In this document: positions 1-64,000 of the stretch, piece after piece | Layout of the letters: each line of letters starts with the position of its first letter | How positions within the stretch are numbered: position 1 is the stretch's first letter | Assembly (NCBI GenBank): GCA_964587425.1 | Contig: CAZPLB010000004.1 | Coordinates: 3,197 to 67,196 of the forward strand | DNA from: an uncultured Gammaproteobacteria bacterium | GTDB taxonomy: Bacteria; Patescibacteriota; Microgenomatia; UBA8517 | Direction: 5' to 3' | Length of the DNA stretch: 64,000 nt | The notes under the pieces: generated by a model | The model's database searches: none | The model's input: the letters and a program-made list of their open reading frames with translations, nothing else | What the model was told of the DNA's origin: nothing | Program-made: the position numbers and the translations under genes

Positions 1-103
1 AATTAAAGCAGTAAAGAAAGTGATAGTTAGGTTGAAAGGTGACGAGAAAATTGATTTGTTTATCGAAGAGAAGAAAAAGACTAAAAAGAAAGGAAGCAAA
101 TGA
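1..103 (+). CDS. rplW: 50S ribosomal protein L23, C-terminal fragment (5' end outside window)
   Basis: The frame ending at the TGA at 101-103 translates to ...[31 protein letters not shown], which resembles an L23 C-terminus. It lies immediately upstream of L2 with an ATGA overlap, matching the canonical S10 operon order. Confidence 0.6.
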
Positions 104-849
104 ATAGATTAAAAAGAATATTATCTAAAAAATCAGGACGATCAATGGGGCGAGTTACTGTTCGTCATCAAGGAGGACGTAACAAAAGGTACTTCCGTAT
201 TATTGATTTCAAAAGAGACAAGAAAGGTATCTCTGCTCGGGTTGAGGCAATTGAAGTTGATCCAAATCGAAATGCAAGAATTGCACTTGTAGTCTACACA
301 GATGGTGAAAGAAGATATATTTTGGCTCCACTTGGTTTGAAGGTTGGTGCAAAAGTTATTTCAGGAGATGAAGCTCCTTTGGAATTGGGGAACAGCTTAC
401 CACTTTCAAAAATTGCAATTGGAACACAGATTCACAATATTGAAATTAGGCCGGGAAGCGGAGGACGAATGGTTCGAGGGGCTGGGACTGCAGCTACAGT
501 ACAAGGAAGAGAAGAAAAGCATGTTTTGGTGAAGTTGACATCAGGTGAGGTTCGCAGATTTGATCCAGCTGCTATGGCAACAATTGGACAAGTGGGAAAT
601 TTCGAATTTTCAAGCATTCGTTTAAGGACTGCAGGACAAAGGCGCAGAATGGGAATACGACCAACGGTTCGAGGGGTAGCACAAAACCCACATTCACATC
701 CACATGGAGGAGGAGAAGGAAGAAGCTCAGTTGGACTTAAATATCCAAAAACTCCTTGGGGAAAGCCAGCTGTAGGGAAAACCAGGAAACATAAGAAATA
801 TTCTGATAAACTTGTGGTTTCCGGAAGGAAGAAAGGAAAGCATGTCTAG
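100..849 (+). CDS. rplB: 50S ribosomal protein L2
   Basis: The 249-aa translation ([40 protein letters not shown]...[10 protein letters not shown]) is an L2 hallmark sequence. Confidence 0.95.
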
Positions 850-1123
850 ATCAAGTAAAAAAGGACCATTTGTAGATGAACGCCTAGTAAAGAAGGTAAA
901 TGCTGGTATGGGTACAAAGGCAAATCCAGTTAAAACCTGGAGCAGAGCATGCCAAATTCCACCTGAGTTTGTAGGGAAATATTTCCAGGTTCACAATGGA
1001 AGAATTTTTGTTGAGGTTTTCGTTTCTGAGGATATGGTAGGGCACAGGCTTGGAGAATTTTCTCCAACCCGCACATTTAGGGGACACGGACAGATAGTCA
1101 AGAGAACAATGGATAAGACCTAA
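842..1123 (+). CDS. rpsS: 30S ribosomal protein S19
   Basis: [19 protein letters not shown]...[17 protein letters not shown] is a typical S19. The start was moved to the internal ATG at 842, which gives the conserved MSRS N-terminus. Confidence 0.93.
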
Positions 1124-1136
1124 ACGGAAGGATTGT

Positions 1137-1574
1137 ATGGAATATATTTCAACACAAAAATATGTAAAGGTTAGCCCAAGAAAGGCTAGGGTTGTTGTTG
1201 CTGCACTTAAAGGACTTAGTCCTGAAAAGGCAGTTGAAGTTTTGCCATATGTGGCACAGAAATCTGCGGGGCCAATTATGAATGTTATAAAAACTGCAAT
1301 GGCAAATGCTCGAATGCAGGGAGAGAAAGTTGAAGATCTTGTATTTAAAGAAATTCAGATTACTGAGGGACCAAGATTAAAAAGAGGTATTGCAGTTTCA
1401 AGGGGACAATACCACGCTATCAAGAAAAGAATGAGTCATATACGAATAGTTTTGACTACAAAAAATGAAACCGCAAAAGTTAAAAAGGTAGAACAGACTG
1501 AAGTGATTGAGGCAAAACCAGTTGTTGAGGTAAAAAAGAAAAAGACTGTGTCTAAAAAGAAAGGAACTAAATAA
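1137..1574 (+). CDS. rplV: 50S ribosomal protein L22 with a Lys-rich C-terminal extension
   Basis: The translation MEYISTQKYVKVSPRKARVVVAALKGL...SRGQYHAIKKRMSHIRIVL matches L22. Its position after S19 also fits. Confidence 0.9.
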   Translation: MEYISTQKYVKVSPRKARVVVAALKGLSPEKAVEVLPYVAQKSAGPIMNVIKTAMANARMQGEKVEDLVFKEIQITEGPRLKRGIAVSRGQYHAIKKRMSHIRIVLTTKNETAKVKKVEQTEVIEAKPVVEVKKKKTVSKKKGTK

Positions 1575-1575
1575 A

Positions 1576-2223
1576 ATGGGACAAAAAGTTAACCCGGTTG
1601 GGTTTAGGACTGGAAGCTTTTTTGGATGGAAATCCAGATGGTTTGCAGATGACAAAGTATACAAAGAGTTTTTACTTGAGGACGTTAAAATTCGAAGAGT
1701 TTTGATGGAAAAATTGAAGCTTGCTGGAATCAATGAAATTGAGATTGAAAGATCTCCAAAGAGTATTGTTATTAATTTGAATGTATCAAGGCCTGGAGTT
1801 GTTATCGGACGTGGTGGAAGCGGAATAGAGGACGTGAAGAAAGAAGTGGTAGCAGTTATTAAGGAAGTTCGAGGAATAGTTCCAAATGTAAAAATTGATA
1901 TACATGTAATTGAACTTAAAAATCCGGAAATATCAGCACTCTTGGTTTTGAATAGAATTATTTCTGACATTGAAAGAAGGATGCCGCATAGACGCGTTAT
2001 TGCAAAGACAATTGAGCGGGTGATGCAATCTGGAGCAAAAGGGATTAAAATCACGCTCGCGGGGCGTATTAATGGAGCTGATATTGCAAGAGTTGAGAAT
2101 TATCATGAAGGATCTGTTCCTACACAGACATTGCGTGGAAATGTTGATTATGCGCAAAAGCCAGCACTCACAAAAAGAGGATATGTGGGAATTAAGGTCT
2201 GGATATATAAGGAGAATGAGTAA
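1576..2223 (+). CDS. rpsC: 30S ribosomal protein S3
   Basis: MGQKVNPVGFRTGSFFGWKSRWFA... includes the KH-like domain and VIGRGGSGIE, which together identify S3. Confidence 0.95.
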   Translation: MGQKVNPVGFRTGSFFGWKSRWFADDKVYKEFLLEDVKIRRVLMEKLKLAGINEIEIERSPKSIVINLNVSRPGVVIGRGGSGIEDVKKEVVAVIKEVRGIVPNVKIDIHVIELKNPEISALLVLNRIISDIERRMPHRRVIAKTIERVMQSGAKGIKITLAGRINGADIARVENYHEGSVPTQTLRGNVDYAQKPALTKRGYVGIKVWIYKENE

Positions 2224-2633
2224 TGTTGCAGCCAAAACGACGCAAATACAGAAAAGATTTTAGAGGCAGAAGAAAAGGTCTTTCTTTCCGAGGGGCTGAA
2301 GTATCTTTTGGAGAATTTGGATTGAAGGCACTAGGAAGAGGATGGATGTCGGCCGCACAGTTGGAGGCAGCAAGACGGGCCGTTACAAATGATTTGAAGA
2401 GAAAAGGAAGAGTTTGGTTGAGGGTCTTTCCAGACAAGCCAGTGACGAGCCGTCCAGCGGGGCAGAGAATGGGAAGCGGTAAGGGAGACATTGATAGATA
2501 TGTGGTAGTCGTGACGCCAGGACGCATAATTTTGGAGATAGCTGGAGTAGATAAAATTATGGCACTTGATGCGATGAGGAAGGCCTCGGCAAAATTGCCT
2601 TTCAAGACAAGAGTTGTAGTTAAAGGAGAATAA
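2223..2633 (+). CDS. rplP: 50S ribosomal protein L16
   Basis: MLQPKRRKYRKDFRGRRKG...AARRAVTN is an L16 signature. The start overlaps the rpsC stop (ATGA). Confidence 0.95.
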   Translation: MLQPKRRKYRKDFRGRRKGLSFRGAEVSFGEFGLKALGRGWMSAAQLEAARRAVTNDLKRKGRVWLRVFPDKPVTSRPAGQRMGSGKGDIDRYVVVVTPGRIILEIAGVDKIMALDAMRKASAKLPFKTRVVVKGE

Positions 2634-2670
2634 GCAGAGCTTGTGATTTGAAGATCTAAATTAAAAATAT

Positions 2671-2808
2671 ATGTCAGATTTATTGGAATTACAAAAAAAG
2701 TTAGCAACAGTTAAGGCTCAAATAATTTTGGGCAAGGAAAAGGATTTGACTGCTGCAAGAAAGATTAGACGCGAGATTGCAAGGTTGAAGGGAGGGAAAA
2801 CACAATGA
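2671..2808 (+). CDS. rpmC: 50S ribosomal protein L29 (45 aa; below the ORF-track length cutoff)
   Basis: A manual translation starting at ATG 2671 gives MSDLLELQKKLATVKAQIILGKEKDLTAARKIRREIARLKGGKTQ*. This is an L29-like helical protein in the expected slot between L16 and S17. Its stop overlaps the rpsQ start. Confidence 0.7.
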   Translation: MSDLLELQKKLATVKAQIILGKEKDLTAARKIRREIARLKGGKTQ

Positions 2809-3047
2809 AGATTTTTACAGGACAAGTAGTTTCTACAAAAATGGCTAAAACAGCAACGGTTTCTGTTGAAAGAATTGTTACCCACAAGCTTTACAAAAAA
2901 AGATTGAAGAGGGTGAGACTATATCATGTTCATGATGAGGCTGGAGCGAAAGTTGGCGACACGGTGAAGTTTGCTGCAAGCAAACCATACAGCAAGACAG
3001 TAAAATGGGCAATGGTTGAAGCGAAGAAAGGAAAAACTAGCAAATGA
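2805..3047 (+). CDS. rpsQ: 30S ribosomal protein S17
   Basis: MKIFTGQVVSTKMAKTATVSVERIVTHKLYKKRLKRVRLYHVHDE is a typical S17. Confidence 0.93.
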   Translation: MKIFTGQVVSTKMAKTATVSVERIVTHKLYKKRLKRVRLYHVHDEAGAKVGDTVKFAASKPYSKTVKWAMVEAKKGKTSK

Positions 3048-3409
3048 TACAACTAAGAAGTGTTTTGAAACCAGCTGATAATTCAGGAGCAAAACTTTTG
3101 ATGGTGATGGGGATATCAACGAGAATTGGAGTAAAGGCAGGACTTGGAAAAGTTGTGAAGTGTGTTGTTCATGGAGCTAGTCCAACAGGCGGAGTAGCTG
3201 ACAAGGAAAAAGTTGATGTAGTTATAGTTCGAACACGAAAAGAGACAAGAAGGAAGGACGGAACATATGTTAGGTTTGATGATAATGCTGGGGTAGTTAT
3301 TGACAAGCAAGGGTTGCCTCGCGGAACGAGAGTTTTGGGACCAGTTGCCCGTGAAGTCAAAGAAGCTGGATTTACAAAGATTACATCACTAGCAGGAGAG
3401 GTTATTTAA
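3044..3409 (+). CDS. rplN: 50S ribosomal protein L14
   Basis: MIQLRSVLKPADNSGAKLLMVMGI...GTRVLGPVAREV is a typical L14. Confidence 0.95.
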   Translation: MIQLRSVLKPADNSGAKLLMVMGISTRIGVKAGLGKVVKCVVHGASPTGGVADKEKVDVVIVRTRKETRRKDGTYVRFDDNAGVVIDKQGLPRGTRVLGPVAREVKEAGFTKITSLAGEVI

Positions 3410-3410
3410 T

Positions 3411-3767
3411 ATGCTGAAATTTAAAATTGGAGATACAGTAAAAGTAACACTTGGGAAAGATAAAACTCGCGAGGGAAAAATTGAAAAGATTTTTCCAAAA
3501 GAGGGAACCGTCTTTATTCCTGGAATTAATGTTTACAAAAAACATGTGAAGCCAGCATACACAGTTGATGGTAAGGGTGGAATTTTTGAACTATCAAGAC
3601 CTATCGCATATTCGAAAATTGCACTGATTTGTCCAAACTGTAAAAAACAAACCAGGGTTGGATTTAAAATTGATGAGAAGGGTAAAAAGATTAGGGTGTG
3701 CCGCAAATGTGGAAAAGAAATTGGAAAAGTTAAATTGAGTTTGCCCAAGAAAGAGAGTAAAAAATGA
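3411..3767 (+). CDS. rplX: 50S ribosomal protein L24 with a C-terminal Cys4 zinc-ribbon extension
   Basis: The N-terminal half has a KOW domain (KIGDTVKVTLGKDKTREGKIEKI...). The C-terminal half carries CPNC...x17...CRKC, which is unusual for bacterial L24. Confidence 0.88.
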   Translation: MLKFKIGDTVKVTLGKDKTREGKIEKIFPKEGTVFIPGINVYKKHVKPAYTVDGKGGIFELSRPIAYSKIALICPNCKKQTRVGFKIDEKGKKIRVCRKCGKEIGKVKLSLPKKESKK

Positions 3768-4321
3768 GTTTATTTGAAAAGTACAAAAAAGAAGTAGCAC
3801 CGGCACTTGCCGAAGAATTTGGTATTAAGAATGTTATGGCCATTCCTAGGATAACAAAGATTGTTGTTAATACTGGAACTGGAGAGGCTTTGAAGAATAA
3901 AGAATTGTCTGGTAAAATTGCGGACGACCTTGCGCAAATTACTGGACAGAAGGCTAAGATTACAAAAGCAAAACTATCTATAGCTGGATTTAACATAAGG
4001 TCTGGAATGAATGTTGGAATGGTAGTTACTTTGAGAGGCGTACGAATGTATGACTTTTTGAATAAGCTAACTGCCATTACTCTTCCTCGATTGAGGGACT
4101 TTAGAGGAGTACCTGTCGGGAGTTTTGATAAGAGCGGAAATTATACTTTGGGAATTGTTGAACACACAGTATTTACTGAGATTGATTTATCAAAGGTAGA
4201 TAAGCCAAGAGGAATGCAGATTACAATTGTTATGAATACAGGAAACCCTGAGATATCAAAACGATTACTAACTTTACTTGGTATGCCTTTTGAAAAGACA
4301 GAAGAGAAAGGAAGCAAATGA
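3764..4321 (+). CDS. rplE: 50S ribosomal protein L5
   Basis: [41 protein letters not shown] is a typical L5. Confidence 0.95.
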
Positions 4322-4503
4322 GTACAACAGCAAAAGAAGTAAGAGAGAGCAAAAAGTTAGCATATGAAGCAAGGTATCGAAATCGATGCAAGCTTTGCGG
4401 TAGGTCAAGAAGCTACATGGGAAGATTTGGGATTTGCAGATTATGCTTTAGGGAGCTAGCCAATAAAGGCGAGATTCCTGGAGTAAGAAAGGCAAGCTGG
4501 TAA
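4318..4503 (+). CDS. rpsN: 30S ribosomal protein S14, zinc-binding type Z
   Basis: The 61-aa translation contains [23 protein letters not shown], a CxxC...CxxC motif typical of S14 type Z. Confidence 0.9.
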
Positions 4504-4511
4504 ATAAATAT

Positions 4512-4892
4512 ATGACAAACTATTCAATTGGAGACTTTTTAACAAGAATTAAAAACGCAGCTATGGCAAAACGCGTGGAGGTTGTTGTGAAAAAAACAAA
4601 ACTTGCCTATGCAGTTTCATTGGTTTTGAAAAAGGAAGGATTTTTGAGGGATGTTGAAGTAGTTGAAGGTGATTTAAAAGTAAGTTTGGCATATTCTCAC
4701 AAAGAACCAGTTCTAATGGGACTTAAACTTGTTTCAAAACCAGGTTTGAGAGTGTACAAAGGAGTCGATCAAATGGGAAAGAGAAGAATATTGTCGTCAA
4801 TATTGATCGTTTCTACTCCAAAGGGAGTGGTTTCATCTAAAGAAGCAATTAAATTGGGTACAGGGGGAGAAGTTATAGTGGAGGTTTGGTAA
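4512..4892 (+). CDS. rpsH: 30S ribosomal protein S8
   Basis: MTNYSIGDFLTRIKNAAMAKRVEVVV is a typical S8. Confidence 0.93.
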   Translation: MTNYSIGDFLTRIKNAAMAKRVEVVVKKTKLAYAVSLVLKKEGFLRDVEVVEGDLKVSLAYSHKEPVLMGLKLVSKPGLRVYKGVDQMGKRRILSSILIVSTPKGVVSSKEAIKLGTGGEVIVEVW

Positions 4893-4905
4893 AAAGGAAT
4901 TTATT

Positions 4906-5436
4906 ATGAGCAGATTTGGAAAATTACCAGTAACAGTTTTAGAGGGAGTAACAGTAGGCATTTCAGACAATGTTTTGAAAGTGTCTGGGCCAAAGGGTGC
5001 GATTGAAAAGAACATGCCACGTGAGGTTAGCATTAAAGTTGCTGACGGCATTGCCAATGTTGAATCAAAGTCTGAGACCATGAGAGGAACTTTTAGATCT
5101 CATTTGGTTAACATGATTAAAGGAGTGAAAGAAGGATGGACAAAAAGTTTGGAATTAGTTGGGACTGGATACAGGGCAGAAGTCAGGGGCACTGATTTAG
5201 TTTTGACAGTTGGATATTCACATCCAGTAATTGTGAAGGCACCGGCTGGGATAACCTTTAGTGTAGAGAAATCTATCGTAAAAGTTGAAGGGGCTGATAA
5301 AGAAGAAGTAGGACAGACGTCAGCTTATATAATGTCAGTTCGAAGGCCAGATGCATACAAAGGAAAAGGGATTAGACTTGAGGGTCAAGTCTTGAAATTA
5401 AAGCCAGGAAAGCAGGCAGCAAAGACAACAGTATGA
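4906..5436 (+). CDS. rplF: 50S ribosomal protein L6
   Basis: MSRFGKLPVTVLEGVTVGISDNVLKVSGPKG is a typical L6. Confidence 0.93.
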   Translation: MSRFGKLPVTVLEGVTVGISDNVLKVSGPKGAIEKNMPREVSIKVADGIANVESKSETMRGTFRSHLVNMIKGVKEGWTKSLELVGTGYRAEVRGTDLVLTVGYSHPVIVKAPAGITFSVEKSIVKVEGADKEEVGQTSAYIMSVRRPDAYKGKGIRLEGQVLKLKPGKQAAKTTV

Positions 5437-5741
5437 TGAAAAGCGGAATTTTGAGAAGAAAGAAAAGAATTAGGGCAAAGGTTTCTGGAACTACAGCGAG
5501 GCCTAGGATTTCTGTGTATAAATCAAATAAATTTATATATGCACAAGTTATTGATGACACCAAGAGTCAGACATTGGTTGCGGGATATGGAAAGAAAGCT
5601 GCAGAAGTTGGGAAAAAAGTTGGAGAGACGATGATTAAGGCAAAAATTAAATTGGGAGTTTTTGATAGAGGTGGATATAAATATCATGGAAACATTAAGA
5701 TATTAGCTGATGCTATCCGAAAAGAAGGGGTTGAATTCTAA
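5433..5741 (+). CDS. rplR: 50S ribosomal protein L18
   Basis: ...RKKRIRAKVSGTTARPRISVYKSNKFIYAQVIDD... is a typical L18. Confidence 0.9.
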   Translation: MMKSGILRRKKRIRAKVSGTTARPRISVYKSNKFIYAQVIDDTKSQTLVAGYGKKAAEVGKKVGETMIKAKIKLGVFDRGGYKYHGNIKILADAIRKEGVEF

Positions 5742-6211
5742 TGAGACAAAATTTTGAAGTTCAAAAAGAGTTTAGTGAGAAGGTTGTTCAAATCAACAGA
5801 ATTTCGAAGAAGACAAAAGGTGGAAATCAAATGAGATTTGCTGCTCTTGTAGTTGTTGGTAATCAGAAAGGGAAAGTTGGAGTTGGAACAGCCAAGGCAA
5901 AAGATGTGAGGCGTGCAATTCAAAAAGCAATTTCTGCTGCAAAGCGAAAGATGATTGTAGTTCCTCTTCGAGGTACAACAATTCCAACTGGAGTAAAGCA
6001 AAAATATGGGGCTGCAAGAGTTATGTTGAAGCCAGCAACAGCTGGAACTGGAATTATTGCAGGAGGAGCTCTTCGAGTAGTATTGGAGGCAGCTGGAGTA
6101 CGAGACGTTGTTGGAAAGATTATGGGAACAAAGAATAAAATCTCAAATGTTTATGCGACAATTGAGGCTTTATCGACAATTAGTGCAAAGGAAGGAAAAG
6201 TACAAAAATGA
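5741..6211 (+). CDS. rpsE: 30S ribosomal protein S5
   Basis: ...VVQINRISKKTKGGNQMRFAALVVVGNQKGKVGVGTAKAKDVRRAIQKA is a typical S5. Its stop overlaps the rplO start, so no L30 gene intervenes. Confidence 0.95.
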   Translation: MRQNFEVQKEFSEKVVQINRISKKTKGGNQMRFAALVVVGNQKGKVGVGTAKAKDVRRAIQKAISAAKRKMIVVPLRGTTIPTGVKQKYGAARVMLKPATAGTGIIAGGALRVVLEAAGVRDVVGKIMGTKNKISNVYATIEALSTISAKEGKVQK

Positions 6212-6615
6212 GTGAATTACCAAAAGTAGTTGCCAAAAGAATGAAGAGATTAGGACGCGGTCCTGGAAGCGGCAAAGGAAGACATACTGTTGGGCGCGGT
6301 CAGAAGGGACAAAAAACAAGAAGAAGTATTGGAGTTTTGTTTGAAGGATACAAAGTCAAAAAATCTCTTTTCAAAAGACTTCCTATGCAAAGGGGAAGAA
6401 GTAAATTCAAGGCATATGGCAAGCCAGTTACAGTAAGACTTGATGCATTGAACGTCTTGAAGGATGGGACAATTGTTGATTTGGAAGTCTTAATTAAAAA
6501 TGGATTAGTTGGTGAGCGGGAAGCTCGAAAATACGGCGTAAAAATTTTATCTGGCGGGAAGCTTACCAAAAAGCTTGAGATTAAAGTACCCGTTTCTGGT
6601 AAAATCAGTGTCTAA
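6208..6615 (+). CDS. rplO: 50S ribosomal protein L15
   Basis: [39 protein letters not shown] is a typical L15. Confidence 0.9.
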
Positions 6616-7868
6616 TGCTAAATAGCACAATCAGGAAGAAGATATTGATTACAGCTCTCGTTCTTGTAGTCTTCAGGCTTATTTCCCATATTCCAGTTGC
6701 AGGAGTTGACCGCGGCGCCTTGCAGGCTTTGTTTTCGGGGAGTCCGATTCTTTCTATTCTCGACTTTTTTTCTGGAGGAACTCTTGCCAATTTTTCAATA
6801 CTAGCACTTGGACTTAACCCTTACATTAATGCTTCCATAGTTTTACAACTCTTGGGGTTTGTCATTCCAGCCTTGGAGGAATTGCAGGAGGAGGGGGAAT
6901 TGGGACAGGAAAAGATTAACCAGTACACAAGATTTTTGACTGTACCTCTAGCCGCATTTCAGGCCATCGGAATATATTTCTTGCTAAGAAGCCGTGGGCT
7001 TGTTGGCGACTTTACCCCCTTTCATTTGGTTGCATTTATCATAACCATGGTAACTGGAACAATGATTGCTCTTTGGCTTGGGGAACTTATAACTGAGTTT
7101 GGAGTGACAAATGGAATTTCATTCCTTATTTTTGCTGGAATAGTATCAAGGATTCCAGTTTCTTTGGGGAAAATTGGCGACACATTAGGATCACAGGATT
7201 TGACTAAAATTGGCGCATTTCTTGCAGTATCTCTTGCCATCATTGTACTTGTTGTTTTCATTAGCGAAGCGGTACGCAAGATTCCAATTAAATATGCAAG
7301 ACGCGGAGGAGGAGCAAGCCCTATTGCAACGTATCTTCCACTTCAACTTAATCAAGCTGGAGTAATCCCGATTATATTTGCGGTATCTCTTGTTCTTTTT
7401 CCATCTTTAGTTGCACAGTTTGCAGGGAGTGCGGCGGGTGGTGAAGTTGCCCGAATTGCCGGGCAAATTGTTGCTGTCATGAATCCTCAGACATTTGTAT
7501 ACAATGCGACATACTTTCTTTTAGTTGTTGGGTTCACGTATTTCTATACTACAGTTGTAGCTAACCCTGAAAAAATATCAGAGCGCTTACAGAAAAAGGG
7601 AGCTTTTATTCCAGGGAAGCGACCCGGTGTTGAAACCAAAAAATACCTTTCATATGTTTTGACTCGCGTTACTTTGGTTGGAGCAGTGTTTTTGGGAATG
7701 ATTGCGGTACTTCCCTCTATAATTCAAAACTTAATTGGTGTTCAGAATTTAGTTATTGGAGGAACCGGGGTTTTAATTGTGGTTTCAGTTGTTCTCGAAA
7801 TGACAAGAGGACTTCAAGCACAGGTATCTACAAAGCAGTATGGAAAATTTGTGGAGGCAACCAGATGA
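6615..7868 (+). CDS. secY: preprotein translocase subunit SecY
   Basis: The 417-aa polytopic membrane protein ([32 protein letters not shown]...) follows L15 in conserved order. Confidence 0.95.
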
Positions 7869-8503
7869 TTATTTTAATGTTGGGGCCACAGGGAAGCGGC
7901 AAGGGAACACAAGCAAGGCTTCTTTCTACAAAGTTTAACCTTTTTTATTTTGAGAATGGGGCATTCTTAAGGGATTTGGCAAAAACAAATGAGACTGTAA
8001 AAAAGACCATGGCTGAGGGGAAATTGGTTCCAAACGAGGAAATGTCGTCATATATCCAGGCATTTTTTGATGAGAAAGGAATATGGAATGACATTATATT
8101 TGATGGGTTTCCTAGGACTCTGGAACAATATCAATTTTTTAAAGGTTGGCTTAAAGAAAAGCAGGTAAGTTTGGATTTGGCAATTGTACTTACAATTAGT
8201 GAGGAGACTACAGTTAGTAGGCTTTCAGCAAGGAGGCAAGACCCTGAAACTGGAAAAATATACAACTTGATTACTGATTTACCGCCTGCGGATATTGATA
8301 AAGATAAATTGATTCAGAGGGAGGATGACAAACCTGAAGCAATTAGGAAAAGGTTAGATATATACAAAAGCATGACTCTTCCTTTGGTTAATGCGTTGAA
8401 GGATGAGACTATGGTTGTTGAAATTGATGGAGAGAAGTCTATCGATGAAATTCAGGATGAGATTGTAGTAGCAGTGGAGGGCATTAAAAATGGCAAGAGA
8501 TAG
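7865..8503 (+). CDS. adk: adenylate kinase, short lid without Zn cysteines
   Basis: The P-loop [11 protein letters not shown] and the context after secY identify adk. Confidence 0.9.
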
Positions 8504-9263
8504 CATGAAGGATGATGTATCCATTAAGACTGAAGCCGAAATGGAGATCATGGGTGAGGGTGGCAAGAAACTGGCAAGAGTTAAAAAGGCGTTAGGGAAG
8601 GCAGTAAAGGTTGGGGTTAGTGCAATTGAGATTGAGAAATTGGCAGTCAAACTTATCGAAGAGGAGGGAGCTGAGGCTTCTTTTAAAAAAGTTCCAGGAT
8701 ATAGTTGGGCAACCTGCGTTAATGTAAATGATGGAGTGGTTCATGGAATTCCCAAAAAAGAGACTATTTTCAAGGAGGGTGATGTCATTAGCGTTGACGT
8801 TGGTGTTTTTTACAAGGGATACCACACTGATACAGCGTTGACGGTATATCTTGGGGAAGATCAGGAGGTTAAGGATTTTGTTGAAGCTGGGAGAAAGGCA
8901 ATGTGGGATGGAGTACATGCAGTAAAAAGAGGGGCTACTATAGCTGATATTTCAAAATCTATTGAAAAAAGGCTTATAATGAATGAGATCACACCTGTTT
9001 GGTCTTTGACCGGGCATGGGGTGGGGAAGGAACTGCACGAGGCTCCCTATATCCCCTGTTTTGTGTCTGATGATCCGTCCCAAAAGATACGAATTAAGGA
9101 GGGTTTTGTCTTGGCGGTTGAGGTTATGTTTACAAGAGGAAACGGGCAGATACGACTCGAAAAAGACGGTTGGACAATACGCACGAAAGATGGTAAAATA
9201 TCAGCACTTTTCGAAGAGACTGTTATGGTCACTAAAAGTGGCCCTAAAGTTATAACTGCTTGA
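8490..9263 (+). CDS. map: methionine aminopeptidase type I
   Basis: Pita-bread fold motifs are present: ...GVVHGIP...DVISVDVGV...GYHTD...GHGVGKELHE. Confidence 0.9.
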   Translation: MARDSMKDDVSIKTEAEMEIMGEGGKKLARVKKALGKAVKVGVSAIEIEKLAVKLIEEEGAEASFKKVPGYSWATCVNVNDGVVHGIPKKETIFKEGDVISVDVGVFYKGYHTDTALTVYLGEDQEVKDFVEAGRKAMWDGVHAVKRGATIADISKSIEKRLIMNEITPVWSLTGHGVGKELHEAPYIPCFVSDDPSQKIRIKEGFVLAVEVMFTRGNGQIRLEKDGWTIRTKDGKISALFEETVMVTKSGPKVITA

Positions 9264-9484
9264 AGGATATGAAGGTAAGTAAGAATCAATTTTTTGAAGG
9301 GGAAGTGAGAGAGAGTCTGCCAAATACTATGTTTCGTGTTAGTCTGGCGGATGGGAGGCTCATTTTAACAACATTGACTGGGAAGATGAGAAGGAATTTT
9401 TCAAGAGTTTTCCCTGGCGACAGGGTTAGGGTTGAGATGACGCCGTATGACACAAATCGTGGAAGAATTGTTGCCAAGTTTTAA
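9260..9484 (+). CDS. infA: translation initiation factor IF-1
   Basis: An S1-like fold is evident in ...FEGEVRESLPNTMFRVSLADGRLILTTLTGKMRRNFSRVFPGDRVRVEMTPYD. Confidence 0.9.
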   Translation: MKDMKVSKNQFFEGEVRESLPNTMFRVSLADGRLILTTLTGKMRRNFSRVFPGDRVRVEMTPYDTNRGRIVAKF

Positions 9485-9493
9485 TTAAATTAT

Positions 9494-9607
9494 ATGAAAG
9501 TACAATCGTCAGTTAAAAAGGTGTGTAGAGATTGCAAAGTGGTTCGCAGGAAGGGAGTTTTGTATGTCGTGTGCAAGAACCCTAAGCACAAACAAAGACA
9601 AGGATAA
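9494..9607 (+). CDS. rpmJ: 50S ribosomal protein L36 (37 aa; below the ORF-track cutoff)
   Basis: A manual translation gives [37 protein letters not shown]. This is a C-x2-C...C...H zinc ribbon and the canonical L36 sequence, lying between infA and rpsM. Confidence 0.85.
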
Positions 9608-9610
9608 AAT

Positions 9611-10012
9611 ATGGCAAGATTATCAGGAGTTGAATTATCAGACAATTGGAAAGTAGATTATGCCTTAACCCGCATCAAGGGGATTGGGTGGAAAAAGGCT
9701 ATGGCAATACTTTCTGAACTTAAGATGGAAAGCAGTAAGCGTGTGAAGGATTTGACTGGTGAGGAGTTGGCTAAAATTACTGCCAAGGCTGAAGAATCGC
9801 CAATTGAAGGGGAACTTGTACGCAAGGTCAGGGGAGACATACAGAGATTAAGAAACATCGGGTCGTATAGAGGGGTCAGACACGGTAGAGGGCTTCCTGT
9901 AAGGGGACAGAGGACTAGAACTAACGCCCGCACTAAGCGTGGTAAGAGAAAGACAGTTGGAGCCTTTAAGAAAGAAGTTTTGACAAAGATGACACAGACT
10001 GAGACTAAATAA
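9611..10012 (+). CDS. rpsM: 30S ribosomal protein S13
   Basis: MARLSGVELSDNWKVDYALTRIKGIGWKKA is a typical S13. Confidence 0.95.
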   Translation: MARLSGVELSDNWKVDYALTRIKGIGWKKAMAILSELKMESSKRVKDLTGEELAKITAKAEESPIEGELVRKVRGDIQRLRNIGSYRGVRHGRGLPVRGQRTRTNARTKRGKRKTVGAFKKEVLTKMTQTETK

Positions 10013-10019
10013 ATATAAA

Positions 10020-10382
10020 ATGGCAAATAAAAGTACAGGCTACGGAAAAATTTATGTTTTGGCAAGCTTTAACAATACGCTTGTTACTGTCACAAACGAA
10101 AATGGCGATGTGGTGGGTTGGGGAAGCGCTGGAAAAAGCGGATTTAAAGGAACTCGAAAGTCTACTCCATATGCAGCTACAACTGCAGTTGAAACTGTTG
10201 TAAAAGATGCAAAAGAAAAATCAGGAATTAATGAGGCTGAAGTATATATCAAAGGACCAGGACCAGGCCGAGATGCGGCACTTCGCGCTGTGAGGGCAGC
10301 TGGAGTTAAGATTTCTTTGATTAGCGATATTACACCTATGCCACATGATGGACCAAGACCAAAGAAAAGGAGAAGGGTTTAA
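10020..10382 (+). CDS. rpsK: 30S ribosomal protein S11
   Basis: ...GYGKIYVLASFNNTLVTVTNENGDVVGWGSAGKSGFKGTRKSTPYAA is a typical S11. Confidence 0.95.
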   Translation: MANKSTGYGKIYVLASFNNTLVTVTNENGDVVGWGSAGKSGFKGTRKSTPYAATTAVETVVKDAKEKSGINEAEVYIKGPGPGRDAALRAVRAAGVKISLISDITPMPHDGPRPKKRRRV

Positions 10383-10384
10383 TT

Positions 10385-10687
10385 ATGAGTGGAATTGAAC
10401 GGACTATAGAGTTACCTTTGGGTGCCTTGTGTCGAGTTATGGGACGGGATGGAAATTCTGATCTAGCTTTTTCAGCCTTCCTTCCTCGATATGAAGGTAA
10501 ACTTGTTGATACCCCAAAAGGATTTGTGTTCAAAGATGGGTATTGTGTCGATGACGGTAGAGATGCTCAAATGGTTTTACCTGGATTTGAGCCGGCAATG
10601 TTGGGTGTAGGATTAGGACCTTTCGTAACTGATTTATTTTGGGAGAGAGTTACTCGAGCATTTGAAAATATGGGGAAAACTATATGA
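10385..10687 (+). CDS. hypothetical 100-aa protein inserted between rpsK and rpsD
   Basis: This is a complete ORF of non-repetitive composition. Its ATG lies 2 nt after the rpsK stop and its stop overlaps the rpsD ATG (ATGA), so it is translationally coupled. No family was recognised by eye. Confidence 0.5.
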   Translation: MSGIERTIELPLGALCRVMGRDGNSDLAFSAFLPRYEGKLVDTPKGFVFKDGYCVDDGRDAQMVLPGFEPAMLGVGLGPFVTDLFWERVTRAFENMGKTI

Positions 10688-11280
10688 GATACACAGGACC
10701 AAAAGATAGATTAAGTAGGCGCGAAGGTTTTGACTTGTTTGGTGCTGGAGCAAAACTCAGGCGTTTGAATGTAACACCTGGAATGCATGGACCAAAAGGG
10801 AATATGCGTCAGCCTTCAGAGTATGGGAAGCAGCTTCGAGAGAAACAAAAAGTAAAAAGAATGTATGGACTTGCTGAGAAGCAGTTCAGAAATTATATGA
10901 CAAAAGCTTTGAAAACAAAGGCAAACACTGGAAATATTTTGATTGGACTTCTGGAAATGAGACTTGATAATGTTATCTTTAGGCTTGGGTTTGCTGAAAG
11001 CCGTCCACAGGCTCGTCAATTGGTTTCCCACAGACACGTAATGGTCAATGGGAAGCGCGTGAATATTCCTTCCTACCAAGTGAAGGCTGGGGATACAGTA
11101 AGTTTATCTACTAAGGCTATGGAAATGCCTGTTGTGAAGGCACTTCTTGCCAAAGAAGATCCTGTGGTTCCTTCCTGGCTTGCTCGAAAAGCAGCTGTAG
11201 GGAAGGTCAATGAATTCAAAAGAGAAGATGTACTGGAACCTATCTCAGAACATGATATAATCGAGTTCTACTCGCGTTAG
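10684..11280 (+). CDS. rpsD: 30S ribosomal protein S4
   Basis: MRYTGPKDRLSRREGFDLF...YGKQLREKQKVKRMYG is a full-length S4 (198 aa). Confidence 0.95.
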   Translation: MRYTGPKDRLSRREGFDLFGAGAKLRRLNVTPGMHGPKGNMRQPSEYGKQLREKQKVKRMYGLAEKQFRNYMTKALKTKANTGNILIGLLEMRLDNVIFRLGFAESRPQARQLVSHRHVMVNGKRVNIPSYQVKAGDTVSLSTKAMEMPVVKALLAKEDPVVPSWLARKAAVGKVNEFKREDVLEPISEHDIIEFYSR

Positions 11281-11309
11281 CGAGTTTTTGCGTCGGGAGG
11301 TGATTAACG

Positions 11310-12224
11310 ATGGATCCAATTTTTGAAATAAAGACAGATAAACAAGAAGGAAATAAAGGTACCTTTATTCTAACCCCTTTACAGGGTGGTTATGGACATA
11401 CTTTGGGGGTCGCCCTAAGGCGCGTTATGTTAACGTCCTTGCCTGGAACTGCAGTAACTTCCGTTACTATTAATGGAGTTAAACATCAATTTACAACTCT
11501 AACTGGTATGAAAGAAGATATCTTGGAGTTTATTTTAAACCTCAAGAAAGTAAGATTTTCTCAAACAGGACAGGGTGTAGTTAAAGCTACATTGGTTGCA
11601 AGTAAACCAGGAGAAGTAAAAGCATCTGATATTAAGACAAGTTCTTCTTTGAAGGTGGTCAATCCTGATTTAGTTTTGGCTAATTTGGCAAAGGGAGCAA
11701 AGCTTGATGTTGAAATGGAAGTTTCAAACGGAGTTGGATATTCGCCAGCTGATGAGCGAGTAAAAGAATCTGTTGGAGTAATTCCAGTTGATGCAATTTT
11801 TTCACCAGTAGTTCGTGTTAACTACAAAGTCGAAGAGACTCGTGTAGGAAGAGTAACCAATTACGATCAATTAGTTTTGGAAGTAACAACTGATGGTACT
11901 ATTTCTCCTCTTTCAGCCTTGACCGAAGCTGCAAAGATATTGGTTTCATATTTTAGCCAAATAGTTACACCGCAGGCAGTCGTTAAAGAAGAGAAAGCAG
12001 TAAAGGTTGAAGATGGACTAGGGAATACTGGTAAACTTTCAGTCGAAGAGATTGGTTTGCCAACACGCGTATCTAATGCACTAGTTAATGCTGGATATGA
12101 AAATGTATCTAAATTGGTTGCAGCAGATAGAGCTGATTTGGCAAAAGTAAGAAACCTTGGAGAGAAATCTTTCAAGATTATTAAAGTAGCCTTGGCTGAA
12201 AAAGGAGTAGAGTTCAATGCGTAA
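11310..12224 (+). CDS. rpoA: DNA-directed RNA polymerase alpha subunit
   Basis: The 304-aa protein has an N-terminal dimerisation domain (ILTPLQGGYGHTLGVALRRVMLTSLPG) and a C-terminal alpha-CTD HhH. Confidence 0.95.
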   Translation: MDPIFEIKTDKQEGNKGTFILTPLQGGYGHTLGVALRRVMLTSLPGTAVTSVTINGVKHQFTTLTGMKEDILEFILNLKKVRFSQTGQGVVKATLVASKPGEVKASDIKTSSSLKVVNPDLVLANLAKGAKLDVEMEVSNGVGYSPADERVKESVGVIPVDAIFSPVVRVNYKVEETRVGRVTNYDQLVLEVTTDGTISPLSALTEAAKILVSYFSQIVTPQAVVKEEKAVKVEDGLGNTGKLSVEEIGLPTRVSNALVNAGYENVSKLVAADRADLAKVRNLGEKSFKIIKVALAEKGVEFNA

Positions 12225-12633
12225 GAAAGTATTTGGCCGACATCTTTCGCGTGAAACTAATACAAGAAGAGCGCTTATGCGTTCTCTTGTACGTGGTTTT
12301 TTTGAAAGCGGAAAAATCGTTACAACCTATGCCAAGGCAAAGACCTTTGCGCCTGAGATTGACAAAATTTTCAAAGGAGTGAAGAAAGGTACCCTTAATG
12401 GGCGAAGAATGGTTTTGGCACAGCTTGGGAATGACCGTGAGACCACCGACTTAATTTTTAGTAAGTATGCATACGTACCTACCAAAAGGACGTCTGGATT
12501 TACAAGAATAATCTCCATTCCTGCAAGACGTGGGGATAATGCAAGAATGGCAAGAATTGAGTTAGTTGATATTCTCGAAGAGAAGGCAGTTGCAAAGAAG
12601 GAAGTTGAGACGAAAAAGAAGGCAAGCAAATGA
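12217..12633 (+). CDS. rplQ: 50S ribosomal protein L17
   Basis: MRKKVFGRHLSRETNTRRALMRSLVRGF is a typical L17. Confidence 0.9.
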   Translation: MRKKVFGRHLSRETNTRRALMRSLVRGFFESGKIVTTYAKAKTFAPEIDKIFKGVKKGTLNGRRMVLAQLGNDRETTDLIFSKYAYVPTKRTSGFTRIISIPARRGDNARMARIELVDILEEKAVAKKEVETKKKASK

Positions 12634-13061
12634 TGAAAACATATCATCCAACAGCTAAGGAAGTGAAGAGGAATTGGCATCTGATTGATGCCAAGGGCAA
12701 AATATTGGGAAGATTGTCTACTGATATTGCAATGAAGTTGATGGGAAAGCAGAAGGCAGAATACAGCCCACACATGGACAATGGAGATATTGTTGTTGTT
12801 TACAATGCAGCAGAGATTAAGGTTACTGGAAAGAAAGCAGAACAAAAGATGTACTACGGACACTCCGGATACCCAGGAGGGTTCAAAGAGATTACCTACA
12901 AGAAAATGAAGGCAGAGCATCCAGAGAGAATTTTGGAACTTGCTGTTCGACGCATGCTTCCAGTAAACAGATTAAGAGACAAGAGAATGGCAAGGTTTTT
13001 TATTTACAAAGGGGCAGAATATGGATACAAGGATAAATTCAAGGAAAGTGCAGCAGCATAA
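12630..13061 (+). CDS. rplM: 50S ribosomal protein L13
   Basis: ...WHLIDAKGKILGRLSTDIAMKLMGK...GYPGG is a typical L13. Confidence 0.9.
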   Translation: MMKTYHPTAKEVKRNWHLIDAKGKILGRLSTDIAMKLMGKQKAEYSPHMDNGDIVVVYNAAEIKVTGKKAEQKMYYGHSGYPGGFKEITYKKMKAEHPERILELAVRRMLPVNRLRDKRMARFFIYKGAEYGYKDKFKESAAA

Positions 13062-13066
13062 TTTAA

Positions 13067-13477
13067 ATGGCAAAAACAATTAAGAAGAATTACACACAAG
13101 CAATTGGAAGACGCAAGACTGCGTCTGTTCGAGTTAGAGTTTTGAAAGGAACTGAGGAAAGTACTGTTAATGAAATTTTAATTGGAAAATACTTTCCACA
13201 ATTTGCAAAGTTTTCTCCATGGAATAGGCCTTTCAATTTGACAGATACTGAAGGCAAATATTATTTCACAGCCAAAGTTACAGGAGGTGGAAAGAATGCT
13301 CAACTTGAAGCTTTGATTTTTGGAATATCAAGAGCACTATCTGTATTGAAGCCAGAAAAGCACAGAGCAATATTAAAAAAAGCAGGGCTATTAAAGAGGG
13401 ATCCAAGAGAGAGGGAAAGACGCAAGGTTGGAATGGGTGGAAAAGCAAGACGCAAGAAGCAATCTCCAAAGAGGTAA
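13067..13477 (+). CDS. rpsI: 30S ribosomal protein S9
   Basis: ...AIGRRKTASVRVRV...GGGKNAQLEA... with a C-terminal KR tail is a typical S9. Confidence 0.9.
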   Translation: MAKTIKKNYTQAIGRRKTASVRVRVLKGTEESTVNEILIGKYFPQFAKFSPWNRPFNLTDTEGKYYFTAKVTGGGKNAQLEALIFGISRALSVLKPEKHRAILKKAGLLKRDPRERERRKVGMGGKARRKKQSPKR

Positions 13478-13494
13478 TACAGACCTCAAATCTT

Positions 13495-14286
13495 TTGATA
13501 CAATGTTCCAACGTGTCACAAAGTGAAAGATTTTCTATTCAAGAAAAGTCTGGTGTTGAAGATTTCGTTGAGACAAACGGAATTAGGATTATTCTTACCG
13601 ACCTTGATGGTACTCTAATTGACACACATAAAGTATTTGAAACTCAAGTTGGTTTGTTTCTTGAATTTTGTCACAGCTTTATTCCAGAAGTTAGCTTTGA
13701 TACTCTAAAATCCCAATTTAAATTATTTGAGAGCGAATCATTTGATGTTTTGGGTGTTTCCAGACAGAGATGGAAGTATATTATTGGTAAATTGTCTAAG
13801 GTTTATGGTGTAGATGATTTTGAAGACGGCTACAACTTTTTAAACGATATTTTCTATTCTGTTCCTAATGCTTTTGATGGAGTTCGTGAAACGTTGGAAG
13901 TTTTCCAAGGGCTGGATTTAAGGTTGGGTTTGGTGACACATGCAGCTCGGACATGGACAACTATTAAGATGGATGGCAATGATCTGTGGCCTTATTTTGA
14001 AAATATAGAGATAATTGATCCTGAGGTACATAAATATAAAGAGTCAAGACATTGGAAAAAGGCTGCTAATTTTTTTGATGTAGAATCTAATCAAATAATG
14101 ATGATTGGCGATAATCTCATGGGTGATGTGGTTGCGGCAAGCCGGCTTAGGTTTGGTAAACTTGTGTGGATTCCAAGTGCTTTTCGTTTTTTTAATAATT
14201 GCGAGGTACCGAAGGGAACTATAGAAGTTGATAAAATTGGGAATTTGATTTCTGCTCTTTCAAGCGAAAGTATTACTACTATCTAG
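13495..14286 (+). CDS. HAD-superfamily hydrolase
   Basis: HAD motif I (ILTDLDGTLID) and motif IV (MIGDNLMGDV) are present. The start codon is uncertain because motif I sits at residue ~33. Confidence 0.6.
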   Translation: MIQCSNVSQSERFSIQEKSGVEDFVETNGIRIILTDLDGTLIDTHKVFETQVGLFLEFCHSFIPEVSFDTLKSQFKLFESESFDVLGVSRQRWKYIIGKLSKVYGVDDFEDGYNFLNDIFYSVPNAFDGVRETLEVFQGLDLRLGLVTHAARTWTTIKMDGNDLWPYFENIEIIDPEVHKYKESRHWKKAANFFDVESNQIMMIGDNLMGDVVAASRLRFGKLVWIPSAFRFFNNCEVPKGTIEVDKIGNLISALSSESITTI

Positions 14287-15829
14287 TTGGTGCATATTCC
14301 CAAACTCTGTAGTTTACTTTTCCATTATATATAAATTCCTTTATAATTTTTGCCTTTTCGTGGACTCTATTGAAATCTGTGAAACAGGCACCATTATCGA
14401 TAACCATTATTTTATTTAGTGATGGATTATTTAATGCTTCGTCAAAGGCTGCAGCAGCAGGACACCTCGTGACATCCCAAACTATGTTTTCATATTGCCA
14501 TTTGCCGCCTACGTTCTTCGCTTGGGCTGCATTAAATTTTACTGGATCGATATTATTAAAAAAACCATACCATGGATATGGACTGTCCGGGTCGTTTGTT
14601 ATATATACCCTGTCATAGTTTTTGATTGCATCGGGAAGATATATTCCTAATGCTCTTGTTTGTGGATTTCTAAATTGAAATGCATAATTTGTGTTTCTGT
14701 CTAAATAGTTGGCTGCAAATGTTATGAAAGTAAAGAATATTGAGAAAATGAAAAGCTTGAAAATGGTTTTGTGTTTTTCATGAAGCCAATTCAGACCAAT
14801 TCCGGCTATTATCACAAGGAATGGAAGCATGAAGAAAGCTCTATGGAGATTAGGGCTGTCTTCTAGGGTCATGCTTGCTGGAATGGGGCCAAGTGCTAAA
14901 AGAAGGAGTAGGACTCTGCCCTCATTTTTTTTAATTATCAAGTAAACTCCAATCAGAAATGAAACGAAAATTGGAATTGAGACAATACCAACGTTTGCTG
15001 TTGTGTAACGGAATGGTTTTGCAACGTCGTCCAAAAAGAAGTTTGGACTAAAGTACGATGTATATTGAAGAATTATATTCCTAATATTGGGGGATACTAG
15101 CTTTACTTGATTGTAGCGGGCACGGCCTGCGGGACTAAGGAGAAGTATTGTAGCTAGAACTGAAGTGAAGAGGAAACCTTTTAATACAGTTTTCTTTAAT
15201 CCCAGTTTGGTGATTTCTTTATGGAAGTAAATTATCCAACTTAGGATTAGCACGGGACCAACTACTCTTGCTGAGTGGTAAAAAAGAAAGCTTAGGGCGA
15301 GACATGAAAAGGATACGATTGGCTTTTTGGTAAGAATGACCATGGCAGTTAATATTAAAAAGCAGGACATTACTACTTCGCTTGTTGCCCTACTTGTAGC
15401 GACGTGCCATGGGATTATTGCCAAAATGAAACTTGTAAAGAAGGCAAGCGTTTGAGGATGTGAAGTCAAGGATTTATTCTTTTTTAAGATTTCAAGAGTA
15501 AGAAAATAAATTGGGAAAACGGTGAGGGCACCAAGTAAGGATGAGGGGAATCTCACTGCAAATATATTTTTGCCCAAAATAAGTAATGATGGAATTGTTG
15601 CATAAAAAATACCAGTTGGACGATAGTCTCCGAAAGTGCTGTAGTGAAGAGCTAAGAGGTTTCCATGATCATCCTTCCCAGTTTTTAAAATTGAAAGAGA
15701 TTCCCATGCAACTCTTGCTTCATCAGCGTGGAAGCCAAAGGGAAATGTACCGAGCCTGTATGTTCTAATGAGGAGTGCAAAAATGAAGATTAAAAATAAT
15801 ACCTTCGGAATTTTTTTAAAGAAATGCAT
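14279..15829 (-). CDS. GT-C family glycosyltransferase (ArnT/PMT/GT39-83-like) polytopic membrane protein
   Basis: The N-terminus has ...RTYRLGTFPFGFHADEARVAWES... with the first-loop acidic motif, followed by multiple TM helices over 516 aa. Confidence 0.72.
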   Translation of the reverse strand: MHFFKKIPKVLFLIFIFALLIRTYRLGTFPFGFHADEARVAWESLSILKTGKDDHGNLLALHYSTFGDYRPTGIFYATIPSLLILGKNIFAVRFPSSLLGALTVFPIYFLTLEILKKNKSLTSHPQTLAFFTSFILAIIPWHVATSRATSEVVMSCFLILTAMVILTKKPIVSFSCLALSFLFYHSARVVGPVLILSWIIYFHKEITKLGLKKTVLKGFLFTSVLATILLLSPAGRARYNQVKLVSPNIRNIILQYTSYFSPNFFLDDVAKPFRYTTANVGIVSIPIFVSFLIGVYLIIKKNEGRVLLLLLALGPIPASMTLEDSPNLHRAFFMLPFLVIIAGIGLNWLHEKHKTIFKLFIFSIFFTFITFAANYLDRNTNYAFQFRNPQTRALGIYLPDAIKNYDRVYITNDPDSPYPWYGFFNNIDPVKFNAAQAKNVGGKWQYENIVWDVTRCPAAAAFDEALNNPSLNKIMVIDNGACFTDFNRVHEKAKIIKEFIYNGKVNYRVWEYAPTR

Positions 15830-16330
15830 TTAACGGTTGATGAGTTCTCCGACTGCAATTCCAACGGCGATTGCGGCAGCACCCATAAGAAGCATTTGGA
15901 GAGAATGTTTGATTACACTAATTTTATAAAACTTAGCACTTATTGCTCCAAGCAGGAAGAGAGCAATGAAGGATGCAATTATTGATATCACTGAAGTGGA
16001 ATTTGCAAATATGGTATATGGAAGAAGAGGAATTAGACCTGCAATAAAATACGAAAAGAACATAATAATTGCTGCAAGAATTGAATGCAATGGTTTTACT
16101 TTTTTTCTTTCCATGTATTCTTCTGTTTCATCTTCTGAAATGAAACAGCCAACTGCCATTGAGAATGCTTCAACAAAAATCAAAACTGTTCCTGTCAAGA
16201 AGATGGTTGAACGGTCTACATTTGCAACTGCAATTCCAGAAAGAAGTCCTACTGTTGAAACAATTCCATCTTCTGCTCCAAATATGAAGTTTCTACCATA
16301 AATTGCTGATATTTTTCTTGATAGTGCCAT
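15830..16330 (-). CDS. VIT1/CCC1-family membrane protein (putative Fe/Mn transporter)
   Basis: The VIT signature FGAEDGIVSTVGLLSGIA is present, with the TM helices typical of the family. Confidence 0.7.
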   Translation of the reverse strand: MALSRKISAIYGRNFIFGAEDGIVSTVGLLSGIAVANVDRSTIFLTGTVLIFVEAFSMAVGCFISEDETEEYMERKKVKPLHSILAAIIMFFSYFIAGLIPLLPYTIFANSTSVISIIASFIALFLLGAISAKFYKISVIKHSLQMLLMGAAAIAVGIAVGELINR

Positions 16331-16383
16331 ACGTTGTCTTCAAGTAGATTTAAGCACAGATTGATACAAAATACAATTGAAGA

Positions 16384-16815
16384 TTATTTGAGAAGATTAT
16401 TTTTTTTCAAAAAATCACTTTGTATTTTTATGGTATTACTTGGAATTTTTTTGAAAAATTTTATTTCTTTTCCTTGGGTACTTCCTCTCAGTATTCCACT
16501 TACTGGGGTAACCAGGAATCCAATACTGATGGTATGTCTGATGGGACTTTTTATGAATTGCATTGTCCCAATTAGCCTCCCTACTTTAACGGTAAGTCCT
16601 GTTTCCTCTTTTGCGATTCTTTGGATTGTGTTTTCTAATTTTTCGTTGAAAAGTACTGTTCCGCCTGGAAAATGCCACATTCCTTTATATGGAACAATGT
16701 CTCTTTTGGAGAGAACTACACCATCTTTGGTTTTGATAATGAGTTCTATACAAAGCCTCGGTACTTTACTGTATATTTCTAAAAATTTTTTATATGGAAG
16801 CCGTTTGGGTTTCAT
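16384..16815 (-). CDS. NUDIX hydrolase
   Basis: The Nudix box is visible in GGTVLFNEKLENTIQRIAKEETGL (GX5EX7REUXEEXGU-like). Confidence 0.8.
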   Translation of the reverse strand: MKPKRLPYKKFLEIYSKVPRLCIELIIKTKDGVVLSKRDIVPYKGMWHFPGGTVLFNEKLENTIQRIAKEETGLTVKVGRLIGTMQFIKSPIRHTISIGFLVTPVSGILRGSTQGKEIKFFKKIPSNTIKIQSDFLKKNNLLK

Positions 16816-16861
16816 GACAAGAATTTAGTTTTAGCATGGGGAATGGTAAAATACAAGCGAT

Positions 16862-16936
16862 CGGGGTGTAGCGCAGATTAGTCAGCGCACTCGCATGGGG
16901 TGCGAGAGGTCGCCGGGGCGGGACCGGCCACCCCGA
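16862..16936 (+). tRNA. tRNA-like RNA with a Pro(GGG)-type anticodon arm but non-canonical D- and T-loops
   Basis: A 75-nt GC-rich island folds as a cloverleaf. The acceptor stem is CGGGGTG/CACCCCG, followed by discriminator A. U8 is present. The D-stem is GCGC/GCGC. The anticodon stem is CTCGC/GCGAG with loop AUGGGGU, giving U33, anticodon GGG and G37. The T-stem is GCCGG/CCGGC. However the D-loop AGATTAGTCA lacks G18G19, and the T-loop GGCGGGA lacks the T54-Psi55 consensus. Confidence 0.45.
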
Positions 16937-16984
16937 CTGGAAAACTAGTATTGACTTCGTTTTTTATTTGGTACATCATTAATT

Positions 16985-17833
16985 ATGCTTCAGTCTGTTC
17001 ATTGTGCATACTGTGACTTGATCTTTTTAAGACCAATTCAAAGATTTAATGAAGCAATGAAGTTCGGGTGGAAACAGTACTGCTCAAAAAAGTGCCAGTA
17101 TGAAGCCAAAGAGAAGCAGGTTACCTTTGTTTGTGGTAGATCTGGTTGTAATAAATCTTACAAAAGAACTGAGTATGATTTTTTGAGATATGGGGTTACA
17201 TATTGTTCACATAGGTGTTTTGCATTAGTTAGTAATAAAAAGCATCCTAGATGGTCTTGGAAAGTTAAGATATGTGCTTACTGCGGAAAAGATTTTAGGA
17301 GAAATAGGAAATATTGTTCTCCAACTTGTCAGAGTAAAAGTCAGATAATTAGTACAGATTTACTTATCAATCAGTTGAAAGAGTTTGTTAGAACAGAAGG
17401 AAGGATTCCATTTAAAAAGGAGCTTCACCATTATTCTGCAGTGAGACGTGCTTTTGGTACATGGAATAATTTTATGAGAATTGCTGGTTTTGAACCAAAC
17501 CCTGTACTTTTTGCCAAGAAACACATAGCTAATGATGGGCATAGGTGTGATTCTCTTGCAGAAAGAATAATTGATGATTGGCTATTTAGGAGAAAAATTC
17601 CCCATGAAAGAAGTTTTCCATACCCCGGAAATAAAAGTTTTACAGTTGATTTTAAAGTGGAAAACTATTGGATTGAGTTTTTTGGTTTACGGGGGGAATT
17701 GAAAAAATACAATGAATCAATGGACAAAAAGTTTAAAATGGCTAGAAAATATAAATTAGAATTAATATCACTTTATCCTGTGGATTTATTTCCTGTTGGA
17801 AAGCTAAATGAGAAATTAAAATTTCTTTTATAG
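16985..17833 (+). CDS. triple zinc-ribbon protein with a C-terminal DUF559/Vsr-like PD-(D/E)xK nuclease-like domain
   Basis: Three copies of CxxC-x(10-20)-YCSxxC occur: CAYCDL...QYCSKKCQ, CGRSGC...TYCSHRCF and CAYCGK...KYCSPTCQ. The C-terminus (SLAERIIDDWLFRRKIPHERSFPYPGNKSFTVDFKVENYWIEFFG) resembles the DUF559 restriction-endonuclease-like fold. Confidence 0.5.
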   Translation: MLQSVHCAYCDLIFLRPIQRFNEAMKFGWKQYCSKKCQYEAKEKQVTFVCGRSGCNKSYKRTEYDFLRYGVTYCSHRCFALVSNKKHPRWSWKVKICAYCGKDFRRNRKYCSPTCQSKSQIISTDLLINQLKEFVRTEGRIPFKKELHHYSAVRRAFGTWNNFMRIAGFEPNPVLFAKKHIANDGHRCDSLAERIIDDWLFRRKIPHERSFPYPGNKSFTVDFKVENYWIEFFGLRGELKKYNESMDKKFKMARKYKLELISLYPVDLFPVGKLNEKLKFLL

Positions 17834-17880
17834 TTTTTCCTCTTGCAATTGACTCCTGGTATTGATATACCAAACACGAA

Positions 17881-18954
17881 ATGGCTAAGAGTAAAAAAGA
17901 TCTTCCAGAAACTAAACAACAAGAAAATTCTACACAAAGGTTAGCTGCTATAAAGCTTGCAATGGATCAAATTGAGAAACAATATGGACGTGGTTCCATT
18001 ATGAGACTTGGCGGGTCGGGAGAGAAAATAAAAATTGATGTTATATCAACAGGTGTACTAGCACTTGATCTTGCTCTTGGAGTTGGAGGATTTCCAAGAG
18101 GACGCATTATTGAGATTTATGGACCTGAGGCTTCTGGAAAAACAACATTAGCACTTGCGACCATTGCTGAAGCTCAGAAGAAAGGTGGACAGTGTGCTTT
18201 TATTGATGCAGAACATGCACTGGATCCAACACGTGCTGAAATATTGGGGGTTAACCTTGATGACTTACTTATGAGTCAACCTGATACTGGAGAACAAGCA
18301 TTGGAGATTACTGAAACACTAGTGAGGTCTGGAGCTTTGGATGTTATAGTTGTGGACTCTGTAGCTGCTTTGGTTCCGCGTGCTGAACTTGAAGGAGAGA
18401 TGGGAGATGCTCAGATGGGACTTCAGGCAAGATTAATGAGCCAAGCTCTTCGAAAACTAACGGGTGCCATTTCAAAAAGCAAAACAGTCCTAATTTTTAC
18501 AAATCAATTGAGACAAAAAATTGGGGTGATGTTTGGAAACCCTGAAACAACCACAGGGGGACTTGCTTTGAAGTTTTATTCATCTGTCAGAATTGATGTA
18601 CGTAGAATCGAACCAATTAAAGATGGAGATATGGTTATTGGCAGTAGGGCTCGGGCAAGGGTTGTTAAAAATAAAGTTGCGCCACCACTTCGGGTTGCTG
18701 AGTTTGACATTATGAATGATGGGATTTCAAGAGAGGGAGGACTCTTGGATGTTGGAATAGAACTTGGGATTATCGAGAAGAAGGGCTCTTTTATGAGTTA
18801 TGAGGATAAAGTGATTGCACAAGGGAAAGAGGCAGCAAAGGCATATTTGAAAGAAAAGCCAGAAGTGGCAAATGCAATTGAGAAAAAGATTCGTGAGATG
18901 GCAACTTCAGGTAAAAAACTTCCAACAGAATTGGGAGAAGAGAAAGAAGAGTAA
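17881..18954 (+). CDS. recA: recombinase RecA
   Basis: Walker A ([12 protein letters not shown]), loops L1/L2 and overall ~357-aa RecA similarity identify it. Confidence 0.97.
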
Positions 18955-18956
18955 AA

Positions 18957-19259
18957 TTATATTTTGGTGAATTGAATTGCTGAAATCCTCTGACCTTGTT
19001 TAGTTATTCGATCCACTATTTTGGCTGACGTATCTACTCCGTATTTATATTTAATTATGGGTGTTAGTTCGGTCATTGTGATGTAAGCCACGCCATGGGT
19101 CCACGAGTCTCCTTCTCCAAGTATATCAACTTCATACGGAACATGAGGTCTTCTTTCTCTTTCTAGAGCTAGTGAAACTATTTGTGCTAGATCATTGTTG
19201 AGTTGTTCTCGATTTTGCCTCATGGCCGTTATTTTAGGTTTGTGATGGTAAAATGTCAA
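18957..19259 (-). CDS. hypothetical protein antisense in the recA-recX spacer
   Basis: A 100-aa ORF with non-biased composition exactly fills the 306-bp recA-recX gap. No family was recognised, and it may be spurious. Confidence 0.3.
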   Translation of the reverse strand: MTFYHHKPKITAMRQNREQLNNDLAQIVSLALERERRPHVPYEVDILGEGDSWTHGVAYITMTELTPIIKYKYGVDTSAKIVDRITKQGQRISAIQFTKI

Positions 19260-19260
19260 T

Positions 19261-19884
19261 GTGTCTATTATTACTTCTATAAAACAACAAAAGAAAAAAG
19301 ATAGAGTTAATGTTTACCTTGATGGAAAGTTTGGTTTTGGTATTGACCTTGAAAACTTTGTGAAGTTAAAGTTAAAAGTAGAACAAGAATTAGATGAAAA
19401 TGAAATTGGTGAGATAGTTAAAAAAGCTGAGTTTCAAAAAACTTTAGAAAAACTTTTGAGGTTTGCAATGGTTCGTCCACGAAGCAGGAAAGAAATTAAG
19501 GATTGGATGAGACGAAAAGAAGTGTCAACTTCTCTTCACACTGATCTTTTTGAAAAACTCAAACATTTTGAATTAATTGATGATAATAAATTTGCAAAAT
19601 GGTGGGTGGAACAGAGGCAGACATTTCGACCCAAATCTAAAAGGGTCTTAGTGCAGGAATTGAAGATTAAAGGGATTGGTGAGGATGTGATCTCTGATAC
19701 CTTTTCAGAGGTTAGTATGGATGAGGATGGAACTGCTTTTAAGTTACTTAGTAAAAAGATATACAGGTGGGAGAAATTGGATAGAGTAAGTCAAAAACAG
19801 AAAATGTATGAGTATTTGGGAAGGTTAGGGTTTAACTTTGATACTATTAAATCTGTAGTGGCAAAAACTCTCGAAAAAGGGTAA
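19261..19884 (+). CDS. recX: recombination regulator RecX
   Basis: ...VNVYLDGKFGFGIDLE... and helical repeats follow recA. It starts at a GTG. Confidence 0.75.
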   Translation: MSIITSIKQQKKKDRVNVYLDGKFGFGIDLENFVKLKLKVEQELDENEIGEIVKKAEFQKTLEKLLRFAMVRPRSRKEIKDWMRRKEVSTSLHTDLFEKLKHFELIDDNKFAKWWVEQRQTFRPKSKRVLVQELKIKGIGEDVISDTFSEVSMDEDGTAFKLLSKKIYRWEKLDRVSQKQKMYEYLGRLGFNFDTIKSVVAKTLEKG

Positions 19885-19898
19885 AATAGGACTTCAAC

Positions 19899-21062
19899 AT
19901 GGCAAAAAGTGATGATTATGTGAAGAAATTAGAGAAGGTTTCTGGGATGACACAAGAGGAGGCAAAGAAGGCTCTTCTTGATGAAGTACAGAAAGATTTA
20001 ACTTCTGAAATTGCAAAAAAGATTAGACAAGCAGAAGAGAGAATAAAGCTTGAAGCTAATGAAAAAGCAAGGGAAATATTAATCGATGCAATGAAACACG
20101 GCGCTACTACATACAGTGCTGAATTTACTATTTCTACAGTTGCTGTTCCATCTGAGGAGGTTAAGGGAAGAATCATAGGTCGAGAAGGACGTAACATTCG
20201 AACATTCGAAAAAGAGACTGGAGTTGAAATTGAAATTGATGAAGCAAACATAATTCGCTTGTCTTCTTTTGATTCAATTAGGCGAGAAATTGCAAGGCGT
20301 GCACTTGAAATGTTGATTAAAGATACGAGGATTCAGCCATCTCGAATTGAGGAAGTGGTGAAGCAAGTTAGAAGCAGCATGGAGGATGTTCTAATTGAAG
20401 AAGGTAAAAAGATCTGTGCAGAATGTGGTGTATTTAACCTTCCACTTGAACTAGTTAAACTTATAGGACGCTATAGATTTAGAACTTCTTATGGACAAAA
20501 TCTCGGAATTCATACAATTGAAGAGACTAAGATTGGTGTTTCTATTGCTCAGGAACTTGGAGCTGATGTTGAGGTTGTTCGAATGGGATGTTTACTACAC
20601 GATATTGGAAAGGTTGTTACTGAAGAGGAAGGAACACACGTACAAGTTGGAGTATCTGTTTTAAAGCGACTTGGCATGCCAAAGGGAGTAGTTAATGCTG
20701 TAGCTGAGCATCATGAAGACAAACCATTTTCAGCGATTGAATCAGTAATTGTTTGGACGGCTGATGCGATTTCAGGGTCACGACCTGGAGCACGTTACGA
20801 ACCACATGAAGAATATGTAAAAAGAATGACTAAGATTGAGGAAGTTGCAGGGAGATTCCCTGGAGTTACTTCAGCAATTGCATTCCAAGCAGGTCGGGAT
20901 GTTCGAGTTGTAGTTAATCCAGAAGAAGTGGATGATGATAGATTAACAATAATTGCTCATGATATTGCAAAGGAACTTGAAAAAGAAGCCAGTTATGCAG
21001 GACAGATCAAAGTAACTGTGATTCGTGAAACCAGAGCAACGGACACAACGGCGGCTCATTGA
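19899..21062 (+). CDS. rny: ribonuclease Y-like (KH + HD domains), N-terminally short
   Basis: A KH motif (VKGRIIGREGRNIRTFEKETGVEIEID) and an HD motif (LLHDIGK...EHHED) are present, but the usual N-terminal TM and coiled-coil region is reduced. Confidence 0.8.
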   Translation: MAKSDDYVKKLEKVSGMTQEEAKKALLDEVQKDLTSEIAKKIRQAEERIKLEANEKAREILIDAMKHGATTYSAEFTISTVAVPSEEVKGRIIGREGRNIRTFEKETGVEIEIDEANIIRLSSFDSIRREIARRALEMLIKDTRIQPSRIEEVVKQVRSSMEDVLIEEGKKICAECGVFNLPLELVKLIGRYRFRTSYGQNLGIHTIEETKIGVSIAQELGADVEVVRMGCLLHDIGKVVTEEEGTHVQVGVSVLKRLGMPKGVVNAVAEHHEDKPFSAIESVIVWTADAISGSRPGARYEPHEEYVKRMTKIEEVAGRFPGVTSAIAFQAGRDVRVVVNPEEVDDDRLTIIAHDIAKELEKEASYAGQIKVTVIRETRATDTTAAH

Positions 21063-21103
21063 CTTTAGGTTCATTTTAATTTAATCTAAACCCAATTTAC
21101 AAC

Positions 21104-21379
21104 ATGACACAAAAAGATTTAGTTGATTTGGTTAGTCGGAAGGCACATATTACAAAAAAAGGTGCAAACGAGGCAGTCGAAGTTTTTTTGGATGAGATTG
21201 GACGCATATTGGCTAAGGGGGAGAAAGTGGTTCTTAGCGGGTTTGGAACTTTCAGAGTTATATCAATGAAAGGTAAAACTGTAAAGATTCCAAAGACTGA
21301 AAAGTTTGTAACAATTAAATCACACAGGTCTCCAAGATTTACTCCAGGAAAGAGATTAAAGAAACAAGTAAGTAGATAA
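21104..21379 (+). CDS. hup: DNA-binding protein HU
   Basis: The 91-aa protein has HU/IHF-fold sequence (...GFGTFRV...RSPRFTPGK). Confidence 0.9.
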   Translation: MTQKDLVDLVSRKAHITKKGANEAVEVFLDEIGRILAKGEKVVLSGFGTFRVISMKGKTVKIPKTEKFVTIKSHRSPRFTPGKRLKKQVSR

Positions 21380-21408
21380 GGTTTTTTTTTGCTATACTTA
21401 AATAGATT

Positions 21409-23286
21409 ATGAAACGGCTTTGTTTTTTGCTATTTTTGCTTGTGTTTTCAGTGTTTTTTTACCTTGCTATCCCAGTAGCTAACATCCAAGCATATTACAC
21501 CAATATGCCAGCAAGTGTGGTTATTGGCCAGCCCGATTTTGTTTCCGGTTTAGCCAATCAAGGTGGAAGTGTAGGATCTAATACACTTAATACACCTGGT
21601 TATTTCGCAAATGTACTGAATGGGAAACTTATAATTCCAGATCAGCTCAATAATCGTATTCTAATTTGGAATTCTATTCCTACAAGAAATAATTCGTCTG
21701 CAAACATTGTCATTGGTCAACCAGATTTCGTAAGTAGCAGTGCTAACCAAGGTGGTGGAACAACTGCTGCAGCAAACACAATGAATACTCCTGTAGGAGT
21801 ATTTTCTGATGGAAATAAACTTTTTGTTGCTGACAATACAAATAATAGAATATTGATTTACAATTCCACTCCGACCACAAACAATGCCTCTGCAGATGTT
21901 GTTATAGGACAGTCTAATTTTTCTGCAAGTACTGCTAATCAGGGAGGGACTCGCGCGGCCAATACTCTTAATCGCCCAGAGGAAATAATAGAAGTTGGAA
22001 ACAAATTGATAATTTCCGACTTCTCAAATAACCGTGTTCTCATTTGGAACTCCATCCCTACGACAAACAATGCTTCTGCAGATGTTGTTATTGGGCAAAC
22101 AGACTTTTCTGGTGGGTCAATTAACCAAGGTGGTAATGCTGGAGCTAACACACTTAATAGGCCGAGTGGTTTAGCTAGTGATGGTACAAGACTCTTTATT
22201 GTTGATACACAAAACAACCGTGTACTTATCTATAATTCCATACCTACAACAAACAATGCCTCTGCAGATGTGGTAATAGGTCAACCAAACTTTACAAGCA
22301 ATAGCGCCAATCAGGGCGGATCTGCTTCTGCAAACACTTTTAATGTTCCAGCATCAATTTTTTTAGATAATAAAAATCGTATATATATTAGTGACTATGT
22401 CAACAATCGTCTTATGATTTACAACTCCATTCCAAGTAACAATAATATACCTGCAGATATAGTTTTAGGTCAACCAGACTTTATAACTACCTCATCAGGA
22501 ACAACAACCAATAAAATGAATCCGCCTTTTGGAGTGGCAATTGATTCATCAACAGGTAAACTGATTGTTTCCGACAGAACAAACCACCGCATCCTCATAT
22601 TCCCTAACACCATAGACACACCTCAATTAAGTATTACCACTCCTCTTGAAACTGTAAACAACACAACTCTCAGAGTAAAAGGAAGTGTCCAGTTGGGAGA
22701 TAGACCAAACTACTCTATGCAGTGGGTAAAGTCAGAGATTAACGGTAATGGTCTTGGTAATGTAACCAGTTTGGGTGGAGGAAGAGACAATGGAACCAAT
22801 CAAACTCTGTATGACTTCGAGAATGTTTTTAATCCCACAGTAAATGGAGGAACCACCACTAACTACACAATGAAGCTAGTAGCCAGTAGTTTCAATGCAG
22901 ATACCACATCTCTTTTCTACTTTCAACCATTTACCTTTGAATATATAAGAAGAACCAATCCAACCCTACCAATAACAAAACAATCCCTCAACATCTCATT
23001 CCTTGTCAACAAACTAAATATCCAGAGAATGAAAGACAATGTTGATCATTTTGAAGTTCTCACCTCTACTGATTCAGGTAAACTCTGGAGACCTCTCACA
23101 ACAAACATATCTACAGACAAAATCAGTGAGCAGGGACAGATATATTTCACAATCTCAAACACATTACTTCCAGGTACAAAATATCAAATTAAAGTAGTAT
23201 CCATAAGTAAGGACAGTAACTGGAGGCAGGACAGTAATATACTTACTTACTTTGTTCCTCAGAAGAAGGTGGGAATAAGTCGTTAA
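21409..23286 (+). CDS. secreted NHL-repeat beta-propeller protein with a C-terminal beta-sandwich region
   Basis: It has an N-terminal signal peptide. About seven tandem ~52-aa repeats follow, of the form NNR(I/V)LI(W/Y)NSIPTTNNASADVVIGQPDF...ANQGG...NTLN.P. The C-terminal ~220 aa are non-repetitive. Confidence 0.6.
   Translation: MKRLCFLLFLLVFSVFFYLAIPVANIQAYYTNMPASVVIGQPDFVSGLANQGGSVGSNTLNTPGYFANVLNGKLIIPDQLNNRILIWNSIPTRNNSSANIVIGQPDFVSSSANQGGGTTAAANTMNTPVGVFSDGNKLFVADNTNNRILIYNSTPTTNNASADVVIGQSNFSASTANQGGTRAANTLNRPEEIIEVGNKLIISDFSNNRVLIWNSIPTTNNASADVVIGQTDFSGGSINQGGNAGANTLNRPSGLASDGTRLFIVDTQNNRVLIYNSIPTTNNASADVVIGQPNFTSNSANQGGSASANTFNVPASIFLDNKNRIYISDYVNNRLMIYNSIPSNNNIPADIVLGQPDFITTSSGTTTNKMNPPFGVAIDSSTGKLIVSDRTNHRILIFPNTIDTPQLSITTPLETVNNTTLRVKGSVQLGDRPNYSMQWVKSEINGNGLGNVTSLGGGRDNGTNQTLYDFENVFNPTVNGGTTTNYTMKLVASSFNADTTSLFYFQPFTFEYIRRTNPTLPITKQSLNISFLVNKLNIQRMKDNVDHFEVLTSTDSGKLWRPLTTNISTDKISEQGQIYFTISNTLLPGTKYQIKVVSISKDSNWRQDSNILTYFVPQKKVGISR
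21514..22609 (+). repeat. tandem ~156-bp NHL-type coding repeats, conserved at DNA level
   Basis: Near-identical segments (e.g. acaaacaatgcctctgcagatgttgtt) recur at ~21877, ~22063 and ~22245. Confidence 0.6.
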
Positions 23287-23313
23287 TTTGTAACTTCGTG
23301 ATAAAATGGTTCA

Positions 23314-24024
23314 ATGGAAAGTAAAAGAGGTAGAGAAGTTCATGCACAAGTAGAGCATACCAGAGAAGCTGGCGACTTTTGGGAATCTATAAAAATTGCT
23401 CAGGATGCAATTCGAATTTATGAGGAAGAGAAAGATTATTTAGGTCTTTCTGAAATACACGGTTCAATCTCACTCGCCTATAGGCATTTATACAGGAAGA
23501 CTTCAGAGAAAAATTTTTTAGTTTTGGCTGAGGGCGCGGCAACTGTTGGAATTGAAATTGCAAAGATAAATGGATTACTTGAAGCGGTTGCTTTACCGAC
23601 TTTTAATTTGGCAAAAGTTCAAGAAGAGTTGGGACAACTTGGTGAAGCAAGTGTAACCTATCAGGGTGCAGTAGATGCGTTTATTAAGAACCCACCAGAA
23701 TCTCACAATAGGCCTGGAGTTATTGCTGATATGAAAGTTCATCTTTATACATGTAAATATAAAGCTGGAGACAAAAGTGCTCTTGATGAAGCATTAGTTT
23801 CTTTAAAAGAACTTGAAGAATCTGATGAGAAGACCGTTTCAAAATATAATTATGATGTTTGGCTATCTGGAGGACACATGAGAATTGCTGAAATGTTGGA
23901 AAAAGATGATCTGGGAAAAGCAAAGGAACATTTGGAAGAAGCTAAAGTGATAATTTTTTCTAACCCAGAACTCAAAATTAGAAAAGAACAGTGGGAAGAA
24001 TTGGCTAAGACTTTCAATGCGTAA
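23314..24024 (+). CDS. hypothetical helical protein
   Basis: A 236-aa ORF. No motif was recognised. Confidence 0.4.
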   Translation: MESKRGREVHAQVEHTREAGDFWESIKIAQDAIRIYEEEKDYLGLSEIHGSISLAYRHLYRKTSEKNFLVLAEGAATVGIEIAKINGLLEAVALPTFNLAKVQEELGQLGEASVTYQGAVDAFIKNPPESHNRPGVIADMKVHLYTCKYKAGDKSALDEALVSLKELEESDEKTVSKYNYDVWLSGGHMRIAEMLEKDDLGKAKEHLEEAKVIIFSNPELKIRKEQWEELAKTFNA

Positions 24025-24886
24025 ACTTCTTGTAATCTGTGGGCCTACTGCTACAGGGAAAACAACACTTGCTCTTCACTTGGCTAAAAAATTTGACGGC
24101 GAAGTAATTTCTGCTGATAGTAGGCAAGTGTATAAACATATGAGAATTGGGACGGGGAGAGGTAATGAAAAAATCCTAGGATATGATTTAGTAAATCCAA
24201 ATGAAGAATTTAGTGTTAGCCAATACTTGGATTTTGCAAACAAAGCAGTTCAAGAAATTTACCTAGAGGGTAAGTTGCCTATTCTGGTTGGAGGGACAGG
24301 ACTTTATATAAAGGCAGTTGTTGATGGAATTGATACAGCTCTTATTCCACAAAACAAAGGATTAAGGGAAAAATTGTTCCAGAAAAATGTTAATGAACTT
24401 TTTCAAATTTTAAAGAAAATTGATTCTGGGAAAGTGGACTCAATGAATGAGTCTGACAAAAAAAACCCAAGAAGATTAATAAGGGCGATTGAAATTGCAA
24501 ATGATAGATCTCTTATTTTTGATAAACATCCCCAATCACAATATGACACACTTTTTATTGGACTTAGTGCACCAAAAGAAACTTTGAAAGAAAGAATTGA
24601 AAAAAATGTTGATGAAAGAATCAAAAATGATTTTGAAAAAGAAATTGAGTATTTGAAAAAGAATGGTTTTTGGGAAGGTGTGCCAAGAGTTACTTTGGGG
24701 TATAAAGATTGGCCTGATATTGAAAGATGGAAACTTGAGGAATTTCAGTATGCAAAGCGGCAGATAACATGGTTTAAAGCGAATAAGCGCATTAATTGGT
24801 TTGATATAACAAAGTTGGGATACCAAGAAAAGGTGGAGAAATTGGTAAAAAAATGGTACATTAAGGCAAATGCCAAGAAAAATTGA
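24017..24886 (+). CDS. miaA: tRNA dimethylallyltransferase
   Basis: The P-loop ICGPTATGKT and the DSRQVYK...LVGGTGLY motifs are present. Confidence 0.9.
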   Translation: MRKLLVICGPTATGKTTLALHLAKKFDGEVISADSRQVYKHMRIGTGRGNEKILGYDLVNPNEEFSVSQYLDFANKAVQEIYLEGKLPILVGGTGLYIKAVVDGIDTALIPQNKGLREKLFQKNVNELFQILKKIDSGKVDSMNESDKKNPRRLIRAIEIANDRSLIFDKHPQSQYDTLFIGLSAPKETLKERIEKNVDERIKNDFEKEIEYLKKNGFWEGVPRVTLGYKDWPDIERWKLEEFQYAKRQITWFKANKRINWFDITKLGYQEKVEKLVKKWYIKANAKKN

Positions 24887-25853
24887 GATATCACACCGGA
24901 CTATTGTTTTTACTTTCTTTTTGTTTGGATTGGTTTGGTTTTTGTATCAAATCAGGGATTTAATTCTTATTCTTTTTGTTGCTCTTCTTTTGGTTACAAT
25001 TTTAAACCCTTTAATTAAAAAGCTTTCCAGATTAAAAATTCCAAGAGGGGTTTCTATTTTGATTGTTTATCTTCTTTTTATTGTTTTGACGGTTTTGACA
25101 ATTGCAAGCATTGTTCCAGTTCTTGTTGTTCAGACTTCAAATTTTGCAACAGGACTCCCAGCGTACTTCGAAAGCTTAAATGTTGGTTCTGTTTTGGGGC
25201 CTAATGTTTCAAATCAAATTGTTTCACAGTTGGGTAGTATCCCAGGAGAGATAGTGCAACTTATTGTTTCAATTTTTTCAAATTTACTGTCAATTTTAAC
25301 TGTTCTTACTTTTGCTTTTTACCTACTCTTGGTTCGCAATAAATTGGATACTCAGTTATCAACTTTCTTGGGAGATGAAAAAGCAGGTCGGGTTGTTAAG
25401 TTTGTTGATGAACTCGAGGTAAAACTTGGTGGATGGGCAAGAGGACAACTTTTTTTGATGTTAACCGTTGGAGTATTGGATTACCTTGGAATGAAACTTT
25501 TGGGTGTTCCTTATGCCCTGCCTCTTGGAATTTTGGCAGGACTTCTTGAGGTTGTTCCATATATTGGGCCAGTTTTGGCTGCTATTCCAGCTATTATTAT
25601 TGGATTTGGAGTAATGCCTGTGGTTGGTATTGCTACAGCTGTGGTTGCGTTTTTGATTCAACAGATTGAAAACTACATTCTTGTTCCAAAAATAATGGAG
25701 AGATCTGTTGGTGTTTCCCCGATTATTGTTTTACTTGCATTAAGTATTGGTTTTCGTATGGCTGGAATTGCTGGAATTTTAATTTCGATTCCTGTTGTTA
25801 TTACTCTTCGAGTATTGGCCGGACAGAAATTCCTAAAGCTATCCAAAATATAA
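24870..25853 (+). CDS. AI-2E family (UPF0118/PerM) transporter
   Basis: An 8-TM protein with the conserved LLEVVPYIGPVLAAIPA segment. Confidence 0.8.
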   Translation: MPRKIEISHRTIVFTFFLFGLVWFLYQIRDLILILFVALLLVTILNPLIKKLSRLKIPRGVSILIVYLLFIVLTVLTIASIVPVLVVQTSNFATGLPAYFESLNVGSVLGPNVSNQIVSQLGSIPGEIVQLIVSIFSNLLSILTVLTFAFYLLLVRNKLDTQLSTFLGDEKAGRVVKFVDELEVKLGGWARGQLFLMLTVGVLDYLGMKLLGVPYALPLGILAGLLEVVPYIGPVLAAIPAIIIGFGVMPVVGIATAVVAFLIQQIENYILVPKIMERSVGVSPIIVLLALSIGFRMAGIAGILISIPVVITLRVLAGQKFLKLSKI

Positions 25854-27015
25854 TTTCTTCAGCTGACGAGATGATATTGGTCTGTGAGTGCATTATAAAT
25901 AAAAGGAATACCAGAAAGAAGTATTTGTCTTTTTTGTAAAGAAGTTTGCCCCCACGAATAATAACTGCGAGATATAGGATTAATCCAAATATTCCAGTTG
26001 TTGTCGCAATTTCTATAATTGTTGAATGGGGTTTGTCCACATATACATCATTTCCAAGCTTTATCGGCCAGTCAATTGATGTGAAGAGGTAGTCAAAATT
26101 TGCCCATCCCCAACCAAGGAGTGGCTTTTCTCGAAAACCAATGAGTGCTTTGGCGAAGATTCTTGTTCTGCCTTCAGCTGTAATTCTATCCGGTACTATA
26201 TGACTTTTAAATTGCTGGAGGAAGAATACAGTACCTACTGCGAAGGTAATTAAGGAGACAGCTATTATGATTTTTTTGTACCTATTTTTTTGGAGAATGG
26301 CAAAAGCTATGAAAAAAATAGGTATTCCCAGGATTGATGCTCTAGAGTTAGTCAGTAATATTGATAAAATTTGGAGGATCAGGGAGACTATCCAGGCAAG
26401 CTTTAGTTTATTTCTTGAGTTTACTATTTGAAAAAGGGTTAGCGGCATTGCGACAAGAAGGTACCCTCCTAGGAAGTTTGGTTGGCCAAAGGTTCCACCT
26501 ATGGCACCCTCAAAATTTATGATGTTTTGGTGAAGTACGAAGAATCTTAATGCGTCTGTTAGTGCCCAAATTGCTGCAAGCGTACTTCCCAGGGCAATTG
26601 AGGCTGAGAGTACTTTTTTCCAGCTATTTTGACCAAGAAGGGCGATTAGGTAAAAAAGGAGGAGAAAGTGACCAAAAGTTATGAGGCCATCACTCCTATA
26701 GTAGTTGCCTGTGAGACTTTTAACAAAGTTACTGCCTGTGAGGGCGGTTATAATTGCTACTACAAAAAGGAGGTTAACTGAGATTAGCAGTTTTGTATCA
26801 ATTTTTCCTTTTTTTATTTTAAGAAGATTTATAATCCCAATGACTGCAAGTACTTCAATTAGGCGCATTATGAACCAAACTCTTGGTACTTCGTAGGGAA
26901 CTGGTGCAGTAGGCCAAAAGATTAGCGGAGACAAGATAAGTCCCAACGAAAGAATTGTCAGAAAAGCCCCTGTTTTCTTGATTATTTTGATATAGTCTGA
27001 TACAATACCGGTCAC
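25801..27015 (-). CDS. O-antigen ligase-like (Wzy_C) polytopic membrane protein
   Basis: About 10 TM helices with a TNSRASILG loop motif characteristic of the Wzy_C/WaaL family. Confidence 0.55.
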   Translation of the reverse strand: MTGIVSDYIKIIKKTGAFLTILSLGLILSPLIFWPTAPVPYEVPRVWFIMRLIEVLAVIGIINLLKIKKGKIDTKLLISVNLLFVVAIITALTGSNFVKSLTGNYYRSDGLITFGHFLLLFYLIALLGQNSWKKVLSASIALGSTLAAIWALTDALRFFVLHQNIINFEGAIGGTFGQPNFLGGYLLVAMPLTLFQIVNSRNKLKLAWIVSLILQILSILLTNSRASILGIPIFFIAFAILQKNRYKKIIIAVSLITFAVGTVFFLQQFKSHIVPDRITAEGRTRIFAKALIGFREKPLLGWGWANFDYLFTSIDWPIKLGNDVYVDKPHSTIIEIATTTGIFGLILYLAVIIRGGKLLYKKDKYFFLVFLLFIMHSQTNIISSAEEIIFWIALGISVRPILEE

Positions 27016-27022
27016 AGTTTAA

Positions 27023-28009
27023 TTGTATATGATTAATGACTTTGTGACAAAATTTAAGATAGTGAGTTTTAGCCAGAAGCTGTTTTTGGCTTCATTTGTG
27101 GCTGTTTTTGGCTTAGTGACAACTACATTGGTTTTGGGACTTCCAGTTTTTTCATCTTTTTATCCTGTAACTGCTCCTATTACACCACCTGTAACATCAC
27201 CAGTTACGCCACCTAACCCAACTATTACTCCTACAACTAAACCTACTTTTCAGGCTACACCTACACCTGTTGCGACTCCAACGTCTACACCTATAGTTCC
27301 TACACCAACTTCTACACCAGTACCTACTATTCAGCCTACATTGACGCCAGCGCCTACCAATGTACCCACAGCAACACCGACACCTACATCTACTCCCTCA
27401 GCTACTCCAACACCATTTGTGCCTACACCTACACCTGTTGTGCCTACGGCTACACCAATAGCTACTTCTACACCAACTGCAACTCCTACACCAACACCAC
27501 CTGTTGTCTCAAATTATTTGATTAACGGTTCATTTGAGGCTGATTTGGATAGGAATTCAATGCCTGATTCATGGAGGAGAACATTGGGAACAAATTATAT
27601 GCTTGATGTACGCACAAATGCATATGCATTTGGTGGGGCATTTTCATTTAAGTTTGTTGGTGACGTGACTACTAGCAAATATGTTTACCAGAAGGTTGGG
27701 CAATCTTTTGGCGCTGGCCAAACCTTCTACCTTTCAAGCTGGGTGAAAGCTGTTAGTACAAATACAACTGGACTTATTCAGACTAAAGCAGTGGTTACAT
27801 ATAAAGATGGGACAATTGGGACTTTTGTAAGCAATTTCCCAAGAGGTGGAAGCTATAACTGGACTAATAGAACTATATCTTTTACTTTGCCAAAGAGCTC
27901 TGCCTACATTACAGTTTATTCAGGGATTGTGAAGCAGTCTGGAAGGGTCTATTTTGATAGCATAGTACTTGCAAGTACGCTTCCAACACCTACTCCTTCT
28001 CTACCTTAA
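27023..28009 (+). CDS. cell-surface protein: N-terminal TM anchor, Pro/Thr-rich linker, C-terminal CBM4/9-like carbohydrate-binding domain
   Basis: The linker is PT-rich (PVTSPVTPPNPTITPTTKPT...TPTPTPPV). The C-terminus (NGSFEADLD...W...) resembles CBM_4_9. Confidence 0.55.
   Translation: MYMINDFVTKFKIVSFSQKLFLASFVAVFGLVTTTLVLGLPVFSSFYPVTAPITPPVTSPVTPPNPTITPTTKPTFQATPTPVATPTSTPIVPTPTSTPVPTIQPTLTPAPTNVPTATPTPTSTPSATPTPFVPTPTPVVPTATPIATSTPTATPTPTPPVVSNYLINGSFEADLDRNSMPDSWRRTLGTNYMLDVRTNAYAFGGAFSFKFVGDVTTSKYVYQKVGQSFGAGQTFYLSSWVKAVSTNTTGLIQTKAVVTYKDGTIGTFVSNFPRGGSYNWTNRTISFTLPKSSAYITVYSGIVKQSGRVYFDSIVLASTLPTPTPSLP
27161..27510 (+). repeat. Pro/Thr-rich low-complexity coding repeat
   Basis: Run of (T/P)-P-T-(P/S)-T triplets visible in the translation and the acn-cct-acn DNA periodicity. 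Confidence 0.7.
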
Positions 28010-28046
28010 TTTAGCATCTAAAAGTGAGCCTGAAGTTGGCTAATTA

Positions 28047-28055
28047 TGGTATAAT
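28047..28055 (+). promoter_or_regulatory. extended -10 promoter element (TGgTATAAT) for rnpB
   Basis: TGgTATAAT lies 6-7 nt upstream of the predicted P1 start of the RNase P RNA. Confidence 0.5.
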
Positions 28056-28059
28056 GGTC

Positions 28060-28365
28060 TTGCTCTGGAGGAAGGATGATTACTGCGTTTGGGGCAACTT
28101 AGGCGTAGAGGAAAGTCCAGGCAGCAGAAAGCAGGGTGTCCCAGTTAAAGTGGGAACACGAGCCCGAAAGGGCGAGTGCTAGTTTAGAGCCACAGAGACG
28201 AGTCTTTTGTTTCTCTAAAGGAAACAAAGGGGTGAAACGAAGCAATCCTTCCCGCTGCAACCTCCGAATGGTCCGTTTGAGGCGCTTTCCCGAGGACCGA
28301 AGATTGAGGGCTAAGACAGATGATCATCTGAAACAGAACCTGGCTTACTACCCTTCAGAGCATTT
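28060..28365 (+). ncRNA. rnpB: RNase P RNA, bacterial type A, compact
   Basis: The P4 5' strand GGAGGAAAGTCCAGGC and 3' strand ACAGAACCTGGCTTAC, together with AGGGTG and GGTGAAAC, are universally conserved RNase P elements. The P1 pairing tgctctgga/ttcagagca closes the molecule. Confidence 0.85.
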
Positions 28366-28372
28366 ATAGATT

Positions 28373-28402
28373 GGGCTCACGCAAAACGTGAGCCCTTCTT
28401 CT
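28373..28402 (+). terminator. rho-independent terminator after rnpB
   Basis: GGGCTCACG-caaaa-CGTGAGCCC is followed by TTCTTCTT. Confidence 0.75.
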
Positions 28403-28411
28403 TGGTATAAT
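28403..28411 (+). promoter_or_regulatory. extended -10 promoter (TGgTATAAT) for dtd; probably a leaderless transcript
   Basis: TGGTATAAT ends 6 nt before the ATG at 28418. Confidence 0.45.
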
Positions 28412-28417
28412 ACCCTC

Positions 28418-28861
28418 ATGCGTTTAGTCATTCAGAGAGTAAATAGGGCAAAAGTAACAGTTCATGGAACACGTCGGGTAGTGGGTGAAATTGGGAAAGG
28501 GCTGTTTGTTTTGGTAGGGATTAAAAAAGGAGACAGTGTAAAGCAAGCTGAAACTCTGGCTCACAAATTAGTGAAACTTAGAGTAATGGCTGACTCCGAT
28601 GACAAAATGAATTTATCTGTTCTTGATGCAAAAGCTTCCATTTTGGCAGTTTCTCAATTTACTTTATATGCAGATACAACTGGTGGAAATAGACCGAGCT
28701 TTATTGATGCAGAACTTCCAGAAAAAGCTAGGGAAATTTACAATTTTTTTGTAGAAAAAGTAAGAGAATTGGGTGTGAAAACTGAGATGGGAAGTTTTGG
28801 CAGCTATATGAAAATTGAAGCAGAGTTGGATGGTCCAGTTACAATCACTCTTGAATATTAA
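28418..28861 (+). CDS. dtd: D-aminoacyl-tRNA deacylase
   Basis: MRLVIQRVNRAKVTV..., SQFTLY and GPVTITLE are DTD motifs. The start was moved to the internal ATG that gives the conserved N-terminus. Confidence 0.9.
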   Translation: MRLVIQRVNRAKVTVHGTRRVVGEIGKGLFVLVGIKKGDSVKQAETLAHKLVKLRVMADSDDKMNLSVLDAKASILAVSQFTLYADTTGGNRPSFIDAELPEKAREIYNFFVEKVRELGVKTEMGSFGSYMKIEAELDGPVTITLEY

Positions 28862-28913
28862 ACAGCTTTTTAATTGACCCCAAATAGTTGTTGTAAAAGA
28901 TTGGATTAATTTG

Positions 28914-31900
28914 CTATTTTATTTCTATTTCTTTTAATGTAAGACCTTCGTCTAGGCTAATGTGGCCTAATTTTTGTATGGAAATTCTGTATTTGCCTTT
29001 TTTGGGGAAGAATTTGTAGTTGCCATCTTTATTGCTTCTTGAAATTTCAACTGTTTCTCCGCTCCCTGGTTCGATGAGACGTACTATTGCGTCTGGGACA
29101 GGTTTGCCATATTTGTCTTTCACAATACCTGTAAAGCTTGGGAAGGATATGTGAGTAGCTAGTCTTTTGATTCCGATAATAATATAAATTCCCAAAAATA
29201 TACCATTTATAATCGAAGGATTGGTGAAAAAAAGAATTATGGAAAGAACAGTTAATGGATAGAAAAGGATGGAGCTTACTCTTGAAATGATAGACAGAAA
29301 TCTTACAGATGCTGTTATAGCTTTTGTTCTTGTTTTTTTAAGGACTTTTACAATGGCATCAACTGGGATTGTGAAAAATAGTGATTTAGTTTGTGATGAA
29401 ACAGAGAATACTTCCCCTTTATAAAAGTCTTGAGATTGAAGGATCGTCGGTCGTGGTTTTGTGGTTGGAAAATTATATTCGTAGTGTTTGGTCAATATTC
29501 GATAACTACCTGCTGGCAGCTTCATTCCCCCGTAGACACCATGAACGTCTGTTACCACTGTATCTACTATTGATCCGCTCTGGTCATAAATACTTAATGT
29601 TGCGAATGCAACCGGTGCGAGAGTCGAAGTGTCGTAAACAATGCCTTGTGGTTTAGTTTTTGGTAGTAGTCCAAGACTTCTGAGTAAACTTAAGATTAAA
29701 CCCCAGGAGAGGTTTGCACTAGTTAAACTTACCAAGACTATTGCGGCGTCGGCTAATGGTATCAGTCCTATAAGTATGATTGGGGTTATTATAGTGTGAA
29801 CTAATGGGGCAATTTCCTTTAATGCGGGAGCTAAAAATGTAGATATTACTGTCGAAAGAGGTGTTCCGTTTAAGAGTTGTGAAAGTGCTTCGGAAATAGA
29901 AGAAGGTTCTGATGAATTCTCGGGTTGGGGTGTTTCTTCTGTTGTTGCGGGAACTGCAGCGGCTCCAGGGTTTGGGGTGGGAGTCGGAGTTGGCGTGGGG
30001 GTTGCTGATGAGACAGAAGCGGATGGTGTGTCGATGAGAAGTACCGTATCTGCGCCAAGTACATTTGTTGAGGAGAGTCCGTTTGCTGTTACGGTTACAG
30101 TCATTGAGTTACTGGCGTCGTTTATGAGAAGTGTTTTTTCATCTGAGGAAAGTACGAAAAAGTGATCGGCTGCTTGGGAAAAGGTACTGTTGTATAGTTC
30201 TGTTCCATCTGCGAAGTAGTTGCGAAAGTAAGAATAGACAGTGTAGTTGGTGTAAGGTTGCCCTCCGCCTGATACTGTTGTGCTGCTGTAAAGATTTTGT
30301 TTATTTCCCTGTAGAGTGCCTATTGAACTGACTTGTTCTTCTGGTCCCCATCTTAAAGATACTGATGTACCAGAAGTTGCATGGCGGTAAAGCATTGTTG
30401 CCAATGCAGCTGGTTGGAGACTCTCTGGTGTAATTAGTACTGGATCACCGTTCACTTTTCCAACGTAATCTTCAGACCACCAAATGGGGAGGGTGGTTCC
30501 TAAAACTGCCTGCATCTCACTGTTTAGCCAATTGTTAAGATCTGTATATAACTTTGTTGCGGCGAAAATGTCTGAAGGGAAAGTGCCGTCGGTTATGTCT
30601 TTTGTTGTTATGTTTGAGTCAATTGCAATGAAGTCTGCTTTGTAGCTTCCGTCGGTGTTCTTATTGGCTACGAGCCAGTTTAGCCAGTCATCAACGGCAT
30701 TTAAATCTCTTTTGTCGACGGTGCCGTAACTTGCATCTGTTACTGTTGATCTTTTGATACTGCTTGGGTAGAGATATTTTGAGAAACGCACGTATGGACC
30801 ACCTATCTTTGCTTCTGGTCTAATTGCTTTTATGGCGTCATATATTGATCCATACATCCTATTGTATTTGGTTGTATTCCAACTATTGGTACTTGTGTTC
30901 CATAACCCCTTAAACTCGTTCCATACTTGGAAGTATTCGACTTTGGGAAATACTTTGTTATCTGAACCAACAGTTGATCCGTTGTATCTATTTACGATGT
31001 CTACTATCATGTCTGTAAAATTTTGTTCGTAGGCATCTAGGGGTGCTTTGTTAATTTGACCCCAATCTGTGTTGCTTCCGTTGTAGAGTCCGGGGGTCCA
31101 GAGTGAATCTACCATCCAAGTTGGGGCGCAGCAGAGAGTTATTATTGGTATGGAGCCGGTGTCTCTGATGTTTTGCATACGCCCATCTAGGGCTGACCAA
31201 TTCCAGGTGGTTGTGTCGGTGTTTGATGGGTCGTCCCAGAGGTTGTTTGCACCAAAACCAATTATGTGTTGGTTTTGGTAGATTGCCAATGAGGTTAGTA
31301 AACTTCTGGCATTTGATATTGCTGTCTGGTCTCCACTTGAGTTTAGACTGTCTTGTGTGTGGGTAACTCCAACTTTTAATTTGCTTGTAGTAAGAATTGA
31401 GTTTGGGTCGAGAGTTACGGTAAGGGTTGATGGGTTGGTGATTGTAGCTGTTCCAGAAGAAGTGAGTGAGGGATCAAAAATATCAAGGTCATCAGTTGTT
31501 ATGTTTAGATTGTCGAAGGTAAAAACGTATGGTTGGTTGGTGACTGAGGCGGAGAAATTTGTACGTAGTCCGACTGAGCCGCCGGCTTGAAAAACTGAAT
31601 CATTGTAGTCGGTATATGTGTACTGCCAAGTAATCGGTTCAGAGGTGGCTGGATCCCAGACTTTGATGTTTATTTGGGTAGGATTTGTTCCAAGAATTTG
31701 GGCTCTTACCCAGACGTAGTTTCCTGCGCTAAAAGTTATTCCTGTTGAAGTGAGAGTCCCAAGGGCTGTTTCTGTACCTCCTATTAAACTGAATGCTTGA
31801 ACGCTGATAGTGTTTGAAGTGGTGAAGCGAATTTTGCCGCGATACATGTCATTTGGGTCGATATAGCGTGCGACCCAAAATGCTTCTGCTGCTGCTCCGG

Positions 31901-33590
31901 TTGGAGTTTTATCTATCTTTACTTGGAATTTAGTGTCAATGTCTTGCTGTTTTGTGTCATGGAGGACGACTGTTCTAGATGCAGCGGTGGAAGTAGTCAT
32001 TGAGCCGGTTGAGCCATCTGTGGTGAAGTTTGCTGATGCCCCAGTGATTACTGAGTATGCTCCACCTGTATCTGCACTTCCCCAACCACTCGAAGAAGTT
32101 CTTGTGAAAGTGTCGGTTGCTATGGCTGTTCCGGTTTGGGCCGGTGCTGAAACTGTATTGACTGTTGCATCTGCGGTTGTTGCATTGAGTGAGTCAAAAG
32201 TGACAAGAATTGGAGGATTTGTGACTGTTGAATTCATTAAGGTTCTTAGTCCAAATGATCCGACTGTTTGTAAGGTTGCCTCCGAATCGGTTGCTGTGTA
32301 ATTCCAAGAAACGGGTTCAGTGTCTCCACTTGCCCACACTTTCATGTTGATTGTTGTTGGACTTGTGCCAGTTACTTGGCTTCTAACCCAAATGTAGGAG
32401 TCGGCCGAAAGTGTTATGCCCGTTGATGCCTGTGCGCCTAAGAATGTTTCAACTCCTCCTACTAATTTTTCACCCTGAAGGGTTACAGTATTGCTTGAAG
32501 TGAGACGAATTTTACCTCGATACATATTGTCGGTATTAATTTGCCGCCCTATCCAGAACACTTCGATAGTATTTCCAATGGGTATTTGGCTGATTTTAAC
32601 TTTGAACTGTACGTCTATGTCTTGTTGAGAGGTACTTTTCAACATTATTTCTCTGACTTTTCCAGCTGATGGTAAATTCATGGTTCCTTCTGTTCCATTG
32701 ACATTGAAATCTGTACTTGTTCCACTTGATATTGTGTAATCTCCACCTGTGTCGGCTGTTCCCCATGTGGCAGTTTTTGATCTGGTGAAATTGTCTGCGA
32801 CAAAAACACTACCTGTTTGTGGAACTGCAGTCGGACTGGGGGTTGGAGTGGATAGGACGTCTGTGGTTGTGACGCTAAAATCATCGAAAGTGAAAAGGAC
32901 GGGTGCGTTTGATGTGGCTGAGGGAAGATTTGTGCGGAGTCCTACAGATCCACTGGTTTGCAGACCTGCTTGGGAATCTGTGGTCGTATATGTCCATGCA
33001 CCAGGTTCTGCTGATCCATCTGCCCATACTTTCATGTTGATTGTTGTTGGGCTTGTGCCGGTTACTTGACCGTGTACGTCTAAGTAAGTGTCTGCTGAGT
33101 AGCTGAGGCCGACAACAGTAGTTTGGGACCCAAGAAATGTTTCCACTCCTGCCACTACTTTTGATGCTTGGACAGTTACCGTCCCGCTTGGGGTGAGGCG
33201 GATTTTTCCTCGGTATAGGTTGCTCGAGTCAATTTGACGGACTGTAAAGAAGACTTCTTGTGAGATTCCCGTCGCGAGTTTGCTCGTTTTTATTTTGAAG
33301 GTTAAGTCTGCCTCCGTTACAGAGAAACTGTCTATTATGGCTGCACGTGATGTTGATAGGGTTGGATTATTCATTGTCCCCTCGGTTCCATTTACATTAA
33401 AATCTGAGGGACTCCCTGTCAGTGTGTATGTGTAGCCAGAGTCTGAAGTTCCCCAACTTGAAGAGCTTGAGCGGGTAAAGGTGTCAGTTATAGTAGTTGA
33501 TGCGTAGACATTGCTGATATTGTTTTTCAGGTTTTTTACTATATTAAGACATAGCAACAAGACAACCGAAATGATTGCCAAGCGCGACAT
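28914..33590 (-). CDS. giant (1558 aa) secreted multi-domain surface protein with a clan GH-A-like glycoside hydrolase domain
   Basis: A signal peptide is followed by three tandem ~215-aa beta-sandwich-like repeats (each F.R....WG.AD.GG.Y...FNVNGTEGTM...IN(M/I)KVW...GLRT). A TIM-barrel-like domain then shows (VEYFQVWNEFKG), a clan GH-A acid/base NE motif. A PTPTPTPTPNPG linker follows. The C-terminus has TM helix blocks interleaved with two carboxypeptidase-regulatory/transthyretin-like domains. Confidence 0.7.
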   Translation of the reverse strand: MSRLAIISVVLLLCLNIVKNLKNNISNVYASTTITDTFTRSSSSSWGTSDSGYTYTLTGSPSDFNVNGTEGTMNNPTLSTSRAAIIDSFSVTEADLTFKIKTSKLATGISQEVFFTVRQIDSSNLYRGKIRLTPSGTVTVQASKVVAGVETFLGSQTTVVGLSYSADTYLDVHGQVTGTSPTTINMKVWADGSAEPGAWTYTTTDSQAGLQTSGSVGLRTNLPSATSNAPVLFTFDDFSVTTTDVLSTPTPSPTAVPQTGSVFVADNFTRSKTATWGTADTGGDYTISSGTSTDFNVNGTEGTMNLPSAGKVREIMLKSTSQQDIDVQFKVKISQIPIGNTIEVFWIGRQINTDNMYRGKIRLTSSNTVTLQGEKLVGGVETFLGAQASTGITLSADSYIWVRSQVTGTSPTTINMKVWASGDTEPVSWNYTATDSEATLQTVGSFGLRTLMNSTVTNPPILVTFDSLNATTADATVNTVSAPAQTGTAIATDTFTRTSSSGWGSADTGGAYSVITGASANFTTDGSTGSMTTSTAASRTVVLHDTKQQDIDTKFQVKIDKTPTGAAAEAFWVARYIDPNDMYRGKIRFTTSNTISVQAFSLIGGTETALGTLTSTGITFSAGNYVWVRAQILGTNPTQINIKVWDPATSEPITWQYTYTDYNDSVFQAGGSVGLRTNFSASVTNQPYVFTFDNLNITTDDLDIFDPSLTSSGTATITNPSTLTVTLDPNSILTTSKLKVGVTHTQDSLNSSGDQTAISNARSLLTSLAIYQNQHIIGFGANNLWDDPSNTDTTTWNWSALDGRMQNIRDTGSIPIITLCCAPTWMVDSLWTPGLYNGSNTDWGQINKAPLDAYEQNFTDMIVDIVNRYNGSTVGSDNKVFPKVEYFQVWNEFKGLWNTSTNSWNTTKYNRMYGSIYDAIKAIRPEAKIGGPYVRFSKYLYPSSIKRSTVTDASYGTVDKRDLNAVDDWLNWLVANKNTDGSYKADFIAIDSNITTKDITDGTFPSDIFAATKLYTDLNNWLNSEMQAVLGTTLPIWWSEDYVGKVNGDPVLITPESLQPAALATMLYRHATSGTSVSLRWGPEEQVSSIGTLQGNKQNLYSSTTVSGGGQPYTNYTVYSYFRNYFADGTELYNSTFSQAADHFFVLSSDEKTLLINDASNSMTVTVTANGLSSTNVLGADTVLLIDTPSASVSSATPTPTPTPTPNPGAAAVPATTEETPQPENSSEPSSISEALSQLLNGTPLSTVISTFLAPALKEIAPLVHTIITPIILIGLIPLADAAIVLVSLTSANLSWGLILSLLRSLGLLPKTKPQGIVYDTSTLAPVAFATLSIYDQSGSIVDTVVTDVHGVYGGMKLPAGSYRILTKHYEYNFPTTKPRPTILQSQDFYKGEVFSVSSQTKSLFFTIPVDAIVKVLKKTRTKAITASVRFLSIISRVSSILFYPLTVLSIILFFTNPSIINGIFLGIYIIIGIKRLATHISFPSFTGIVKDKYGKPVPDAIVRLIEPGSGETVEISRSNKDGNYKFFPKKGKYRISIQKLGHISLDEGLTLKEIEIK

Positions 33591-33659
33591 GTTTATTTTT
33601 AGTTTTATTTTTCTTTTTGGCAGTTAGTTTTATTATAACAATTGGAGACTAAATTGTTT

Positions 33660-34223
33660 TTACTGAATTTCTTTCAAGAACTCTTTCAATTTTTTTTCAC
33701 TTCTGTACTGTTGACCGATTGATACAAATAATCTATTTGTATCTGGCCAGTATTTTTTGGGGAGAATCTTTGTCAATTCTTTTTCGGTTTCTGAAGGTTT
33801 TTTTGTTTTTACCCAACCTAGTAAATTCGTAATTCTATGAACATGGGTATCTACTGCAATTGCAGGAATACTGAAGGCTCTATTTAAGACTAAATTTGCA
33901 GTTTTCCTACCAACTCCTGGGAGGCTTTCTAGTTCTTCTCTTGAAGATGGGACTTTGGTAATCGTTGAAGCGAGTTCTTTTAAGTGTTTCGCTTTTGTTT
34001 TATAGAAGCCAACTGGGTGAACTAACTTTTCTATTTCTTTTTGACTCAACTTACTTAATGAATTTAGGTTTGGAGCAACCTTAAATAATTCTTTTGAAAC
34101 TTTGAGAGTGGTTTCATCACGAGTTCTTGCCGAGAGAACTGTTGAGATTAGAGTTTTGTATGGATTTCTTCCAAAGACCTCAAGAGGCACTAACTTGTAA
34201 TGCCTCTCAAAGGTTTTAAACAC
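33660..34223 (-). CDS. nth: endonuclease III family HhH-GPD DNA glycosylase, no C-terminal FeS cysteines
   Basis: HhH-GPD motifs LPGVGRKTANLVL and AVDTHVHRI are present. Confidence 0.8.
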   Translation of the reverse strand: MFKTFERHYKLVPLEVFGRNPYKTLISTVLSARTRDETTLKVSKELFKVAPNLNSLSKLSQKEIEKLVHPVGFYKTKAKHLKELASTITKVPSSREELESLPGVGRKTANLVLNRAFSIPAIAVDTHVHRITNLLGWVKTKKPSETEKELTKILPKKYWPDTNRLFVSIGQQYRSEKKLKEFLKEIQ

Positions 34224-34243
34224 TTTGTTAAAGTTGTAGGTTT

Positions 34244-34381
34244 TTATTTTCCTCCAATCTTAAACATCGTTGTGCCACAAACTTCGCAAATAGCTTTTGT
34301 AGCTTTTTTGCCGTTTTTCATTGTGACTTCTTGGTGATCTTTTCCTTCTCTTTTAGTTCTACATTTTACGCAGTACATCAT
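34244..34381 (-). CDS. small (45 aa) zinc-ribbon protein, unannotated in the ORF track
   Basis: A manual translation gives MMYCVKCRTKREGKDHQEVTMKNGKKATKAICEVCGTTMFKIGGK* (CxxC-x21-CxxC). It is preceded by a strong RBS (AAGGAGGTGA) 7 nt upstream. Confidence 0.5.
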   Translation of the reverse strand: MMYCVKCRTKREGKDHQEVTMKNGKKATKAICEVCGTTMFKIGGK

Positions 34382-34582
34382 AATTAATCACCTCCTTTTT
34401 GAGTCGAGCTCAGTATAGCACTGACCCCACGCACGATTAGGCATGGCGTACCTTAAACATATGATTTAGTCCGAAATATTGGCTTACCTAGCCTCGAGGG
34501 TTGCCTATTGACACCCATGATTTTTTTCTTGACATAGCGCTTGAAAAGAAATATTCTCTAAGGTAGACTCATCTGAGTTTAT

Positions 34583-35023
34583 ATGGTACTCAATGCAGTC
34601 ATAGTAATCTGGTTAGTTGTCTTAACAGTTTCGATATTGTTGTTTTTCTTGCCATATAGAAAGTTAACAAAGACAACTGGTGAGAAAGAGTTGGTAGGCG
34701 TTTTAAGGAAAGTACTTGAACAGGGGGATACAAACAAAAAAGATATAGCATCGGTTTTGTCCGAGCTAAGGGGTTTTGAGAAAGAAGGACTTACTCACTT
34801 GCAGAAAGTTGGATTTGTAAGATTTAATCCTTATACTGAAATGGGTGGAGACAATAGTTTTGCGCTTTGCATGTTGAATGGAAAGCTCGATGGGATTTTG
34901 ATTATGGGATTGCATACTCGCGAAAGTACGAGGCTTTACTCAAAAGAAGTGGAGAATGGGAAAACAAAGTATAGACTTTCCAAGGAAGAACAGTTAGCCT
35001 TAAAGAAAGCAACAAATGAATAA
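34583..35023 (+). CDS. DUF4446-like membrane-anchored protein
   Basis: An N-terminal TM helix is followed by GFVRFNPYTEMGGDNSFALCMLNGKLDGILIMGLHTRESTRLY, resembling the DUF4446 core. Confidence 0.5.
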   Translation: MVLNAVIVIWLVVLTVSILLFFLPYRKLTKTTGEKELVGVLRKVLEQGDTNKKDIASVLSELRGFEKEGLTHLQKVGFVRFNPYTEMGGDNSFALCMLNGKLDGILIMGLHTRESTRLYSKEVENGKTKYRLSKEEQLALKKATNE

Positions 35024-36260
35024 ATTAGATCAATTTTTAAAATCAGGAAATAGAAATATAGTAGTTTCATTGGTTGGGCTATTTTTGGTTGTAGCAGGAA
35101 TTACTTGGGGTGCTTTTACACTTCTTGGTAAGCAAGGAGTTGGCACTACATCAAAGTCAAATGGAACAGATAACATTGCTACAAGGCCAGGGATTGATTT
35201 AAATTTACCAAAAACAGAAGTTTGTCCTATTAATGGACTAAAGTTTACTTCAGCAGAGCGAAAAGTTTGGGAAGCGAGAAGACCGGCTGCAATAATGGTT
35301 GAGAACCATGCAGATTCAAGACCACTTGAGGGATTATCAAGGGCTGACTTTTTATATGAGGCTGTAGCGGAAGGCGGGATAACTAGATTTTTAACAATAT
35401 TTTATTGTGGAGCTGCAGCAAATGATGTAAAGATCGCTCCTGTTCGAAGTGCACGCGTCTACTTTATTAATTGGGCAAGCGAATATGGGGACAGGCCACT
35501 TTATGTTCACGTTGGAGGCGCCAACGATTTTTGTCCAACATGTTATGGAGGAGTGAAGCCGGCTGGAACAATTAATCCTAAAGTTGATGCTTTGGGTCTT
35601 CTTGAAAAAATTGGTTGGAGAGTACCAAGTGGAAATGATTTTGATGCTGCATATGATTCTGGATATCCAGTATTTTTCAGAAATCCTGAGAGATTGGGGC
35701 ATGCTATTGCAACTGAGCACACAATGACCGTTTCAACGGATGCAATGTATGAGAATGCAGAGAGCAGAGGACTAGCTGCAAAAGCCAAGAATGGAGTTAC
35801 TTGGAATAATTCATTTACAGCTTATAAATTTGTAGACGATGCAAAGCTTGGAAGCCCTAAAGCAACGGACATTTCATTCAAGTTCTGGTCAAATAAACCA
35901 GATTATAACGTGGAGTGGAAATATGACTCAGTTAACAACCAATACATGAGGTTTAATGGAGGAGAAGCCATGGTTGATTTGGCTTACAAGAATGTTCAAC
36001 TGACTGCAAAGAATGTTATTGTGATGCAGATTGATGAGCAGGGGCCGGTTGATAGCGAGGGGCACATGTTCTACCAGAATATTGGCAAGGGTGACATCTT
36101 GGTATTCCAAAATGGGAATGTAATTAAGGGGACTTGGAGCAAGGCAACAAGAACAGATAGAACGAAATTCATGGATGAAAATGGTAAAGAGATATCGCTT
36201 GTTCGAGGTGTTACCTGGGTGGAAGGAATTCCAACTGGAAATACTGTAGACTATCATTGA
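35016..36260 (+). CDS. DUF3048 (YerB-like) membrane-anchored protein
   Basis: An N-terminal TM is followed by AIMVENHADSRPLEGLSRADFLYEAVAEGGITRFLTIF, resembling the DUF3048 N-domain. Confidence 0.6.
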   Translation: MNKLDQFLKSGNRNIVVSLVGLFLVVAGITWGAFTLLGKQGVGTTSKSNGTDNIATRPGIDLNLPKTEVCPINGLKFTSAERKVWEARRPAAIMVENHADSRPLEGLSRADFLYEAVAEGGITRFLTIFYCGAAANDVKIAPVRSARVYFINWASEYGDRPLYVHVGGANDFCPTCYGGVKPAGTINPKVDALGLLEKIGWRVPSGNDFDAAYDSGYPVFFRNPERLGHAIATEHTMTVSTDAMYENAESRGLAAKAKNGVTWNNSFTAYKFVDDAKLGSPKATDISFKFWSNKPDYNVEWKYDSVNNQYMRFNGGEAMVDLAYKNVQLTAKNVIVMQIDEQGPVDSEGHMFYQNIGKGDILVFQNGNVIKGTWSKATRTDRTKFMDENGKEISLVRGVTWVEGIPTGNTVDYH

Positions 36261-36286
36261 TGCGCTGCCCGCCTAAAGAATAAACA

Positions 36287-36871
36287 ATGGCGGATTTGAA
36301 TGACATAATTACTTCTAAAGTAAGGATTAAGATCCTAGAGCTTTTCTTTCGTGATCCAAATGAAATGTACCACGTTCGTGGAGTAGTCAGGGAAACTGGG
36401 GAAGAGATTAATGCAGTAAGACGGGAATTAATGAAGTTGGAAGAGGGTGGGCTTGTCAGGAAAGAGGCGAGGGGAAATAGAATTTACTATTGGGTGAGGG
36501 ATGACTATTTGATGTTTGGGGATGTTATCTCAATGGTATCAAAGACTACTGGACTTGGAGCAACACTGATTGCAAACAAAGCAAAGATTGGGAAACCCTT
36601 ATACATCATGTTTTCAGGGAGGTTTGCAAAACACAAGAAAAGAAGAAAAGATGATGATGTTGATGTCTTGGTGGTTGGGGATATTACTATGCCGGAGTTG
36701 GCATCTTTGATTCGGGCGGAAGAGTCAAGGCGAAAAACTGAAATTAATTATACTGTGATGACAAGAGATGAACTGCAGTTTAGAAAACAAAGGCGTGATC
36801 CATTTTTACAGGCAATACTAGCCAATAGCCGTGTTATGATTATTGGTGATGAAGATGATTTGGTTGGTTAA
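36287..36871 (+). CDS. winged-helix DNA-binding domain fused to a minimal nucleotidyltransferase (MNT) domain
   Basis: The N-terminus has a wHTH (KVRIKILELFF...VRRELMKLEEGGLV). The C-terminus has FSGRFAKHKKRRKDDDVDVLVVGD, the G[SG]x9-13D.D motif of the MNT fold. Confidence 0.5.
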   Translation: MADLNDIITSKVRIKILELFFRDPNEMYHVRGVVRETGEEINAVRRELMKLEEGGLVRKEARGNRIYYWVRDDYLMFGDVISMVSKTTGLGATLIANKAKIGKPLYIMFSGRFAKHKKRRKDDDVDVLVVGDITMPELASLIRAEESRRKTEINYTVMTRDELQFRKQRRDPFLQAILANSRVMIIGDEDDLVG

Positions 36872-36876
36872 ATATT

Positions 36877-37497
36877 ATGTCTGAAGTTAGTTCTGATCTA
36901 CAAAATGAAATTAGTCGAGAGTCTGCTTTGGTTTACGAGCAGCTGCATAATATTTCGCGCATTTCAGAAAGAACAAATCGTTCATTGGCAGATGTTATTG
37001 GTACCACTATTGTCGAAGTGAAAGATTGTGCGGGGATTTCTGATCTTCAAATTAGACTTAAGGTCGATAATATATTATATGAAGATAAGAATGACCCTTT
37101 ATTATTTGCGGAATCAGTGTATACGTGGGATGGAAAGGATCATCAAGTTACTTTAGATAAAGGATATATAAGGGGTGTTATTACAGCAATTTCGGAAGCC
37201 CCCGCATCTTTGACGAGTGAACTGCTTCTAGACAATGTTAGAGAAAGAGTTGCGCATGAATATTATCACGCTAGGCAGCAAGAAAAATATCCTAAAAGTG
37301 CAGCTAGATCTCACGAAGCGGCTCAAAAAGGTGGTGGTCAATATTTCCGTGACAGAGGTGAGTTGGCAGCCAACATTTTTGCTCTCAATTATGTAAAGAA
37401 TAGAAAAGATAAAAATCTATTGGGAAGGGTAGCAACTTTAATAAATAATTTCCATAGGGTTCCTGAAATTCGCAAGAGATTAGCGAAATCTATTTAG
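36877..37497 (+). CDS. hypothetical protein with a HepT-like HEPN motif (RERVAHEY)
   Basis: The 206-aa ORF contains VRERVAHEYYH, which fits the Rx4HxY motif of MNT-associated HEPN toxins. It is co-oriented with, and 5 bp downstream of, the MNT gene. Confidence 0.35.
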   Translation: MSEVSSDLQNEISRESALVYEQLHNISRISERTNRSLADVIGTTIVEVKDCAGISDLQIRLKVDNILYEDKNDPLLFAESVYTWDGKDHQVTLDKGYIRGVITAISEAPASLTSELLLDNVRERVAHEYYHARQQEKYPKSAARSHEAAQKGGGQYFRDRGELAANIFALNYVKNRKDKNLLGRVATLINNFHRVPEIRKRLAKSI

Positions 37498-38833
37498 TGT
37501 ATTGTTTTATTTCTTTTAGTAAAACTTCTTTTTTGTTTTCAATTTTCTTTTCTTCAACTTCTTTAAATAATTTTTCAAGTATTTCACCTACTTTTGGTCC
37601 TGGCTTTATCTCTAGTTCTCTTATTACATCATTACCGTTTATTTTTAGATCTTTAATTGAGAATGGTTCTTTTTGAACTTCTATTAATCTAGTTTTAAAT
37701 TCTTCTAGTCTCCATGAAGTTTCTGTTGCTCCTCCACCAAGTCTATCTCCAACACGTAGCGCTAACATATCCTCAACATTTTCTTGTCCTACATTTTTGA
37801 TGAATCTTCTGATTGATGAATCTGTTTGATTTTCATTTACTGTGAACTGGTGCCATCTAACAAGTTTAATTAGTTTATCTGTTTCTTTTTTTGAAAATCT
37901 AAGTCTATCTGCAATGCGCCGCGCAATTCCCGTTCCCACTACTTCATGGTTATAGAAGGTTATTGTTTTTGTTGGGAGGATTTTAAATGTAGCTGGCTTT
38001 CCAATATCGTGAATTAGTGTTGCAAAACGAGTTATGGGATCTTTTGATTTACAAAATTTTAATGCATAAAGACAGTGTGTTCCAACATCATATATATGAT
38101 GTCTTCCTGGGGATTTTTGCTCTACTCCAAACATTTTCATTACTTCTGGCAAGATTTCTTGCATGAGTCCGGAATCTTTTAACATAACTATTCCTTCATA
38201 TGGGTTTGGTGAGGCAAGTGTTTTCATTAGTTCATCCTTTATTCTTTCCCTTGCTATGTTTGTGATTAGACTTGCGTTTGTCTTAATTGCCTCAAAGGTA
38301 TCATCGTCAATGGTGAAGCCAAGTTGGGAGGCAATTCTTACTGCTCTCATCATCCTGAGGGCATCTTCTGAAAAGCGCTCTGATGGGTTTCCCACTGCTT
38401 TAATTATTTTTCTTTTTAGGTCTTTTTGACCATTATATGGATCAATTATTTTTTCATCGTGACTCAATGCCATGGCGTTAATAGTGAAGTCACGTCTTTG
38501 CAGGTCTTCTTCTAAGGACTTGCCCCATTTGACTATACTTGGGTGGCGGCTATCTTTATAACCGCCTTCAGTTCTAAAGGTTGTTATTTCAAATGGATCA
38601 AGGTCTGACTTACTTGGGAGTCCTACTGTTCCAAACTTATTGTCGTAGAAGGCATCTTCTCCCAATACTTTTAATATTTCATCGGGTGTTGCATTGGTTG
38701 TAAAGTCCCAGTCGTCTGGAGTTTTTCCCATGACTAGGTCTCGAACTGCTCCACCTACAACATAAATTTCAAAATTTTTCTTTTCAAACTTCTTTATGAT
38801 ATCTTGTACTTCTGGTGGTATATTGAATTGCAT
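37490..38833 (-). CDS. cca: CCA-adding tRNA nucleotidyltransferase (PolyA_pol head + HD domain)
   Basis: GGAVRDLVMGKTPDDWDFTT and RRDFTINAMAL mark the Pol-beta NTase head; LIHDIGKP marks the HD domain. Confidence 0.85.
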   Translation of the reverse strand: MQFNIPPEVQDIIKKFEKKNFEIYVVGGAVRDLVMGKTPDDWDFTTNATPDEILKVLGEDAFYDNKFGTVGLPSKSDLDPFEITTFRTEGGYKDSRHPSIVKWGKSLEEDLQRRDFTINAMALSHDEKIIDPYNGQKDLKRKIIKAVGNPSERFSEDALRMMRAVRIASQLGFTIDDDTFEAIKTNASLITNIARERIKDELMKTLASPNPYEGIVMLKDSGLMQEILPEVMKMFGVEQKSPGRHHIYDVGTHCLYALKFCKSKDPITRFATLIHDIGKPATFKILPTKTITFYNHEVVGTGIARRIADRLRFSKKETDKLIKLVRWHQFTVNENQTDSSIRRFIKNVGQENVEDMLALRVGDRLGGGATETSWRLEEFKTRLIEVQKEPFSIKDLKINGNDVIRELEIKPGPKVGEILEKLFKEVEEKKIENKKEVLLKEIKQYTK

Positions 38834-38838
38834 ATATG

Positions 38839-38858
38839 GTAAACGGTTAACCGTTTAC
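38839..38858. promoter_or_regulatory. perfect 20-bp palindrome GTAAACGGTTAACCGTTTAC between divergent cca and recJ
   Basis: It is an exact inverted repeat, 5 bp from the cca start codon. Confidence 0.5.
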
Positions 38859-38912
38859 AAAATTATACGACATACGCGAAGCTTGCGATACTGAGAAGCC
38901 GATACTTGAATT

Positions 38913-40565
38913 ATGAAAACAAAAAGGTGGGAAATAATCTCAAAGGAAACAAAAAAGCCCGTAATTGACGTGCTACTTCAAAATAGAGGATTAAAAAGTG
39001 AGAAGGAAAGAAATGATTTTTTTAATCCTAAAAAACCAGATGAGTTAACACTCAGTGAACTTGGCATTTCAAAAGTTGAAATTGGTAAGGTTTTGAAAAG
39101 ATTGGTTGAAGCAAAAAAGAAAAAAGAGAAAATAATTATTTATGGAGATTATGATGCAGATGGAATTTCTGCAACTGCGATTTTATGGGAATGTCTTTAT
39201 GGACTTGGGTTTGATGTTATGCCATATATCCCAGATAGATTTGAAGAAGGGTATGGAATTAATGCAGGTGCGATTGCAAAACTTAATGAGGGTGAAAATA
39301 AAATTGGTTTAGTAATAACAGTTGATAATGGGATTGTTGCAAGCTCTGAAATTAAAAAAATTACAAAATTTGGAATTGATGTTATTGTTACAGATCACCA
39401 TGAGCCGGGAAAAGTAAAACCAAAGGCTACTGCGATAGTTCACACACAAAAAATATGCGGCAGTGCAGTTGCTTGGATTTTTGCAAGAGAAATTCAAGCA
39501 AAGATTAAAAACAAAGATGGGAGAAAACCAAAAAATTCTTTGGAACTAGCTGGTATTGGAACAGTTGCCGACCAGATGCCGCTTCTTCATGCTAACCGAT
39601 CGTTTGCATTGTGGGGACTTAGTGAACTAAATAAAACAAAGAGGGCAGGACTTTTAGCATTAATCAAAGAGTCAGGACTTAAGCCAGGGGAAATTGAAAT
39701 GTATGGCATTAATTATGTTATTGCTCCAAGAATTAACTCCATGGGGAGGCTAACACACGGAATAGATTCACTTCGGCTTCTTTGCACAAATAAATTGGAT
39801 AGTGCAGAAAGTTTAGCCCACCTGGTTGCAAAAACTAATTTGGACAGACAAAGGATTGTTGATGAAGTTTTGTTGAGAGTTAAAAGTGAAGGGAAGAAGT
39901 TTTCGAAAGGAATAATATTTTTATCTCATGAAGATTATCACGAGGGGGTTATTGGGCTTGCTGCAGGACGCTTAGTTGAGGAATTTTATAGACCTGCAAT
40001 AGTTATATCAAAGGGAAAGAAGTTTAGTAAGGGGTCTGCACGAAGTATTAGCGGATTAAATATTATTGAAGTAATACGAGCACACGAAGATATGATTGTT
40101 GCAGGGGGAGGGCATCCAATGGCAGCAGGGTTTACTATTGAAACCGCCAAACTTCTTGAATTTGAAAAGGCACTAAATAAAACTGCAGAGGAATATTTGA
40201 CAGATGAAACCTTAACACGCAGGTTAAAGATTGATTTGGAAATTTCCTTTGATGTAATTGATTGGGATCTGGTAAAGAAGATCAAGAAGTTTGAACCGAC
40301 AGGGTTGGGAAATCCTGCCCCTAGTTTTGTAACTTTTGGAACTGAAGTGGTGGATTCAAGAATTTTAGGGAATGGGAAGAAACATTTGAAATTGAAATTG
40401 AAAGAGGGTGGAAAGTTTTTTGATGCGATTGGATTTGGGATGGGAGAAATTTATTCAAAAATGCAGAAAGGCGTAAAAGTAGATGTTGTCTACAATATTG
40501 AAGAGAATGTTTGGAATGGGACGAGGAGTATACAACTTAAATTAAGAGACTTGAGAATCTCTTAA
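38913..40565 (+). CDS. recJ: single-stranded-DNA-specific exonuclease RecJ
   Basis: DHH motifs (IIIYGDYDADGISATAIL, TVDNG, DHH) and a DHHA1 domain are present. Confidence 0.9.
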   Translation: MKTKRWEIISKETKKPVIDVLLQNRGLKSEKERNDFFNPKKPDELTLSELGISKVEIGKVLKRLVEAKKKKEKIIIYGDYDADGISATAILWECLYGLGFDVMPYIPDRFEEGYGINAGAIAKLNEGENKIGLVITVDNGIVASSEIKKITKFGIDVIVTDHHEPGKVKPKATAIVHTQKICGSAVAWIFAREIQAKIKNKDGRKPKNSLELAGIGTVADQMPLLHANRSFALWGLSELNKTKRAGLLALIKESGLKPGEIEMYGINYVIAPRINSMGRLTHGIDSLRLLCTNKLDSAESLAHLVAKTNLDRQRIVDEVLLRVKSEGKKFSKGIIFLSHEDYHEGVIGLAAGRLVEEFYRPAIVISKGKKFSKGSARSISGLNIIEVIRAHEDMIVAGGGHPMAAGFTIETAKLLEFEKALNKTAEEYLTDETLTRRLKIDLEISFDVIDWDLVKKIKKFEPTGLGNPAPSFVTFGTEVVDSRILGNGKKHLKLKLKEGGKFFDAIGFGMGEIYSKMQKGVKVDVVYNIEENVWNGTRSIQLKLRDLRIS

Positions 40566-40742
40566 TACTGTTTTACGAACTTTATTGTCAGAACTTTTGA
40601 CTACTACCACTTCACCGTAATTATCGGAATACGCACGAATTTCTGTTGTATCACGTTTAATCCCAGACCGTTTTAGTCTTAACTCTTCTTCTATTATTTC
40701 GATTGCTTCTTTAGATACTCCTTTGTTTTCATTTTCTGCCAT
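40542..40742 (-). CDS. hypothetical small protein (66 aa from the internal ATG)
   Basis: MAENENKGVSKEAIEIIEEELRL... follows an AAAGGGGGA RBS. The ORF-track N-terminal extension is hydrophobic and probably not translated. Confidence 0.4.
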   Translation of the reverse strand: MAENENKGVSKEAIEIIEEELRLKRSGIKRDTTEIRAYSDNYGEVVVVKSSDNKVRKTVLRDSQVS

Positions 40743-40792
40743 AAAAAATCCCCCTTTAGGAGACCCGTGTATTATAATACAATACAGGTAAC

Positions 40793-42133
40793 ATGGCAAA
40801 ACATATGCTACGCACACTAGTTTTAGATTCAACTCGAAAAGTTGGCGAGGAAGTACTTTTAAAGGGGTGGGTTGAAAACGTGCGTGATCATGGGAAGATT
40901 ACCTTCATTGACTTGAAGGATAGAACAGGACTTATTCAATGTGTTGGACAGAATCTTCCAAAGGTTAGTCCACAGTCTGCAGTTGAGGTTAGTGGGACAA
41001 TCTCCAAAAGACCAGAGAAACTTATTAATAAAAAGCTTGAGACTGGGGAAATTGAACTGCAGGTTGAAGAATTGAAAGTTCTTTCAATGGCACAAGAACT
41101 GCCTTTTGATATGGGAAAGGAAGAACTAGATTTGGAACTTCCTACTCTTCTTGATTGGAGAACTCTAACTTTGAGGCATTCTGCAGTTACTCCAATTTTC
41201 AAAGTGCAGGCTAAACTTGCTGAAGGATTTAGGAATGCAGCTCAAAAGTTGGGCTGTACTGAGATATTTATTCCAACAATTGCAGCTTCTGCAACTGAGG
41301 GTGGAGCAGAAGTCTTTAAAGTTAAATATTATGAGCATGATGCATTTATGACACAAAGTCCTCAGTTATATAAACAAATGCTTGTTCCAACTCTTGAGAG
41401 AGTTTTCACCATAGCAAAGGCGTATAGAGCAGAACCATCGGTCACAACTCGACACCTTTCTGAGTCCACACAGATGGATTGCGAAATTGGGTTTATCGAG
41501 GGCTTCGAAGAACTTTTGGATGCACTGGAATTTGTTGGGGGCAATACTCTGAAGTATGCATATGAAGCGTGTAAGAATGAATTCAAAATGTTTGAGATTG
41601 GTAAATTAAAAATTCCAACTAAGATTCCTCGATTGAAAATGAGGGAGGCCCAGGAAATTATTTTTAAACGAACTGGTGTTGATCATCGAAATGAGAAAGA
41701 TTTGGAACCTGAGGATGAGAGAGAGATATGTAAATGGGCTCTTGAGGAACATGACTCCGATTTAGTAACCATTACCCATTACCCAACCAAGAAACGCGCT
41801 TTTTATACGATGCCGGATCCTGAGGAGCCAGAGTTTTCCCTCTCTTACGATTTACTATTTCGTGGACTTGAAATATTGAGTGGAAGTCAAAGAATTAACG
41901 ACCACGATGAGTTGGTCAGAGAAATAAATGAGCGAGGAATGAACACTAAGAATTTTGAGATGTATTTGCAAGCTTTCAAATTTGGAATGCCACCTGAGGG
42001 AGGATTTTCCTTTGGGCTTGAAAGACTGACTATGCAGTTACTTGGATTGCAAAATGTTCGAGAAGCATCTTTATTCCCACGCGACATGGAGCGGGTAGAT
42101 GTTAGGCTTTCAACTTTAACTCCCAAGAAATGA
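40793..42133 (+). CDS. aspS: aspartyl-tRNA synthetase, archaeal/type-2 (~446 aa), probably non-discriminating
   Basis: A class II aaRS with an N-terminal OB fold. The QSPQLYKQ aspartate-recognition motif and GFSFGLERL motif 3 are present. Confidence 0.85.
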   Translation: MAKHMLRTLVLDSTRKVGEEVLLKGWVENVRDHGKITFIDLKDRTGLIQCVGQNLPKVSPQSAVEVSGTISKRPEKLINKKLETGEIELQVEELKVLSMAQELPFDMGKEELDLELPTLLDWRTLTLRHSAVTPIFKVQAKLAEGFRNAAQKLGCTEIFIPTIAASATEGGAEVFKVKYYEHDAFMTQSPQLYKQMLVPTLERVFTIAKAYRAEPSVTTRHLSESTQMDCEIGFIEGFEELLDALEFVGGNTLKYAYEACKNEFKMFEIGKLKIPTKIPRLKMREAQEIIFKRTGVDHRNEKDLEPEDEREICKWALEEHDSDLVTITHYPTKKRAFYTMPDPEEPEFSLSYDLLFRGLEILSGSQRINDHDELVREINERGMNTKNFEMYLQAFKFGMPPEGGFSFGLERLTMQLLGLQNVREASLFPRDMERVDVRLSTLTPKK

Positions 42134-43041
42134 AATTATTATATCTTTCCATCCTTAGCTTTGTTTTTGTTGCATCTTGTGCTTTGGTTTTGATTCCTGG
42201 GAAGACAATCTTTACTAGTCCTAAAAGATATAATCTTCAGATTAACGAGATGCCAGTTTTAAACAAAGAATCTTCGTTCCCAATTTTTTCAGGGCAAGGT
42301 GTGATTGCAGTTGATATTGATTCTGGGACTAGTTTATATGAGAAGGATGCTGACAATAAACTGTATCCGGCCTCCACTACTAAAATCTTAACTGCGCTTG
42401 TTGCGATTGATTTTTACAAACCTGGAGATATTTTGGTAGTTGGAGAAACCAAGACTCACTCCGATGAACAGCGTATGGGACTAATGAAGGGTGAAGAAAT
42501 CTCTTTTGATAACCTAATGAATGGACTTCTCATATATAGCGCCAATGATGCGGCATGGGTTTTAGCTGATAATTATCCAGGAGGAAGTGATGCATTTATT
42601 GTTGCCATGAATGAGAAAGCAAGAAGTCTTCACTTGAATAATTCTACTTTCACAAACCCGGTTGGACTGGATGACGTCAACCAAGTTGCAACTGCTCGAG
42701 ATATGGTACGTCTGGCTGAGGTTGCAATGAGAGACAGATATTTTTCATCTATTGTTGGTACAAAGGAAAAAATAGTAACAAGTGCTGATGGAAAGATAAT
42801 TCATAACTTGAAGAGTACAAATCAACTTCTTGGAAAAGTTGAAGGAGTTTCTGGAATTAAAACTGGATGGACTGATGCGGCGAGGGAAAACTTGATTACA
42901 TCGGTCACTCGCAACGGCCACAGAGTTATTATTGCAGTTCTTGGAAGTCAGGATAGGTTTGGAGAGACAAAGGAATTAATTGATTGGGTATATGGAAACT
43001 ATAAATGGCAATCGGTTATTGCTCTTGATAGTCACCAGTAA
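42130..43041 (+). CDS. D-alanyl-D-alanine carboxypeptidase (S11 peptidase, PBP5 family)
   Basis: SxxK (ASTTK), SxN (SANDA) and KTG (KTGWT) motifs are present, with a signal peptide. Confidence 0.85.
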   Translation: MKLLYLSILSFVFVASCALVLIPGKTIFTSPKRYNLQINEMPVLNKESSFPIFSGQGVIAVDIDSGTSLYEKDADNKLYPASTTKILTALVAIDFYKPGDILVVGETKTHSDEQRMGLMKGEEISFDNLMNGLLIYSANDAAWVLADNYPGGSDAFIVAMNEKARSLHLNNSTFTNPVGLDDVNQVATARDMVRLAEVAMRDRYFSSIVGTKEKIVTSADGKIIHNLKSTNQLLGKVEGVSGIKTGWTDAARENLITSVTRNGHRVIIAVLGSQDRFGETKELIDWVYGNYKWQSVIALDSHQ

Positions 43042-44098
43042 TTGCTGGAATATACGCAAAGAAGTTCTTGTCTCCTTCAAAAACAATAATGGGAGCGTAA
43101 AAGTCTGACTGAACGTTGGGGTCGAAGTAAGCAAGGTAGATTTTCCTTATAGTTATCTGTCCTCCTTGATTGTCTCCAAGATTTGCAACATATGCTTTGC
43201 CTGCCTTTAGTTCTTCTACTGCAACTGCCGTAGTTTTCAGTGGGTAGGTTGAACTTTGATCAACACTAACTGGAAAATAGTGGAATTCTCCACCTATTAT
43301 CCTTTTGTCTCTGGAGGTATCACCGCTTACCAAAAACCAAACATTTGCTTCTGTTGGATTTGCTGTAAGACTTGGTATTTTATCAAAATCTTTTCTAAAT
43401 AAATTTACCTTTACAAAATTTGCTTCAGAAAGAGAAATTGCATTTACAAGACTTTTACCTTGGACTTTGAGGAAGCTGTGGGTAACTGGACCAGTTAAAT
43501 CTTCAGGTAGTGTTTGGCCTGAAGTGAGGAAGCTTTTTACTGACGTTGCTGCGACATCTGGGGTTGGGGGAAGTTTTGTTAAGGGACTTGGGTCTTGTCC
43601 GAGGTCGTAGCTGACTGAAAATGTTTGGTTTGCAATATTAATAGTAAGGGTAGCTGGGGCTTGGGGACTTTTGAATTGATATATTGTTTGGTTTGTTTGG
43701 TTAACTTGAGTTGAATAGCCCAGGCTTGCTGCTTTTGTTTTTGTTTGAGTTAGGGAAAGAAGGCTAGCGTTAAGTTTAGGCATAATATATACCTTTGCTT
43801 GAGTATCAAGCTTGGGGAGTTCGCCTGATGGCGTTTGAACAACATAGGTTAGATTTTGCGGATTATCTGTTTTTGGAAAGGGAAGCTTTGGGAGCTTACT
43901 GAATGCAACAGTTGGAGGCGGGGCTTTCTTGGGGAAAACTTTATTAAATACACCAATACCAATTCCAAGAACCATTCTTCCAATAACGAGAAAGATGATT
44001 CCATATATGGTGTAGCGGATTGTTTTTCTTGCGGTCACTGAAACTTGAGTGAGGGTTGCCATACTTTGAGTATAACGACTCGGGGTGTTAGAATTCAA
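43016..44098 (-). CDS. hypothetical membrane-anchored protein
   Basis: A 360-aa ORF with one N-terminal TM helix. No family was recognised. Confidence 0.4.
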   Translation of the reverse strand: MNSNTPSRYTQSMATLTQVSVTARKTIRYTIYGIIFLVIGRMVLGIGIGVFNKVFPKKAPPPTVAFSKLPKLPFPKTDNPQNLTYVVQTPSGELPKLDTQAKVYIMPKLNASLLSLTQTKTKAASLGYSTQVNQTNQTIYQFKSPQAPATLTINIANQTFSVSYDLGQDPSPLTKLPPTPDVAATSVKSFLTSGQTLPEDLTGPVTHSFLKVQGKSLVNAISLSEANFVKVNLFRKDFDKIPSLTANPTEANVWFLVSGDTSRDKRIIGGEFHYFPVSVDQSSTYPLKTTAVAVEELKAGKAYVANLGDNQGGQITIRKIYLAYFDPNVQSDFYAPIIVFEGDKNFFAYIPAITGDYQEQ

Positions 44099-44100
44099 TC

Positions 44101-45408
44101 ATGGTACGAACCAGATTTGCTCCGAGTCCAACTGGAAATCTTCACATAGGAGGTTTGAGGACTGCCGTCTATGCATATGCCTTGGCGAAACATGAAAAGG
44201 GAGATTTCGTCTTAAGAATTGAAGATACAGACAAAAAGAGAGAAGTTGAGGGAGGAGTTGACTCCATTAAATCAATTTTGGAAAAGTTTAATCTCAAGTG
44301 GGATGAATTTTATATTCAATCTGAGAGACTGGCATTATATAAAAAGGCAGCTGAGAAATTAGTTTCAGATGGATTTGCTTTTTACTGCCAGTGCGAGGCG
44401 AGAAACGCCAAAAAGGAAGGTTTTTCAGGAGAGCTTCGTGATCCATGCAGGGACAAGGGCTACACGACTGGTGCAGTTAAACTTAGAGTTCCAGACAATG
44501 AAAAGATTTTCTTTCAGGATTTTGTTTTGGGGAAGAAAGTATCGTGGACAACTTCAGTAGTAGGCGACGCAACACTGCTTAAGTCTGATGGATTTCCAAC
44601 ATATCATTTGGCATCAGTTGTTGATGATCATGATATGAAGATATCTCATGTATTGCGCGGCCATGATTGGATGCCCTCTACTCCTATTCATCTACTTGTC
44701 TATAAATATTTAGGGTATGAAGTTCCAGAGATTGGACATTTAACTGATATTTTAGACCCTGAGGGAGGGAAACTGTCGAAAAGAAAAGGGAGTACTTCAG
44801 TTAATGGTTTACTTGGTGAAGGGTATTTGCCTGAAGCCATATTTAACTTTGTAATTTTACTAGGGTGGGCACCTAAGGATAATGAGGAATTTTTTACGCT
44901 TAATGAGTTTGTGAAAGCATTTGATGTTAAAGGACTTCAAAGGGCAAATCCAATTTTGAATAGAGAGAAACTGGATTGGTTTAATGGAGAATATATAAGA
45001 CGCAAAACTGATGAGGAATTAATCGAACTCTTGAAACCATTCCATTCGGGTGGGGACAAGGAGAAAATGAAAAAAATTATTCCTTTGGTTAAAGAAAGAA
45101 TAAAAAAGCTGTCTGAGTTTAGTAGTTTTGCAGGATTTTTCTTTGAGAGACCAAAACCTGGGGAAGTGAAAAAAATACTTGGAGAGGGAGGGAGTCACAA
45201 GGAACATCTGAGAGCTGCAATTGAAGCAATTCATGAAGGTGGGGACTTGATGGAAACTGTTAAAAAGAATAATTTTAAGACAGGGGAGTTTTTCATGTCG
45301 CTTAGAATTGCAGTGACTGGGAGTAGATTTACTCCACCAATTAATGAATCTATGCAAGTTCTTGGAAAAGAGGAAAGTATTGTGAGAATTAAAGAAGCTT
45401 TAAAATAG
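44101..45408 (+). CDS. gltX: glutamyl-tRNA synthetase
   Basis: The RFAPSPTGNLHIGG (HIGH), ...RIEDTD and KLSKR motifs are present. Confidence 0.9.
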   Translation: MVRTRFAPSPTGNLHIGGLRTAVYAYALAKHEKGDFVLRIEDTDKKREVEGGVDSIKSILEKFNLKWDEFYIQSERLALYKKAAEKLVSDGFAFYCQCEARNAKKEGFSGELRDPCRDKGYTTGAVKLRVPDNEKIFFQDFVLGKKVSWTTSVVGDATLLKSDGFPTYHLASVVDDHDMKISHVLRGHDWMPSTPIHLLVYKYLGYEVPEIGHLTDILDPEGGKLSKRKGSTSVNGLLGEGYLPEAIFNFVILLGWAPKDNEEFFTLNEFVKAFDVKGLQRANPILNREKLDWFNGEYIRRKTDEELIELLKPFHSGGDKEKMKKIIPLVKERIKKLSEFSSFAGFFFERPKPGEVKKILGEGGSHKEHLRAAIEAIHEGGDLMETVKKNNFKTGEFFMSLRIAVTGSRFTPPINESMQVLGKEESIVRIKEALK

Positions 45409-46374
45409 ATGAAAAGACAACCTGCCAAAACATATCTTGAGATTGCTCCAGATTATTTAAGAAACAAGCTCAAACTGAAACACTTCCAAGAAAGTTTGAA
45501 ATTAAGTAAAGCACACCCTAATGCACTTGCGTATTTAAAAAGCAAAGGAGTTGATTTAGGAAACATTCGCGAGCACTCTGCAAAAGTTATTGGTATGGGG
45601 GCATTGACTGGGGCATTTTTACTTAGCTCTCCAAAGTATGCAACACTTCCTACAACTCAGGATACAATTGCTGATTTGAGTAGTGCCAAAGAGGAAAGAA
45701 AGGTAACACTTGAGACAAAACAAGAAAGTTTACTTTCGAGATTGAAAGAAGTTCTTCCAACTAAAACAAGGCCTCTAACTACTGATGAAGAAAAAAAGGT
45801 TGAGGTAATTTTAAAGGAAACAACTGGAGTTTCTGCAAAGGGAACACTTGAAGGGGAACACCTTAACACAACATATGGCTTGATTGGCGCTGAGCAGCAT
45901 TTGAGGAGGTATCCAGGGGATACAATGGCAACACATCCAAAAGTTTCTGTGGGGGACGAAGGAATGGCACCAGGACTTGGAGGTTTTGGATATTTTGCAA
46001 AAAGTAAGGCAGCATTAACACCAGAGGCTATTGAGCAGGAGAAATGGTATGTTGTAGCCCAATTAATGTATTTAAAAGATTGGAAGCAAAGGGTGAAGTA
46101 TCTTGTTCCTTGGTACAAACACAGAAAAATATTAGTAGTTAATACACAGAATGGAAATGCGGTTGTTGGAGATATTGGGGATGCTGGACCAGCCGCTTTT
46201 ACAGGAAAAAGTTTTGGGGGAAGTCCTGAGGTTATGAATGCACTAGGTGGAGCTCGATACAAAAAGGGGGCTGTAATTTTCTTCTTTGTTGATGATCCTG
46301 AGAACAAAGTTCCTCTTGGGCCAGTTGATTATAATACAATGGATTTATCTCAGGTAACACTGCACCAACTATGA
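45409..46374 (+). CDS. membrane-anchored protein with a C-terminal RlpA-like double-psi beta-barrel domain
   Basis: KILVVNTQNGNAVVGDIGDAGP...GKSFGGSPEVMNALG matches the RlpA/DPBB consensus pattern (V.VTN..NG.SVVVR.NDRGP...IDLS.AA...LG). Confidence 0.45.
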   Translation: MKRQPAKTYLEIAPDYLRNKLKLKHFQESLKLSKAHPNALAYLKSKGVDLGNIREHSAKVIGMGALTGAFLLSSPKYATLPTTQDTIADLSSAKEERKVTLETKQESLLSRLKEVLPTKTRPLTTDEEKKVEVILKETTGVSAKGTLEGEHLNTTYGLIGAEQHLRRYPGDTMATHPKVSVGDEGMAPGLGGFGYFAKSKAALTPEAIEQEKWYVVAQLMYLKDWKQRVKYLVPWYKHRKILVVNTQNGNAVVGDIGDAGPAAFTGKSFGGSPEVMNALGGARYKKGAVIFFFVDDPENKVPLGPVDYNTMDLSQVTLHQL

Positions 46375-46688
46375 GTAAAATTTTTTACGATCATTTAATT
46401 GTTTTTGAAGAACTTGAAGGAGTGGTTAAAAAAACTGCCAAAAGTTCTGAAGAAAAGGAAGAACTATGGAAATTGGTTGATGATATTGTTCACCAGAGGA
46501 TTTTTGCTTTGATTTTGGATAATTTAAGTAAGGAACATCATGAGGAGTTTCTGGATGAATTTCATGCGAGACCATATGACCGAGAACTTTTGAGTTATCT
46601 GAAGGGTAAAAGTGAGAGAGATATTGTCAAGCTCATACAAGATGAGCTTGACAAATTGGAAAAAGAAATACTAAGAGAACTTACTTAG
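46371..46688 (+). CDS. hypothetical small helical protein
   Basis: A 105-aa ORF translationally coupled to the upstream gene. Confidence 0.35.
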   Translation: MSKIFYDHLIVFEELEGVVKKTAKSSEEKEELWKLVDDIVHQRIFALILDNLSKEHHEEFLDEFHARPYDRELLSYLKGKSERDIVKLIQDELDKLEKEILRELT

Positions 46689-46890
46689 CAAACATTCTCC
46701 AGACTGAATATAATCCACTTGCTCCAACTAATATGTAGGTTACCTGAACAAGCATAGGCCAAGACCCAAGAAGGGCTTCAACCAAATTTACATTTGCAAG
46801 TCCAACAAGTCCCCAATTAAGAGCACCTACTGTAATTAGAACCCAAGAAACCATATCCATAGAAGTCATTTTCATTGCTGCTTTTGCCAT
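46681..46890 (-). CDS. DUF378-family small membrane protein
   Basis: TVGALNWGLVGLANVNLVEALLG matches the DUF378 signature. Confidence 0.6.
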   Translation of the reverse strand: MAKAAMKMTSMDMVSWVLITVGALNWGLVGLANVNLVEALLGSWPMLVQVTYILVGASGLYSVWRMFAK

Positions 46891-46966
46891 TTATATCACC
46901 CCCTACCTGATTTAAGTATTTGCTGAAAGCGTTTGGAATGTCAAGCCTTTGAGGCTAAGGTATTTC

Positions 46967-47218
46967 TCAGGAACGTTTTTTATTTTTGTGAACTTTATTA
47001 AGAAGAAGATATACAAGAGGAAGGATACCAAGGGAATTAATAATGAGAAGGCAGATAAACCACACTTTCTGGCCTTTTCTGGCAGAGAGCCAGAGGGTGT
47101 AACCCTTTAAAAATAGATCTAGAACTGCAAGGGCAGCAATAATGGGGAAAAAGGGGAAGAGATTAAATTTTGACCAGTTCGCTGTTCCAATTGAACTAAT
47201 CATGTTATTTCCCCACAT
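46967..47218 (-). CDS. small two-TM membrane protein (DUF5652-like)
   Basis: An 83-aa ORF containing ...KGQKVWFICLLIINSLGILPLVYLL. Confidence 0.4.
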   Translation of the reverse strand: MWGNNMISSIGTANWSKFNLFPFFPIIAALAVLDLFLKGYTLWLSARKGQKVWFICLLIINSLGILPLVYLLLNKVHKNKKRS

Positions 47219-47247
47219 ATTTAAAGTATTCTATTTTATGTGGGTTT

Positions 47248-47278
47248 TGTCAATTTTAGGGTTGGTTTATGGTAAAAT
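47248..47278 (+). promoter_or_regulatory. promoter for tRNA-Gln (TTGTCA-N16-TGgTAAAAT)
   Basis: A -35-like TTGTCA and an extended -10 TGGTAAAAT end ~10 nt upstream of the tRNA 5' end. Confidence 0.5.
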
Positions 47279-47288
47279 ATGGCCACAT

Positions 47289-47362
47289 TGCCAGATCATC
47301 TAATGGTAGGATAGAGGACTCTGAATCCTCTCATCTAGGTTCGAATCCTAGTCTGGCAGCCA
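47289..47362 (+). tRNA. tRNA-Gln (anticodon CUG) with encoded CCA
   Basis: The cloverleaf is acceptor TGCCAGA/TCTGGCA, a 3-bp D-stem ATC/GAT with a GG loop, anticodon stem GAGGA/TCCTC with loop CUCUGAA (CTG), T-arm CTAGG-TTCGAAT-CCTAG, discriminator G and CCA. Confidence 0.88.
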
Positions 47363-47487
47363 ATCGATACACCCAGGTGACCGTAATGCCTGGAAAAGCC
47401 CATGAACACCTCCAAAATCGCTAGATTTTCCTTCAAACATTCGTACGGCACGCTCAACATTCGGAAAACATTCTCAACATTGAAGGA

Positions 47488-48612
47488 TTAAGCCTTTTTC
47501 TTATTGAGGCTTGCCACATAGAATGAAGCCAGAAATGTAGTTAATGGAACTGCGGCTACAAGCCCTATACTTCCTGCCAAAGTACGTATTATCTCTTCGA
47601 CTATTAGGCCATCATTAAGGATAAACCAGAACGGATATCGATTTACATTCAGGATTATCATCAAAAATATTGGTAAGGCTGATCCTGCGTATGCAAGAAC
47701 CAAGGTATTAACCAATGAGGCAATATGTTCTTTTCCAATTGAAAGGCCAGATGCAAATAATTGGCTAAATTTTAGCTTAGAATTAGCCTTAGCAAGCTCA
47801 AAGATAGACGCTGAAAGGCCTGTTGTGACGTCATCAAGCACACCAAGGGCACCAATTAAAATTCCTCCCAGAAGAAGTCCTTTAAAATCTATGTTTCCAG
47901 TTGCTCCAAACCTGAGAGAGGCTGCATCTTCGCTTCCTAAACCCGTAAGAAATGTTAGTTTTACAAACAGTGCAGAAAATAGACCAATACCTACAAGGGT
48001 TATAAATGTAGATACTACAGCAATGGTAATTTTTGCCGAGAAACCATGGGCAAGATAAATTGTTGTAACCATTATCACCAGACAGCCAACAATACTAACA
48101 AACAGAGGATCTTTTCCTGCAAGTATTTCAGGCACGATGTATTTCAAGATAACTCCAAGGCTTATTACCATTCCGACGATTGATCCCAATCCTTTCCATT
48201 GACTTAAAAGAATTACCAATAGAAAAAAGAAGATAATTATTGGTATAAGTGAACCCAATCTGTATTTATCCGAGATCTGATAGATAATTTTATTTTCAGG
48301 TCCAATCGTTTTTACAACCACAACTGTCTCCCCAACGTTTAATAACTGATTTTTTGTTAAATTTGAATCTTTTCCATATTCAATAGTTAGTTCTTTTTCT
48401 TTCAAATCACCGTCAAGAACTTTTAATTTAACCACCTGAAATGGATACGATACAGAATCTACTATTGTCTCTCCCTGATTGGTGATGGATACAACCTTTG
48501 CACGATAGAAACTATCCGAAGGTATGCTTAAGTCCTGAGCTTTAACTATGCTAGTCGAAAATAGAACAAATAAAATAAAGCTTAGAAATATAACAAGAAA
48601 TCTTTTTATCAT
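47488..48612 (-). CDS. YibE/F-family membrane protein
   Basis: A signal peptide and extracytoplasmic domain precede a C-terminal multi-TM bundle. It is the last gene of the znu operon. Confidence 0.65.
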   Translation of the reverse strand: MIKRFLVIFLSFILFVLFSTSIVKAQDLSIPSDSFYRAKVVSITNQGETIVDSVSYPFQVVKLKVLDGDLKEKELTIEYGKDSNLTKNQLLNVGETVVVVKTIGPENKIIYQISDKYRLGSLIPIIIFFFLLVILLSQWKGLGSIVGMVISLGVILKYIVPEILAGKDPLFVSIVGCLVIMVTTIYLAHGFSAKITIAVVSTFITLVGIGLFSALFVKLTFLTGLGSEDAASLRFGATGNIDFKGLLLGGILIGALGVLDDVTTGLSASIFELAKANSKLKFSQLFASGLSIGKEHIASLVNTLVLAYAGSALPIFLMIILNVNRYPFWFILNDGLIVEEIIRTLAGSIGLVAAVPLTTFLASFYVASLNKKKA

Positions 48613-49406
48613 TTTTCAATAATAACTTGAGAAACTATAAAGATCAAAATACTCATGAGAACAATTGTCCCTCCTGGGGCAAGATTAAAGTAAAAGGATA
48701 AAATAATTCCAGAGATTACTGAAAAAGTTGAAATAGCTTGGGCAATCAAGATTGTTGGGAAAAAGGATTTTTTGAATTGCAAGGCGGCGATTGTCGGAAT
48801 AACTAGAAGTGCAGAAATAAGCAAAATTCCTACAACTGGAATGGCAAGGGAAATTGTGACTGCCGCAAGAATTATAAAGATTGTATTTATTGTATTAACA
48901 GGGATTCCAGAAACCCTTGCTGAATCTTCATCAAAAGTTATAAACAGAAGTTCATTATAAATAACTGCAAGGATTGATAAAACAATTACTCCTAAAATTG
49001 AAACTGTGTAAATATCACTTGTTGTAACTGTGGCGATGCTCCCGAATAAATAATTAAAGAGTGTGGTATTAAATCCATGGGAGAGACCGATTAAAATTAC
49101 AGCTATGGCAAGACTTCCCGACAGAAAAAGCGCTAAGGCACTTTCTCCATAAACCTTTCTCGAAAGCCTTAGTTTATCGATTAAGACAGATGAAACAGTT
49201 GTTGCGCCAATGGCTGTAAAAAGTGGATTTATTCCGAGGAGAAGTCCTAATGCAATTCCTGCCAAAGAAACATGAGATAACGTATCGGCAATTAGGGAAT
49301 ATCTCCTTAAAACCAAGAATACTCCAATAGCTGGTGCGACAACGGCAATTACAAGTCCTGCAATAAGACCCCTAACAACAAAATCATATTGAAATAGATT
49401 AATCAT
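48609..49406 (-). CDS. znuB: zinc/manganese ABC transporter permease (ABC-3)
   Basis: ...YSLIADTLSHVSLAGIALGLL... is typical of ZnuB/MntB. Confidence 0.85.
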   Translation of the reverse strand: MINLFQYDFVVRGLIAGLVIAVVAPAIGVFLVLRRYSLIADTLSHVSLAGIALGLLLGINPLFTAIGATTVSSVLIDKLRLSRKVYGESALALFLSGSLAIAVILIGLSHGFNTTLFNYLFGSIATVTTSDIYTVSILGVIVLSILAVIYNELLFITFDEDSARVSGIPVNTINTIFIILAAVTISLAIPVVGILLISALLVIPTIAALQFKKSFFPTILIAQAISTFSVISGIILSFYFNLAPGGTIVLMSILIFIVSQVIIEK

Positions 49407-50133
49407 GTTTATGATGAGAGATAAATTTTATACCTCGTTCTTCTTTAATAAATTCTTGTGATGGTCCGTAAAAGACAAGTTCTCTATTGATAGCTACAAT
49501 TTCGGTAACCTCTTTAGTGATTACATCGACATCGTGAGAAATTAAAACAAGAGTGATTTCTAAATCTTGATTTAATTTTTTAAGGATTTTATAAAATTGT
49601 TCCTGAGAATCCTGATCCACCCCACTTGTCGGTTCATCCAAAAAAATAATTTCTGGCTCTTGAGCGAGGGCTCTTGCAATAAAAACTTTCTGTTGTTGTC
49701 CGCCAGATAAATCTCCAATTAATCTGTCTTTAAACTCAGACATACCAACCTTTTCAATTACATCAGAAATTAAAGTTTTATCTTCTTTTGTAAGTCCTTT
49801 GAAGAGCCCTGTTGCAGAATATCTTCCCATTGAAACAACGTCCCAGACGGTTGCCGGAAACTTTTGGTCAAAGTCAGTCGCCTTTTGCCCAACATAAGCA
49901 ATTCGCTTACTAAAAACATTAATTGATCCCTCTTGCGGTTTAATAAGACCAAGGATCAATTTGATAAGCGTACTTTTACCCCCTCCGTTTGGCCCAACAA
50001 CTCCTAAATAGTCACCTTTATGTATGTTTAGATTTATATTCTTAAGTACTGGTGTTTCCGAAAAATAGGAGTAAGAAAGATCTTTAATCTCAATTATATT
50101 TTTTGTATGGTCCGTATTTACTGCCATAATCAT
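49399..50133 (-). CDS. znuC: zinc ABC transporter ATP-binding protein
   Basis: Walker A (GPNGGGKST), the signature LSGGQQQK and Walker B (IFLDEP) are present. Confidence 0.85.
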   Translation of the reverse strand: MIMAVNTDHTKNIIEIKDLSYSYFSETPVLKNINLNIHKGDYLGVVGPNGGGKSTLIKLILGLIKPQEGSINVFSKRIAYVGQKATDFDQKFPATVWDVVSMGRYSATGLFKGLTKEDKTLISDVIEKVGMSEFKDRLIGDLSGGQQQKVFIARALAQEPEIIFLDEPTSGVDQDSQEQFYKILKKLNQDLEITLVLISHDVDVITKEVTEIVAINRELVFYGPSQEFIKEERGIKFISHHKHD

Positions 50134-51050
50134 TTACACTCTAGTGCAATTCGTAAATTTTGAAGATTATTATTCATGACAGTCAAATAGTTTTTGCCAG
50201 AGGTAATTTCTTCAGGTGTTAATCCTTCAATAGGGTTTAATTCTATTGCTTGTGCTCCAGTTTCTTTGGCTAAAGTTTGAGCAAGTTTAGGGCTTACAAG
50301 GCTTTCAAAGAAAATGTATTTAATTCCATTTTTCTTTACGTAGTCCGCCAATTCACCAAGTCGTTTTAAAGAAGGTTCCTCGTCAGGCGAAAGACCAGTT
50401 ATGGTTAATTGATTAAACCCGTAGTCTTTTGCTAAGTATCCAAAAGCTGCATGAGAAGTGACAATATCTTTTCTTCCGCAGACATCCAGACCTTTCTTGT
50501 AGCTCCCATCTAGACCATCAAGATCTTTGAGTAGTTTATCAGTATTTTTAGAATAGTAATCTTTATTTGAAGGATCTATCTGAATCAACTCTTTAAGAAT
50601 TGCATTGACTTGAACTTTTGCTCGTGTTGGGCTTAACCAGATATGAGGATCGGTTGCGGTTTGACCTTCCTCATCTGTAACCTTTTGTGTAAACAGTCCT
50701 GTGCCTGCAATTAATATTTTTATATCTTTATCTTTCAAATCTGTTTGAATTTTCGCCCCCCAAGGTTCTACTTCTCCATTCAGAATCAACAGTTTACTTG
50801 AATTAATTAACACCAAATCTCCAGAGGTTAGTTCATAATCATGAGGTTCTGCCCCAGCAGGAGTGATGTTTGTTACATGAACTTTATCTTTACCGATTTC
50901 TGATGCAAAAAAGTAGTGGGGATAAAACGATGCTGTTATTTGTAACCTCTCACTTGTTGGAGTCTTTGTGTTATTTTTAATCCCAAAATACAGTCCTATC
51001 CCAATAAGTAACGATATAAATAGTAAAGTTGATGTTTTTTTCATTGACAA
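50130..51050 (-). CDS. znuA: metal (zinc) ABC transporter substrate-binding protein, TroA/ZnuA family
   Basis: The lipoprotein-like N-terminus, the metal-ligand segment AGAEPHDYE and DPHIWLSP are present. Confidence 0.8.
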   Translation of the reverse strand: MSMKKTSTLLFISLLIGIGLYFGIKNNTKTPTSERLQITASFYPHYFFASEIGKDKVHVTNITPAGAEPHDYELTSGDLVLINSSKLLILNGEVEPWGAKIQTDLKDKDIKILIAGTGLFTQKVTDEEGQTATDPHIWLSPTRAKVQVNAILKELIQIDPSNKDYYSKNTDKLLKDLDGLDGSYKKGLDVCGRKDIVTSHAAFGYLAKDYGFNQLTITGLSPDEEPSLKRLGELADYVKKNGIKYIFFESLVSPKLAQTLAKETGAQAIELNPIEGLTPEEITSGKNYLTVMNNNLQNLRIALECK

Positions 51051-51442
51051 TTATGACAATATCCAAAAAATTCTAGGTTATGTTTCAATATTTTGAATTT
51101 ATTGACACTCGAAATAAATTTCTCCTCATTTAAAAGAGCTTCTTTTAAAACCACATCTTCAACCTCATGGCAATTGACACAAACCAAGTGATGATGATGC
51201 CCCAAACTTGAAAGTTCATATCTTTTATTTCTGTCACCGAAATTAACTTCATTAAGATACCCTGCATTTAAAAGAGTATCTATTTCTCGATATATAGTTG
51301 TTTTGTTTGCTTTTATTTTTGAAAGAAATTCAGTAGGGGTTAAAGGTTTGGTAGAGGACTGCAACATTCCAATAATTTGTTTTCGAACTGAAGTTATCTT
51401 TAACCCAGATTTTTTTAGATCATCAACTATTTTATCTTGCAT
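51041..51442 (-). CDS. zur: Fur-family zinc uptake regulator
   Basis: An N-terminal wHTH (...SVRKQIIGML...) and C-terminal HHHLVCVNC...CHNC metal sites are present. The start was set at the internal ATG (MQDKIVDDLKKSG...). The ORF-track TTG start at 51478 is an alternative. Confidence 0.8.
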   Translation of the reverse strand: MQDKIVDDLKKSGLKITSVRKQIIGMLQSSTKPLTPTEFLSKIKANKTTIYREIDTLLNAGYLNEVNFGDRNKRYELSSLGHHHHLVCVNCHEVEDVVLKEALLNEEKFISSVNKFKILKHNLEFFGYCHNCQ

Positions 51443-51494
51443 GACGCTATCATAACGCAACTTAGTTGCAGTTGTCAATACGACGATCTAATAA
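51443..51494 (-). promoter_or_regulatory. zur-znu promoter with an embedded 6-1-6 palindrome GCAACT-t-AGTTGC (candidate Zur box)
   Basis: On the minus strand the sequence reads TTGACA-actGCAACTaAGTTGCg-TTATGAT-agcgtc-ATG. The palindrome sits in the -35/-10 spacer, and the ATG is ~7 nt after the -10, implying a leaderless transcript. Confidence 0.45.
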
Positions 51495-52646
51495 TCAATC
51501 ATTCTTAGCATCAACTATGAAGCTTGCTCTATTAAATAATTCATCGAATGTTAAGATATCGATTCCATGTAATGATTTTCGAAATCTTTGAAAAGTTTCT
51601 CTTTTACTTCTGGTATCGAGTTGAGATAACTGGCCAATTACCACAACTCCTTTAGGCTGTATTGTAAATACATTATCTTTTTCTAATTTATCAATGTTCT
51701 CTGGAAATCTTGATCCTTGTTTATCCCAAGTATCAACATTAACTTGTATTTGAGTTAGGGCATCCGTTAGTTGTTTTGAAAGACTCCACGCCCCTGATCT
51801 AATCTCCTTTTCACCTTGGAGTAGTTGAGTATCTGGAGTTTTTATTTCGACTAAAACTGTAAAACTTAAATCTCCAACAGTGGATGTTAGATAATCTCCT
51901 TTTTGTCCTCCTCTTCCGTCAACTTTTGTGCCTCCATAATTTGGTTGATTTTGTTCTTGTCGCAAAATTTGATAATTTAGTCCGTAACCAAATATCCATT
52001 TATTTGACTCAAAAAAATCTTGCCACCATTTTTCATCTGTTGACTGTGTTTTAATTGATGTGTCAAACAATGTAAGCTTTTCTTTTCTCTTTAAGATTTG
52101 ATTTATGTCGTCTTCTGATAGTGAAATACCATTTATTAAAGATAGTTGTTTGATAATACTCAGCACACTCTCAATACCACGCCCTCTAATGGCTTTGACT
52201 ATCTCGCTCTCGGCTTGGGTTACCAAAGAAAAACTTTCTCTAGGAATTTCAATTTGTGTTAGGGAGGTTAAAAATGAGATAAGTTTCCAAAAGTTATCGT
52301 GGCATTCTTCTAGGTTGACACTCGCTTTAATCATGCGGTCCTTCGCCTCGGTCATGTTTACCGATTCTTCAATAATTTTCCCGGTCACGTTTCTAACTGA
52401 TACAGAGATTCGAGGCGTAAATTTTTCATCTTTTTTTATTAATACAACCTTACAAATGTAATCAACTTTGTCTTTCTTATTTAAAATAAACTGTTTAATC
52501 AATTTATTATCTTTTTTGCTGAAAAAATAATGGAAATTGTTTTCGGGAGTGGGATGGATTTCTAAATCGTCAAATGAGTCTTTGCCAACTATAAAGCTGT
52601 CATTGTTTACCTGAATCCATTTGTCATAATCAACAGTCTTTAACAT
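51495..52646 (-). CDS. Shedu-like (DUF4263) PD-(D/E)xK nuclease, putative anti-phage defence protein
   Basis: The C-terminal half has EKWWQDFFESNKWIFGYGLNY...GDYLTSTVGDLSFTVLVEIKTPDT...IDILTFDELF. This gives a D-x13-E.K catalytic arrangement and the DUF4263-like entry motif. It is adjacent to a recombinase and phage genes. Confidence 0.45.
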   Translation of the reverse strand: MLKTVDYDKWIQVNNDSFIVGKDSFDDLEIHPTPENNFHYFFSKKDNKLIKQFILNKKDKVDYICKVVLIKKDEKFTPRISVSVRNVTGKIIEESVNMTEAKDRMIKASVNLEECHDNFWKLISFLTSLTQIEIPRESFSLVTQAESEIVKAIRGRGIESVLSIIKQLSLINGISLSEDDINQILKRKEKLTLFDTSIKTQSTDEKWWQDFFESNKWIFGYGLNYQILRQEQNQPNYGGTKVDGRGGQKGDYLTSTVGDLSFTVLVEIKTPDTQLLQGEKEIRSGAWSLSKQLTDALTQIQVNVDTWDKQGSRFPENIDKLEKDNVFTIQPKGVVVIGQLSQLDTRSKRETFQRFRKSLHGIDILTFDELFNRASFIVDAKND

Positions 52647-52703
52647 ATATTTTACTGCTTGTATTATCCTCCAAGCCTAAATCAAAAACAATCTGCTTGA
52701 AGT

Positions 52704-53990
52704 TTAATGAGCTCTGAGAGAAGTAATATTTCGGTTCTTGATAAATAGTGGGAAATTAAAAATGTTAAATAGCTCACGTTTTTCCTCTGTGTTTTTGTTT
52801 GTTAAAACATATCTCGCATAATCTCTTATGTCCCACAGTTTCGAATTTGGATTAACATCTTGCTGAAGAAAGATTGCTTCTCTCATATTCTTAAACTCCT
52901 CGAGTCCTTTTTGAATTTTATCTGTCAGTACTAACTCATGAGAATGAGCTATATACATAAAGTTTATGAGTTTTAGTAAACTTCTTTCTAATTCTTCTTC
53001 CGACACATAAGGTTCTCTGCAATCGTAATCAATTTGGCGGGAACAGTGATAATAAACATGGTATCTCGGCTCTTTTCTTAATCTTTCTCTGTATCTGTCT
53101 TCTCCAACAATGCTTGCCTTGCAATTAGCACATTTCAGAAGTCCTTTATAAGTGAATGTTTTTGATCCCCATTTAGCTTTTGTTGGTACTATTAATTTTT
53201 CTTGAACTTTATCAAACATTTCTTTTGTGATTAACGGAGGATATGAACCCTTATACCAATTGCCACTTTTTATCGGATATTCAAATTCACCATAATAAAA
53301 TGGATTTTTTAGCATTAAATAAACCTGACTCAAGGTAATTAGTTGCCCAGATTTATTTGTAAGGCTCACTTCATCTAGCCATTTTTTAATCTTTCTTCCG
53401 CTAGATTTTTCCTTAATAAATTTTGTGAACATTTGCGTAATAATAGGTCCTCTTTCCGAATCAAGAATCACGTCTTTTATCCCATTAAAAGATCTATTCA
53501 TATATCCAATTGGAGTAGGACCAGGTCTAAATCCCATTTCGCATTTTGCTCTAATTCCTCGTTTTACATTTATACCTTTTTGGTCATTTTCTAGTTTTGC
53601 TTGGGAGCAGAGAATCATAAGTAAAAACTTCTCGTTGGGGTTATTGGAAAACATTTGTGAAAATGTCCTTATTTGCAAGAGTTTCCCCTGATCCATCAGA
53701 TCCACTAAATTCCCCAAATCTCCAGCGTTACGTGATAACCTGTCAGGTGCCCAAGTTAAGATCCCATTAAACCTTTTTTCTCTAATATCACTAAGGAGTT
53801 TCATAAACATTGGCCTCTGTCCTGAATCTTTTGCAGAATGGCTCTCCTGAAGTACCTCAACAACATTTAAGCCCTCTTTTGTTGCGAGAGCTCCCATTTC
53901 CTTTATCTGACTATCAATGCTCATGGTTTGGCGTTCATCGCTCTCTGAAGATTTCCTAGCATATAAACAGTAATTAATTTGAGGCTCCAT
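52704..53990 (-). CDS. large serine recombinase (resolvase catalytic domain + recombinase domain + zinc ribbon)
   Basis: The catalytic-serine region YCLYARKSSESDERQTMSIDSQ, a recombinase domain and a C4 ribbon (CANCKAS...YHCSRQ) are present. The start was set at the internal ATG (MEPQINYCLY...). The ORF track extends it to 54077. Confidence 0.8.
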   Translation of the reverse strand: MEPQINYCLYARKSSESDERQTMSIDSQIKEMGALATKEGLNVVEVLQESHSAKDSGQRPMFMKLLSDIREKRFNGILTWAPDRLSRNAGDLGNLVDLMDQGKLLQIRTFSQMFSNNPNEKFLLMILCSQAKLENDQKGINVKRGIRAKCEMGFRPGPTPIGYMNRSFNGIKDVILDSERGPIITQMFTKFIKEKSSGRKIKKWLDEVSLTNKSGQLITLSQVYLMLKNPFYYGEFEYPIKSGNWYKGSYPPLITKEMFDKVQEKLIVPTKAKWGSKTFTYKGLLKCANCKASIVGEDRYRERLRKEPRYHVYYHCSRQIDYDCREPYVSEEELERSLLKLINFMYIAHSHELVLTDKIQKGLEEFKNMREAIFLQQDVNPNSKLWDIRDYARYVLTNKNTEEKRELFNIFNFPLFIKNRNITSLRAH

Positions 53991-54033
53991 ACAGGTACAA
54001 GGTACCGCAACGGTTTGTGAAGTCCAGACGTAA

Positions 54034-54064
54034 AAACAGGAAGGTGTTTTATTCCTTCCTGTTT
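54034..54064 (-). terminator. hairpin terminator AAACAGGAAGG-n9-CCTTCCTGTTT downstream of the 54080..54508 gene
   Basis: An 11-bp perfect stem with a T-rich flank on the minus-strand transcript. It lies between the OB-fold gene and the recombinase. Confidence 0.55.
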
Positions 54065-54079
54065 CTAACTTTAGCAACT

Positions 54080-54508
54080 TTATTTAACAATCTCACAGTC
54101 GCTGACGTCAATTACTCCGATTGTTTGTTTACCTACAATTCCTTGTACAGTAACTGTTTGACCGTTCTTTATCGTCAATAGCTGTTGTTTGTCTTTAATC
54201 CTACAGCTTATCTGCACTAAGGAAAAATCCTTTGATCCAATATTGGCAAAGGAAATACCTGAGTCGGTAATATTTGTAACCTTTGCAGAAAACTCAACAA
54301 GTTTACCTTTCCATGTTGCCTCAGCCGCCACTTGATTGGCGTCAAAATCATCTGCTAGTTTATCCACGCTTATTTTTTCAGCTACAGGAGCCGGAGTAGG
54401 TGAGGATGATGAAGAAGTCTTGCTTCCTCCCTTACCGCTTCCACCAACTATTCCAATTACTATTAGCCCTAAAATGATAAACCCAACAATTTTTAAAAAT
54501 TTTTTCAA
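54080..54508 (-). CDS. membrane-anchored small protein with a Gly/Ser-rich linker and an OB-fold-like C-terminal domain
   Basis: An N-terminal TM helix, GGSGKGGSKTSSSSSPTPAP linker, then a ~90-aa beta-rich domain. This is a common phage/island accessory architecture. Confidence 0.4.
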   Translation of the reverse strand: MKKFLKIVGFIILGLIVIGIVGGSGKGGSKTSSSSSPTPAPVAEKISVDKLADDFDANQVAAEATWKGKLVEFSAKVTNITDSGISFANIGSKDFSLVQISCRIKDKQQLLTIKNGQTVTVQGIVGKQTIGVIDVSDCEIVK

Positions 54509-54608
54509 TTTACTTCACCCCCTTTCCCTTCATTAACTGAATGATGCGCGAAATATGGCATAAAGTCAAGCGTATTCTGAGGCTATTTGCTCGCTTCTAG
54601 CTAGTAGA

Positions 54609-54629
54609 TTGATAACTCTTGGCTATCAA
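54609..54629 (+). promoter_or_regulatory. inverted repeat TTGATA-N9-TATCAA overlapping the XRE gene promoter (candidate operator)
   Basis: The palindrome lies immediately upstream of the ATG of the HTH gene. TAATAT -10-like hexamer 4 nt before the ATG. Confidence 0.45.
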
Positions 54630-54639
54630 TAATATCAGT

Positions 54640-54855
54640 ATGATAAGAAGCACTAAACAAACCAAAGAGAGGCTGGGAAGCAAAATTCAGAAACTTAGAA
54701 AATCTTTTGACTTATCGCAAGAAGCGTTGGCATCAAAATTGGGTATCAGTAGAACTCATATGGGTCATATTGAGCAAGGAAGAAAATCGCCTTCTCTTAA
54801 ACTTCTTACCAAAATTTCAAAAGAACTTAAAAAGGACATTTCGGATCTCTTCTAA
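54640..54855 (+). CDS. XRE-family (Cro/CI-type) HTH transcriptional regulator
   Basis: LRKSFDLSQEALASKLGISRTHMGHIEQGRKSPSLKLL is a classic HTH_3 sequence. The start was set at ATG 54640. The ORF track uses TTG 54619. Confidence 0.7.
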   Translation: MIRSTKQTKERLGSKIQKLRKSFDLSQEALASKLGISRTHMGHIEQGRKSPSLKLLTKISKELKKDISDLF

Positions 54856-56375
54856 AACTTTGTATCCATTGTTATTGGTCCATGGTTGAATTCACGATCA
54901 TTGTATAAACCACCCGTTACAGGTGATCCACCAAAGATAAACATTTCAAACTCCGGTCTGCTGTCTTCCTCGATAATTTTTAAGAGCAGTAATGAAAAAG
55001 CATCTGCCAAATCATCATGCCTTTCGATGCCAAATCCAGTTAGTTGATTAATAAGTGTTTCTGCACCGTGCCTTGGGAACCAAACCTTACCCTGTTTAAT
55101 TATGTGGGTAACAATTGCAAGTCTTGTTCTTTTGTCTTGGCCTTTTGGACTCACACCTTCGACAGGGATATATTTAGAAGAAAGATGATCAATAAATGAT
55201 TGTTGGTAACCGACATTTTCAACAAATAACTTTGTCTGTTCGCCATGAACCACAGTTTTTGATAACGAAATTGCTGTCTCAACAGTTGTTGGAAAATCCA
55301 TCCTTTTATTTATTGGGTTAGGTAAAATATACACCGCCAAATCTTCACCTCGACCAAACATATATGCAGTGACCATTGCAGTACAGTCTGCTGATTCTCT
55401 TAAGGAAATTGCCAAATCAATTCCAATTCCAGCAAATTCGAAATTATCCGAATCTGGAGACGGAAGGTCGTCGTAATATTGTATCCATTCAGATTTAACT
55501 AATCTATCTTCATCAGAAATAATTTTAAGTAAATATTCTCTATAAAAGGCTGACTCTTGGGAGAAATTCTTTTTCAATTTTTCAACATCTTCAATTGTTG
55601 GGTATTTGGCAGGCCATAAAATATCATTTTTATCGTCAATCAGAGGGTAAGCCAAAAACTTACCATTCAACTTTTGGTCTTCTATCAATTTTCTAAACCT
55701 CATAATTAAACTGTCTTCGTGAAGTAAATTGCCGACAACCAAAATTTTTGTATTTTTATCTCCGACTGGAATAATTTCGGCATTAAACCAAGTGAAAGTT
55801 TTATCTCTACCTTCCTTTGTCTTAACACTATTAATGTCTTCTATGTCATCGCAAATAATTAAATCCGGCCTATACTGCCCATGTCTAACTCCGCGTATGC
55901 TTTGTTCGGTTGAAACGGCTGCAATTCGGGTACCAAATTTTGGAATAACTATTGAATTCGACCCCCATTCATCATTTGGCGATTCGAATGGGCCAATATC
56001 AGCTTTGAGTAAATCATTATTTTCAAGCTCCTGTTTAATATTTTCCAAATGCAATTTGGCTTGAGCTTGAGTTTGACAAACAATAAGAATAAATTTTTTC
56101 TGCTGGATTCCTATTATTGACCAGATCACATATGAAAGTGTTACCAATGTTGATTTTGCTGATCCACGAAAAGCGACAAGGACTGCAAACGCTATATCCT
56201 CTTCAGTAAGTTCAAATATTTCATGATGAAAAGGAGCAAACTCGCAGGAAATATAATGCGAAAGATAAAGTGTAAAAAACCAATAATGATTTTTTCTAGC
56301 CAAAGCCCGTCTTATTTTTCTATCCTTTCTGATTTTTTCTAATTCTTCTGGGCCTAGTTGGGGATAATAAATCAT
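54852..56375 (-). CDS. phage terminase large subunit-like protein (ATPase + RNaseH-like nuclease)
   Basis: Walker A (FRGSAKST) and Walker B (LIICDD) are present, with a C-terminal nuclease-like region. It is adjacent to a small-terminase-like HTH gene. Confidence 0.65.
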   Translation of the reverse strand: MIYYPQLGPEELEKIRKDRKIRRALARKNHYWFFTLYLSHYISCEFAPFHHEIFELTEEDIAFAVLVAFRGSAKSTLVTLSYVIWSIIGIQQKKFILIVCQTQAQAKLHLENIKQELENNDLLKADIGPFESPNDEWGSNSIVIPKFGTRIAAVSTEQSIRGVRHGQYRPDLIICDDIEDINSVKTKEGRDKTFTWFNAEIIPVGDKNTKILVVGNLLHEDSLIMRFRKLIEDQKLNGKFLAYPLIDDKNDILWPAKYPTIEDVEKLKKNFSQESAFYREYLLKIISDEDRLVKSEWIQYYDDLPSPDSDNFEFAGIGIDLAISLRESADCTAMVTAYMFGRGEDLAVYILPNPINKRMDFPTTVETAISLSKTVVHGEQTKLFVENVGYQQSFIDHLSSKYIPVEGVSPKGQDKRTRLAIVTHIIKQGKVWFPRHGAETLINQLTGFGIERHDDLADAFSLLLLKIIEEDSRPEFEMFIFGGSPVTGGLYNDREFNHGPITMDTKF

Positions 56376-56803
56376 TTTTGTTCCTCCATTTCTTCTTTTT
56401 GCATTGCTGGTATCAGTGAAGCTAATTGCAGAGCTTTTGTCACCAATGCTTCTTGTTCCGGAGTTAAGGTTTCATTTTGATTTTTCAGATTGGCTGTAAC
56501 CTCAACTTTAGTAGCATATGCAGAATGATGATGTTTTAACCAAAAAATAATTGCAGTCATATTTTGATCTTTGATTGCAGAAAGGAGCTGGCTCTCTGCC
56601 ATGTCATTAACCAAAGCTGCACCTTCATTCAGGGCAATATCCGTTTCCTTAGAAAACTTTTCATCATTTATTCTCCACCTGTAATATGTAGCTCTTGCGA
56701 TTCCAATTTTTCTGCAAACAACCTCCACAACTGGTGTCTCTTTTAATTTATCCAACAATTCTTTCTTTAATGCAGTTTGCCTTTTAGTAATTAAGTTTTT
56801 CAT
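56372..56803 (-). CDS. phage terminase small subunit-like HTH protein
   Basis: ...VVCRKIGIARATYYRWRINDEKF is a terminase-small/transposase-type HTH. The start was set at the ATG (MKNLITK...) overlapping the stop of the upstream methyltransferase gene. Confidence 0.5.
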   Translation of the reverse strand: MKNLITKRQTALKKELLDKLKETPVVEVVCRKIGIARATYYRWRINDEKFSKETDIALNEGAALVNDMAESQLLSAIKDQNMTAIIFWLKHHHSAYATKVEVTANLKNQNETLTPEQEALVTKALQLASLIPAMQKEEMEEQK

Positions 56804-58125
56804 TGTATTTTTATAGCTTTTTGCCCCGTCAAGTTCTCCCATCTCTTCTTGATAACTTCCGCGTAAACTGGTGACTTTTCCATTAAGTAGCATCGCCTTT
56901 TCATTTTCGTTGCAGCAATTAAAGTGGATCCACTTCCTCCGAAAGGTTCAATTATTAAATCATTTCTCTTAGTCAAAACTTTTATATAGGGGATAAGTAT
57001 TTCTATTGGTTTGGTTCCAAAAATTATTCCCTGACCTGAAGACTTTTCATCAGAAGCCTTATATTCAATAAAATCAGTCGGGCAATACTTATTACCTTTC
57101 TTATAACTTTCCCAAGTCGGTTTACCAGAAGTTGCAAAAAGTGCGGTTTCATATTCTTCTTGGAGAAGTGGTTCGTTCTCGTGATTAACATTTAGAGTTA
57201 CTTCACCTGATGTCCCAACCATTGCAAAATCATATTTATTAAAAAACTTATATTTTGCCGCAAAGCCCTGCATCCTGTTTGGTAAGTGCCAAATAACTGT
57301 GTTTCTGTATTTCCAATGCTTCTCCAGTTCGTTCCAAATAGTTCTTAGATTTTTGGGATTTTCATAAACGATAATTGAAAAATCTGGTTTTTGAATCTTG
57401 GAAACACTGGCCATCCATTTTTCTGTGAAATCTGGTGGTAAAACATCTGTTTCTAAATATCTGCGGTCTCTCTTTGCTCCAAAACCTGTGATAGCTCCTT
57501 TATGTTTCTTCTTTCCTCGAAGGTAATCTAAAATGTAAGGCGGGTCTGTAAAACACATGTCCGCTTTTTCTCCACTCATGAGTTTTAACACATCTTCTTC
57601 AATCGTTGAATCTCCACACATTAATCGACTATTTCCTAATAGATAGATGTCTCCTTTTTGAGTTTCAACGTTTGTGATGTTCATCCTCTGAAGTTCCTTT
57701 TGAAGATCAAAAGTTTCTGGGTTTACATCAATATCAAAAATATTATCTATCTCTTCAGAAGAAAAGCCTGCGCTTGAAAGGAAAATCTCATCCAAATCTG
57801 CCAATAAATCCATATCCCAATCTCCTACGTTTTTGTTCGATCGAATATTGTATTCCGCAAATTCATCTTTTGTAAGTTTCCTGTTTGGAATTCTTATGTC
57901 TATTTCTTCTTCGCCTCTGCCTAAGAGAATCATTACCTTCACCCTCTGATGCCCGGCCACAATCTTATTGTCAGTATCGATAGCTGGGATTTCGGCTAAA
58001 TTAAATTTAATCAAGCTGTCCTTTAACTTGTTAGCCTGGTCCTCTGACAATTTGCGTGGATTTAATTCATACGGAATCAAATCTTTTACCTTACGTTTTT
58101 CTGTATGCCAAGATAAATTAGTCAT
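56800..58125 (-). CDS. ParB-like nuclease domain fused to a beta-class N6-adenine/N4-cytosine DNA methyltransferase (orphan, phage-type)
   Basis: The N-terminus has a ParB/Srx fold (YELNPRKLSEDQANKLKDSLIKFNLAEIPAIDTDNKIVAGHQRV). Motif IV (DPPY, in CFTDPPYILDY) precedes motif I (FGGSGSTLIAA), the beta-class order. Confidence 0.75.
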   Translation of the reverse strand: MTNLSWHTEKRKVKDLIPYELNPRKLSEDQANKLKDSLIKFNLAEIPAIDTDNKIVAGHQRVKVMILLGRGEEEIDIRIPNRKLTKDEFAEYNIRSNKNVGDWDMDLLADLDEIFLSSAGFSSEEIDNIFDIDVNPETFDLQKELQRMNITNVETQKGDIYLLGNSRLMCGDSTIEEDVLKLMSGEKADMCFTDPPYILDYLRGKKKHKGAITGFGAKRDRRYLETDVLPPDFTEKWMASVSKIQKPDFSIIVYENPKNLRTIWNELEKHWKYRNTVIWHLPNRMQGFAAKYKFFNKYDFAMVGTSGEVTLNVNHENEPLLQEEYETALFATSGKPTWESYKKGNKYCPTDFIEYKASDEKSSGQGIIFGTKPIEILIPYIKVLTKRNDLIIEPFGGSGSTLIAATKMKRRCYLMEKSPVYAEVIKKRWENLTGQKAIKIQ

Positions 58126-58175
58126 AAGGGGATTGTCTACTATTGCTCAAGATTTGTATAAGGCGCCAATTCAGC

Positions 58176-58925
58176 TCAATTGATGCCAATTTTTTGTTTA
58201 TGACGTTTTATGAAGCTAGCAACGTCAACGTATGTATAATTTTTGTCATATTTTTCAGATAAGATGTCAGATATTTCATCATTCGATTTGTTTGAAACAC
58301 TGAGCTCATATGCTTCTTTATCTCTATCAAAGTTTTTTATTGGTTGAAATTTCTTTTTGGTATAAGACGCAAGTCTTTTTTGGTGAAACTTGATTCTTGA
58401 CCATGCCTTCTTTATATCTTCAAGTCTAGTAGAATCATCTATCCCAATAGAAAGTTGTACTAGATCTGTGTCTAAGTCAAAATCCTCTCGAACTGTTACG
58501 TTTCCCACTATCCACATCGAGTCAAGATTGTTAAATAAAATATACCTTTGAATACTATGATGCCAACCTAAAGGCAACCTATGTTTTTCCAAGATTTTCT
58601 TTATACAGATATCCAATGCATTTATGGGAGCATCCTTGTTAAACTGACGTCGAAGATTGAAAGCTTCTTTAAACTTCTTTCCTTTTTCCAGCTCCAATTC
58701 TTCGATCTTTATCCTTGATATATTTTTTTCAAAATATTCGTCGTTGCTTAAATAAAAATTATGATGCCATTTTTCGCTTTGATCGTTATCTTTAATCCCT
58801 TCTTGAGGAATACTAAATCTTTCCCTGATTTCTGCCACATTTTTTTGAAAATCAGGGTTGGCAAGAGTCAGCCTTGCTCTTTGTTTTATCCTATTTGTTG
58901 GTTTCTTAACTTGTTTAGTTTTCAT
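58176..58925 (-). CDS. hypothetical protein
   Basis: A 249-aa Lys-rich ORF with no recognised motif. It is divergent from the downstream operon. Confidence 0.4.
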   Translation of the reverse strand: MKTKQVKKPTNRIKQRARLTLANPDFQKNVAEIRERFSIPQEGIKDNDQSEKWHHNFYLSNDEYFEKNISRIKIEELELEKGKKFKEAFNLRRQFNKDAPINALDICIKKILEKHRLPLGWHHSIQRYILFNNLDSMWIVGNVTVREDFDLDTDLVQLSIGIDDSTRLEDIKKAWSRIKFHQKRLASYTKKKFQPIKNFDRDKEAYELSVSNKSNDEISDILSEKYDKNYTYVDVASFIKRHKQKIGIN

Positions 58926-58990
58926 TTTCTTAAACTGATTATACCTACTTTCTTGTTATAGGCGAGCCTGAGTTATATACTTCTGATGAA

Positions 58991-60199
58991 ATGAAATACA
59001 GAGTCTATGCCTTAATTCATGGTCAAACCCTTATGGAAGGGAAATTATTTGAGTGTGAAATTAAGAAGATGGAATTTGATGAACAAGCAAAAAGAAAGTT
59101 TGCCCCAATTCAAAGCGTTTTCTCCGAAGGAGAAGATTATGATTATTACAAAACTTATGTCACCTCTCTTCGATATATTGACCCTATAAAAATAAGGTCT
59201 GAACATGTAATTATTTGTGATATCGAGGAAGACAAACCTGGAGATGCACTAGGTGGAGCAATCAAAACAATCGAAAGAATAACCAGATTTTTGTCTTTAA
59301 CTTCTTTGGAAGATGTAAAGAGAAAATATGGAAGGAATAGAGGTAGTTTTGAACCATACGTTTATCAGGTAAATAAAATTTATTCTCTAAATAAAAATGG
59401 TAAAGAATCAGATGTTGGCTATAAGCTTGAAAGTGGACATATATATTTGCCAAATAGACCAGAACAGGAAAAATGGAGGGATCCCGGCACAAGTCAATTT
59501 TTAGATGAAATTTACAATTTCCACGACGAAACATTTGAGAGATCTCTCAAATATCTCTATCGATCTTCTATAGGACGTTTTGTTTTAGATAGTCAGGAGA
59601 AGATAGCATTGGATCATTTCAAATCAATTGAAATTATAATCAACTCATTATCAAAAGAACATGAGTTTAAGGATAGGTTGGCGGATGTCGCAGTAAAGAT
59701 AGGAATTACACCAAGAGAGCAAAAGAGAATTGAAGATTTTTGGGATGATAGGTCGAAGTATGGTGACATTGCTCATCCATCAAAATTTGACCAGGTTGAA
59801 AGATATCCAAACCAGTTTCCAGTACCCAGCAATACTAGATATTCCGGGAGTGGTTTTGATTCAATTGCTCCAAATATTCTCTTTAAATATTATCAGTACA
59901 TTAAAGGAGTTTTTATAATCGACATTGACGAACCATCTGGTGCGAATGGGTCAAACTCTAAAGAGGGTCGATTTGATAAAGTTTATGAAATCTCACAATA
60001 TGGCCCAAGTCACCACAACCATTTAGTTTTCTACACTTCAGAGAAAAACAAGCACAAATTAGTTAATAATTTAAAGAAGGCATTTTCCAAAAAATACAAA
60101 ATATCAGAGACTTCAATAACGGAAATAAAAATTCTCCCAAAGAAGAGTGGAAACTATAGCGAAAGGAGGGTTAGATTAAGAGTATGTACGACAATATAA
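58991..60199 (+). CDS. hypothetical protein (gene A of an uncharacterised operon)
   Basis: A 402-aa ORF of non-biased composition with no Walker motifs. It contains an RSKYGDIAH segment (R-x7-H, outside canonical HEPN spacing). Its stop overlaps the gene B start by 16 bp. Confidence 0.45.
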   Translation: MKYRVYALIHGQTLMEGKLFECEIKKMEFDEQAKRKFAPIQSVFSEGEDYDYYKTYVTSLRYIDPIKIRSEHVIICDIEEDKPGDALGGAIKTIERITRFLSLTSLEDVKRKYGRNRGSFEPYVYQVNKIYSLNKNGKESDVGYKLESGHIYLPNRPEQEKWRDPGTSQFLDEIYNFHDETFERSLKYLYRSSIGRFVLDSQEKIALDHFKSIEIIINSLSKEHEFKDRLADVAVKIGITPREQKRIEDFWDDRSKYGDIAHPSKFDQVERYPNQFPVPSNTRYSGSGFDSIAPNILFKYYQYIKGVFIIDIDEPSGANGSNSKEGRFDKVYEISQYGPSHHNHLVFYTSEKNKHKLVNNLKKAFSKKYKISETSITEIKILPKKSGNYSERRVRLRVCTTI

Positions 60200-61737
60200 A
60201 AATTGCTTTTGAAAGTTTAATTAAACATCCTCACTTCCAAATTCTAGTAAGAGAATATCGCCACAGGTTCGGTATTCCGGAATCTGGTTTTAGTGATTCA
60301 TCTTCTGAGGCATATAAAAATTGGGTAAATGAAGGTTTAAGAAAGTCAGATTATTTAAAAGATCAATTTCTATTTATAGCCAAAAGGTGTAAAAACCTTA
60401 TTCCAAACAGAGATCCAATCCCTAGCACCTTACTTGCATATTATTTTCTATTCGGACAAATTCCAAACGAATCATCTAGCCAAAATAGTTTTATCTTTTC
60501 TGTTAATCCAAGCGGAATTCTTGGCAGTTTCGATATAACTTTTACGACTCCATTAGTTTTCAGTTTGGATGAATTTTTGCAGGAGGTTGAAAAACATAAT
60601 CTGGAAATTAAACAAACAAGTGAAAACACAAGATTAGCTCTTTTTAATCTATCTAGTTCAAAAAAACCAAGGACATCGGAGTTTGACTCAACTCGCGACT
60701 TATTAGCAACAACCCCTGGCAATGGTTCAGATATTGTAGATCGAGTTCATAGAGATATGGCCTATTTAGTTGAGTTTGGTCGAATTGCATTAGAAGAACA
60801 TCTCCAAAATATGAAAGATGAAGATTTTGTTATTAATAGTTACGATGACAAAAATAAGCCCATGTTTCAACCAATACAACATATGGGATCCATTCTTTTG
60901 AATCGCGGACTATTTCCTATCGCTGAGGAATACTGGAAACAAATAGATGATGAGATTCAGATGTTTAATCGGCAAACTGGAAAAAGAGTTAATAGAGGCA
61001 TTCCATTAGCAAATACGGGTGTATCCCAAATTGCACAAGGGAAAGTTATAGAAGGTCTATTTAATATTTATAGAGGATATAACGACGATAAAGAATGTCT
61101 TCAGCATTTACCCGGAATTGTAATTGATCCTGAAAGGGACATGTCGAGAAGCGTTCTCTTTACTCAATTTGAAGAGAAACAAACTGCTGAACTTTTTAAT
61201 TTGATTGTTTCCAAATACAGCAATGTTTTTAATCCAGCACTGTCAAAAGAAGACCTTGCAGACTTTATTAAAAGTTTGGGTTCAGATAAAAAATTGCTTT
61301 TCTACATGATCCTTTATCGTTTATCTTTTGCTCTGAATTTAAACAATCAATTATCAACCGTCATTTCTAGAAGCGAGATTCTTAGGTCATTGGCGGAACT
61401 AGCTTTATGGTTTGAAGATGAGTTAAAAAGAAAAGATCCGGTTTTGATTGGTCGAACTTTGGTTCCGATATTGGATCAAAAAGTTGGTCAGTTAAATCCA
61501 ACCAGTGATCAATACACGAGGGCAGCAGACTTGGATGAGCTATCTAATAAAATATCCAGCGCACTACAAGCAACTGCTAATTTGGAAATTACAAACGCAC
61601 GAATTATTGGATGTTTAAGAAATTTTGCTGGCCACAATCTCGAAGTCCAAGACCACACATTTTTCCAAACTTGCGATGAAATTTTTGCACGGATGCTTTC
61701 TTTTATAATTTATTCAAGAGGTCAAAATTGGATTTAA
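60184..61737 (+). CDS. HEPN-motif protein (gene B), putative RNase
   Basis: The C-terminus of this 517-aa protein has ITNARIIGCLRNFAGHNLEV, i.e. RNFAGH, a canonical HEPN Rx4-6H (Abi2-like RNxxxH) motif. It overlaps genes A and C. Confidence 0.45.
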   Translation: MYDNIKIAFESLIKHPHFQILVREYRHRFGIPESGFSDSSSEAYKNWVNEGLRKSDYLKDQFLFIAKRCKNLIPNRDPIPSTLLAYYFLFGQIPNESSSQNSFIFSVNPSGILGSFDITFTTPLVFSLDEFLQEVEKHNLEIKQTSENTRLALFNLSSSKKPRTSEFDSTRDLLATTPGNGSDIVDRVHRDMAYLVEFGRIALEEHLQNMKDEDFVINSYDDKNKPMFQPIQHMGSILLNRGLFPIAEEYWKQIDDEIQMFNRQTGKRVNRGIPLANTGVSQIAQGKVIEGLFNIYRGYNDDKECLQHLPGIVIDPERDMSRSVLFTQFEEKQTAELFNLIVSKYSNVFNPALSKEDLADFIKSLGSDKKLLFYMILYRLSFALNLNNQLSTVISRSEILRSLAELALWFEDELKRKDPVLIGRTLVPILDQKVGQLNPTSDQYTRAADLDELSNKISSALQATANLEITNARIIGCLRNFAGHNLEVQDHTFFQTCDEIFARMLSFIIYSRGQNWI

Positions 61738-62393
61738 AACTTATGGACAAACTATTTTGTAATATTTGCAAAGAAGAAAAAGGTGTCACTAAATCCGGTA
61801 AAGAAGGGGTTGCTGATTTCTATATTCTTTCTTGTGGTCATCGGTTTCTAGCAGGATCCCTTTTTGAAAAAATTAAAATGAATGAACTGTTTAATTTTAG
61901 AGGAAAGGGCAAGACAAATATTAAATACACTAAGGGTGATCCTCAGCACAGTGCAAACTATGCTAAGAAATTCATTGAGTACGGAGATATTGATTATGAA
62001 GCTGCGACTGTTCTATTTAATATCCAAAACAGGGACTACGATTTCATGAACCAAGCAGCTTTTTTGTCGGCACAATCAATTGAAAAATATCTTAAAGCAT
62101 TTCTTTTTTGGAATTCAAAAACGCATTATCCAGGTTCAGGTGGTAAAGAAGTTTTAGAAAAATTCAAAGCGCTGAGCCATAACTTAGAAAATATTCTTGG
62201 CGAATGTGCAAAAGACAACAAAGATTTCTTAAAGTTTAAGAGTCAAATTAAGGAAGTTAACAAATATTCTCTACTTAAATATCCCGACGTTGAGGATGAA
62301 ATGGTTTATTCTGATTTGGGATTAACGATTAGTAGCGATATTTTGAAACATGTAAAATTGGTGGGAGACTTTATAAAAAAGTTATTACTGTAA
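61728..62393 (+). CDS. zinc-ribbon protein (gene C)
   Basis: The N-terminus has CNICKEE...x17...SCGHRF. A helical C-terminal domain follows with ...AAFLSAQSIEKYLKAF...KALSHNLENIL. Confidence 0.4.
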   Translation: MDLKLMDKLFCNICKEEKGVTKSGKEGVADFYILSCGHRFLAGSLFEKIKMNELFNFRGKGKTNIKYTKGDPQHSANYAKKFIEYGDIDYEAATVLFNIQNRDYDFMNQAAFLSAQSIEKYLKAFLFWNSKTHYPGSGGKEVLEKFKALSHNLENILGECAKDNKDFLKFKSQIKEVNKYSLLKYPDVEDEMVYSDLGLTISSDILKHVKLVGDFIKKLLL

Positions 62394-62395
62394 AA

Positions 62396-62980
62396 ATGTT
62401 GTCTGATAAATTAATCAAAGAATATAAAGATATTTTTGAAGTAAAATACAAACGAAAAATATCTGACGAGGAAGCGCGAGAAGGCGCGCAAAATTTAACT
62501 AATTTATTTGAGATCTTCTACCAGCAATTCCAAACAGAACAGCGAAGAAAAGCAAAATTAAAAGATAACCCAGATGGTTTTCTTTTAGATGACCACGAAG
62601 GCGCTTATAACTGCCGGGTTTGCAACTATCCTGTTTCTGGAAAAGAAGCTTGGTGGGATTTAAACGGTGTTAAGTGCCTAGATTGTCAGAGAAATATCAA
62701 AGAGGGAGTTATTCCCGGAGAGATTTGTCAAAACGATGACCTTTGTATAAAAGAATGGCAATTACAATCTGATTACAGTCTTCACCCCTCTACAAGAAGA
62801 AAACTTATAAGAGAAGGTGTCCTTAAAGCACGAGATTTAAAGAGAGAGGATGGGTCAACCTACTATTCTGTTTATCTTGTGAGTGAAAACAAAGAGTTTT
62901 TCAAGAAATATCCTCAAAAACCAAAAATGAAGTTTGAATGGAAAACTGTTGATAGTAAAGGTAATGAAGTAAGGCCATAA
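62396..62980 (+). CDS. zinc-ribbon protein (gene D)
   Basis: A central CRVCNYP...x16...CLDCQRN motif sits in a 194-aa ORF. Confidence 0.4.
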   Translation: MLSDKLIKEYKDIFEVKYKRKISDEEAREGAQNLTNLFEIFYQQFQTEQRRKAKLKDNPDGFLLDDHEGAYNCRVCNYPVSGKEAWWDLNGVKCLDCQRNIKEGVIPGEICQNDDLCIKEWQLQSDYSLHPSTRRKLIREGVLKARDLKREDGSTYYSVYLVSENKEFFKKYPQKPKMKFEWKTVDSKGNEVRP

Positions 62981-63099
62981 GTATATCAAACTACATCATT
63001 ACTCCAATATCCTTTTTATACTGTCTCAAATGTCTCATTTAGCCTCGATTGTGATACACTCTTAGGTGAGTTATAAGGTCTAAACGGGTTCAGACCGGT

Positions 63100-63783
63100 A
63101 TGCTCAGCATGGATAATCTTCAACAGAAACAATGGACTATTCCGAAAGCTAAGAAAAATCTTCATGCTTGTAGATATCATTTGGTAAATATGTGGCGTTC
63201 TGTACACCCAGAAGAACTTCAGTACAATTTCGCAGCATTTTTGAGTGAAGCGTTGAGGGTAACTTGGGTATTACAAAATGAATATTGTAGAGATAAGAAA
63301 TTTATAAAGTGGTGGGGTAATATTGAAAAAGATAGTCGTACTGGAGGTAATAAGTCTAAACTTGAAAAAGGAACAAAAAGATACGAGATGAGGAATGACC
63401 AGCTGTGTAGTTTTTTTTACGATCTGAGAACTAAAATTTTGAAAGAAGGAGTATCGGGATTTGCAGTTCAATCAACAAAGATTCTGAAATTAGATACAAG
63501 GTTTGACATTAAGGATAAGCCAGAAGGTGCAAGTAGTTTTATATTTTCTGGAAATGGTGCTTACTGGTTGATTTACCCTAGTTCTTCTAAAGTAGATATG
63601 ATTCCAGCAAAATTCCAAACTACTGCCAATATTCAATATTCAATTACAAGTACTGATCTTCCAAATTCGCACCTTAATAAGTTAATTAAAAACAATAATT
63701 TACTGAAGAGTTGTGAACTTTATTGTCAGTATTTGAGTAGTTTACTTGAAGAGTGGACAGAGATATTAAATAAACATGATTGA
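63100..63783 (+). CDS. hypothetical protein (gene E)
   Basis: A 227-aa ORF. Its stop overlaps the next ATG (ATGATTGA). Confidence 0.4.
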   Translation: MLSMDNLQQKQWTIPKAKKNLHACRYHLVNMWRSVHPEELQYNFAAFLSEALRVTWVLQNEYCRDKKFIKWWGNIEKDSRTGGNKSKLEKGTKRYEMRNDQLCSFFYDLRTKILKEGVSGFAVQSTKILKLDTRFDIKDKPEGASSFIFSGNGAYWLIYPSSSKVDMIPAKFQTTANIQYSITSTDLPNSHLNKLIKNNNLLKSCELYCQYLSSLLEEWTEILNKHD

Positions 63784-64000
63784 AACACACCCCTTCGGTA
63801 ATTATGTTCCTAAGAGTGTCAAGTACTTAATGTTAGGAAGTTTTGTAACTAAGCCCTCCAATCCTTATGAATGGTTTTATGCAAATGGTCGAAATCAGTT
63901 TTGGCCGATTATGCAAGAAGTTTATGGTTTAGAGCTCAAAACTAAAGGGCAACAACAAAAACTTTTTATAGATTTGGAAATGGCGCTTACAGATATAATT
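63776..64000 (+). CDS. uracil-DNA glycosylase superfamily protein (MUG/hypoxanthine-DNA glycosylase-like), 5' fragment truncated by the window end
   Basis: A manual translation gives MIETHPFGNYVPKSVKYLMLGSFVTKPSNPYEWFYANGRNQFWPIMQEVYGL.... The (L)GSFV...NP...NRFW arrangement matches UDG-family motifs A/B as in MUG (GINPG...HPANRFW). Confidence 0.4.
   Translation, partial: MIETHPFGNYVPKSVKYLMLGSFVTKPSNPYEWFYANGRNQFWPIMQEVYGLELKTKGQQQKLFIDLEMALTDII

Follow-up and report, generated by a model that had tools for sequence, protein, structure and literature searches.

Introduction

Shedu (SduA) nucleases are well described as a single-gene defence against phages, and structures are available for two of them, from B. 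cereus B4264 (8TI8, 8TI9; Gu et al., 10.1101/2023.08.10.552793) and E. coli (8PS4, 8PS5; Loeff et al., 10.1101/2023.08.10.552762). The proteins classified as Type I by Loeff et al. and Type 1 by Gu et al. have a mean length of 386 aa. Four nuclease motifs (I–IV) were defined in B. cereus Shedu, and the N-terminal domain of Type 1A proteins, to which it belongs, adopts a beta-beta-beta-beta-alpha sPC4/Whirly fold and is modelled as a dimer. The activating cues differ: E. coli SduA responds to DNA ends, whereas single-stranded nucleic acid has been proposed as the cue of B. cereus Shedu. A third system, KELShedu, needs a 12.6-kDa DNA-binding partner that is encoded 3 bp upstream (PMC12577705). 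With respect to genomic context, Loeff et al. described Shedu in the P2 Z/fun hotspot (10.1101/2023.08.10.552762), and Gu et al. recorded 121 prophage-borne Shedu genes (10.1101/2023.08.10.552793).

Here, we analyse an sduA gene in the window, the whole stretch of 64,000 nucleotides of DNA that was examined, from what the relatives of its GltX indicate to be a Woesebacteria-like CPR bacterium. The gene very probably encodes a type I Shedu immune nuclease that is the terminal cargo of an integrated phage-derived element and probably protects both host and element. The annotation is correct but ordinary, and adds little in itself, as Pfam and PADLOC call the protein and its homologues are already labelled DUF4263 or Shedu. 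Its value is modest and lies in documenting an intact type I Shedu in this group, in an N-terminal domain family that appears restricted to Shedu proteins, and in its genomic setting; no paper on Shedu in Woesebacteria-like CPR bacteria was found in the literature searched, and the published phylum survey of Shedu omits them. The gene occupies a swappable end slot of a small integrase/terminase element with relatives in several uncultivated lineages, which offers a handle on the movement of defence genes among ultra-small symbiotic bacteria.

The sduA gene and its family

The positions of all features are collected in Table 1. The open reading frame at 51495–52646 and the motif strings quoted in the original prediction are present in the minus-strand translation (EKWWQDFFESNKWIFGYGLNY at residues 205–225, GDYL at 250–253, VLVEIK at 264–269 and IDILTFDELF at 362–371), and the frame contains neither frameshifts nor internal stops. 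The spacing of 13 residues given there between GDYL and VLVEIK applies to the distance from GDYL to E267; only 10 residues separate GDYL from VLVEIK itself. The exact protein is already recorded in NCBI and Logan.

Membership of the Shedu family was assessed with profile searches. The Pfam family PF14082 (SduA_C) matched residues 203–370 over profile positions 2–158 of 159, with E=1e-30 and 107.4 bits, about four times the gathering score (cut-off 27). In PADLOC, 18 SduA models matched, the best being PDLC00391 (E=6.6e-134), which aligned residues 10–379 to model positions 13–400 of 402. Sequence matches in the PDB were to Shedu only (1e-19 with the single sequence, 1.5e-43 with the family profile). 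Judged by these scores, the match to the Shedu family is far beyond chance, and the product is a genuine, intact member of it. With 383 aa, about 200 of which precede the C-terminal DUF4263 domain, it falls into type I. Sub-threshold matches to Pfam STL11_N (E=0.0039), NCBIfam SA1320 (14 bits versus 230) and phrog_38147, a family without assigned function, were dismissed.

At least 120 cluster representatives align with the protein end-to-end, with 60–83% identity over at least 95% of its length. Such close homologues are common in MAGs of CPR/Patescibacteria, where NCBI names them 'DUF4263 domain-containing protein' or 'Shedu immune nuclease family protein'. A tblastn search of INPHARED phages and a scan of IMG/VR contigs revealed no member of this subfamily, and no experimental study of any PDLC00391-subfamily member was found in the literature searched.

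The system consists of a single gene. Neighbour clustering of 41 full-length loci gave no universal partner, each neighbouring gene being limited to 12 loci or fewer; those that recur are serine recombinase and type I R-M genes, and the homologues are surrounded by type I R-M, SIR2, GmrSD, PLD-nuclease and SLFN genes. In three loci with 64%-identical homologues (L004, L005, L015), a small HTH gene lies 3 bp upstream of the nuclease gene. A two-gene system of sduA and a PDDEXK_1 gene, found 3' of sduA in L006 and L007, was considered and rejected for the window, because that gene is absent from it and the pair occurs in only two non-redundant loci.

Table 1. Features of the sduA locus; positions refer to the window.
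Feature	Position	Strand	Basis or remark
Native zur promoter	51449..51478	-	Promoter scan 11/12; host sequence flanking the insert, outside Shedu
Left junction of inserted DNA	51485..51494		Bounded by the stop codon of sduA and the native zur promoter
sduA CDS, type I single-gene Shedu nuclease	51495..52646	-	ATG-initiated ORF, 383 aa + stop
DUF4263/SduA_C PD-(D/E)xK nuclease domain	51537..52040	-	Residues 203–370, Pfam
Motif IV, Q299	51750..51752	-	Aligns with B. cereus Q295
Motif III, E267-I268-K269	51840..51848	-	Aligns with B. cereus E264/K266; codons read directly
Motif II, D251 in GDYL, flexible loop	51894..51896	-	Aligns with B. cereus D249
Motif I, E205	52032..52034	-	Aligns with B. cereus E204
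Helical linker	52047..52241	-	About residues 136–200; helices 144–154, 158–170, 178–200
N-terminal beta-rich putative sensor domain	52242..52646	-	About residues 1–135, AlphaFold
Large serine recombinase (integrase)	52704..53990	-	57 nt upstream of sduA, same strand; phrog_95 integrase, 7.7e-58
Sie-like OB lipoprotein	54080–54508	-	Pfam, PADLOC, PHROGs
HTH_3 regulator	54619–54855	+	Pfam, PADLOC, PHROGs
TerL	54852–56375	-	PHROGs 1.5e-78
TerS-like HTH protein	56372–56893	-	Pfam, PADLOC, PHROGs
ParB-N6/N4 methyltransferase	56800–58125	-	Pfam, PADLOC, PHROGs
249-aa protein without assigned function (u249)	58176–58925	-	Element backbone (54080..58925)
Second variable slot	58991..62980	+	402-aa, 517-aa and HEPN 221-aa proteins, then conserved 194-aa gene (u194)
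Conserved 30-nt motif GCTAAATGAGACATTTGAGACAGTATAAAA	63014..63043	-	Far end of inserted block; once in the window

Domains, motifs and predicted structure

Within the nuclease domain, the residues of motifs I–IV (E205, D251, E267, K269 and Q299) are each invariant in 64 of 64 relatives, and the same five are at least 95% conserved in a set of 62 sequences reaching down to 22% identity. These observations bear on the idea that the protein has lost cleavage, either as an inactive relic or as a Shedu derivative with a regulatory or DNA-binding function. Apart from its residence in a possibly degraded, prophage-like element without structural genes, nothing specific speaks for this; intact, invariant catalytic residues, a full-length frame free of lesions and end-to-end alignment with the relatives make it very improbable, and we treat the protein as an intact nuclease.

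Structures were predicted with AlphaFold as monomers only, the overall pLDDT being moderate (62.8) for the first model and better, if imperfect, for the second (75.6). The loop around D251 has low pLDDT, which is expected because the motif II loop has been described as mobile (10.1101/2023.08.10.552793). A Foldseek search against the PDB yielded nine significant matches, all of them Shedu (8TI8, 8TI9, 8PS4, 8PS5); the best had E=8e-11, and the nuclease core superimposed on 8TI9 with a TM of 0.77 and an rmsd of 4.1 Å. Viral folds gave nothing significant in a BFVD search.

In principle, a PD-(D/E)xK core could belong to a non-Shedu enzyme (of the NucS/EndoMS, Cas4/RecB-like or restriction endonuclease type) with a role in housekeeping or restriction. 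EndoMS is indeed the nearest non-Shedu structural relative of the Shedu core, and the next non-Shedu Foldseek match was the restriction enzyme BstEII, at a weak, non-significant E=0.029. However, no NucS, Cas4 or restriction family HMM of Pfam, NCBIfam or PADLOC matched the protein, no NucS or Cas4 structure was among the significant Foldseek matches, and neither an adjacent CRISPR-cas locus nor a cognate methyltransferase paired with sduA was found across the homologues. The Pfam, PADLOC and Foldseek results effectively refute this reading, which we regard as extremely unlikely. The original prediction had named NucS or Cas4 as the outcome that would speak against Shedu, and had proposed comparison with PF14082 and with published SduA structures; the former was significant, the latter gave the B. 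cereus and E. coli proteins as best matches, and the DUF4263/SduA assignment thus holds.

The N-terminal domain is predicted to comprise seven strands (residues 17–86), a disordered loop (90–107) and a helix (113–128), with pLDDT values of about 86–93 across residues 20–80 in the second model. It has neither a sequence nor a fold match in the PDB. Because the full-length model PDLC00391 matches, the whole N-terminal region belongs to a recognised SduA subfamily. A search of 1.84 billion representatives placed the domain in an uncharacterised family of 129 clusters (at 50% identity), and SduA_C was carried by all 10 full-length members examined; as far as tested, the family appears to occur only as a fusion with Shedu nucleases. 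Within it, residue F53 is invariant and R79 almost so. The statement that the N-terminal ~200 aa are unrelated needs qualification: it is borne out for about residues 1–150, which do not resemble the solved N-terminal domains, but residues 152–200 share homology with the linker of the B. cereus protein.

The inserted element and its left junction

The gene preceding sduA on its strand encodes a large serine recombinase of 429–457 aa (Pfam domains Resolvase, Recombinase and Zn_ribbon_recom), whose start at 53990 was inferred from the orthologue in a sister element, L093. The PHROGs matches (integrase 8e-58, TerL 1.5e-78) point to a phage origin of the backbone genes, and no capsid, portal or tail genes were recognisable in the ~11.5-kb element. 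The HEPN assignment in the second variable slot rests on a Pfam match with E=2.6e-06. Comparison of the loci places sduA as the terminal cargo gene of this inserted phage-derived block of ~11.5 kb, which was inserted upstream of the zur promoter, about 10 nt from its −35 box.

Downstream, sduA directly precedes zur-znuA-znuC-znuB on the same strand, confirming the adjacency to a zinc-uptake operon that had been noted before. The zur promoter has a −35 hexamer TTGACA (51478–51473) and a −10 hexamer TATGAT (51454–51449), contains the palindrome GCAACT-A-AGTTGC (51469–51457), and is conserved in two related zur operons (L089 and L090). The zur start is most likely ATG 51442..51440; the gap between sduA and zur amounts to 52 nt (51443–51494), because the TTG taken as the zur start by the ORF finder is that of the −35 hexamer. 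No intrinsic terminator was predicted between the two genes, and read-through from sduA into zur-znu is possible. No functional link between sduA and the zinc operon was found, and their adjacency looks like a chance outcome of where the insertion occurred.

In both related zur operons sduA is absent upstream of zur, and their homology to the window stops at about 51484, some 10 nt from the sduA stop codon. In L090 a different, divergent gene lies upstream of zur; as the window contains no homologue of this exonuclease-like gene, it is of no use as a marker of the right border of the island. In L089 the far-end motif GCTAAATGAGACATTTGAGACAGTATAAAA directly abuts the zur promoter and has the same orientation. 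The motif occurs a single time in the window, against a chance expectation of 0, and is also found in L093, L006 and L007; Rfam returned nothing credible for it. L089 may represent the 'empty site', a reading that stays tentative because its contig starts at the motif. Two positions compete for the right border of the element: comparison with L089 places it at about 63010, whereas homology to L093 extends to 63108.

The ambiguity at the far end, together with the shortness of the L089 contig, which hides the DNA upstream of the motif, leaves some room for a different arrangement, in which sduA is a resident host gene that abuts the island and the element was inserted between it and the upstream host gene. 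The gap of only 57 nt between recombinase and sduA would agree with this, as att sites of serine integrases often adjoin the integrase gene. Yet two related zur operons do without sduA, with homology ending ~10 nt from its stop codon; L089 joins to the zur promoter a motif that in the window lies 11.5 kb away; and related elements in L006, L011 and L025 carry SduA beside recombinases at other sites. The GC content of sduA (0.334) is also closer to that of the island (0.351) than to that of the upstream 47 kb (0.388), which is weak evidence for cargo status because the zur-znu genes are at 0.35 as well. We consider a resident sduA quite unlikely. Comparison with the related zur operons and with L093 instead backs the earlier designation of sduA as the leftmost gene of the island, and supports its being cargo of the element.

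Sister element and related loci

The backbone genes of L093 are 81–97% identical in protein sequence to those of the window, except for u249 (35%). A 205-aa gene fills the sduA slot there; in the second slot one ORF of 1,176 aa replaces three genes, whereas u194 is 96% identical. In L006, L011 and L025 the SduA gene adjoins the recombinase at other genomic sites, and across the homologous loci a related serine recombinase lies within 4 kb of sduA in ~30% of cases, in all orientations.

This association raises the question of whom the nuclease serves. It might mainly benefit the mobile element, through inter-element competition, superinfection exclusion or as a stabilising module, with host defence as a by-product. 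The location of sduA near an integrase and a Sie-like superinfection-exclusion lipoprotein, and the frequency of nearby recombinases, fit such a role, and according to published work Shedu is found in prophages and transposable elements and may have roles of this kind. On the other hand, ~70% of the homologues have no recombinase nearby and reside in ordinary defence islands or R-M loci, and L093 persists without sduA. We therefore hold a mainly element-serving nuclease to be unlikely; it would overlap with protection of host and element together, to which we adhere, rather than exclude it, and the biochemical mechanism would be identical.

A broader reading is offered tentatively and is on balance doubtful. 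Compact, phage-satellite-like integrative elements that bear a terminase but no capsid or tail genes might constitute an undescribed family, with a gene set of TerS-like protein, TerL, ParB-methyltransferase, HTH regulator, Sie-like lipoprotein and large serine integrase. They would move among CPR bacteria, and possibly also among DPANN archaea, and would swap defence cargo (Shedu, type I R-M, retron-like reverse transcriptase, HEPN) at no fewer than two hotspots. A conserved palindromic motif of ~35 nt (TGAGACA-TATAAAA-TGTCTCA) would serve them as a recombination site or operator, with Shedu's N-terminal domain as a CPR-adapted sensor.

Proposed mechanism

From analogy with the characterised proteins, we infer oligomeric state, autoinhibition, activating cue, substrate and anti-phage activity as follows. 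[quoted passage not shown] Upon infection the N-terminal domains may sense an invader-specific nucleic-acid cue, which cannot be transferred from the E. coli or B. cereus proteins because the N-terminal domain has no detectable similarity to theirs. The D251 loop would then join E205, E267, K269 and Q299 to make the active site complete, and metal-dependent nicking or cutting of the invading DNA would follow. At the zur locus this would probably protect host and element against competing phages.

Comparison with known systems

The PDLC00391 subfamily and the CPR DUF4263 proteins do not differ from the window's SduA in anything substantive. Among the characterised systems, B. cereus Shedu is of similar size (382 versus 383 aa), and likewise has a three-part layout and a single gene. 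The two proteins are homologous in linker and nuclease (family profile E=1.5e-43, over positions 152–381), with motifs I–IV in register, but identity in the nuclease region is only ~25–28%. The N-terminal domain of the window's SduA (about residues 1–150) has no detectable sequence similarity to that of the B. cereus protein, and the folds cannot be compared because the latter is not resolved in 8TI8/8TI9. The hosts differ as well: a Firmicute versus a CPR bacterium.

E. coli SduA is likewise of type I and has a homologous DUF4263 nuclease (profile E=3.8e-15; Foldseek E=3.5e-9 over ~400 aligned columns), whereas its N-terminal clamp domain is unlike that of the window in sequence. Only the nuclease core is demonstrably common to both, because global superposition is poor (rmsd ~20 Å, TM 0.40), and DNA-end sensing can thus not be assumed here. 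KELShedu (PMC12577705) shares the DUF4263 nuclease and a beta-sheet N-terminal region, but a partner of the KELShedu type is absent from the window, where sduA is flanked upstream, at a distance of 57 nt, by the recombinase and downstream by zur with its own promoter. Finally, compared with the prophage and satellite hotspots, the element is small (~11.5 kb), lacks recognisable genes for capsid, portal or tail, and resides in CPR bacteria; as in those hotspots, however, the defence gene occupies the integrase-proximal end, in a slot that holds another gene in L093.

Identification of the sduA product

The sduA gene was originally predicted to encode a Shedu-like (DUF4263) nuclease directly upstream of the zinc-uptake operon. 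The open reading frame and all strings quoted for it were found in the translated sequence: EKWWQDFFESNKWIFGYGLNY (residues 205-225), GDYL (250-253), VLVEIK (264-269) and IDILTFDELF (362-371). The spacing of 13 residues given for the nuclease motif holds when counted from GDYL to E267, but not from GDYL to VLVEIK, with 10 residues in between. The placement of the gene was also borne out: zur, znuA, znuC and znuB follow on the same strand, and then a membrane protein gene.

Pfam PF14082 (SduA_C), the family proposed as a check, clearly matched residues 203-370 (E=1e-30; 107 bits versus a gathering score of 27). The product also matched 18 SduA models of PADLOC-DB, the best of which (PDLC00391, E=6.6e-134) aligned over residues 10-379 with model positions 13-400 of 402; the match is nearly full length, so the N-terminal half is also part of a catalogued SduA subfamily. 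Searches of NCBIfam and PHROGs yielded nothing of substance. Sequence matches in the PDB were confined to Shedu proteins, namely B. cereus SduA (8TI8; single-sequence E=1e-19, family-profile E=1.5e-43) and E. coli SduA (8PS4; E=3.8e-15, nuclease part only).

B. cereus Shedu has an active site made up of E204, D249, E264/K266 and Q295 (10.1101/2023.08.10.552793). These residues align with E205, D251, E267/K269 and Q299 of SduA, all five of which are invariant among 64 family members. In a set of 62 sequences that extends to identities as low as 22%, each is conserved to 95% or more. Of two AlphaFold models, the one based on close homologues was of middling quality (pLDDT 62.8). The other, for which a more diverse alignment was used, scored 75.6 overall and about 90 in the N-terminal beta domain as well as in most of the nuclease core. 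With both models, the significant Foldseek matches in the PDB were Shedu structures only, and not NucS or Cas4. The better model gave nine, including a chain of the B. cereus nuclease octamer (TM 0.77, rmsd 4.1 Å) and E. coli SduA (E=3.5e-9); the next match was a restriction enzyme (E=0.029). Model confidence was low for the loop bearing D251, which is at least consistent with B. cereus Shedu, where a mobile 'motif II loop' gates activity. Judged from these comparisons, the sduA product is a correctly identified further member of the known Shedu family, and its subfamily is already covered by PADLOC and NCBI naming.

The N-terminal domain

The N-terminal ~200 residues had been called unrelated. 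This applies to residues 1-150, which matched none of the solved structures in sequence or fold, but not to the remainder, as the family profile aligns with 8TI8 from position 152 onwards, spanning linker and nuclease. The model shows seven beta strands in residues 17-86; then come a disordered loop, a helix at 113-128 and, at 144-200, the helical segments of the linker. When 1.84 billion cluster representatives were searched exhaustively with residues 1-195 (HMMER), just 129 clusters were hit. Nearly all of these are proteins 370-430 aa long that match at their N-terminus, or fragments of such proteins. SduA_C was present in all 10 full-length members tested, one of which also has an AbiJ_NTD3 domain; as far as tested, the uncharacterised N-domain is thus confined to Shedu proteins. 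On the beta domain, R79 is nearly invariant and, speculatively, a candidate ligand-contact residue. One protein from this search (P0177, 689 aa) carries AbiJ_NTD3 as a fusion N-terminal to this N-domain and the SduA_C nuclease, which ties an abortive-infection-associated domain to this Shedu subfamily.

sduA as the end gene of an inserted element

Two metagenomic zur-znuACB operons, L089 (ZnuA 75% identical) and L090 (67%), retain the zur promoter and its embedded palindrome (TTGACA-N3-GCAACT-N-AGTTGC, a -10 box and, 6 nt past it, an ATG). Neither has sduA upstream of zur, and their nucleotide homology to the window ends at ~51484, ~10 nt from the sduA stop codon. In L090 an unrelated divergent gene lies upstream of zur. 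In L089, the 34 nt before the promoter match window positions 63014-63043 and a few flanking bases at ~30/34 positions in the same orientation, a motif that is unique in the window (0 expected by chance). L089 thus joins this far motif to the zur promoter, so that the window carries ~11.5 kb extra between the motif and the zur -35 box. Together with the backbone shared with a sister element (L093, GCA_034680565.1), these comparisons place sduA in an inserted block and support the original prediction that it is the leftmost gene of the island. The right border is ambiguous (~63010 by L089, 63108 by L093). That sduA adjoins the zinc operon seems to follow from where the element inserted.

What the ORF finder takes as the zur start, the TTG at 51478, is a strong promoter's -35 hexamer. 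The perfect palindrome in its spacer is a candidate Zur box, and the distance of the zur ATG from the -10 box suggests a leaderless mRNA.

Features of the window and of compared loci
Feature	Location	Strand	Remarks
sduA	51495..52646	-	ATG start, 383 codons
zur promoter	51440-51478, zur ATG included	-	TTGACA-N18-TATGAT
Palindrome in promoter spacer	51457-51469		GCAACT-A-AGTTGC
zur ATG	51442-51440		6 nt past -10 box
Compact element	~51486-63108; L093 3135-13675		~11-12 kb
Large serine integrase	right of sduA		phrog_95, 8e-58
Diverged recombinase C-terminus	52704-52944; L093 13429-13675		~80 residues
Sie-like OB-fold lipoprotein	54080-54508	-	tRNA_anti-like OB fold; Sie-like superinfection exclusion PHROG, 3.7e-14; between TerL and integrase
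HTH_3 regulator	right of sduA
TerL	right of sduA		phrog_38, 1.5e-78
TerS-like HTH protein	right of sduA
ParB-N6/N4 DNA methyltransferase	right of sduA
Second variable slot	58991-62393	+	402-aa, 517-aa and 221-aa HEPN proteins
u194	62396-62980		Conserved element gene, 194 aa, CxxC pairs
End motif	63014-63043	-	~35 nt
End motif copies	L089 1-30; L093 3200-3229; L006 20684-20713, 15775-15804; L007 17031-17060
PDDEXK_1 (Cas4/RecB-like) gene	L006 11166-11921; L007 11166-11921		251 aa; starts 4 bp past SduA stop
HTH_3 gene	L004 7801-7998; L005 96-332		65-78 aa; ends 3 bp before SduA (64% identical, Nomurabacteria)
Reverse transcriptase	L095 4423-5481		352 aa; RVT_1 8.5e-24; between TerL and recombinase

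A recurrent element with variable cargo

The genes to the right of sduA are phage-derived (integrase, Sie-like lipoprotein, HTH_3 regulator, TerL, TerS-like protein and ParB-methyltransferase), with no recognisable portal, capsid or tail genes in the island. This gene set makes up a compact element that recurs in the window, L093, L006, L011 and L095, and it may represent a phage satellite or minimal integrative element of CPR bacteria. The copies in the window and L093 occupy distinct chromosomal sites, and their backbone proteins are 81-97% identical (u194 96%, ParB-methyltransferase 81%, TerS-like 91%, TerL 92%, HTH 96%, Sie-like 97%); their recombinases are 64% identical, with the first ~378 residues well conserved (84% DNA identity in the shared block) and the C-terminal part diverged. 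L093 adjoins tRNA-Gln and dus instead of the zur promoter, which, with this divergence, suggests retargeting through the recombinase C-terminal region.

In L093 a 205-aa gene occupies the sduA slot, and one 1,176-aa ORF replaces the three genes of the second slot. HEPN was the sole match of these three proteins across Pfam, PADLOC and PHROGs; the HEPN protein has a Cys-rich N-terminal stretch, and the genes could form an undescribed defence module. The putative Sie-like lipoprotein would be a second anti-phage function of the same element. More distant relatives were found in other MAGs and one IMG/VR contig. L006 carries type I R-M, SduA and the PD-(D/E)xK gene. L011 (DUGB01000073.1, binned as Candidatus Woesearchaeota archaeon) encodes a 62%-identical SduA and, 37 bp away, a serine recombinase of 45% identity, next to TerS-like and ParB-methyltransferase genes; that such an element lies on a DPANN contig reflects either its cross-domain transfer or a binning error. 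The reverse transcriptase of L095 (IMG/VR contig UViG_3300013232_000622) may be retron-type or DRT-type defence cargo. A u194 homologue (40% identical) lies immediately 3' of SduA in a Parcubacteria contig (L030, 1698-2189).

The end motif, GGCTAAATGAGACA(W)(W)TGAGACAGTATAAAA, recurs nearly identically in five flanking contexts that are unrelated to one another. In L007, L006 and L089 an imperfect palindrome surrounds a TATAAAA box, and the motif is its left part; in the window and L093, element DNA takes the place of the right arm. The L007 copy lies precisely where a defence island borders on housekeeping genes. The motif had no match in Rfam and may be either an att site or an operator.

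Distribution and gene neighbourhood of SduA

A protein search yielded 1,122 homologues; the best 120 were full length, 60-83% identical and mostly from CPR/Patescibacteria MAGs, and those with names were 'DUF4263 domain-containing protein' or 'Shedu immune nuclease family protein'. Among the species-representative genomes scanned, full-length members of the subfamily turned up in Nomura-, Moran-, Falkow-, Kaiser- and Curtissbacteria, Saccharibacteria and Paceibacterota, as well as in Margulisiibacteriota, Acidobacteriota and a contig binned as Woesearchaeota. GltX of the window is at most 72% identical to its closest matches (Candidatus Woesebacteria and 'Patescibacteria group'). SduA is 83% identical to its nearest relative and 60-65% across other CPR classes, which suggests horizontal spread.

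Clustering of all ORFs within 4 kb of SduA in 41 full-length loci revealed no gene that always accompanies it. Recurrent neighbours were a large serine recombinase (12 loci, ~30% after duplicate removal; tandem, convergent or divergent) and type I R-M genes (5 loci), an association reported previously (10.1101/2023.08.10.552793). A PDDEXK_1 gene follows SduA in its two closest relatives, L006 (83% identity) and L007 (77%), and the pair may be a two-gene variant. Some 64%-identical relatives have a small HTH gene upstream (L004, L005), a layout resembling the bicistronic KELShedu (PMC12577705). Neither partner gene is present in the window, and no neighbour is universal, which makes a one-component Shedu the best reading of sduA.

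Comparison with characterised Shedu systems

B. cereus Shedu is an autoinhibited homotetramer, in which the N-terminal domain and the linker domain keep the motif II aspartate off the active site; their removal activates the protein, yielding octamers and double-strand breaks (10.1101/2023.08.10.552793). SduA has its linker, its nuclease and every catalytic motif in common with it, and by this analogy it would most likely be an autoinhibited oligomeric nuclease, released when its N-domain meets an infection-specific cue and then cleaving invading DNA in a metal-dependent manner. The N-domains of both characterised proteins (B. cereus and E. coli) are unlike that of SduA, so the activating cue cannot be inferred from them. 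Shedu genes borne on prophages (121) or associated with transposons (1,110) have been described (10.1101/2023.08.10.552793), and Shedu in the P2 hotspot is already documented (10.1101/2023.08.10.552762). Of more interest than the identity of sduA are the compact integrase/terminase elements of CPR genomes, a family whose defence slots are swappable; the palindromic motif conserved at island ends; and the Shedu-specific N-domain.

Follow-up and report, generated by a model that had tools for sequence, protein, structure and literature searches.

The segment 47361-63108 of the window, i.e., of the whole stretch of 64,000 nucleotides analyzed herein, is recognized from its sequence as a sharply bounded integrative mobile island of ~15.75 kb, which resides at a tRNA-Gln gene in a Patescibacteria (CPR) genome. 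Judging by gene order and homology, it belongs to a large family of capsid-less CPR islands that carry a DNA methyltransferase (MTase), a small and a large terminase subunit (TerS and TerL), and a serine integrase. The literature searched contains no description of this element family. The island may well act as a satellite-like "hitcher" that is excised by its large serine recombinase (LSR) and packaged by its own terminase into the capsids of helper phages, a mechanism to which we assign about an even chance. The ends of the island are defined by the following features.

47289-47362, plus strand: tRNA-Gln(CTG), the integration target (ARAGORN; Rfam tRNA 60.2 bits)
47361-47479, minus strand: P arm, the terminal non-coding segment of the element, adjoining the tRNA-Gln 3' end
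62997-63108, minus strand: P' arm at the opposite element end, containing the repeated CAGC core at 63105-63108
63109-63783, plus strand: orphan gene of 224 aa outside the island, flanking the far (attL-type) junction

The limits of ~47361 and 63108 are set because the P arm abuts tRNA-Gln, a matching P' arm is contiguous with P in relatives, and the 4-bp sequence CAGC is repeated at both window junctions. At the tRNA-side, attR-type junction, the crossover core CAGC (47357-47360) is formed by the 3' end of the tRNA-Gln gene. The P arm shares homology with the spacer between recombinase and tRNA in the related loci L082, L048, L026, L103, and L180 (nhmmer E=7e-25) and is missing beside tRNA-Gln in the module-free L177, L178, L179, and L181; it belongs to no Rfam family and shows no conserved fold. 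The P' arm, also without an Rfam match, starts with the tRNA-3'-end-like stretch GCTGAGCATACCGGTCTGAACC, and its homology to L085, L086, and L087 ends exactly at GCTG. Both arms are contiguous in L085 (190-420) and in L086/L087, and the contiguity in L085 and L086 is interpreted as the junction of a tandem array. The GC content of the island (0.349) is lower than that of all 15.7-kb flank windows (minimum 0.370). The left flank, RecJ–AspRS–DacA–GluRS, keeps its synteny in relatives. On the far side, the 224-aa gene has a single homologue (40% identity) among 5.8e9 proteins, and its ATG follows directly on the CAGC core, an unusual situation if the attB were pristine. Since this attL-side flank gene is an orphan, no empty attB was recovered for the window island.

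These ends differ from those of the preliminary description, which had let the island begin at 51495, next to zur-znuACB, and end beyond the window. The att-type evidence moves the left end to ~47361 and places the right end, marked by P' and the repeated core, inside the window. Because the P arm lies directly at tRNA-Gln, the yibEF-znuBCA-zur-Shedu genes are left between the recombinase and the element end and hence belong to the island.

The core of the island consists of four genes.

52704-53990, minus strand: large serine recombinase/integrase (Resolvase, Recombinase, and Zn_ribbon_recom; phrog_95 integrase 7.7e-58)
54852-56375, minus strand: TerL, the terminase large subunit (phrog_38 1.5e-78; Terminase_6C)
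56372-56803, minus strand: TerS-like small HTH protein (HTH_Tnp_1_2; PHROG small-terminase families)
56800-58125, minus strand: ParB_N–N6/N4 DNA methyltransferase fusion (N6_N4_Mtase 3e-20; phrog_498 1.5e-72)

Residues 7-139 of the methyltransferase match the ParB-like phrog_620 (6e-21), and PF02195 ParB_N is detected in its orthologues. The TerS-like protein matches PHROG small-terminase families at 4e-8 to 1e-5 (including 3.9e-8 and 2.2e-7), and its gene overlaps both neighbors by 4 nt, which suggests translational coupling. Within TerL, the Walker A/B motifs and the acidic residues of the nuclease are invariant across 20 homologues; its profile shows a weak match to T7 gp19 and to a second solved TerL as well as to NCBIfam termin_lrg_T7, and its identity to any phage record is at most 38%. 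The LSR, whose true start is likely M30 at 53990 (the mechanical ORF extends to 54077), contains the catalytic-serine motif YARKSSE with the catalytic Ser intact. It is 84% identical to the recombinase of L048, itself located 241 bp from tRNA-Gln(CTG), and among NCBIfam models it comes closest to CcrB/CcrC/CcrA (1e-26 to 6e-15), with matches that fall well short of the family cut-offs. The dN/dS is 0.014-0.025 for TerL (three close pairs) and 0.014-0.14 for all four core genes, pointing to strong purifying selection on the MTase–TerS–TerL–LSR core.

The core unit is defined as an operon of MTase (usually ParB-fused), TerS, and TerL, optionally followed by cargo, with the LSR downstream on the same strand. 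A relative of this unit is encoded in at least 565 GTDB species, with TerL being 49–83% identical across the family species (mean of 52% over the sampled loci). TerL has 3060 homologues, and the few top matches with a source name are CPR lineages; about one-quarter of the 80 genome records bear non-CPR names (generic TPA labels or short contigs). Among the 80 best loci, TerS lies upstream of TerL in 79 and the MTase is present in 76, a second MTase being added in about half; of the 68 best loci with enough sequence, 57 have the LSR downstream in the same orientation. This architecture is identical across CPR classes, and within ±10 kb no family besides the core genes is conserved. In IMG/VR, a TerL of at least 44% identity is always accompanied by TerS and MTase and usually by the LSR, and a TerL of at most 38% identity never by TerS, MTase, or LSR. 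These comparisons of loci show that the core travels as a unit.

The preliminary description had also considered a decayed prophage. Herein, a prophage remnant would survive as a defence/cargo island with its terminase genes being non-functional leftovers, as would fit the lack of all structural, lysis, and replication genes; a truly decayed copy does exist elsewhere (L180, a remnant with a frameshifted recombinase and a truncated TerL). The window island is not a decaying prophage in our reading, because the four-gene unit is conserved in so many species and its dN/dS is so low. All TerL catalytic motifs and the recombinase serine are intact, the architecture does not vary between CPR classes, and the same TerL-to-integrase junction would not be expected hundreds of times from independent random deletions. 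Decay is thus contradicted at the family level and very improbable.

Comparison of loci also shows that family members use the 3' ends of tRNA genes as integration sites, with LSR clades following the tRNA type. An opposite-strand tRNA lies at most 2.6 kb past the LSR in 16 of 39 loci (0.045 expected), and a same-strand tRNA in two loci only; the nearest-neighbor LSR shares the tRNA target type in 13 of 23 cases. The tRNA type found in the window lies 95-241 bp past the recombinase gene in L048, L082, and L026, and L103 has the same arrangement. In L032, L068, and L061, exact repeats of 12-19 nt of the tRNA 3' end delimit units of 14.7-17 kb. The flanks differ between close relatives, L181 has an identical tRNA-Gln without the module, and one metagenome-assembled genome carries two diverged copies (L049/L050).

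Cargo occupies three slots of the island: between P' and the core (slot 1), between TerL and the recombinase (slot 2), and between the recombinase and P (slot 3). Together with the regulator and the accessory gene, it comprises the following features.

47488-51478, minus strand: yibEF-znuBCA-zur genes of slot 3, between recombinase and P arm
47488-48612, minus strand: YibE/F-like membrane protein (Pfam YibE_F 3e-67)
48609-49406, minus strand: znuB (Pfam ABC-3 2e-66)
49399-50133, minus strand: znuC (Pfam ABC_tran 1e-31)
50130-51050, minus strand: znuA (Pfam ZnuA 1e-77)
51041-51478, minus strand: zur/Fur-family regulator (Pfam FUR 4e-21)
51495-52646, minus strand: Shedu (sduA) anti-phage nuclease gene, slot 3 (PADLOC PDLC00391 SduA 6.6e-134; Pfam SduA_C 1e-30)
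54080-54508, minus strand: OB-fold tRNA_anti-like protein, slot 2 (PF12869 1e-12; phrog_8545)
54640-54855, plus strand: XRE-family HTH regulator of 71 aa (HTH_3 1.6e-13)
58176-58925, minus strand: u249, accessory protein of 249 aa, directly upstream of the methyltransferase
58991-62980, plus strand: four genes of slot 1, between P' and core
58991-60199, plus strand: u402
60184-61737, plus strand: u517, with a C-terminal Rx4H HEPN-like motif
61728-62393, plus strand: Zn-ribbon–HEPN protein (HEPN PF05168 2.6e-6)
62396-62980, plus strand: u194, a Zn-ribbon protein

Defence, metal homeostasis, and transporters are the cargo classes encountered. The yibEF-znuBCA-zur genes have a GC content of 0.348 compared with 0.388 in the flank. 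The OB-fold protein matches phrog_8545, "superinfection exclusion Sie-like" (3.7e-14), and a tRNA_anti-like or DUF4352 protein takes the TerL-to-recombinase position in ~29 related loci. The XRE gene is convergent with TerL and overlaps its stop codon, a layout shared by at least 16 related loci; a LexA/S24-type repressor lies upstream of the core in 22 loci. The palindromic operator claimed earlier for the regulator reduces to a 6+6-nt inverted repeat, TTGATA-N9-TATCAA (54609-54629), that is indistinguishable from chance. The accessory protein u249 has no match in Pfam, PHROGs, NCBIfam, PADLOC, or the PDB, and its homologues occupy the same position in nine other loci. For u517, 65 homologues were found with an invariant RNFAGH, the few with a source name being Patescibacteria or WWE3; u402 has 46 clusters among 1.84e9 proteins. 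A homologue of u194 sits in the same slot of L085 (57% identity), and further homologues lie on the same side of the core in eight of the 80 GTDB loci and in several IMG/VR loci.

All genes listed in the preliminary description (Shedu, LSR, XRE, TerL, TerS-like, ParB-methyltransferase, and an uncharacterized operon) are present. The lack of portal, capsid, and tail genes holds equally, as Pfam, PHROGs, and NCBIfam revealed no such family in the window island. Neither primase, helicase, Rep, portal, nor capsid was found in it or in the 57 cargo ORFs of four bounded relatives. The preliminary account of a mobile phage-derived island without virion genes but with defence cargo is supported.

The island could be the arm for packaging and integration in a virus-like system, either split or complete, whose head and tail genes would lie elsewhere (domestication resembling that of a gene transfer agent) or encode unrecognizable structural proteins. 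A functional TerL implies a capsid somewhere, and several island proteins (u249, u402, u517, and u194) are without detectable homology. These uncharacterized proteins are, however, not conserved with the core, and no other non-core family is conserved within ±10 kb either; u402 and u517 are found in the window only among the 80 GTDB loci, and as a pair they reappear in unrelated contexts. In its AF2 model, u517 is all-alpha, without a capsid or portal fold. In addition, multiple copies, variable location, and tRNA targeting are the behavior of a mobile element and not of a domesticated single locus, which makes a split system improbable.

The core resembles the start of the late operon of temperate Caudoviricetes (ParB/MTase–TerS–TerL–portal) in homology and in the order MTase, TerS, TerL. 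In three near phage contigs that were checked (L117, L120, and L121; TerL 35-38%), the portal follows just after TerL in all three and a major capsid protein is recognizable in two. TerL precedes portal, protease/scaffold, and major capsid protein in these phages, whereas it precedes cargo and the integrase in the island.

A further reading is a terminase-derived restriction or addiction module. The MTase would mark island or host DNA, and TerS (DNA recognition) and TerL (ATP-driven translocase and nuclease) would form either a restriction-like effector against unmethylated invading DNA or a post-segregational killer by which the island is stabilized. Integration and excision would be covered by the LSR alone, and transfer would use other routes, e.g., natural transformation. 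In line with this, the MTase is a core constituent no less universal than TerL (76 of 80 loci), often with the second MTase, the genes form a single, translationally coupled operon, and TerL conservation (mean 52% identity; dN/dS ~0.015) is far above that of usual phage terminases; portal, capsid, and replicon are missing, and the islands otherwise gather defence genes. On the other hand, MTase–TerS–TerL is an ordinary beginning of a phage late operon, the nearest TerL relatives being true phage terminases followed by a portal, and the LexA/CI-type repressors that neighbor the operon in 22 loci suggest that its expression is inducible and not constitutive. To our knowledge, no known defence system uses a TerL; in PADLOC, the MTase matched generic MTase models. 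A restriction or addiction module is therefore regarded as unlikely.

For the packaging of the island as a satellite-like hitcher, the following course is considered most likely. The XRE or a LexA/CI-type repressor would hold the element quiescent until induction or infection by a helper phage, upon which the LSR would excise it as a circle. After recognition of an island site by TerS, the DNA would be cut by the element's own TerL and pumped, probably as concatemers, into the procapsids of a co-resident CPR phage. Pre-methylation by the methyltransferase would let the DNA survive restriction in the next cell, where the recombinase would insert it at the cognate tRNA. If true, the family would represent a new class of satellite-like island that supplies its packaging enzyme itself and lacks both capsid and replicon. 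We know of no characterized satellite that has a TerL but lacks a portal. Against packaging, it can be noted that the island TerL would need to dock on a foreign portal, that a replication module as in PICIs, PLEs, P4, and PICMIs is lacking, and that the tight, universal linkage of an MTase with an ATP-driven nuclease would fit a restriction-like or addiction function as well. No circular contig, circular junction, empty attB, helper phage, or encapsidated copy was observed.

Of the phage-satellite/PICI-like assignment made earlier, the satellite-like lifestyle stands as the best available mechanism, but a strict PICI does not: a primase/replicase module and the PICI-type regulatory layout are missing, and integration relies on a large serine recombinase. 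Like PICIs, cfPICIs, PLEs, and PICMIs, the CPR island is small (~15 kb) and site-specifically integrated, with phage-type regulators, the packaging-specificity gene terS, and defence cargo, but without the complete set of virion genes; a large serine recombinase is found in PLEs as well. PICMIs show that even a very reduced satellite can enter full-size helper capsids in concatemeric form (PMC10803314). Compared with the replication modules of PICIs (pri-rep), PLEs (repA), and PICMIs (prim) (de Sousa et al. 2023, PMC10085698; PMC10803314), the CPR island has none. Unlike TerL-bearing cfPICIs, which add capsid, portal, and connector genes, it combines TerL and TerS with neither capsid nor portal. 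It further differs from phage satellites by a DNA methyltransferase as core gene, by targeting tRNA 3' ends via a serine recombinase, by its Patescibacteria host, and by the lack of a known helper phage.

Tycheposons of Prochlorococcus (Hackl et al., bioRxiv 10.1101/2020.12.28.424599) likewise use the 3' ends of specific tRNA genes, with integrase clades following the tRNA target. They too form tandem arrays, with partial tRNA copies in between, and carry genes for nutrient acquisition and defence in a genome that is streamlined; degenerate remnants accumulate beside the tRNA as well. However, they have tyrosine recombinases and a primase/helicase replication module; terS and a major capsid protein occur in a PICI-like subset only, and none is defined by TerL and MTase. 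SCC elements (SCCmec, Ccr) are also cargo islands driven by large serine recombinases; they use the 3' end of a conserved gene as insertion site, with short direct repeats as boundaries, composite or tandem arrays, and no genes for self-transfer and replication. In contrast to SCC, which targets rlmH and lacks a phage packaging module and methyltransferase, the CPR island targets a tRNA gene and has one recombinase only, which is related to those of SCC at the superfamily level only.

The element is an integrative, tRNA-targeted island that carries a large serine recombinase (LSR) together with an intact, constrained pair of packaging enzymes and a DNA methyltransferase (MTase), and it contains neither virion genes nor a replicon. 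The genes listed in the preliminary description (Shedu, LSR, XRE, TerL, TerS-like protein, ParB–MTase, and the operon) were all recovered by Pfam, PHROGs, and PADLOC searches. The features of the island and its borders are as follows.

47289-47362, tRNA-Gln(CTG), 5.3 kb from the LSR gene
47361-47479, P arm, the element end of about 120 nt after the tRNA
51495-52646, minus strand, Shedu protein SduA (PADLOC SduA 6.6e-134, residues 10-379)
52704-54077, minus strand, LSR open reading frame (Resolvase PF00239 7e-21, Recombinase PF07508 4e-13, zinc ribbon PF13408 2e-7)
54080-54508, minus strand, tRNA_anti-like/Sie-like OB protein (domain and PHROG matches)
54640-54855, plus strand, XRE regulator, converging on TerL
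54852-56375, minus strand, TerL (phrog_38 1.5e-78; Terminase_6C)
56372-56803, minus strand, TerS-like HTH protein (PHROG match)
56800-58125, minus strand, ParB_N–N6/N4 methyltransferase (Pfam and PHROG matches)
58176-58925, minus strand, u249, a 249-aa protein of no assigned family
58991-62980, plus strand, operon u402–u517–HEPN–u194
62997-63108, P', the second element end
63109-63783, u227, flank gene beyond the far junction

The LSR consists of a Resolvase domain with the nucleophilic serine (motif YARKSSE), a Recombinase domain, and a zinc ribbon; its true start is probably M30. Shedu consists here of one protein, SduA, whose nuclease domain is DUF4263. TerL combines an N-terminal Walker A/B ATPase with the acidic residues of a C-terminal RNase H-like nuclease, and the corresponding motifs (GS[GA]KST, ICDD(V/I)ED, the acidic residue of GIDLA, and HDDLADA) are kept in 20 homologues. 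The GSAKST variant of Walker A was considered as a sign of an inactivated TerL and rejected, since alanine is as frequent as glycine at this position across the family. No significant PDB sequence match was found for u194, u249, or TerL. The palindromic operator proposed for the XRE regulator was also discarded, as nothing beyond an inverted repeat with 6-nt arms was found.

The reported absence of portal, capsid, and tail genes holds: Pfam, PHROGs, NCBIfam, and PADLOC searches of the island returned no family for portal, capsid, tail, lysis, or replication, and primase, helicase, and Rep domains were likewise not detected in it. Across 47361-63783, no portal, major capsid, tail, or lysis gene was detected with Pfam, PHROGs, and NCBIfam, so the region does not qualify as an intact prophage.

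The borders were placed by comparison with related loci (L-numbers) from other genomes or IMG/VR contigs. The P arm is homologous to the LSR-to-tRNA spacer of L082, L048, L026, L103, and L180. It is absent beside tRNA-Gln in the module-free relatives L177, L178, L179, and L181 and therefore belongs to the element and not to the host. The P arm of L085 and L086/87 continues directly into P', a contiguity that we tentatively read as the junction of a tandem array. The L085 junction reads ...GCTTGCTG followed by AGCAGTAGGGTCTCGGACC; in the window (reverse complement), the tRNA-side junction reads ...GATTGGCTG followed by CCAGACTAGG (tRNA) and the far-side junction ...TTATCCATGCTG followed by AGCATACCGGTCTGAACC. 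Across the junctions, homology breaks off precisely at GCTG. Both 47357-47360 and 63105-63108 read CAGC, and the start of P' resembles a tRNA 3' end. Based on the P and P' ends, the stop of homology, and the repeated CAGC, the island is taken to span about 47361-63108 (15.75 kb), with these exact boundaries being likely. Its GC content of 0.349 falls below that of all 15.7-kb windows in the 47-kb flank, the lowest of which has 0.370. Relatives share the gene order of the left flank (RecJ–AspRS–DacA–GluRS–two ORFs). With these boundaries, yibEF–znuBCA–zur and Shedu, which occupy the stretch from the LSR to the P arm, belong to the island, and the right end lies inside the window. Hence, two statements of the preliminary description need correction: the island is not inserted next to zur-znuACB but contains this operon, its P arm abutting tRNA-Gln at 47361, and its right boundary, marked by the P' end and the CAGC core, is not beyond the window.

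From these junctions, the P–P' junction of a circle or concatemer is predicted to read ...GATTGGCTG followed by AGCATACCGG..., and the empty attB would read tRNA-Gln ...TCTGGCAGC followed by ATGGATAATC.... The earlier suggestion to find the empty site in relatives gave no result: no empty tRNA-Gln–u227 junction was recovered by a search with u227 homologues, and an exact look-up of the GluRS sequence returned no match on record. No module-bearing contig shows terminal overlaps indicative of circular or concatemeric forms, and within the window the tRNA 3' end is directly repeated over no more than the 4-bp core. The ATG of u227 lies directly after the core, and therefore older accreted material may be present beyond the far junction; u227 has a single distant homologue, on a 1.8-kb contig.

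The two conserved noncoding segments have no Rfam match, conserved structure, or covariation. An RNA reading was thus rejected, and they are read as DNA sites (att arms or promoter). P' includes a block of about 50 nt that is near-invariant in four loci (TTTTTATACTGTCTCAAATGTCTCATTTAGCCTCGxGTGTGATACAC) and holds a direct TGTCTCA repeat (window 62997-63080; L085 340-420; L086 5780-5855). In L085 and L086, it sits between a MerR/HTH_17 gene and variable genes. This block is probably a promoter/operator, possibly including an outward-reading promoter into the flank.

The core of MTase, TerS, TerL, and LSR defines a family. The metagenome protein collection contains 3060 TerL homologues; of the top hits, the few whose source is named are Roizmanbacteria or Microgenomates. 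At least 565 GTDB species encode a relative with 49-83% identity (one genome scanned per species), and the named carriers span Microgenomates, Saccharimonadia, Parcubacteria, Peribacteria, Dojkabacteria, WWE3, Berkelbacteria, and others. About one-quarter of the 80 retrieved records bear non-CPR names (generic TPA labels or short contigs). An identical copy, L001, is present in SRR9179563, and complete CPR genomes with the module include those behind L007, L037, and L040. Of the 80 best loci, 79 have a TerS-like gene upstream of TerL and 76 a same-family MTase; 68 extend far enough to assess the LSR, and 57 of these have one downstream in the same orientation. The LSR is located within 150 bp of TerL in 24 loci and elsewhere separated from it by 0.15-9.3 kb of variable genes.

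Clustering of all neighboring ORFs of the 80 loci (±10 kb) brought up no other family that accompanies the core, and none of structural genes. We regard a split or GTA-like system, which would have its structural genes elsewhere, as unlikely. Among 50,697 phage records, TerL has no close relatives (best protein identity 28%), and no DNA resembling the island was matched in INPHARED phages. In IMG/VR, all TerLs of at least 44% identity retain TerS and MTase, usually with the LSR; all those of at most 38% identity are without TerS and MTase. Three of the nearest phage contigs (L117, L120, and L121) were checked; each carries a portal directly after TerL, and two of them a recognizable major capsid protein. 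At least 524 IMG/VR "viral" contigs encode the TerL family (loci retrieved: L089-L123). Those with TerL of at least 44% identity look like these islands and not like viruses; with such loci scored as short viral contigs, CPR provirus counts may be inflated.

For several close pairs, dN/dS is 0.014-0.14 for MTase, TerS, TerL, and LSR, with TerL being the most constrained. Given these values and the invariant TerL motifs, decay of the core can be dismissed. In PADLOC, the MTase hits generic models for Type II and orphan enzymes, and no canonical restriction endonuclease was found adjoining it in the window. A terminase-derived restriction or addiction module, in which TerS and TerL might take the place of the endonuclease, is rather unlikely.

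The core also varies in its architecture. In about half of the loci, an MTase of about 430 aa, 26-36% identical to the ParB–MTase of the window, is followed by a second, same-family MTase of about 255 aa and then TerS (e.g. L021 7508-9549; L023 7534-9560; L015 7563-9582). Peribacteria members have two tandem TerL paralogues after TerS with about 64-67% identical DNA (L033 8378-11416; L044 8358-11551; also L059, L071, and L072). The 4-nt stop overlap of XRE with TerL (window 54852-54855) is kept in at least 16 related loci (e.g. L003 11500-11503; L006, L008, L009, and others), and convergent transcription may therefore regulate TerL.

Comparison with relatives, as had been proposed, bears out mobility: the close relatives of the window copy (L082/83, L085, and L086/87; TerL 79-83% identical) differ wholly in their flanks, and one MAG contains two diverged core copies (L049/L050). 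The decayed prophage that the preliminary description had offered as one option is contradicted by this mobility and by the family-wide conservation of the core in at least 565 species under the constraint described; we consider it very unlikely.

The islands target tRNA genes. Of 39 loci, 16 have an opposite-strand tRNA gene no more than 2.6 kb past the LSR, with the tRNA 3' end pointing towards the recombinase gene; the background density predicts 0.045 tRNAs in a stretch of this length. Same-strand tRNAs follow the LSR in only two loci. Targets are mainly Gln and Ser, with some Arg, Glu, and Asp. The nearest LSR neighbor shares the tRNA target in 13 of 23 cases, and LSR clades track the tRNA type. 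The LSRs of the window and of L048 share 84% identity, and the L048 copy lies 241 bp from tRNA-Gln(CTG). Exact repeats of the extreme tRNA 3' end occur upstream of the core in L061 (19 nt), L068 (15 nt), and L032 (12 nt), bounding units of 17.0, 15.8, and 14.7 kb, respectively. In L004, two P'-type ends 14.6 kb apart suggest a tandem array. The window element is very probably a tRNA-integrating LSR island of this CPR family.

A decayed family member lies beside tRNA-Gln in L180 (5896-8519), with a frameshift-split recombinase, a TerL cut to residues ~97-453, and neither TerS nor MTase. An identical tRNA-Gln in L181 has no module nearby; a duplicate of its 3' end follows about 110 bp on (12340-12640; …TTCGAGTCCTAGCCCGGCAAC + ATCAGTTGCTGGGGCTAGACG…, twice) and may mark a scar or a miniature insertion at this hotspot.

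Cargo occupies three slots, between P' and the core, between TerL and the LSR, and between the LSR and the P arm. The first holds the u402–u517–HEPN–u194 operon and u249 in the window and GmrSD, an EcoRI-type MTase, FtsK, and a u194 homologue in L085. The second contains XRE and the OB/Sie-like protein in the window and ArsR with a P-type ATPase in L086, where a 71-bp direct repeat (11534-11604 and 15085-15155, 86% identity) brackets this cargo and hints at its route of entry. The third comprises Shedu and the zinc-uptake operon in the window. Recurrent neighbors include a LexA/S24-type repressor (22 loci), DUF4352 or tRNA_anti-like proteins immediately after TerL, heavy-metal ATPases, DsbD–HMA–cupredoxin proteins, Eco57I-type R-M enzymes, and SNF2–PLD proteins. 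The products of the 57 cargo ORFs of four bounded relatives include transporters, redox enzymes, Hsp70, a DGR (RVT_1 + bAvd; in one of L009, L032, L061, and L068), in another ORF a ThsB-type TIR protein, and SNase; no primase, helicase, Rep, capsid, or portal is among them.

The overlapping genes u402 and u517 (402/409 aa + 517 aa; window 58991-61737; L251 2121-4867; L253 8787-11554) recur as a pair in unrelated genomic contexts, for example, by T4SS-like genes in L253, and therefore form an independent, conserved cassette. For u517, 65 homologues with 52-80% identity are on record; those few whose source is named are Patescibacteria or WWE3, and all share an invariant C-terminal RNFAGH motif (Rx4H, HEPN-like). 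The all-alpha AF2 model of u517 (pLDDT 80) has no PDB fold match at E<0.1. The pair is a candidate new defense or toxin system.

We found no description of the module in CPR bacteria in the literature searched in full text. The element falls outside PICI, cfPICI, PLE, and tycheposon as defined: replicon, capsid, and portal are all absent, and the integrase is of the serine rather than the tyrosine type. The earlier label "PICI-like" is apt in part: integrase with att ends, size class (~10-15 kb; 15.75 kb here), and a terS-type packaging gene are shared, whereas the replication module (primase/replicase and ori) is absent and the integrase is not of the tyrosine type usual in PICIs. cfPICIs have their own capsid, portal, and head–tail connector; the island has TerS and TerL without any of these. 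PLEs of Vibrio cholerae combine an LSR integrase with a RepA replicon and ICP1-specific interference genes; the LSR is shared, but the replicon is absent and the host phylum differs. Tycheposons are defined by a tRNA-specific tyrosine recombinase and a replication module; here, tRNA targeting is shared, but the recombinase is of the serine type and no replication module is present. Tandem arrays and cargo are, besides tRNA-specific integrases, further features in common with tycheposons (bioRxiv 10.1101/2020.12.28.424599). SCC elements share the LSR-driven cargo-island design; however, the island LSR scores 93.6 bits against the NCBIfam CcrB model, which has a cutoff of 900, and the target is tRNA-Gln, not rlmH. 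The logic of the element is closest to phage satellites and tycheposons. We class it as a satellite-like or hitcher integrative island, distinctive in its phylum reach and its "TerL without portal".

In the mechanism that we propose, the LSR would excise the island on induction, TerS and TerL would package its DNA, probably as concatemers, into the procapsids of a CPR helper phage, the MTase would methylate it against restriction, and it would reintegrate at a cognate tRNA. We give this mechanism as a whole an even chance. PICMIs are packaged as concatemers without any packaging genes of their own (PMC10803314). The general proposition is tentative: Patescibacteria may host phylum-wide, unnamed tRNA-integrating "terminase islands", either capsid-less, replicon-less satellites with both terminase subunits and an anti-restriction methylase that hijack nothing but empty CPR phage procapsids, or carriers of MTase–TerS–TerL as a restriction-like/addiction system.

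CPR bacteria represent a large share of bacterial diversity, with genomes of about 1 Mb in which CRISPR is rare. To our knowledge, almost no mobile elements have been characterized in them. Occurring in hundreds of species, the family could provide the phylum with a major route of horizontal transfer. Its fixed four-gene core and three slots combine with defense (Shedu, TIR, type IIG R-M, DGR, and HEPN), metal homeostasis (zur-znuACB and Cu/heavy-metal ATPases), and transporters; if the satellite reading is true, the islands would be a main vehicle of defense and metal/nutrient genes in CPR genomes. The family would also widen the satellite concept, with TerL kept and capsid and replicon both absent, and it supplies many natural LSRs with likely tRNA targets and partly mapped att arms.

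Unrelated to the island, the window encodes a 1558-aa ORF on the minus strand (28914-33590), recognizable only by C-terminal CarboxypepD_reg-like repeats, that is probably a giant surface protein.

Follow-up and report, generated by a model that had tools for sequence, protein, structure and literature searches.

HEPN proteins are known from several defence and toxin systems. Two prophage-encoded precedents are HepS of Gifsy-1, a single Enterobacteria protein of ~218 aa that causes abortive infection and is a demonstrated tRNA anticodon nuclease with a tail-tip trigger (PMC13043305), and Tha of S. aureus prophages, which is also tail-activated (PMC11087260). ApeA (PDB 9hxm) is a single-protein HEPN defence, Cas13 holds both its HEPN domains in one RNA-guided polypeptide that forms one composite RNase site, and the HEPN-MNT (HepT/MntA) systems are overlapping two-gene modules. 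HEPN toxins are also the commonest predicted toxins of toxin-antitoxin systems (PMC7641770). Here we analysed a stretch of DNA of 64,000 nucleotides (the window), at the end of which six genes, A to F, had been predicted to form an obligatory six-protein defence system. Tight packing and overlaps of start and stop codons do not by themselves define a system, and the comparative context reduced the six candidate genes to two. The reading that we favour, at a rough probability of one half, is that the functional unit is a two-gene HEPN module made up of A and B, of the abortive-infection or toxin type, and not the six genes.

Results

Gene organization. Six co-oriented and tightly packed genes were found as claimed, i.e. 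ORFs A to E and a truncated sixth (F), all on the forward strand. Gene A (58991..60199, 402 aa) and gene B (60184..61737, 517 aa) are the first and second genes of the conserved module and overlap by 16 bp, again as stated. Gene E (63100/63109..63783, 224-227 aa) and gene F (63776..64000, cut by the window end) show the predicted overlap, present as ATGATTGA and 8 nt long; both genes lie outside the conserved module. The 10-bp overlap described for B and C depends on the start codon chosen for C: it exists with the TTG at 61728 (221 aa) and is lost with the ATG (61743..62393, 216 aa), which lies 5 nt past the stop of B. Gene calling in the contig that overlaps the window (L001, which also gives the full-length F and the genes beyond it) and three C homologues favour the ATG, although AAGAGG is present 6 nt upstream of the TTG, and the start of C is therefore ambiguous. 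Gene D (62396..62980, 194 aa) is followed by a gap of ~120 nt before E. Gene Z (58176..58925, 249 aa) is on the complementary strand and divergent from A.

Conservation of the cluster. The comparison covered about 85 related loci taken from metagenomes of Patescibacteria (CPR), and the recurring unit among them is A and B only. The identical 16-bp overlap was seen in 15 loci, always where both genes are present. A and B are largely co-inherited; B accompanies 14 of the 19 A proteins that have at least 56% identity to the A of the window, and the pairwise identities of the two proteins correlate (Mantel r 0.57, reached by 8 of 2000 permutations). The pairing is not obligatory, because each gene also occurs alone, A without B in about half of the loci and B alone in three (L006, L011 and L012). 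Other overlapping upstream partners of B are a MerR/HTH_17 protein (L004) and an AlbA_2 protein (L016). As the flanking genes vary between loci, the conserved unit is exactly A-B. Gene C was found in 4 loci counting the window and D in 12, both in shuffled positions, gene G (located 3′ of F, see below) in one, and E and F in none of the ~85. The gene set is thus not conserved as a block, so that an obligatory six-protein system is not supported; the role of effector proposed for the glycosylase likewise gets no support from conservation. No match to A or B was found in Pfam, PADLOC, PHROGs or NCBIfam, and their relatives are absent from the 2.9 million IMG/VR viral contigs searched, which speaks against a role in phage structure or replication. 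With the PADLOC v2 HMMs no family was obtained at E<=1 for A, B, C, D, E, Z or the F fragment, and distant B relatives gave sporadic single-member matches only. No ATPase, helicase, TIR, SIR2, PLD or RT domain was found in A-E, in agreement with the original prediction.

HEPN features of B and A. Protein B begins with a Z-related N-terminal domain (~1-165), continues with a helical middle region and ends in a putative HEPN domain (~367-517). The motif for which a canonical HEPN assignment had been made is RNFAGH (R479-N480-F-A-G-H484; 61618..61635, forward strand), that is, Rx4H with a polar residue after the Arg, and the assignment is well borne out, with RNxxxH unchanged across 27 orthologues and across 41 distant relatives of ~340 aa. 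In the latter the RNxxxH residues, G272 and D302 are the sole invariant columns. Also invariant among the 27 orthologues is E411x3K415, an Ex3[KR] motif in the preceding helix. [quoted passage not shown] Its single specific structural neighbour is 5yep_B, a HepT toxin. The B family contains at least 65 sequence clusters and the wider group of ~340-aa B-core relatives 96 representatives. Z gave a BLASTP motif match to the N-terminus of B (E 1e-4), the HMM of the B N-terminal domain matches Z at E 2.7e-6 and the Z-family HMM matches all B proteins. Also, P0269 matches positions 12-162 of the B profile and can be aligned with the whole length of Z. Judged from these matches, Z is a paralogue of the N-terminal domain of B that stands alone.

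Protein A consists of a beta-rich N-terminal domain, a central HEPN-fold domain (~167-305) and an alpha/beta C-terminal domain. As modelled, the central domain is a clear four-helix up-down HEPN fold, and its best structural neighbours (5yep_B, 8xdj and 7ae2) are all HepT toxins. The putative active-site motif RSxYGDxAH (59750..59776, forward strand) contains R254, S255, D259, A261 and H262, all invariant columns of the 31-sequence alignment A2. R254 is at the end of helix 241-257 with the polar S255 next to it, and H262 is in the following low-confidence loop. The Arg-His spacing is a non-canonical Rx7H and falls outside the Rx4-6H rule; it may be noted that the AF0298 and AbiV families have variant HEPN active sites (PMC3710099). 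The A family comprises at least 178 sequence clusters.

Genes C to G. C is a recurrent accessory gene whose product matches Pfam HEPN (PF05168, 28.0 bits against a cut-off of 22) over residues 80-198. The alignment of homologues shows [KR]x3H rather than Rx4H as the motif of this domain, which leaves the catalytic competence of C uncertain. Homologues with 60-64% identity are present directly upstream of A in L022, L023 and L029, on the opposite side of A from the arrangement in the window. The original prediction had recognised B as the single HEPN protein; while this stands for B, C (by PF05168) and A (by its fold) had been missed, so that one of three HEPN proteins was caught. The zinc ribbons assigned to C and D are both supported, by a conserved CxxC...CxH zinc finger at the N-terminus of C and by the invariant Cys4 of D (C73, C76, C94 and C97). 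The conserved C-terminal region of D may resemble an excisionase/MerR-like wHTH and may be a DNA-binding tail. D recurs in the same elements in variable positions, where it is a short protein or forms the C-terminal end of a longer one (496-580 aa), and its long form is also present in a viral IMG/VR contig (L086) without A or B.

Gene E is an orphan, for which a search of 5.8 billion clustered proteins gave just 2 homologues, with 43-44% identity. Both carry the flag PF26900 Phage_lambda_Ea47, and one of them is solitary beside dnaK-dnaJ. The placement of F in the UDG superfamily was correct, given a match at E 7e-19 to TIGR04274, the model of DNA-deoxyinosine glycosylase (UDG family 6). The score of 68.5 bits is under the 80-bit equivalog cut-off, and F (163 aa at full length in L001) thus resembles the family 6 hypoxanthine-DNA glycosylase as a relative by sequence and not as a certified equivalog. 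No homologue of F was found in IMG/VR. In L001, F is followed on its 3′ side by G, an 85-aa GIY-YIG gene, and then by a host response regulator; the one homologue of G among the related loci (in L008) is distant.

Genomic context. The phage-derived island in which the genes had been placed was recovered with all its named members, and its backbone spans 51495..58125. On the complementary strand it carries Shedu SduA (51495-52646; PADLOC SduA 445 bits, Pfam SduA_C 1e-30), a serine integrase (52704-54077; PHROGs 7.7e-58), a Sie-like OB-fold protein (54080-54508; PHROGs 3.7e-14), TerL (54852-56375; phrog_38, 1.5e-78), TerS (56372-56893; PHROGs) and a ParB-N6/N4 methyltransferase (56800-58125; PHROGs methyltransferase, 1.5e-72), with an HTH regulator (54619-54855) on the forward strand. 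The methyltransferase-TerS-TerL trio again adjoins A/B in eight loci (L008, L011, L013, L021, L027, L029, L037 and L067). Besides Shedu and the Sie-like gene in the window, the defence genes near A/B in other genomes include CBASS with Vsr/Dcm, an MmeI-type RM system, type I RM-like clusters, SNF2-PLD with SIR2 and Mrr, and a further set of Mrr, TIR, PIN and ParE. About 6 of 9 annotated A/B loci have such a defence-island setting, an anecdotal count and not a statistical enrichment.

Discussion

The conservation of A-B, its HEPN features and its occurrence in phage-related and defence islands make the term candidate HEPN-based defence module a reasonable one, for A-B only; the novel defence system originally proposed is retained in this reduced form and not for six genes. 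As parts of the same explanation, and held at the same even odds, A and B would be mutually unrelated and previously unannotated HEPN-domain proteins restricted to Patescibacteria (CPR), and E, F and G unrelated single-gene cargo or host repair genes. The analysis shows the structure of the genes, their conservation and co-inheritance, the HEPN fold or motif and the genomic setting; we infer the RNase activity, the infection-triggered activation, the defence phenotype and the physical interaction of A with B. The two proteins would be made from one transcript and translationally coupled by way of the constant 16-bp overlap and a Shine-Dalgarno sequence that lies within A and serves B. The sensor or regulatory parts may be the beta-rich N-terminal and alpha/beta C-terminal domains of A together with the Z-like N-terminal domain and helical middle region of B. 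The module would be kept inactive in normal cells, and when a phage infects, or when the mobile element is lost, the HEPN sites (RNxxxH of B, R254/H262 of A) would cleave cellular or phage RNA, e.g. tRNA or mRNA, with no metal cofactor, leading to growth arrest as in abortive infection. C, with its zinc finger and HEPN domain, would be an accessory gene that this element family carries facultatively, and D, with zinc ribbon and probable DNA-binding tail, a recurrent gene of that family and probably a regulator.

It is unlikely, in our estimate, that A-B instead stabilises the integrative element as a toxin-antitoxin or addiction module and plays no part in phage sensing, one HEPN protein being the toxin and its upstream partner neutralising it in a complex. 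Such a module would account for the tight overlap with a putative neutraliser upstream, the acceptance by B of other overlapping upstream partners, the lasting linkage of A-B to a serine-integrase element and the frequency of HEPN toxins among predicted toxins. Yet an MNT-type antitoxin is absent, A retains the invariant Arg and His and is solitary in about half of the loci, which is odd for a dedicated antitoxin, and B persists solo in three loci, where one would expect an unpaired toxin to kill the cell. A further reading, on which we would place somewhat less weight, is that A, possibly joined by B and D, serves the life cycle of a terminase-bearing integrative element of Patescibacteria as a core gene (perhaps in RNA processing, regulation or helper-phage exploitation) and does not protect the host. 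A is tied to the integrase/terminase element over a wide divergence (42-100% identity), so that this function would also fit: A adjoins the serine recombinase in at least 8 loci, six of them convergent with a 4-bp overlap, the methyltransferase-TerS-TerL trio co-occurs with A from 44% to 100% A identity, and a viral contig carries the long form of D. But four loci (L002, L006, L018 and L087) have A/B with no integrase or terminase within 8-10 kb, A and B are missing from IMG/VR, and both keep catalytic-type HEPN residues. A single obligatory defence system of all six proteins (A-F), in which the UDG-like glycosylase would be the DNA-targeting effector, is very improbable and, judged by conservation, effectively refuted already. 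E and F lack homologues in the ~85 loci, the relative of E is a singleton in a housekeeping context, C and D move or are missing and F scores as a relative of a hypoxanthine-DNA repair glycosylase. In favour of such a system are the shared orientation of the genes, the short gaps between them with no predicted terminator, the 8-nt overlap of E and F, and the fact that UDG-fold glycosylases can be anti-phage effectors.

Much of bacterial diversity belongs to the Patescibacteria, whose genomes are tiny and which defence catalogues cover thinly. Should A-B prove to be an active HEPN RNase module, it would represent a further immune or addiction system, specific to CPR, and would mark a recurrent integrase/terminase island in which CBASS, RM and Shedu occupy the variable slot.

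On comparing A-B with the known systems, no sequence similarity to HepS was found for A or B, which differ from it also in being a two-gene module with other extra domains. The catalytic RNTIVHN of ApeA aligns with RNFxGHN of B, at a profile-search E of 0.63 that is insignificant; the ApeA models of PADLOC miss B, the Cas13-ApeA model matched 1 of 42 distant B relatives (E 0.0057, also insignificant), and domain architecture and length differ. The HEPN-MNT systems are closer in that they too are overlapping two-gene modules and that HepT toxins are the best structural neighbours of A and the only specific one of B. A and B are, however, 3-4 times larger than HepT and the HEPN features are present in both genes; also, no NTase domain was found in A-E or Z and no minimal nucleotidyltransferase partner anywhere in the locus, which sets A-B apart from the HEPN-MNT toxin-antitoxin systems. 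With Cas13, A-B shares the joint encoding of two different HEPN units, but these are separate proteins with no CRISPR array or guide, and their heterodimerisation is a conjecture. On that conjecture rests a bolder proposal, which we make with less conviction than we give to the element-core function: A and B would form a heteromeric dual-HEPN RNase with a Cas13-like composite site drawn from two proteins. This RNase would be the signature defence of satellite-like elements of a so far undescribed class, which would lack a capsid, carry a terminase and a serine integrase, and shuttle RM, CBASS and Shedu cargo among Patescibacteria. Lastly, A-B differs from Tha and the lactococcal Abi HEPN proteins (AbiD/F, AbiJ, AbiU2 and AbiV) in matching no Abi model of Pfam or PADLOC and in a host range of CPR only, whereas it is like them in being a putative HEPN effector borne on mobile elements, with variable N-terminal domains and RM systems alongside (PMC3710099).

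Gene arrangement at the right end of the window

Six co-oriented open reading frames (ORFs) on the + strand were called where the original prediction had placed them: A at 58991-60199 (402 aa), B at 60184-61737 (517 aa), C at 61728-62393 if read from a TTG start (221 aa; alternative ATG at 61743), D at 62396-62980 (194 aa), E at 63100-63783 (227 aa) and a sixth, F, whose ATG at 63776 lies within ATGATTGA and which runs past the window end. The 16-bp overlap of A and B is real, and a Shine-Dalgarno-like AAGGAGG, located within A, stands 14 nt 5′ of the B ATG. The 10-bp overlap of B and C that was also proposed is uncertain, since it depends on the choice of C start. It is possible with the TTG, which has AAGAGG 6 nt on its 5′ side, but the ATG at 61743 (5 nt past the B stop) agrees with three C homologues and with the gene call in L001 (Logan SRR9179563), a 12-kb metagenome contig identical to the window and reaching 1 kb beyond it. 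In L001 the full-length F has 163 aa and is followed by G, an 85-aa GIY-YIG gene, and then by an OmpR-type response regulator, which is taken to be host backbone. The gap between D and E is about 120 nt. Scans for promoters and terminators were uninformative, with promoter-like sites fewer than in shuffled sequence and no terminator within the gene cluster.

A and B as the conserved unit

Exact-protein look-ups together with a single genome scan, a single metagenome scan and viral scans gave 87 loci, which were compared by tblastn and ORF clustering. About 85 of them are related A/B loci, since the total counts in L001, some contigs present in duplicate and two loci taken for relatives of D and E. 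We found at least 178 homologues of A and at least 65 of B (52-80% identity, nearly all about 517 aa), all from Patescibacteria/CPR metagenomes and MAGs. Where A is followed by B, the overlap is exactly 16 bp in 15 of 15 loci. Among 34 A loci having at least 1.6 kb downstream, B is present in 15, i.e. in 14 of the 19 in which A is at least 56% identical to that of the window and in 1 of the 15 below this value. The pairwise identities of A and B are correlated over the 15 pairs (Mantel r 0.57, reached by 8 of 2000 permutations), and the pair of locus L002 is clearly recombinant. Since the genes flanking A-B vary from locus to locus, the conserved unit is exactly A-B.

A also occurs solo in many loci, and B is found solo or with another overlapping upstream partner, e.g. 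a MerR/HTH_17 or AlbA_2 protein (L004, L006, L011, L016). A decayed A remnant without an intact ORF (7497-8248 of L012; tblastn 29% identity to A residues 325-402) precedes an intact B, with a 161-aa HNH-type endonuclease gene alongside, which suggests that A was lost there through insertion or decay. Three A-B loci (L008 7688-8782; L028, L037) have, 2-4 nt upstream of A, an unannotated protein of 364-365 aa (ORF cluster c15). The fourth cluster member (364 aa) was not located; it may be the gene that precedes C in L023. c15 is a further recurrent partner, absent from the window.

HEPN-type features of A, B and C

The HEPN motif that had been recognised in B is borne out, and the sequence case is stronger for B than for A: R479-N480-x3-H484 is invariant in 27 orthologues. 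A whole-library HMM search gave 96 representatives, mostly of ~340 aa, covering B positions about 190-517, and when 41 of these distant B-core relatives (19-33% identity) are aligned with B, invariance is confined to columns G272, D302, R479, N480 and H484. In the structure model the motif spans the junction where helix 467-479 ends and the loop toward helix 497-513 begins, and an invariant E411x3K415 lies in the long helix before the motif helix. HEPN domains are described with the same layout: helix 3 ends in Rx4-6H, its Arg being followed by a polar residue, and helix 2 carries Ex3[KR] (PMC3710099). The only relevant match of the B-core profile in the PDB, RNTIVHN of ApeA over the B motif, is not significant; Foldseek of the B model against the PDB gave no match below E 0.1, and Pfam scans of 27 B, 31 A and 42 B-core members gave no consistent family. 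The B-core family itself (P0193-P0267) is unannotated and carries the invariant G, D and RNxxxH; in P0242 an HTH_17 domain is fused to the N-terminus, and another member weakly matches PADLOC mad1. Directly downstream of B, we also noted a HEPN-like protein of 330 aa with RNDIVH that weakly matches HEPN_Apea (L013 10076-11068; E 0.014) and a 188-aa HEPN-like protein with RNHIRH (L006 11564-12130). HEPN-type genes seem to cluster around B.

The original prediction missed two more HEPN-type genes, A and C. A, B, D and E, like gene Z, have no match in Pfam, PADLOC v2, PHROGs v4 or NCBIfam. C matches Pfam HEPN (PF05168), scoring 28 bits where the gathering cut-off is 22. Sequence-profile searches of the PDB with A, B and D gave no match or only generic zinc-finger patterns. 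When the HEPN regions of A and B and the C region were aligned as profiles (hhalign), no sequence relationship was detected; therefore they are not recent paralogues, and the locus has three independent HEPN-type genes in a row. Z (58176-58925, - strand, 249 aa), divergent from A, is a free-standing paralogue of the N-terminal domain of B, with which it has the motif P-FQ..V.E.R.RF.IP..G in common. Its C-terminal tail is HTH-like in appearance, and similar solo proteins of ~220 aa exist (P0269, P0276). The other A/B loci gave no Z-like gene.

Island context and possible role of A-B

The predicted surroundings were all found, namely a Shedu nuclease (SduA, 445 bits), a serine integrase, the terminase genes TerS and TerL (phrog_38, 1.5e-78) and a ParB-N6/N4 methyltransferase, together with an HTH regulator and a Sie-like protein. 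The latter (54080-54508, - strand, 142 aa) has a tRNA_anti-like OB-fold and an N-terminal hydrophobic segment; it hits, with E 3.7e-14, a PHROG whose annotation is superinfection-exclusion Sie-like and, going by this match, would be a second defence-type island gene beside Shedu. No capsid, portal or tail genes are present between the left znu/fur housekeeping genes, identified from ORF translations, and the right response regulator. Direct repeats of att type were sought across the ends of the island, with chance 11-mers as the only result, and tRNAs in the whole window number one by Rfam at the gathering threshold and two by ARAGORN.

Between the ParB-methyltransferase and A, other loci carry Vsr with Dcm and a CBASS pair of CD-NTase and Cap15 (L083 3222-9877) or an MmeI-type restriction-modification (RM) system (L084 2790-9330). 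This slot forms a variable cargo hotspot and also encodes several large proteins without annotation (673 and 705 aa). Type I RM-like clusters adjoin A in other loci. In A-only loci the neighbours are SNF2-PLD, MmeI-type methylase, SIR2 and Mrr (L018), PemK, a transposase and a ResIII helicase (L019), or Mrr nuclease, a CAP12-type TIR protein, PIN and ParE (L087). With respect to the serine recombinase, A of the A-only clade is convergent with a 4-bp overlap in 6 loci and directly after it in 2.

A and B are translationally coupled and co-inherited, with a HEPN fold in A, a HEPN motif in B and a mobile, defence-rich context. We put at roughly one half the probability that A-B is a two-component HEPN RNase module of abortive-infection or toxin type. 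In such a module, infection would activate A-B via the non-HEPN domains, the Arg/His sites would cut RNA metal-independently, and growth arrest may follow. The neighbourhood is of a kind typical for element-borne genes of defence or addiction, an anecdotal association rather than a measured enrichment. A toxin-antitoxin or addiction module for the island is a possible but unlikely reading of the pair.

The same neighbourhood leaves room for an element-core role, and the methyltransferase-TerS-TerL trio recurs with A down to 44% identity. No relatives of A or B were found in 2.9 million IMG/VR contigs. A phage structural role of B, raised by a weak Linocin/encapsulin match (E 0.26), was rejected because the B model is all-alpha and the match spans 23 residues. 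We consider a function of A-B in the element life cycle doubtful, somewhat more so than the addiction reading. As to the trio itself (within 52704-58125 in the window), it recurs in L008, L011, L013, L021, L027, L029, L037 and L067 without nearby portal, capsid or tail genes, several of the stretches compared also having a large serine integrase. These loci could be a family of capsid-less, satellite-like integrative elements of Patescibacteria, of which a literature search found no description.

Genes C to G

The predicted zinc ribbons of C and D stand, with a CxxC...CxH zinc finger conserved among C homologues and an invariant Cys4 in D. Homologues of C (60-64% identity) occur in three loci, where they immediately precede A instead of following B; C is likely to be a facultative accessory HEPN. 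The D domain is present in 12 loci, at upstream or downstream positions. It forms either a short protein or the C-terminal part of proteins of 496-580 aa, and the long form is also found in an IMG/VR contig without A or B. This viral contig (L086, IMGVR_UViG_3300025018_003594; 4846-6471) encodes a 541-aa form with multiple zinc ribbons and shares genes with L017, L027 and L008. HMM searches gave no match for D as an HTH_17 protein, and this assignment stays a reading of the sequence pattern. For the element family, D is probably a DNA-binding regulator of zinc-ribbon type, with a putative wHTH read from that pattern.

No homologue of E or F was found in the other related loci, and G has one distant homologue, in L008. 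An exact-sequence look-up of E gave no match. Among 5.8 billion clustered proteins E has only two relatives, one of them solitary beside dnaK-dnaJ; both carry a precomputed PF26900 (Phage_lambda_Ea47) match, which the local Pfam copy failed to reproduce. F does belong to the uracil-DNA-glycosylase (UDG) superfamily as proposed: at full length it matches TIGR04274 (DNA-deoxyinosine glycosylase, UDG family 6) with E 7e-19 and 68.5 bits, under the 80-bit equivalog cut-off, and it has no relatives in the IMG/VR scan. We take E, F and G to be independent genes, either cargo or repair. That all six genes form one novel defence system, as their co-orientation and overlaps had suggested, is very improbable, given that the neighbourhood comparison over ~85 loci found A-B only, and no six-gene block, conserved in related genomes.

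Comparison with known systems

A-B is smaller and more ordinary than that proposal. It makes a solid candidate module, open to testing, in an under-explored phylum. Closest in function are HepS and Tha (prophage-borne single-protein HEPN defences), ApeA and the lactococcal Abi HEPN proteins, while in structure the HepT toxins from HEPN-MNT systems come closest. At the sequence level A-B belongs to none of these families, and its locus has no MNT partner. New in A-B are the two HEPN families restricted to CPR, the fixed pairing of A with B, the non-canonical putative HEPN site of A and the carrier, an integrase/terminase island without capsid genes.
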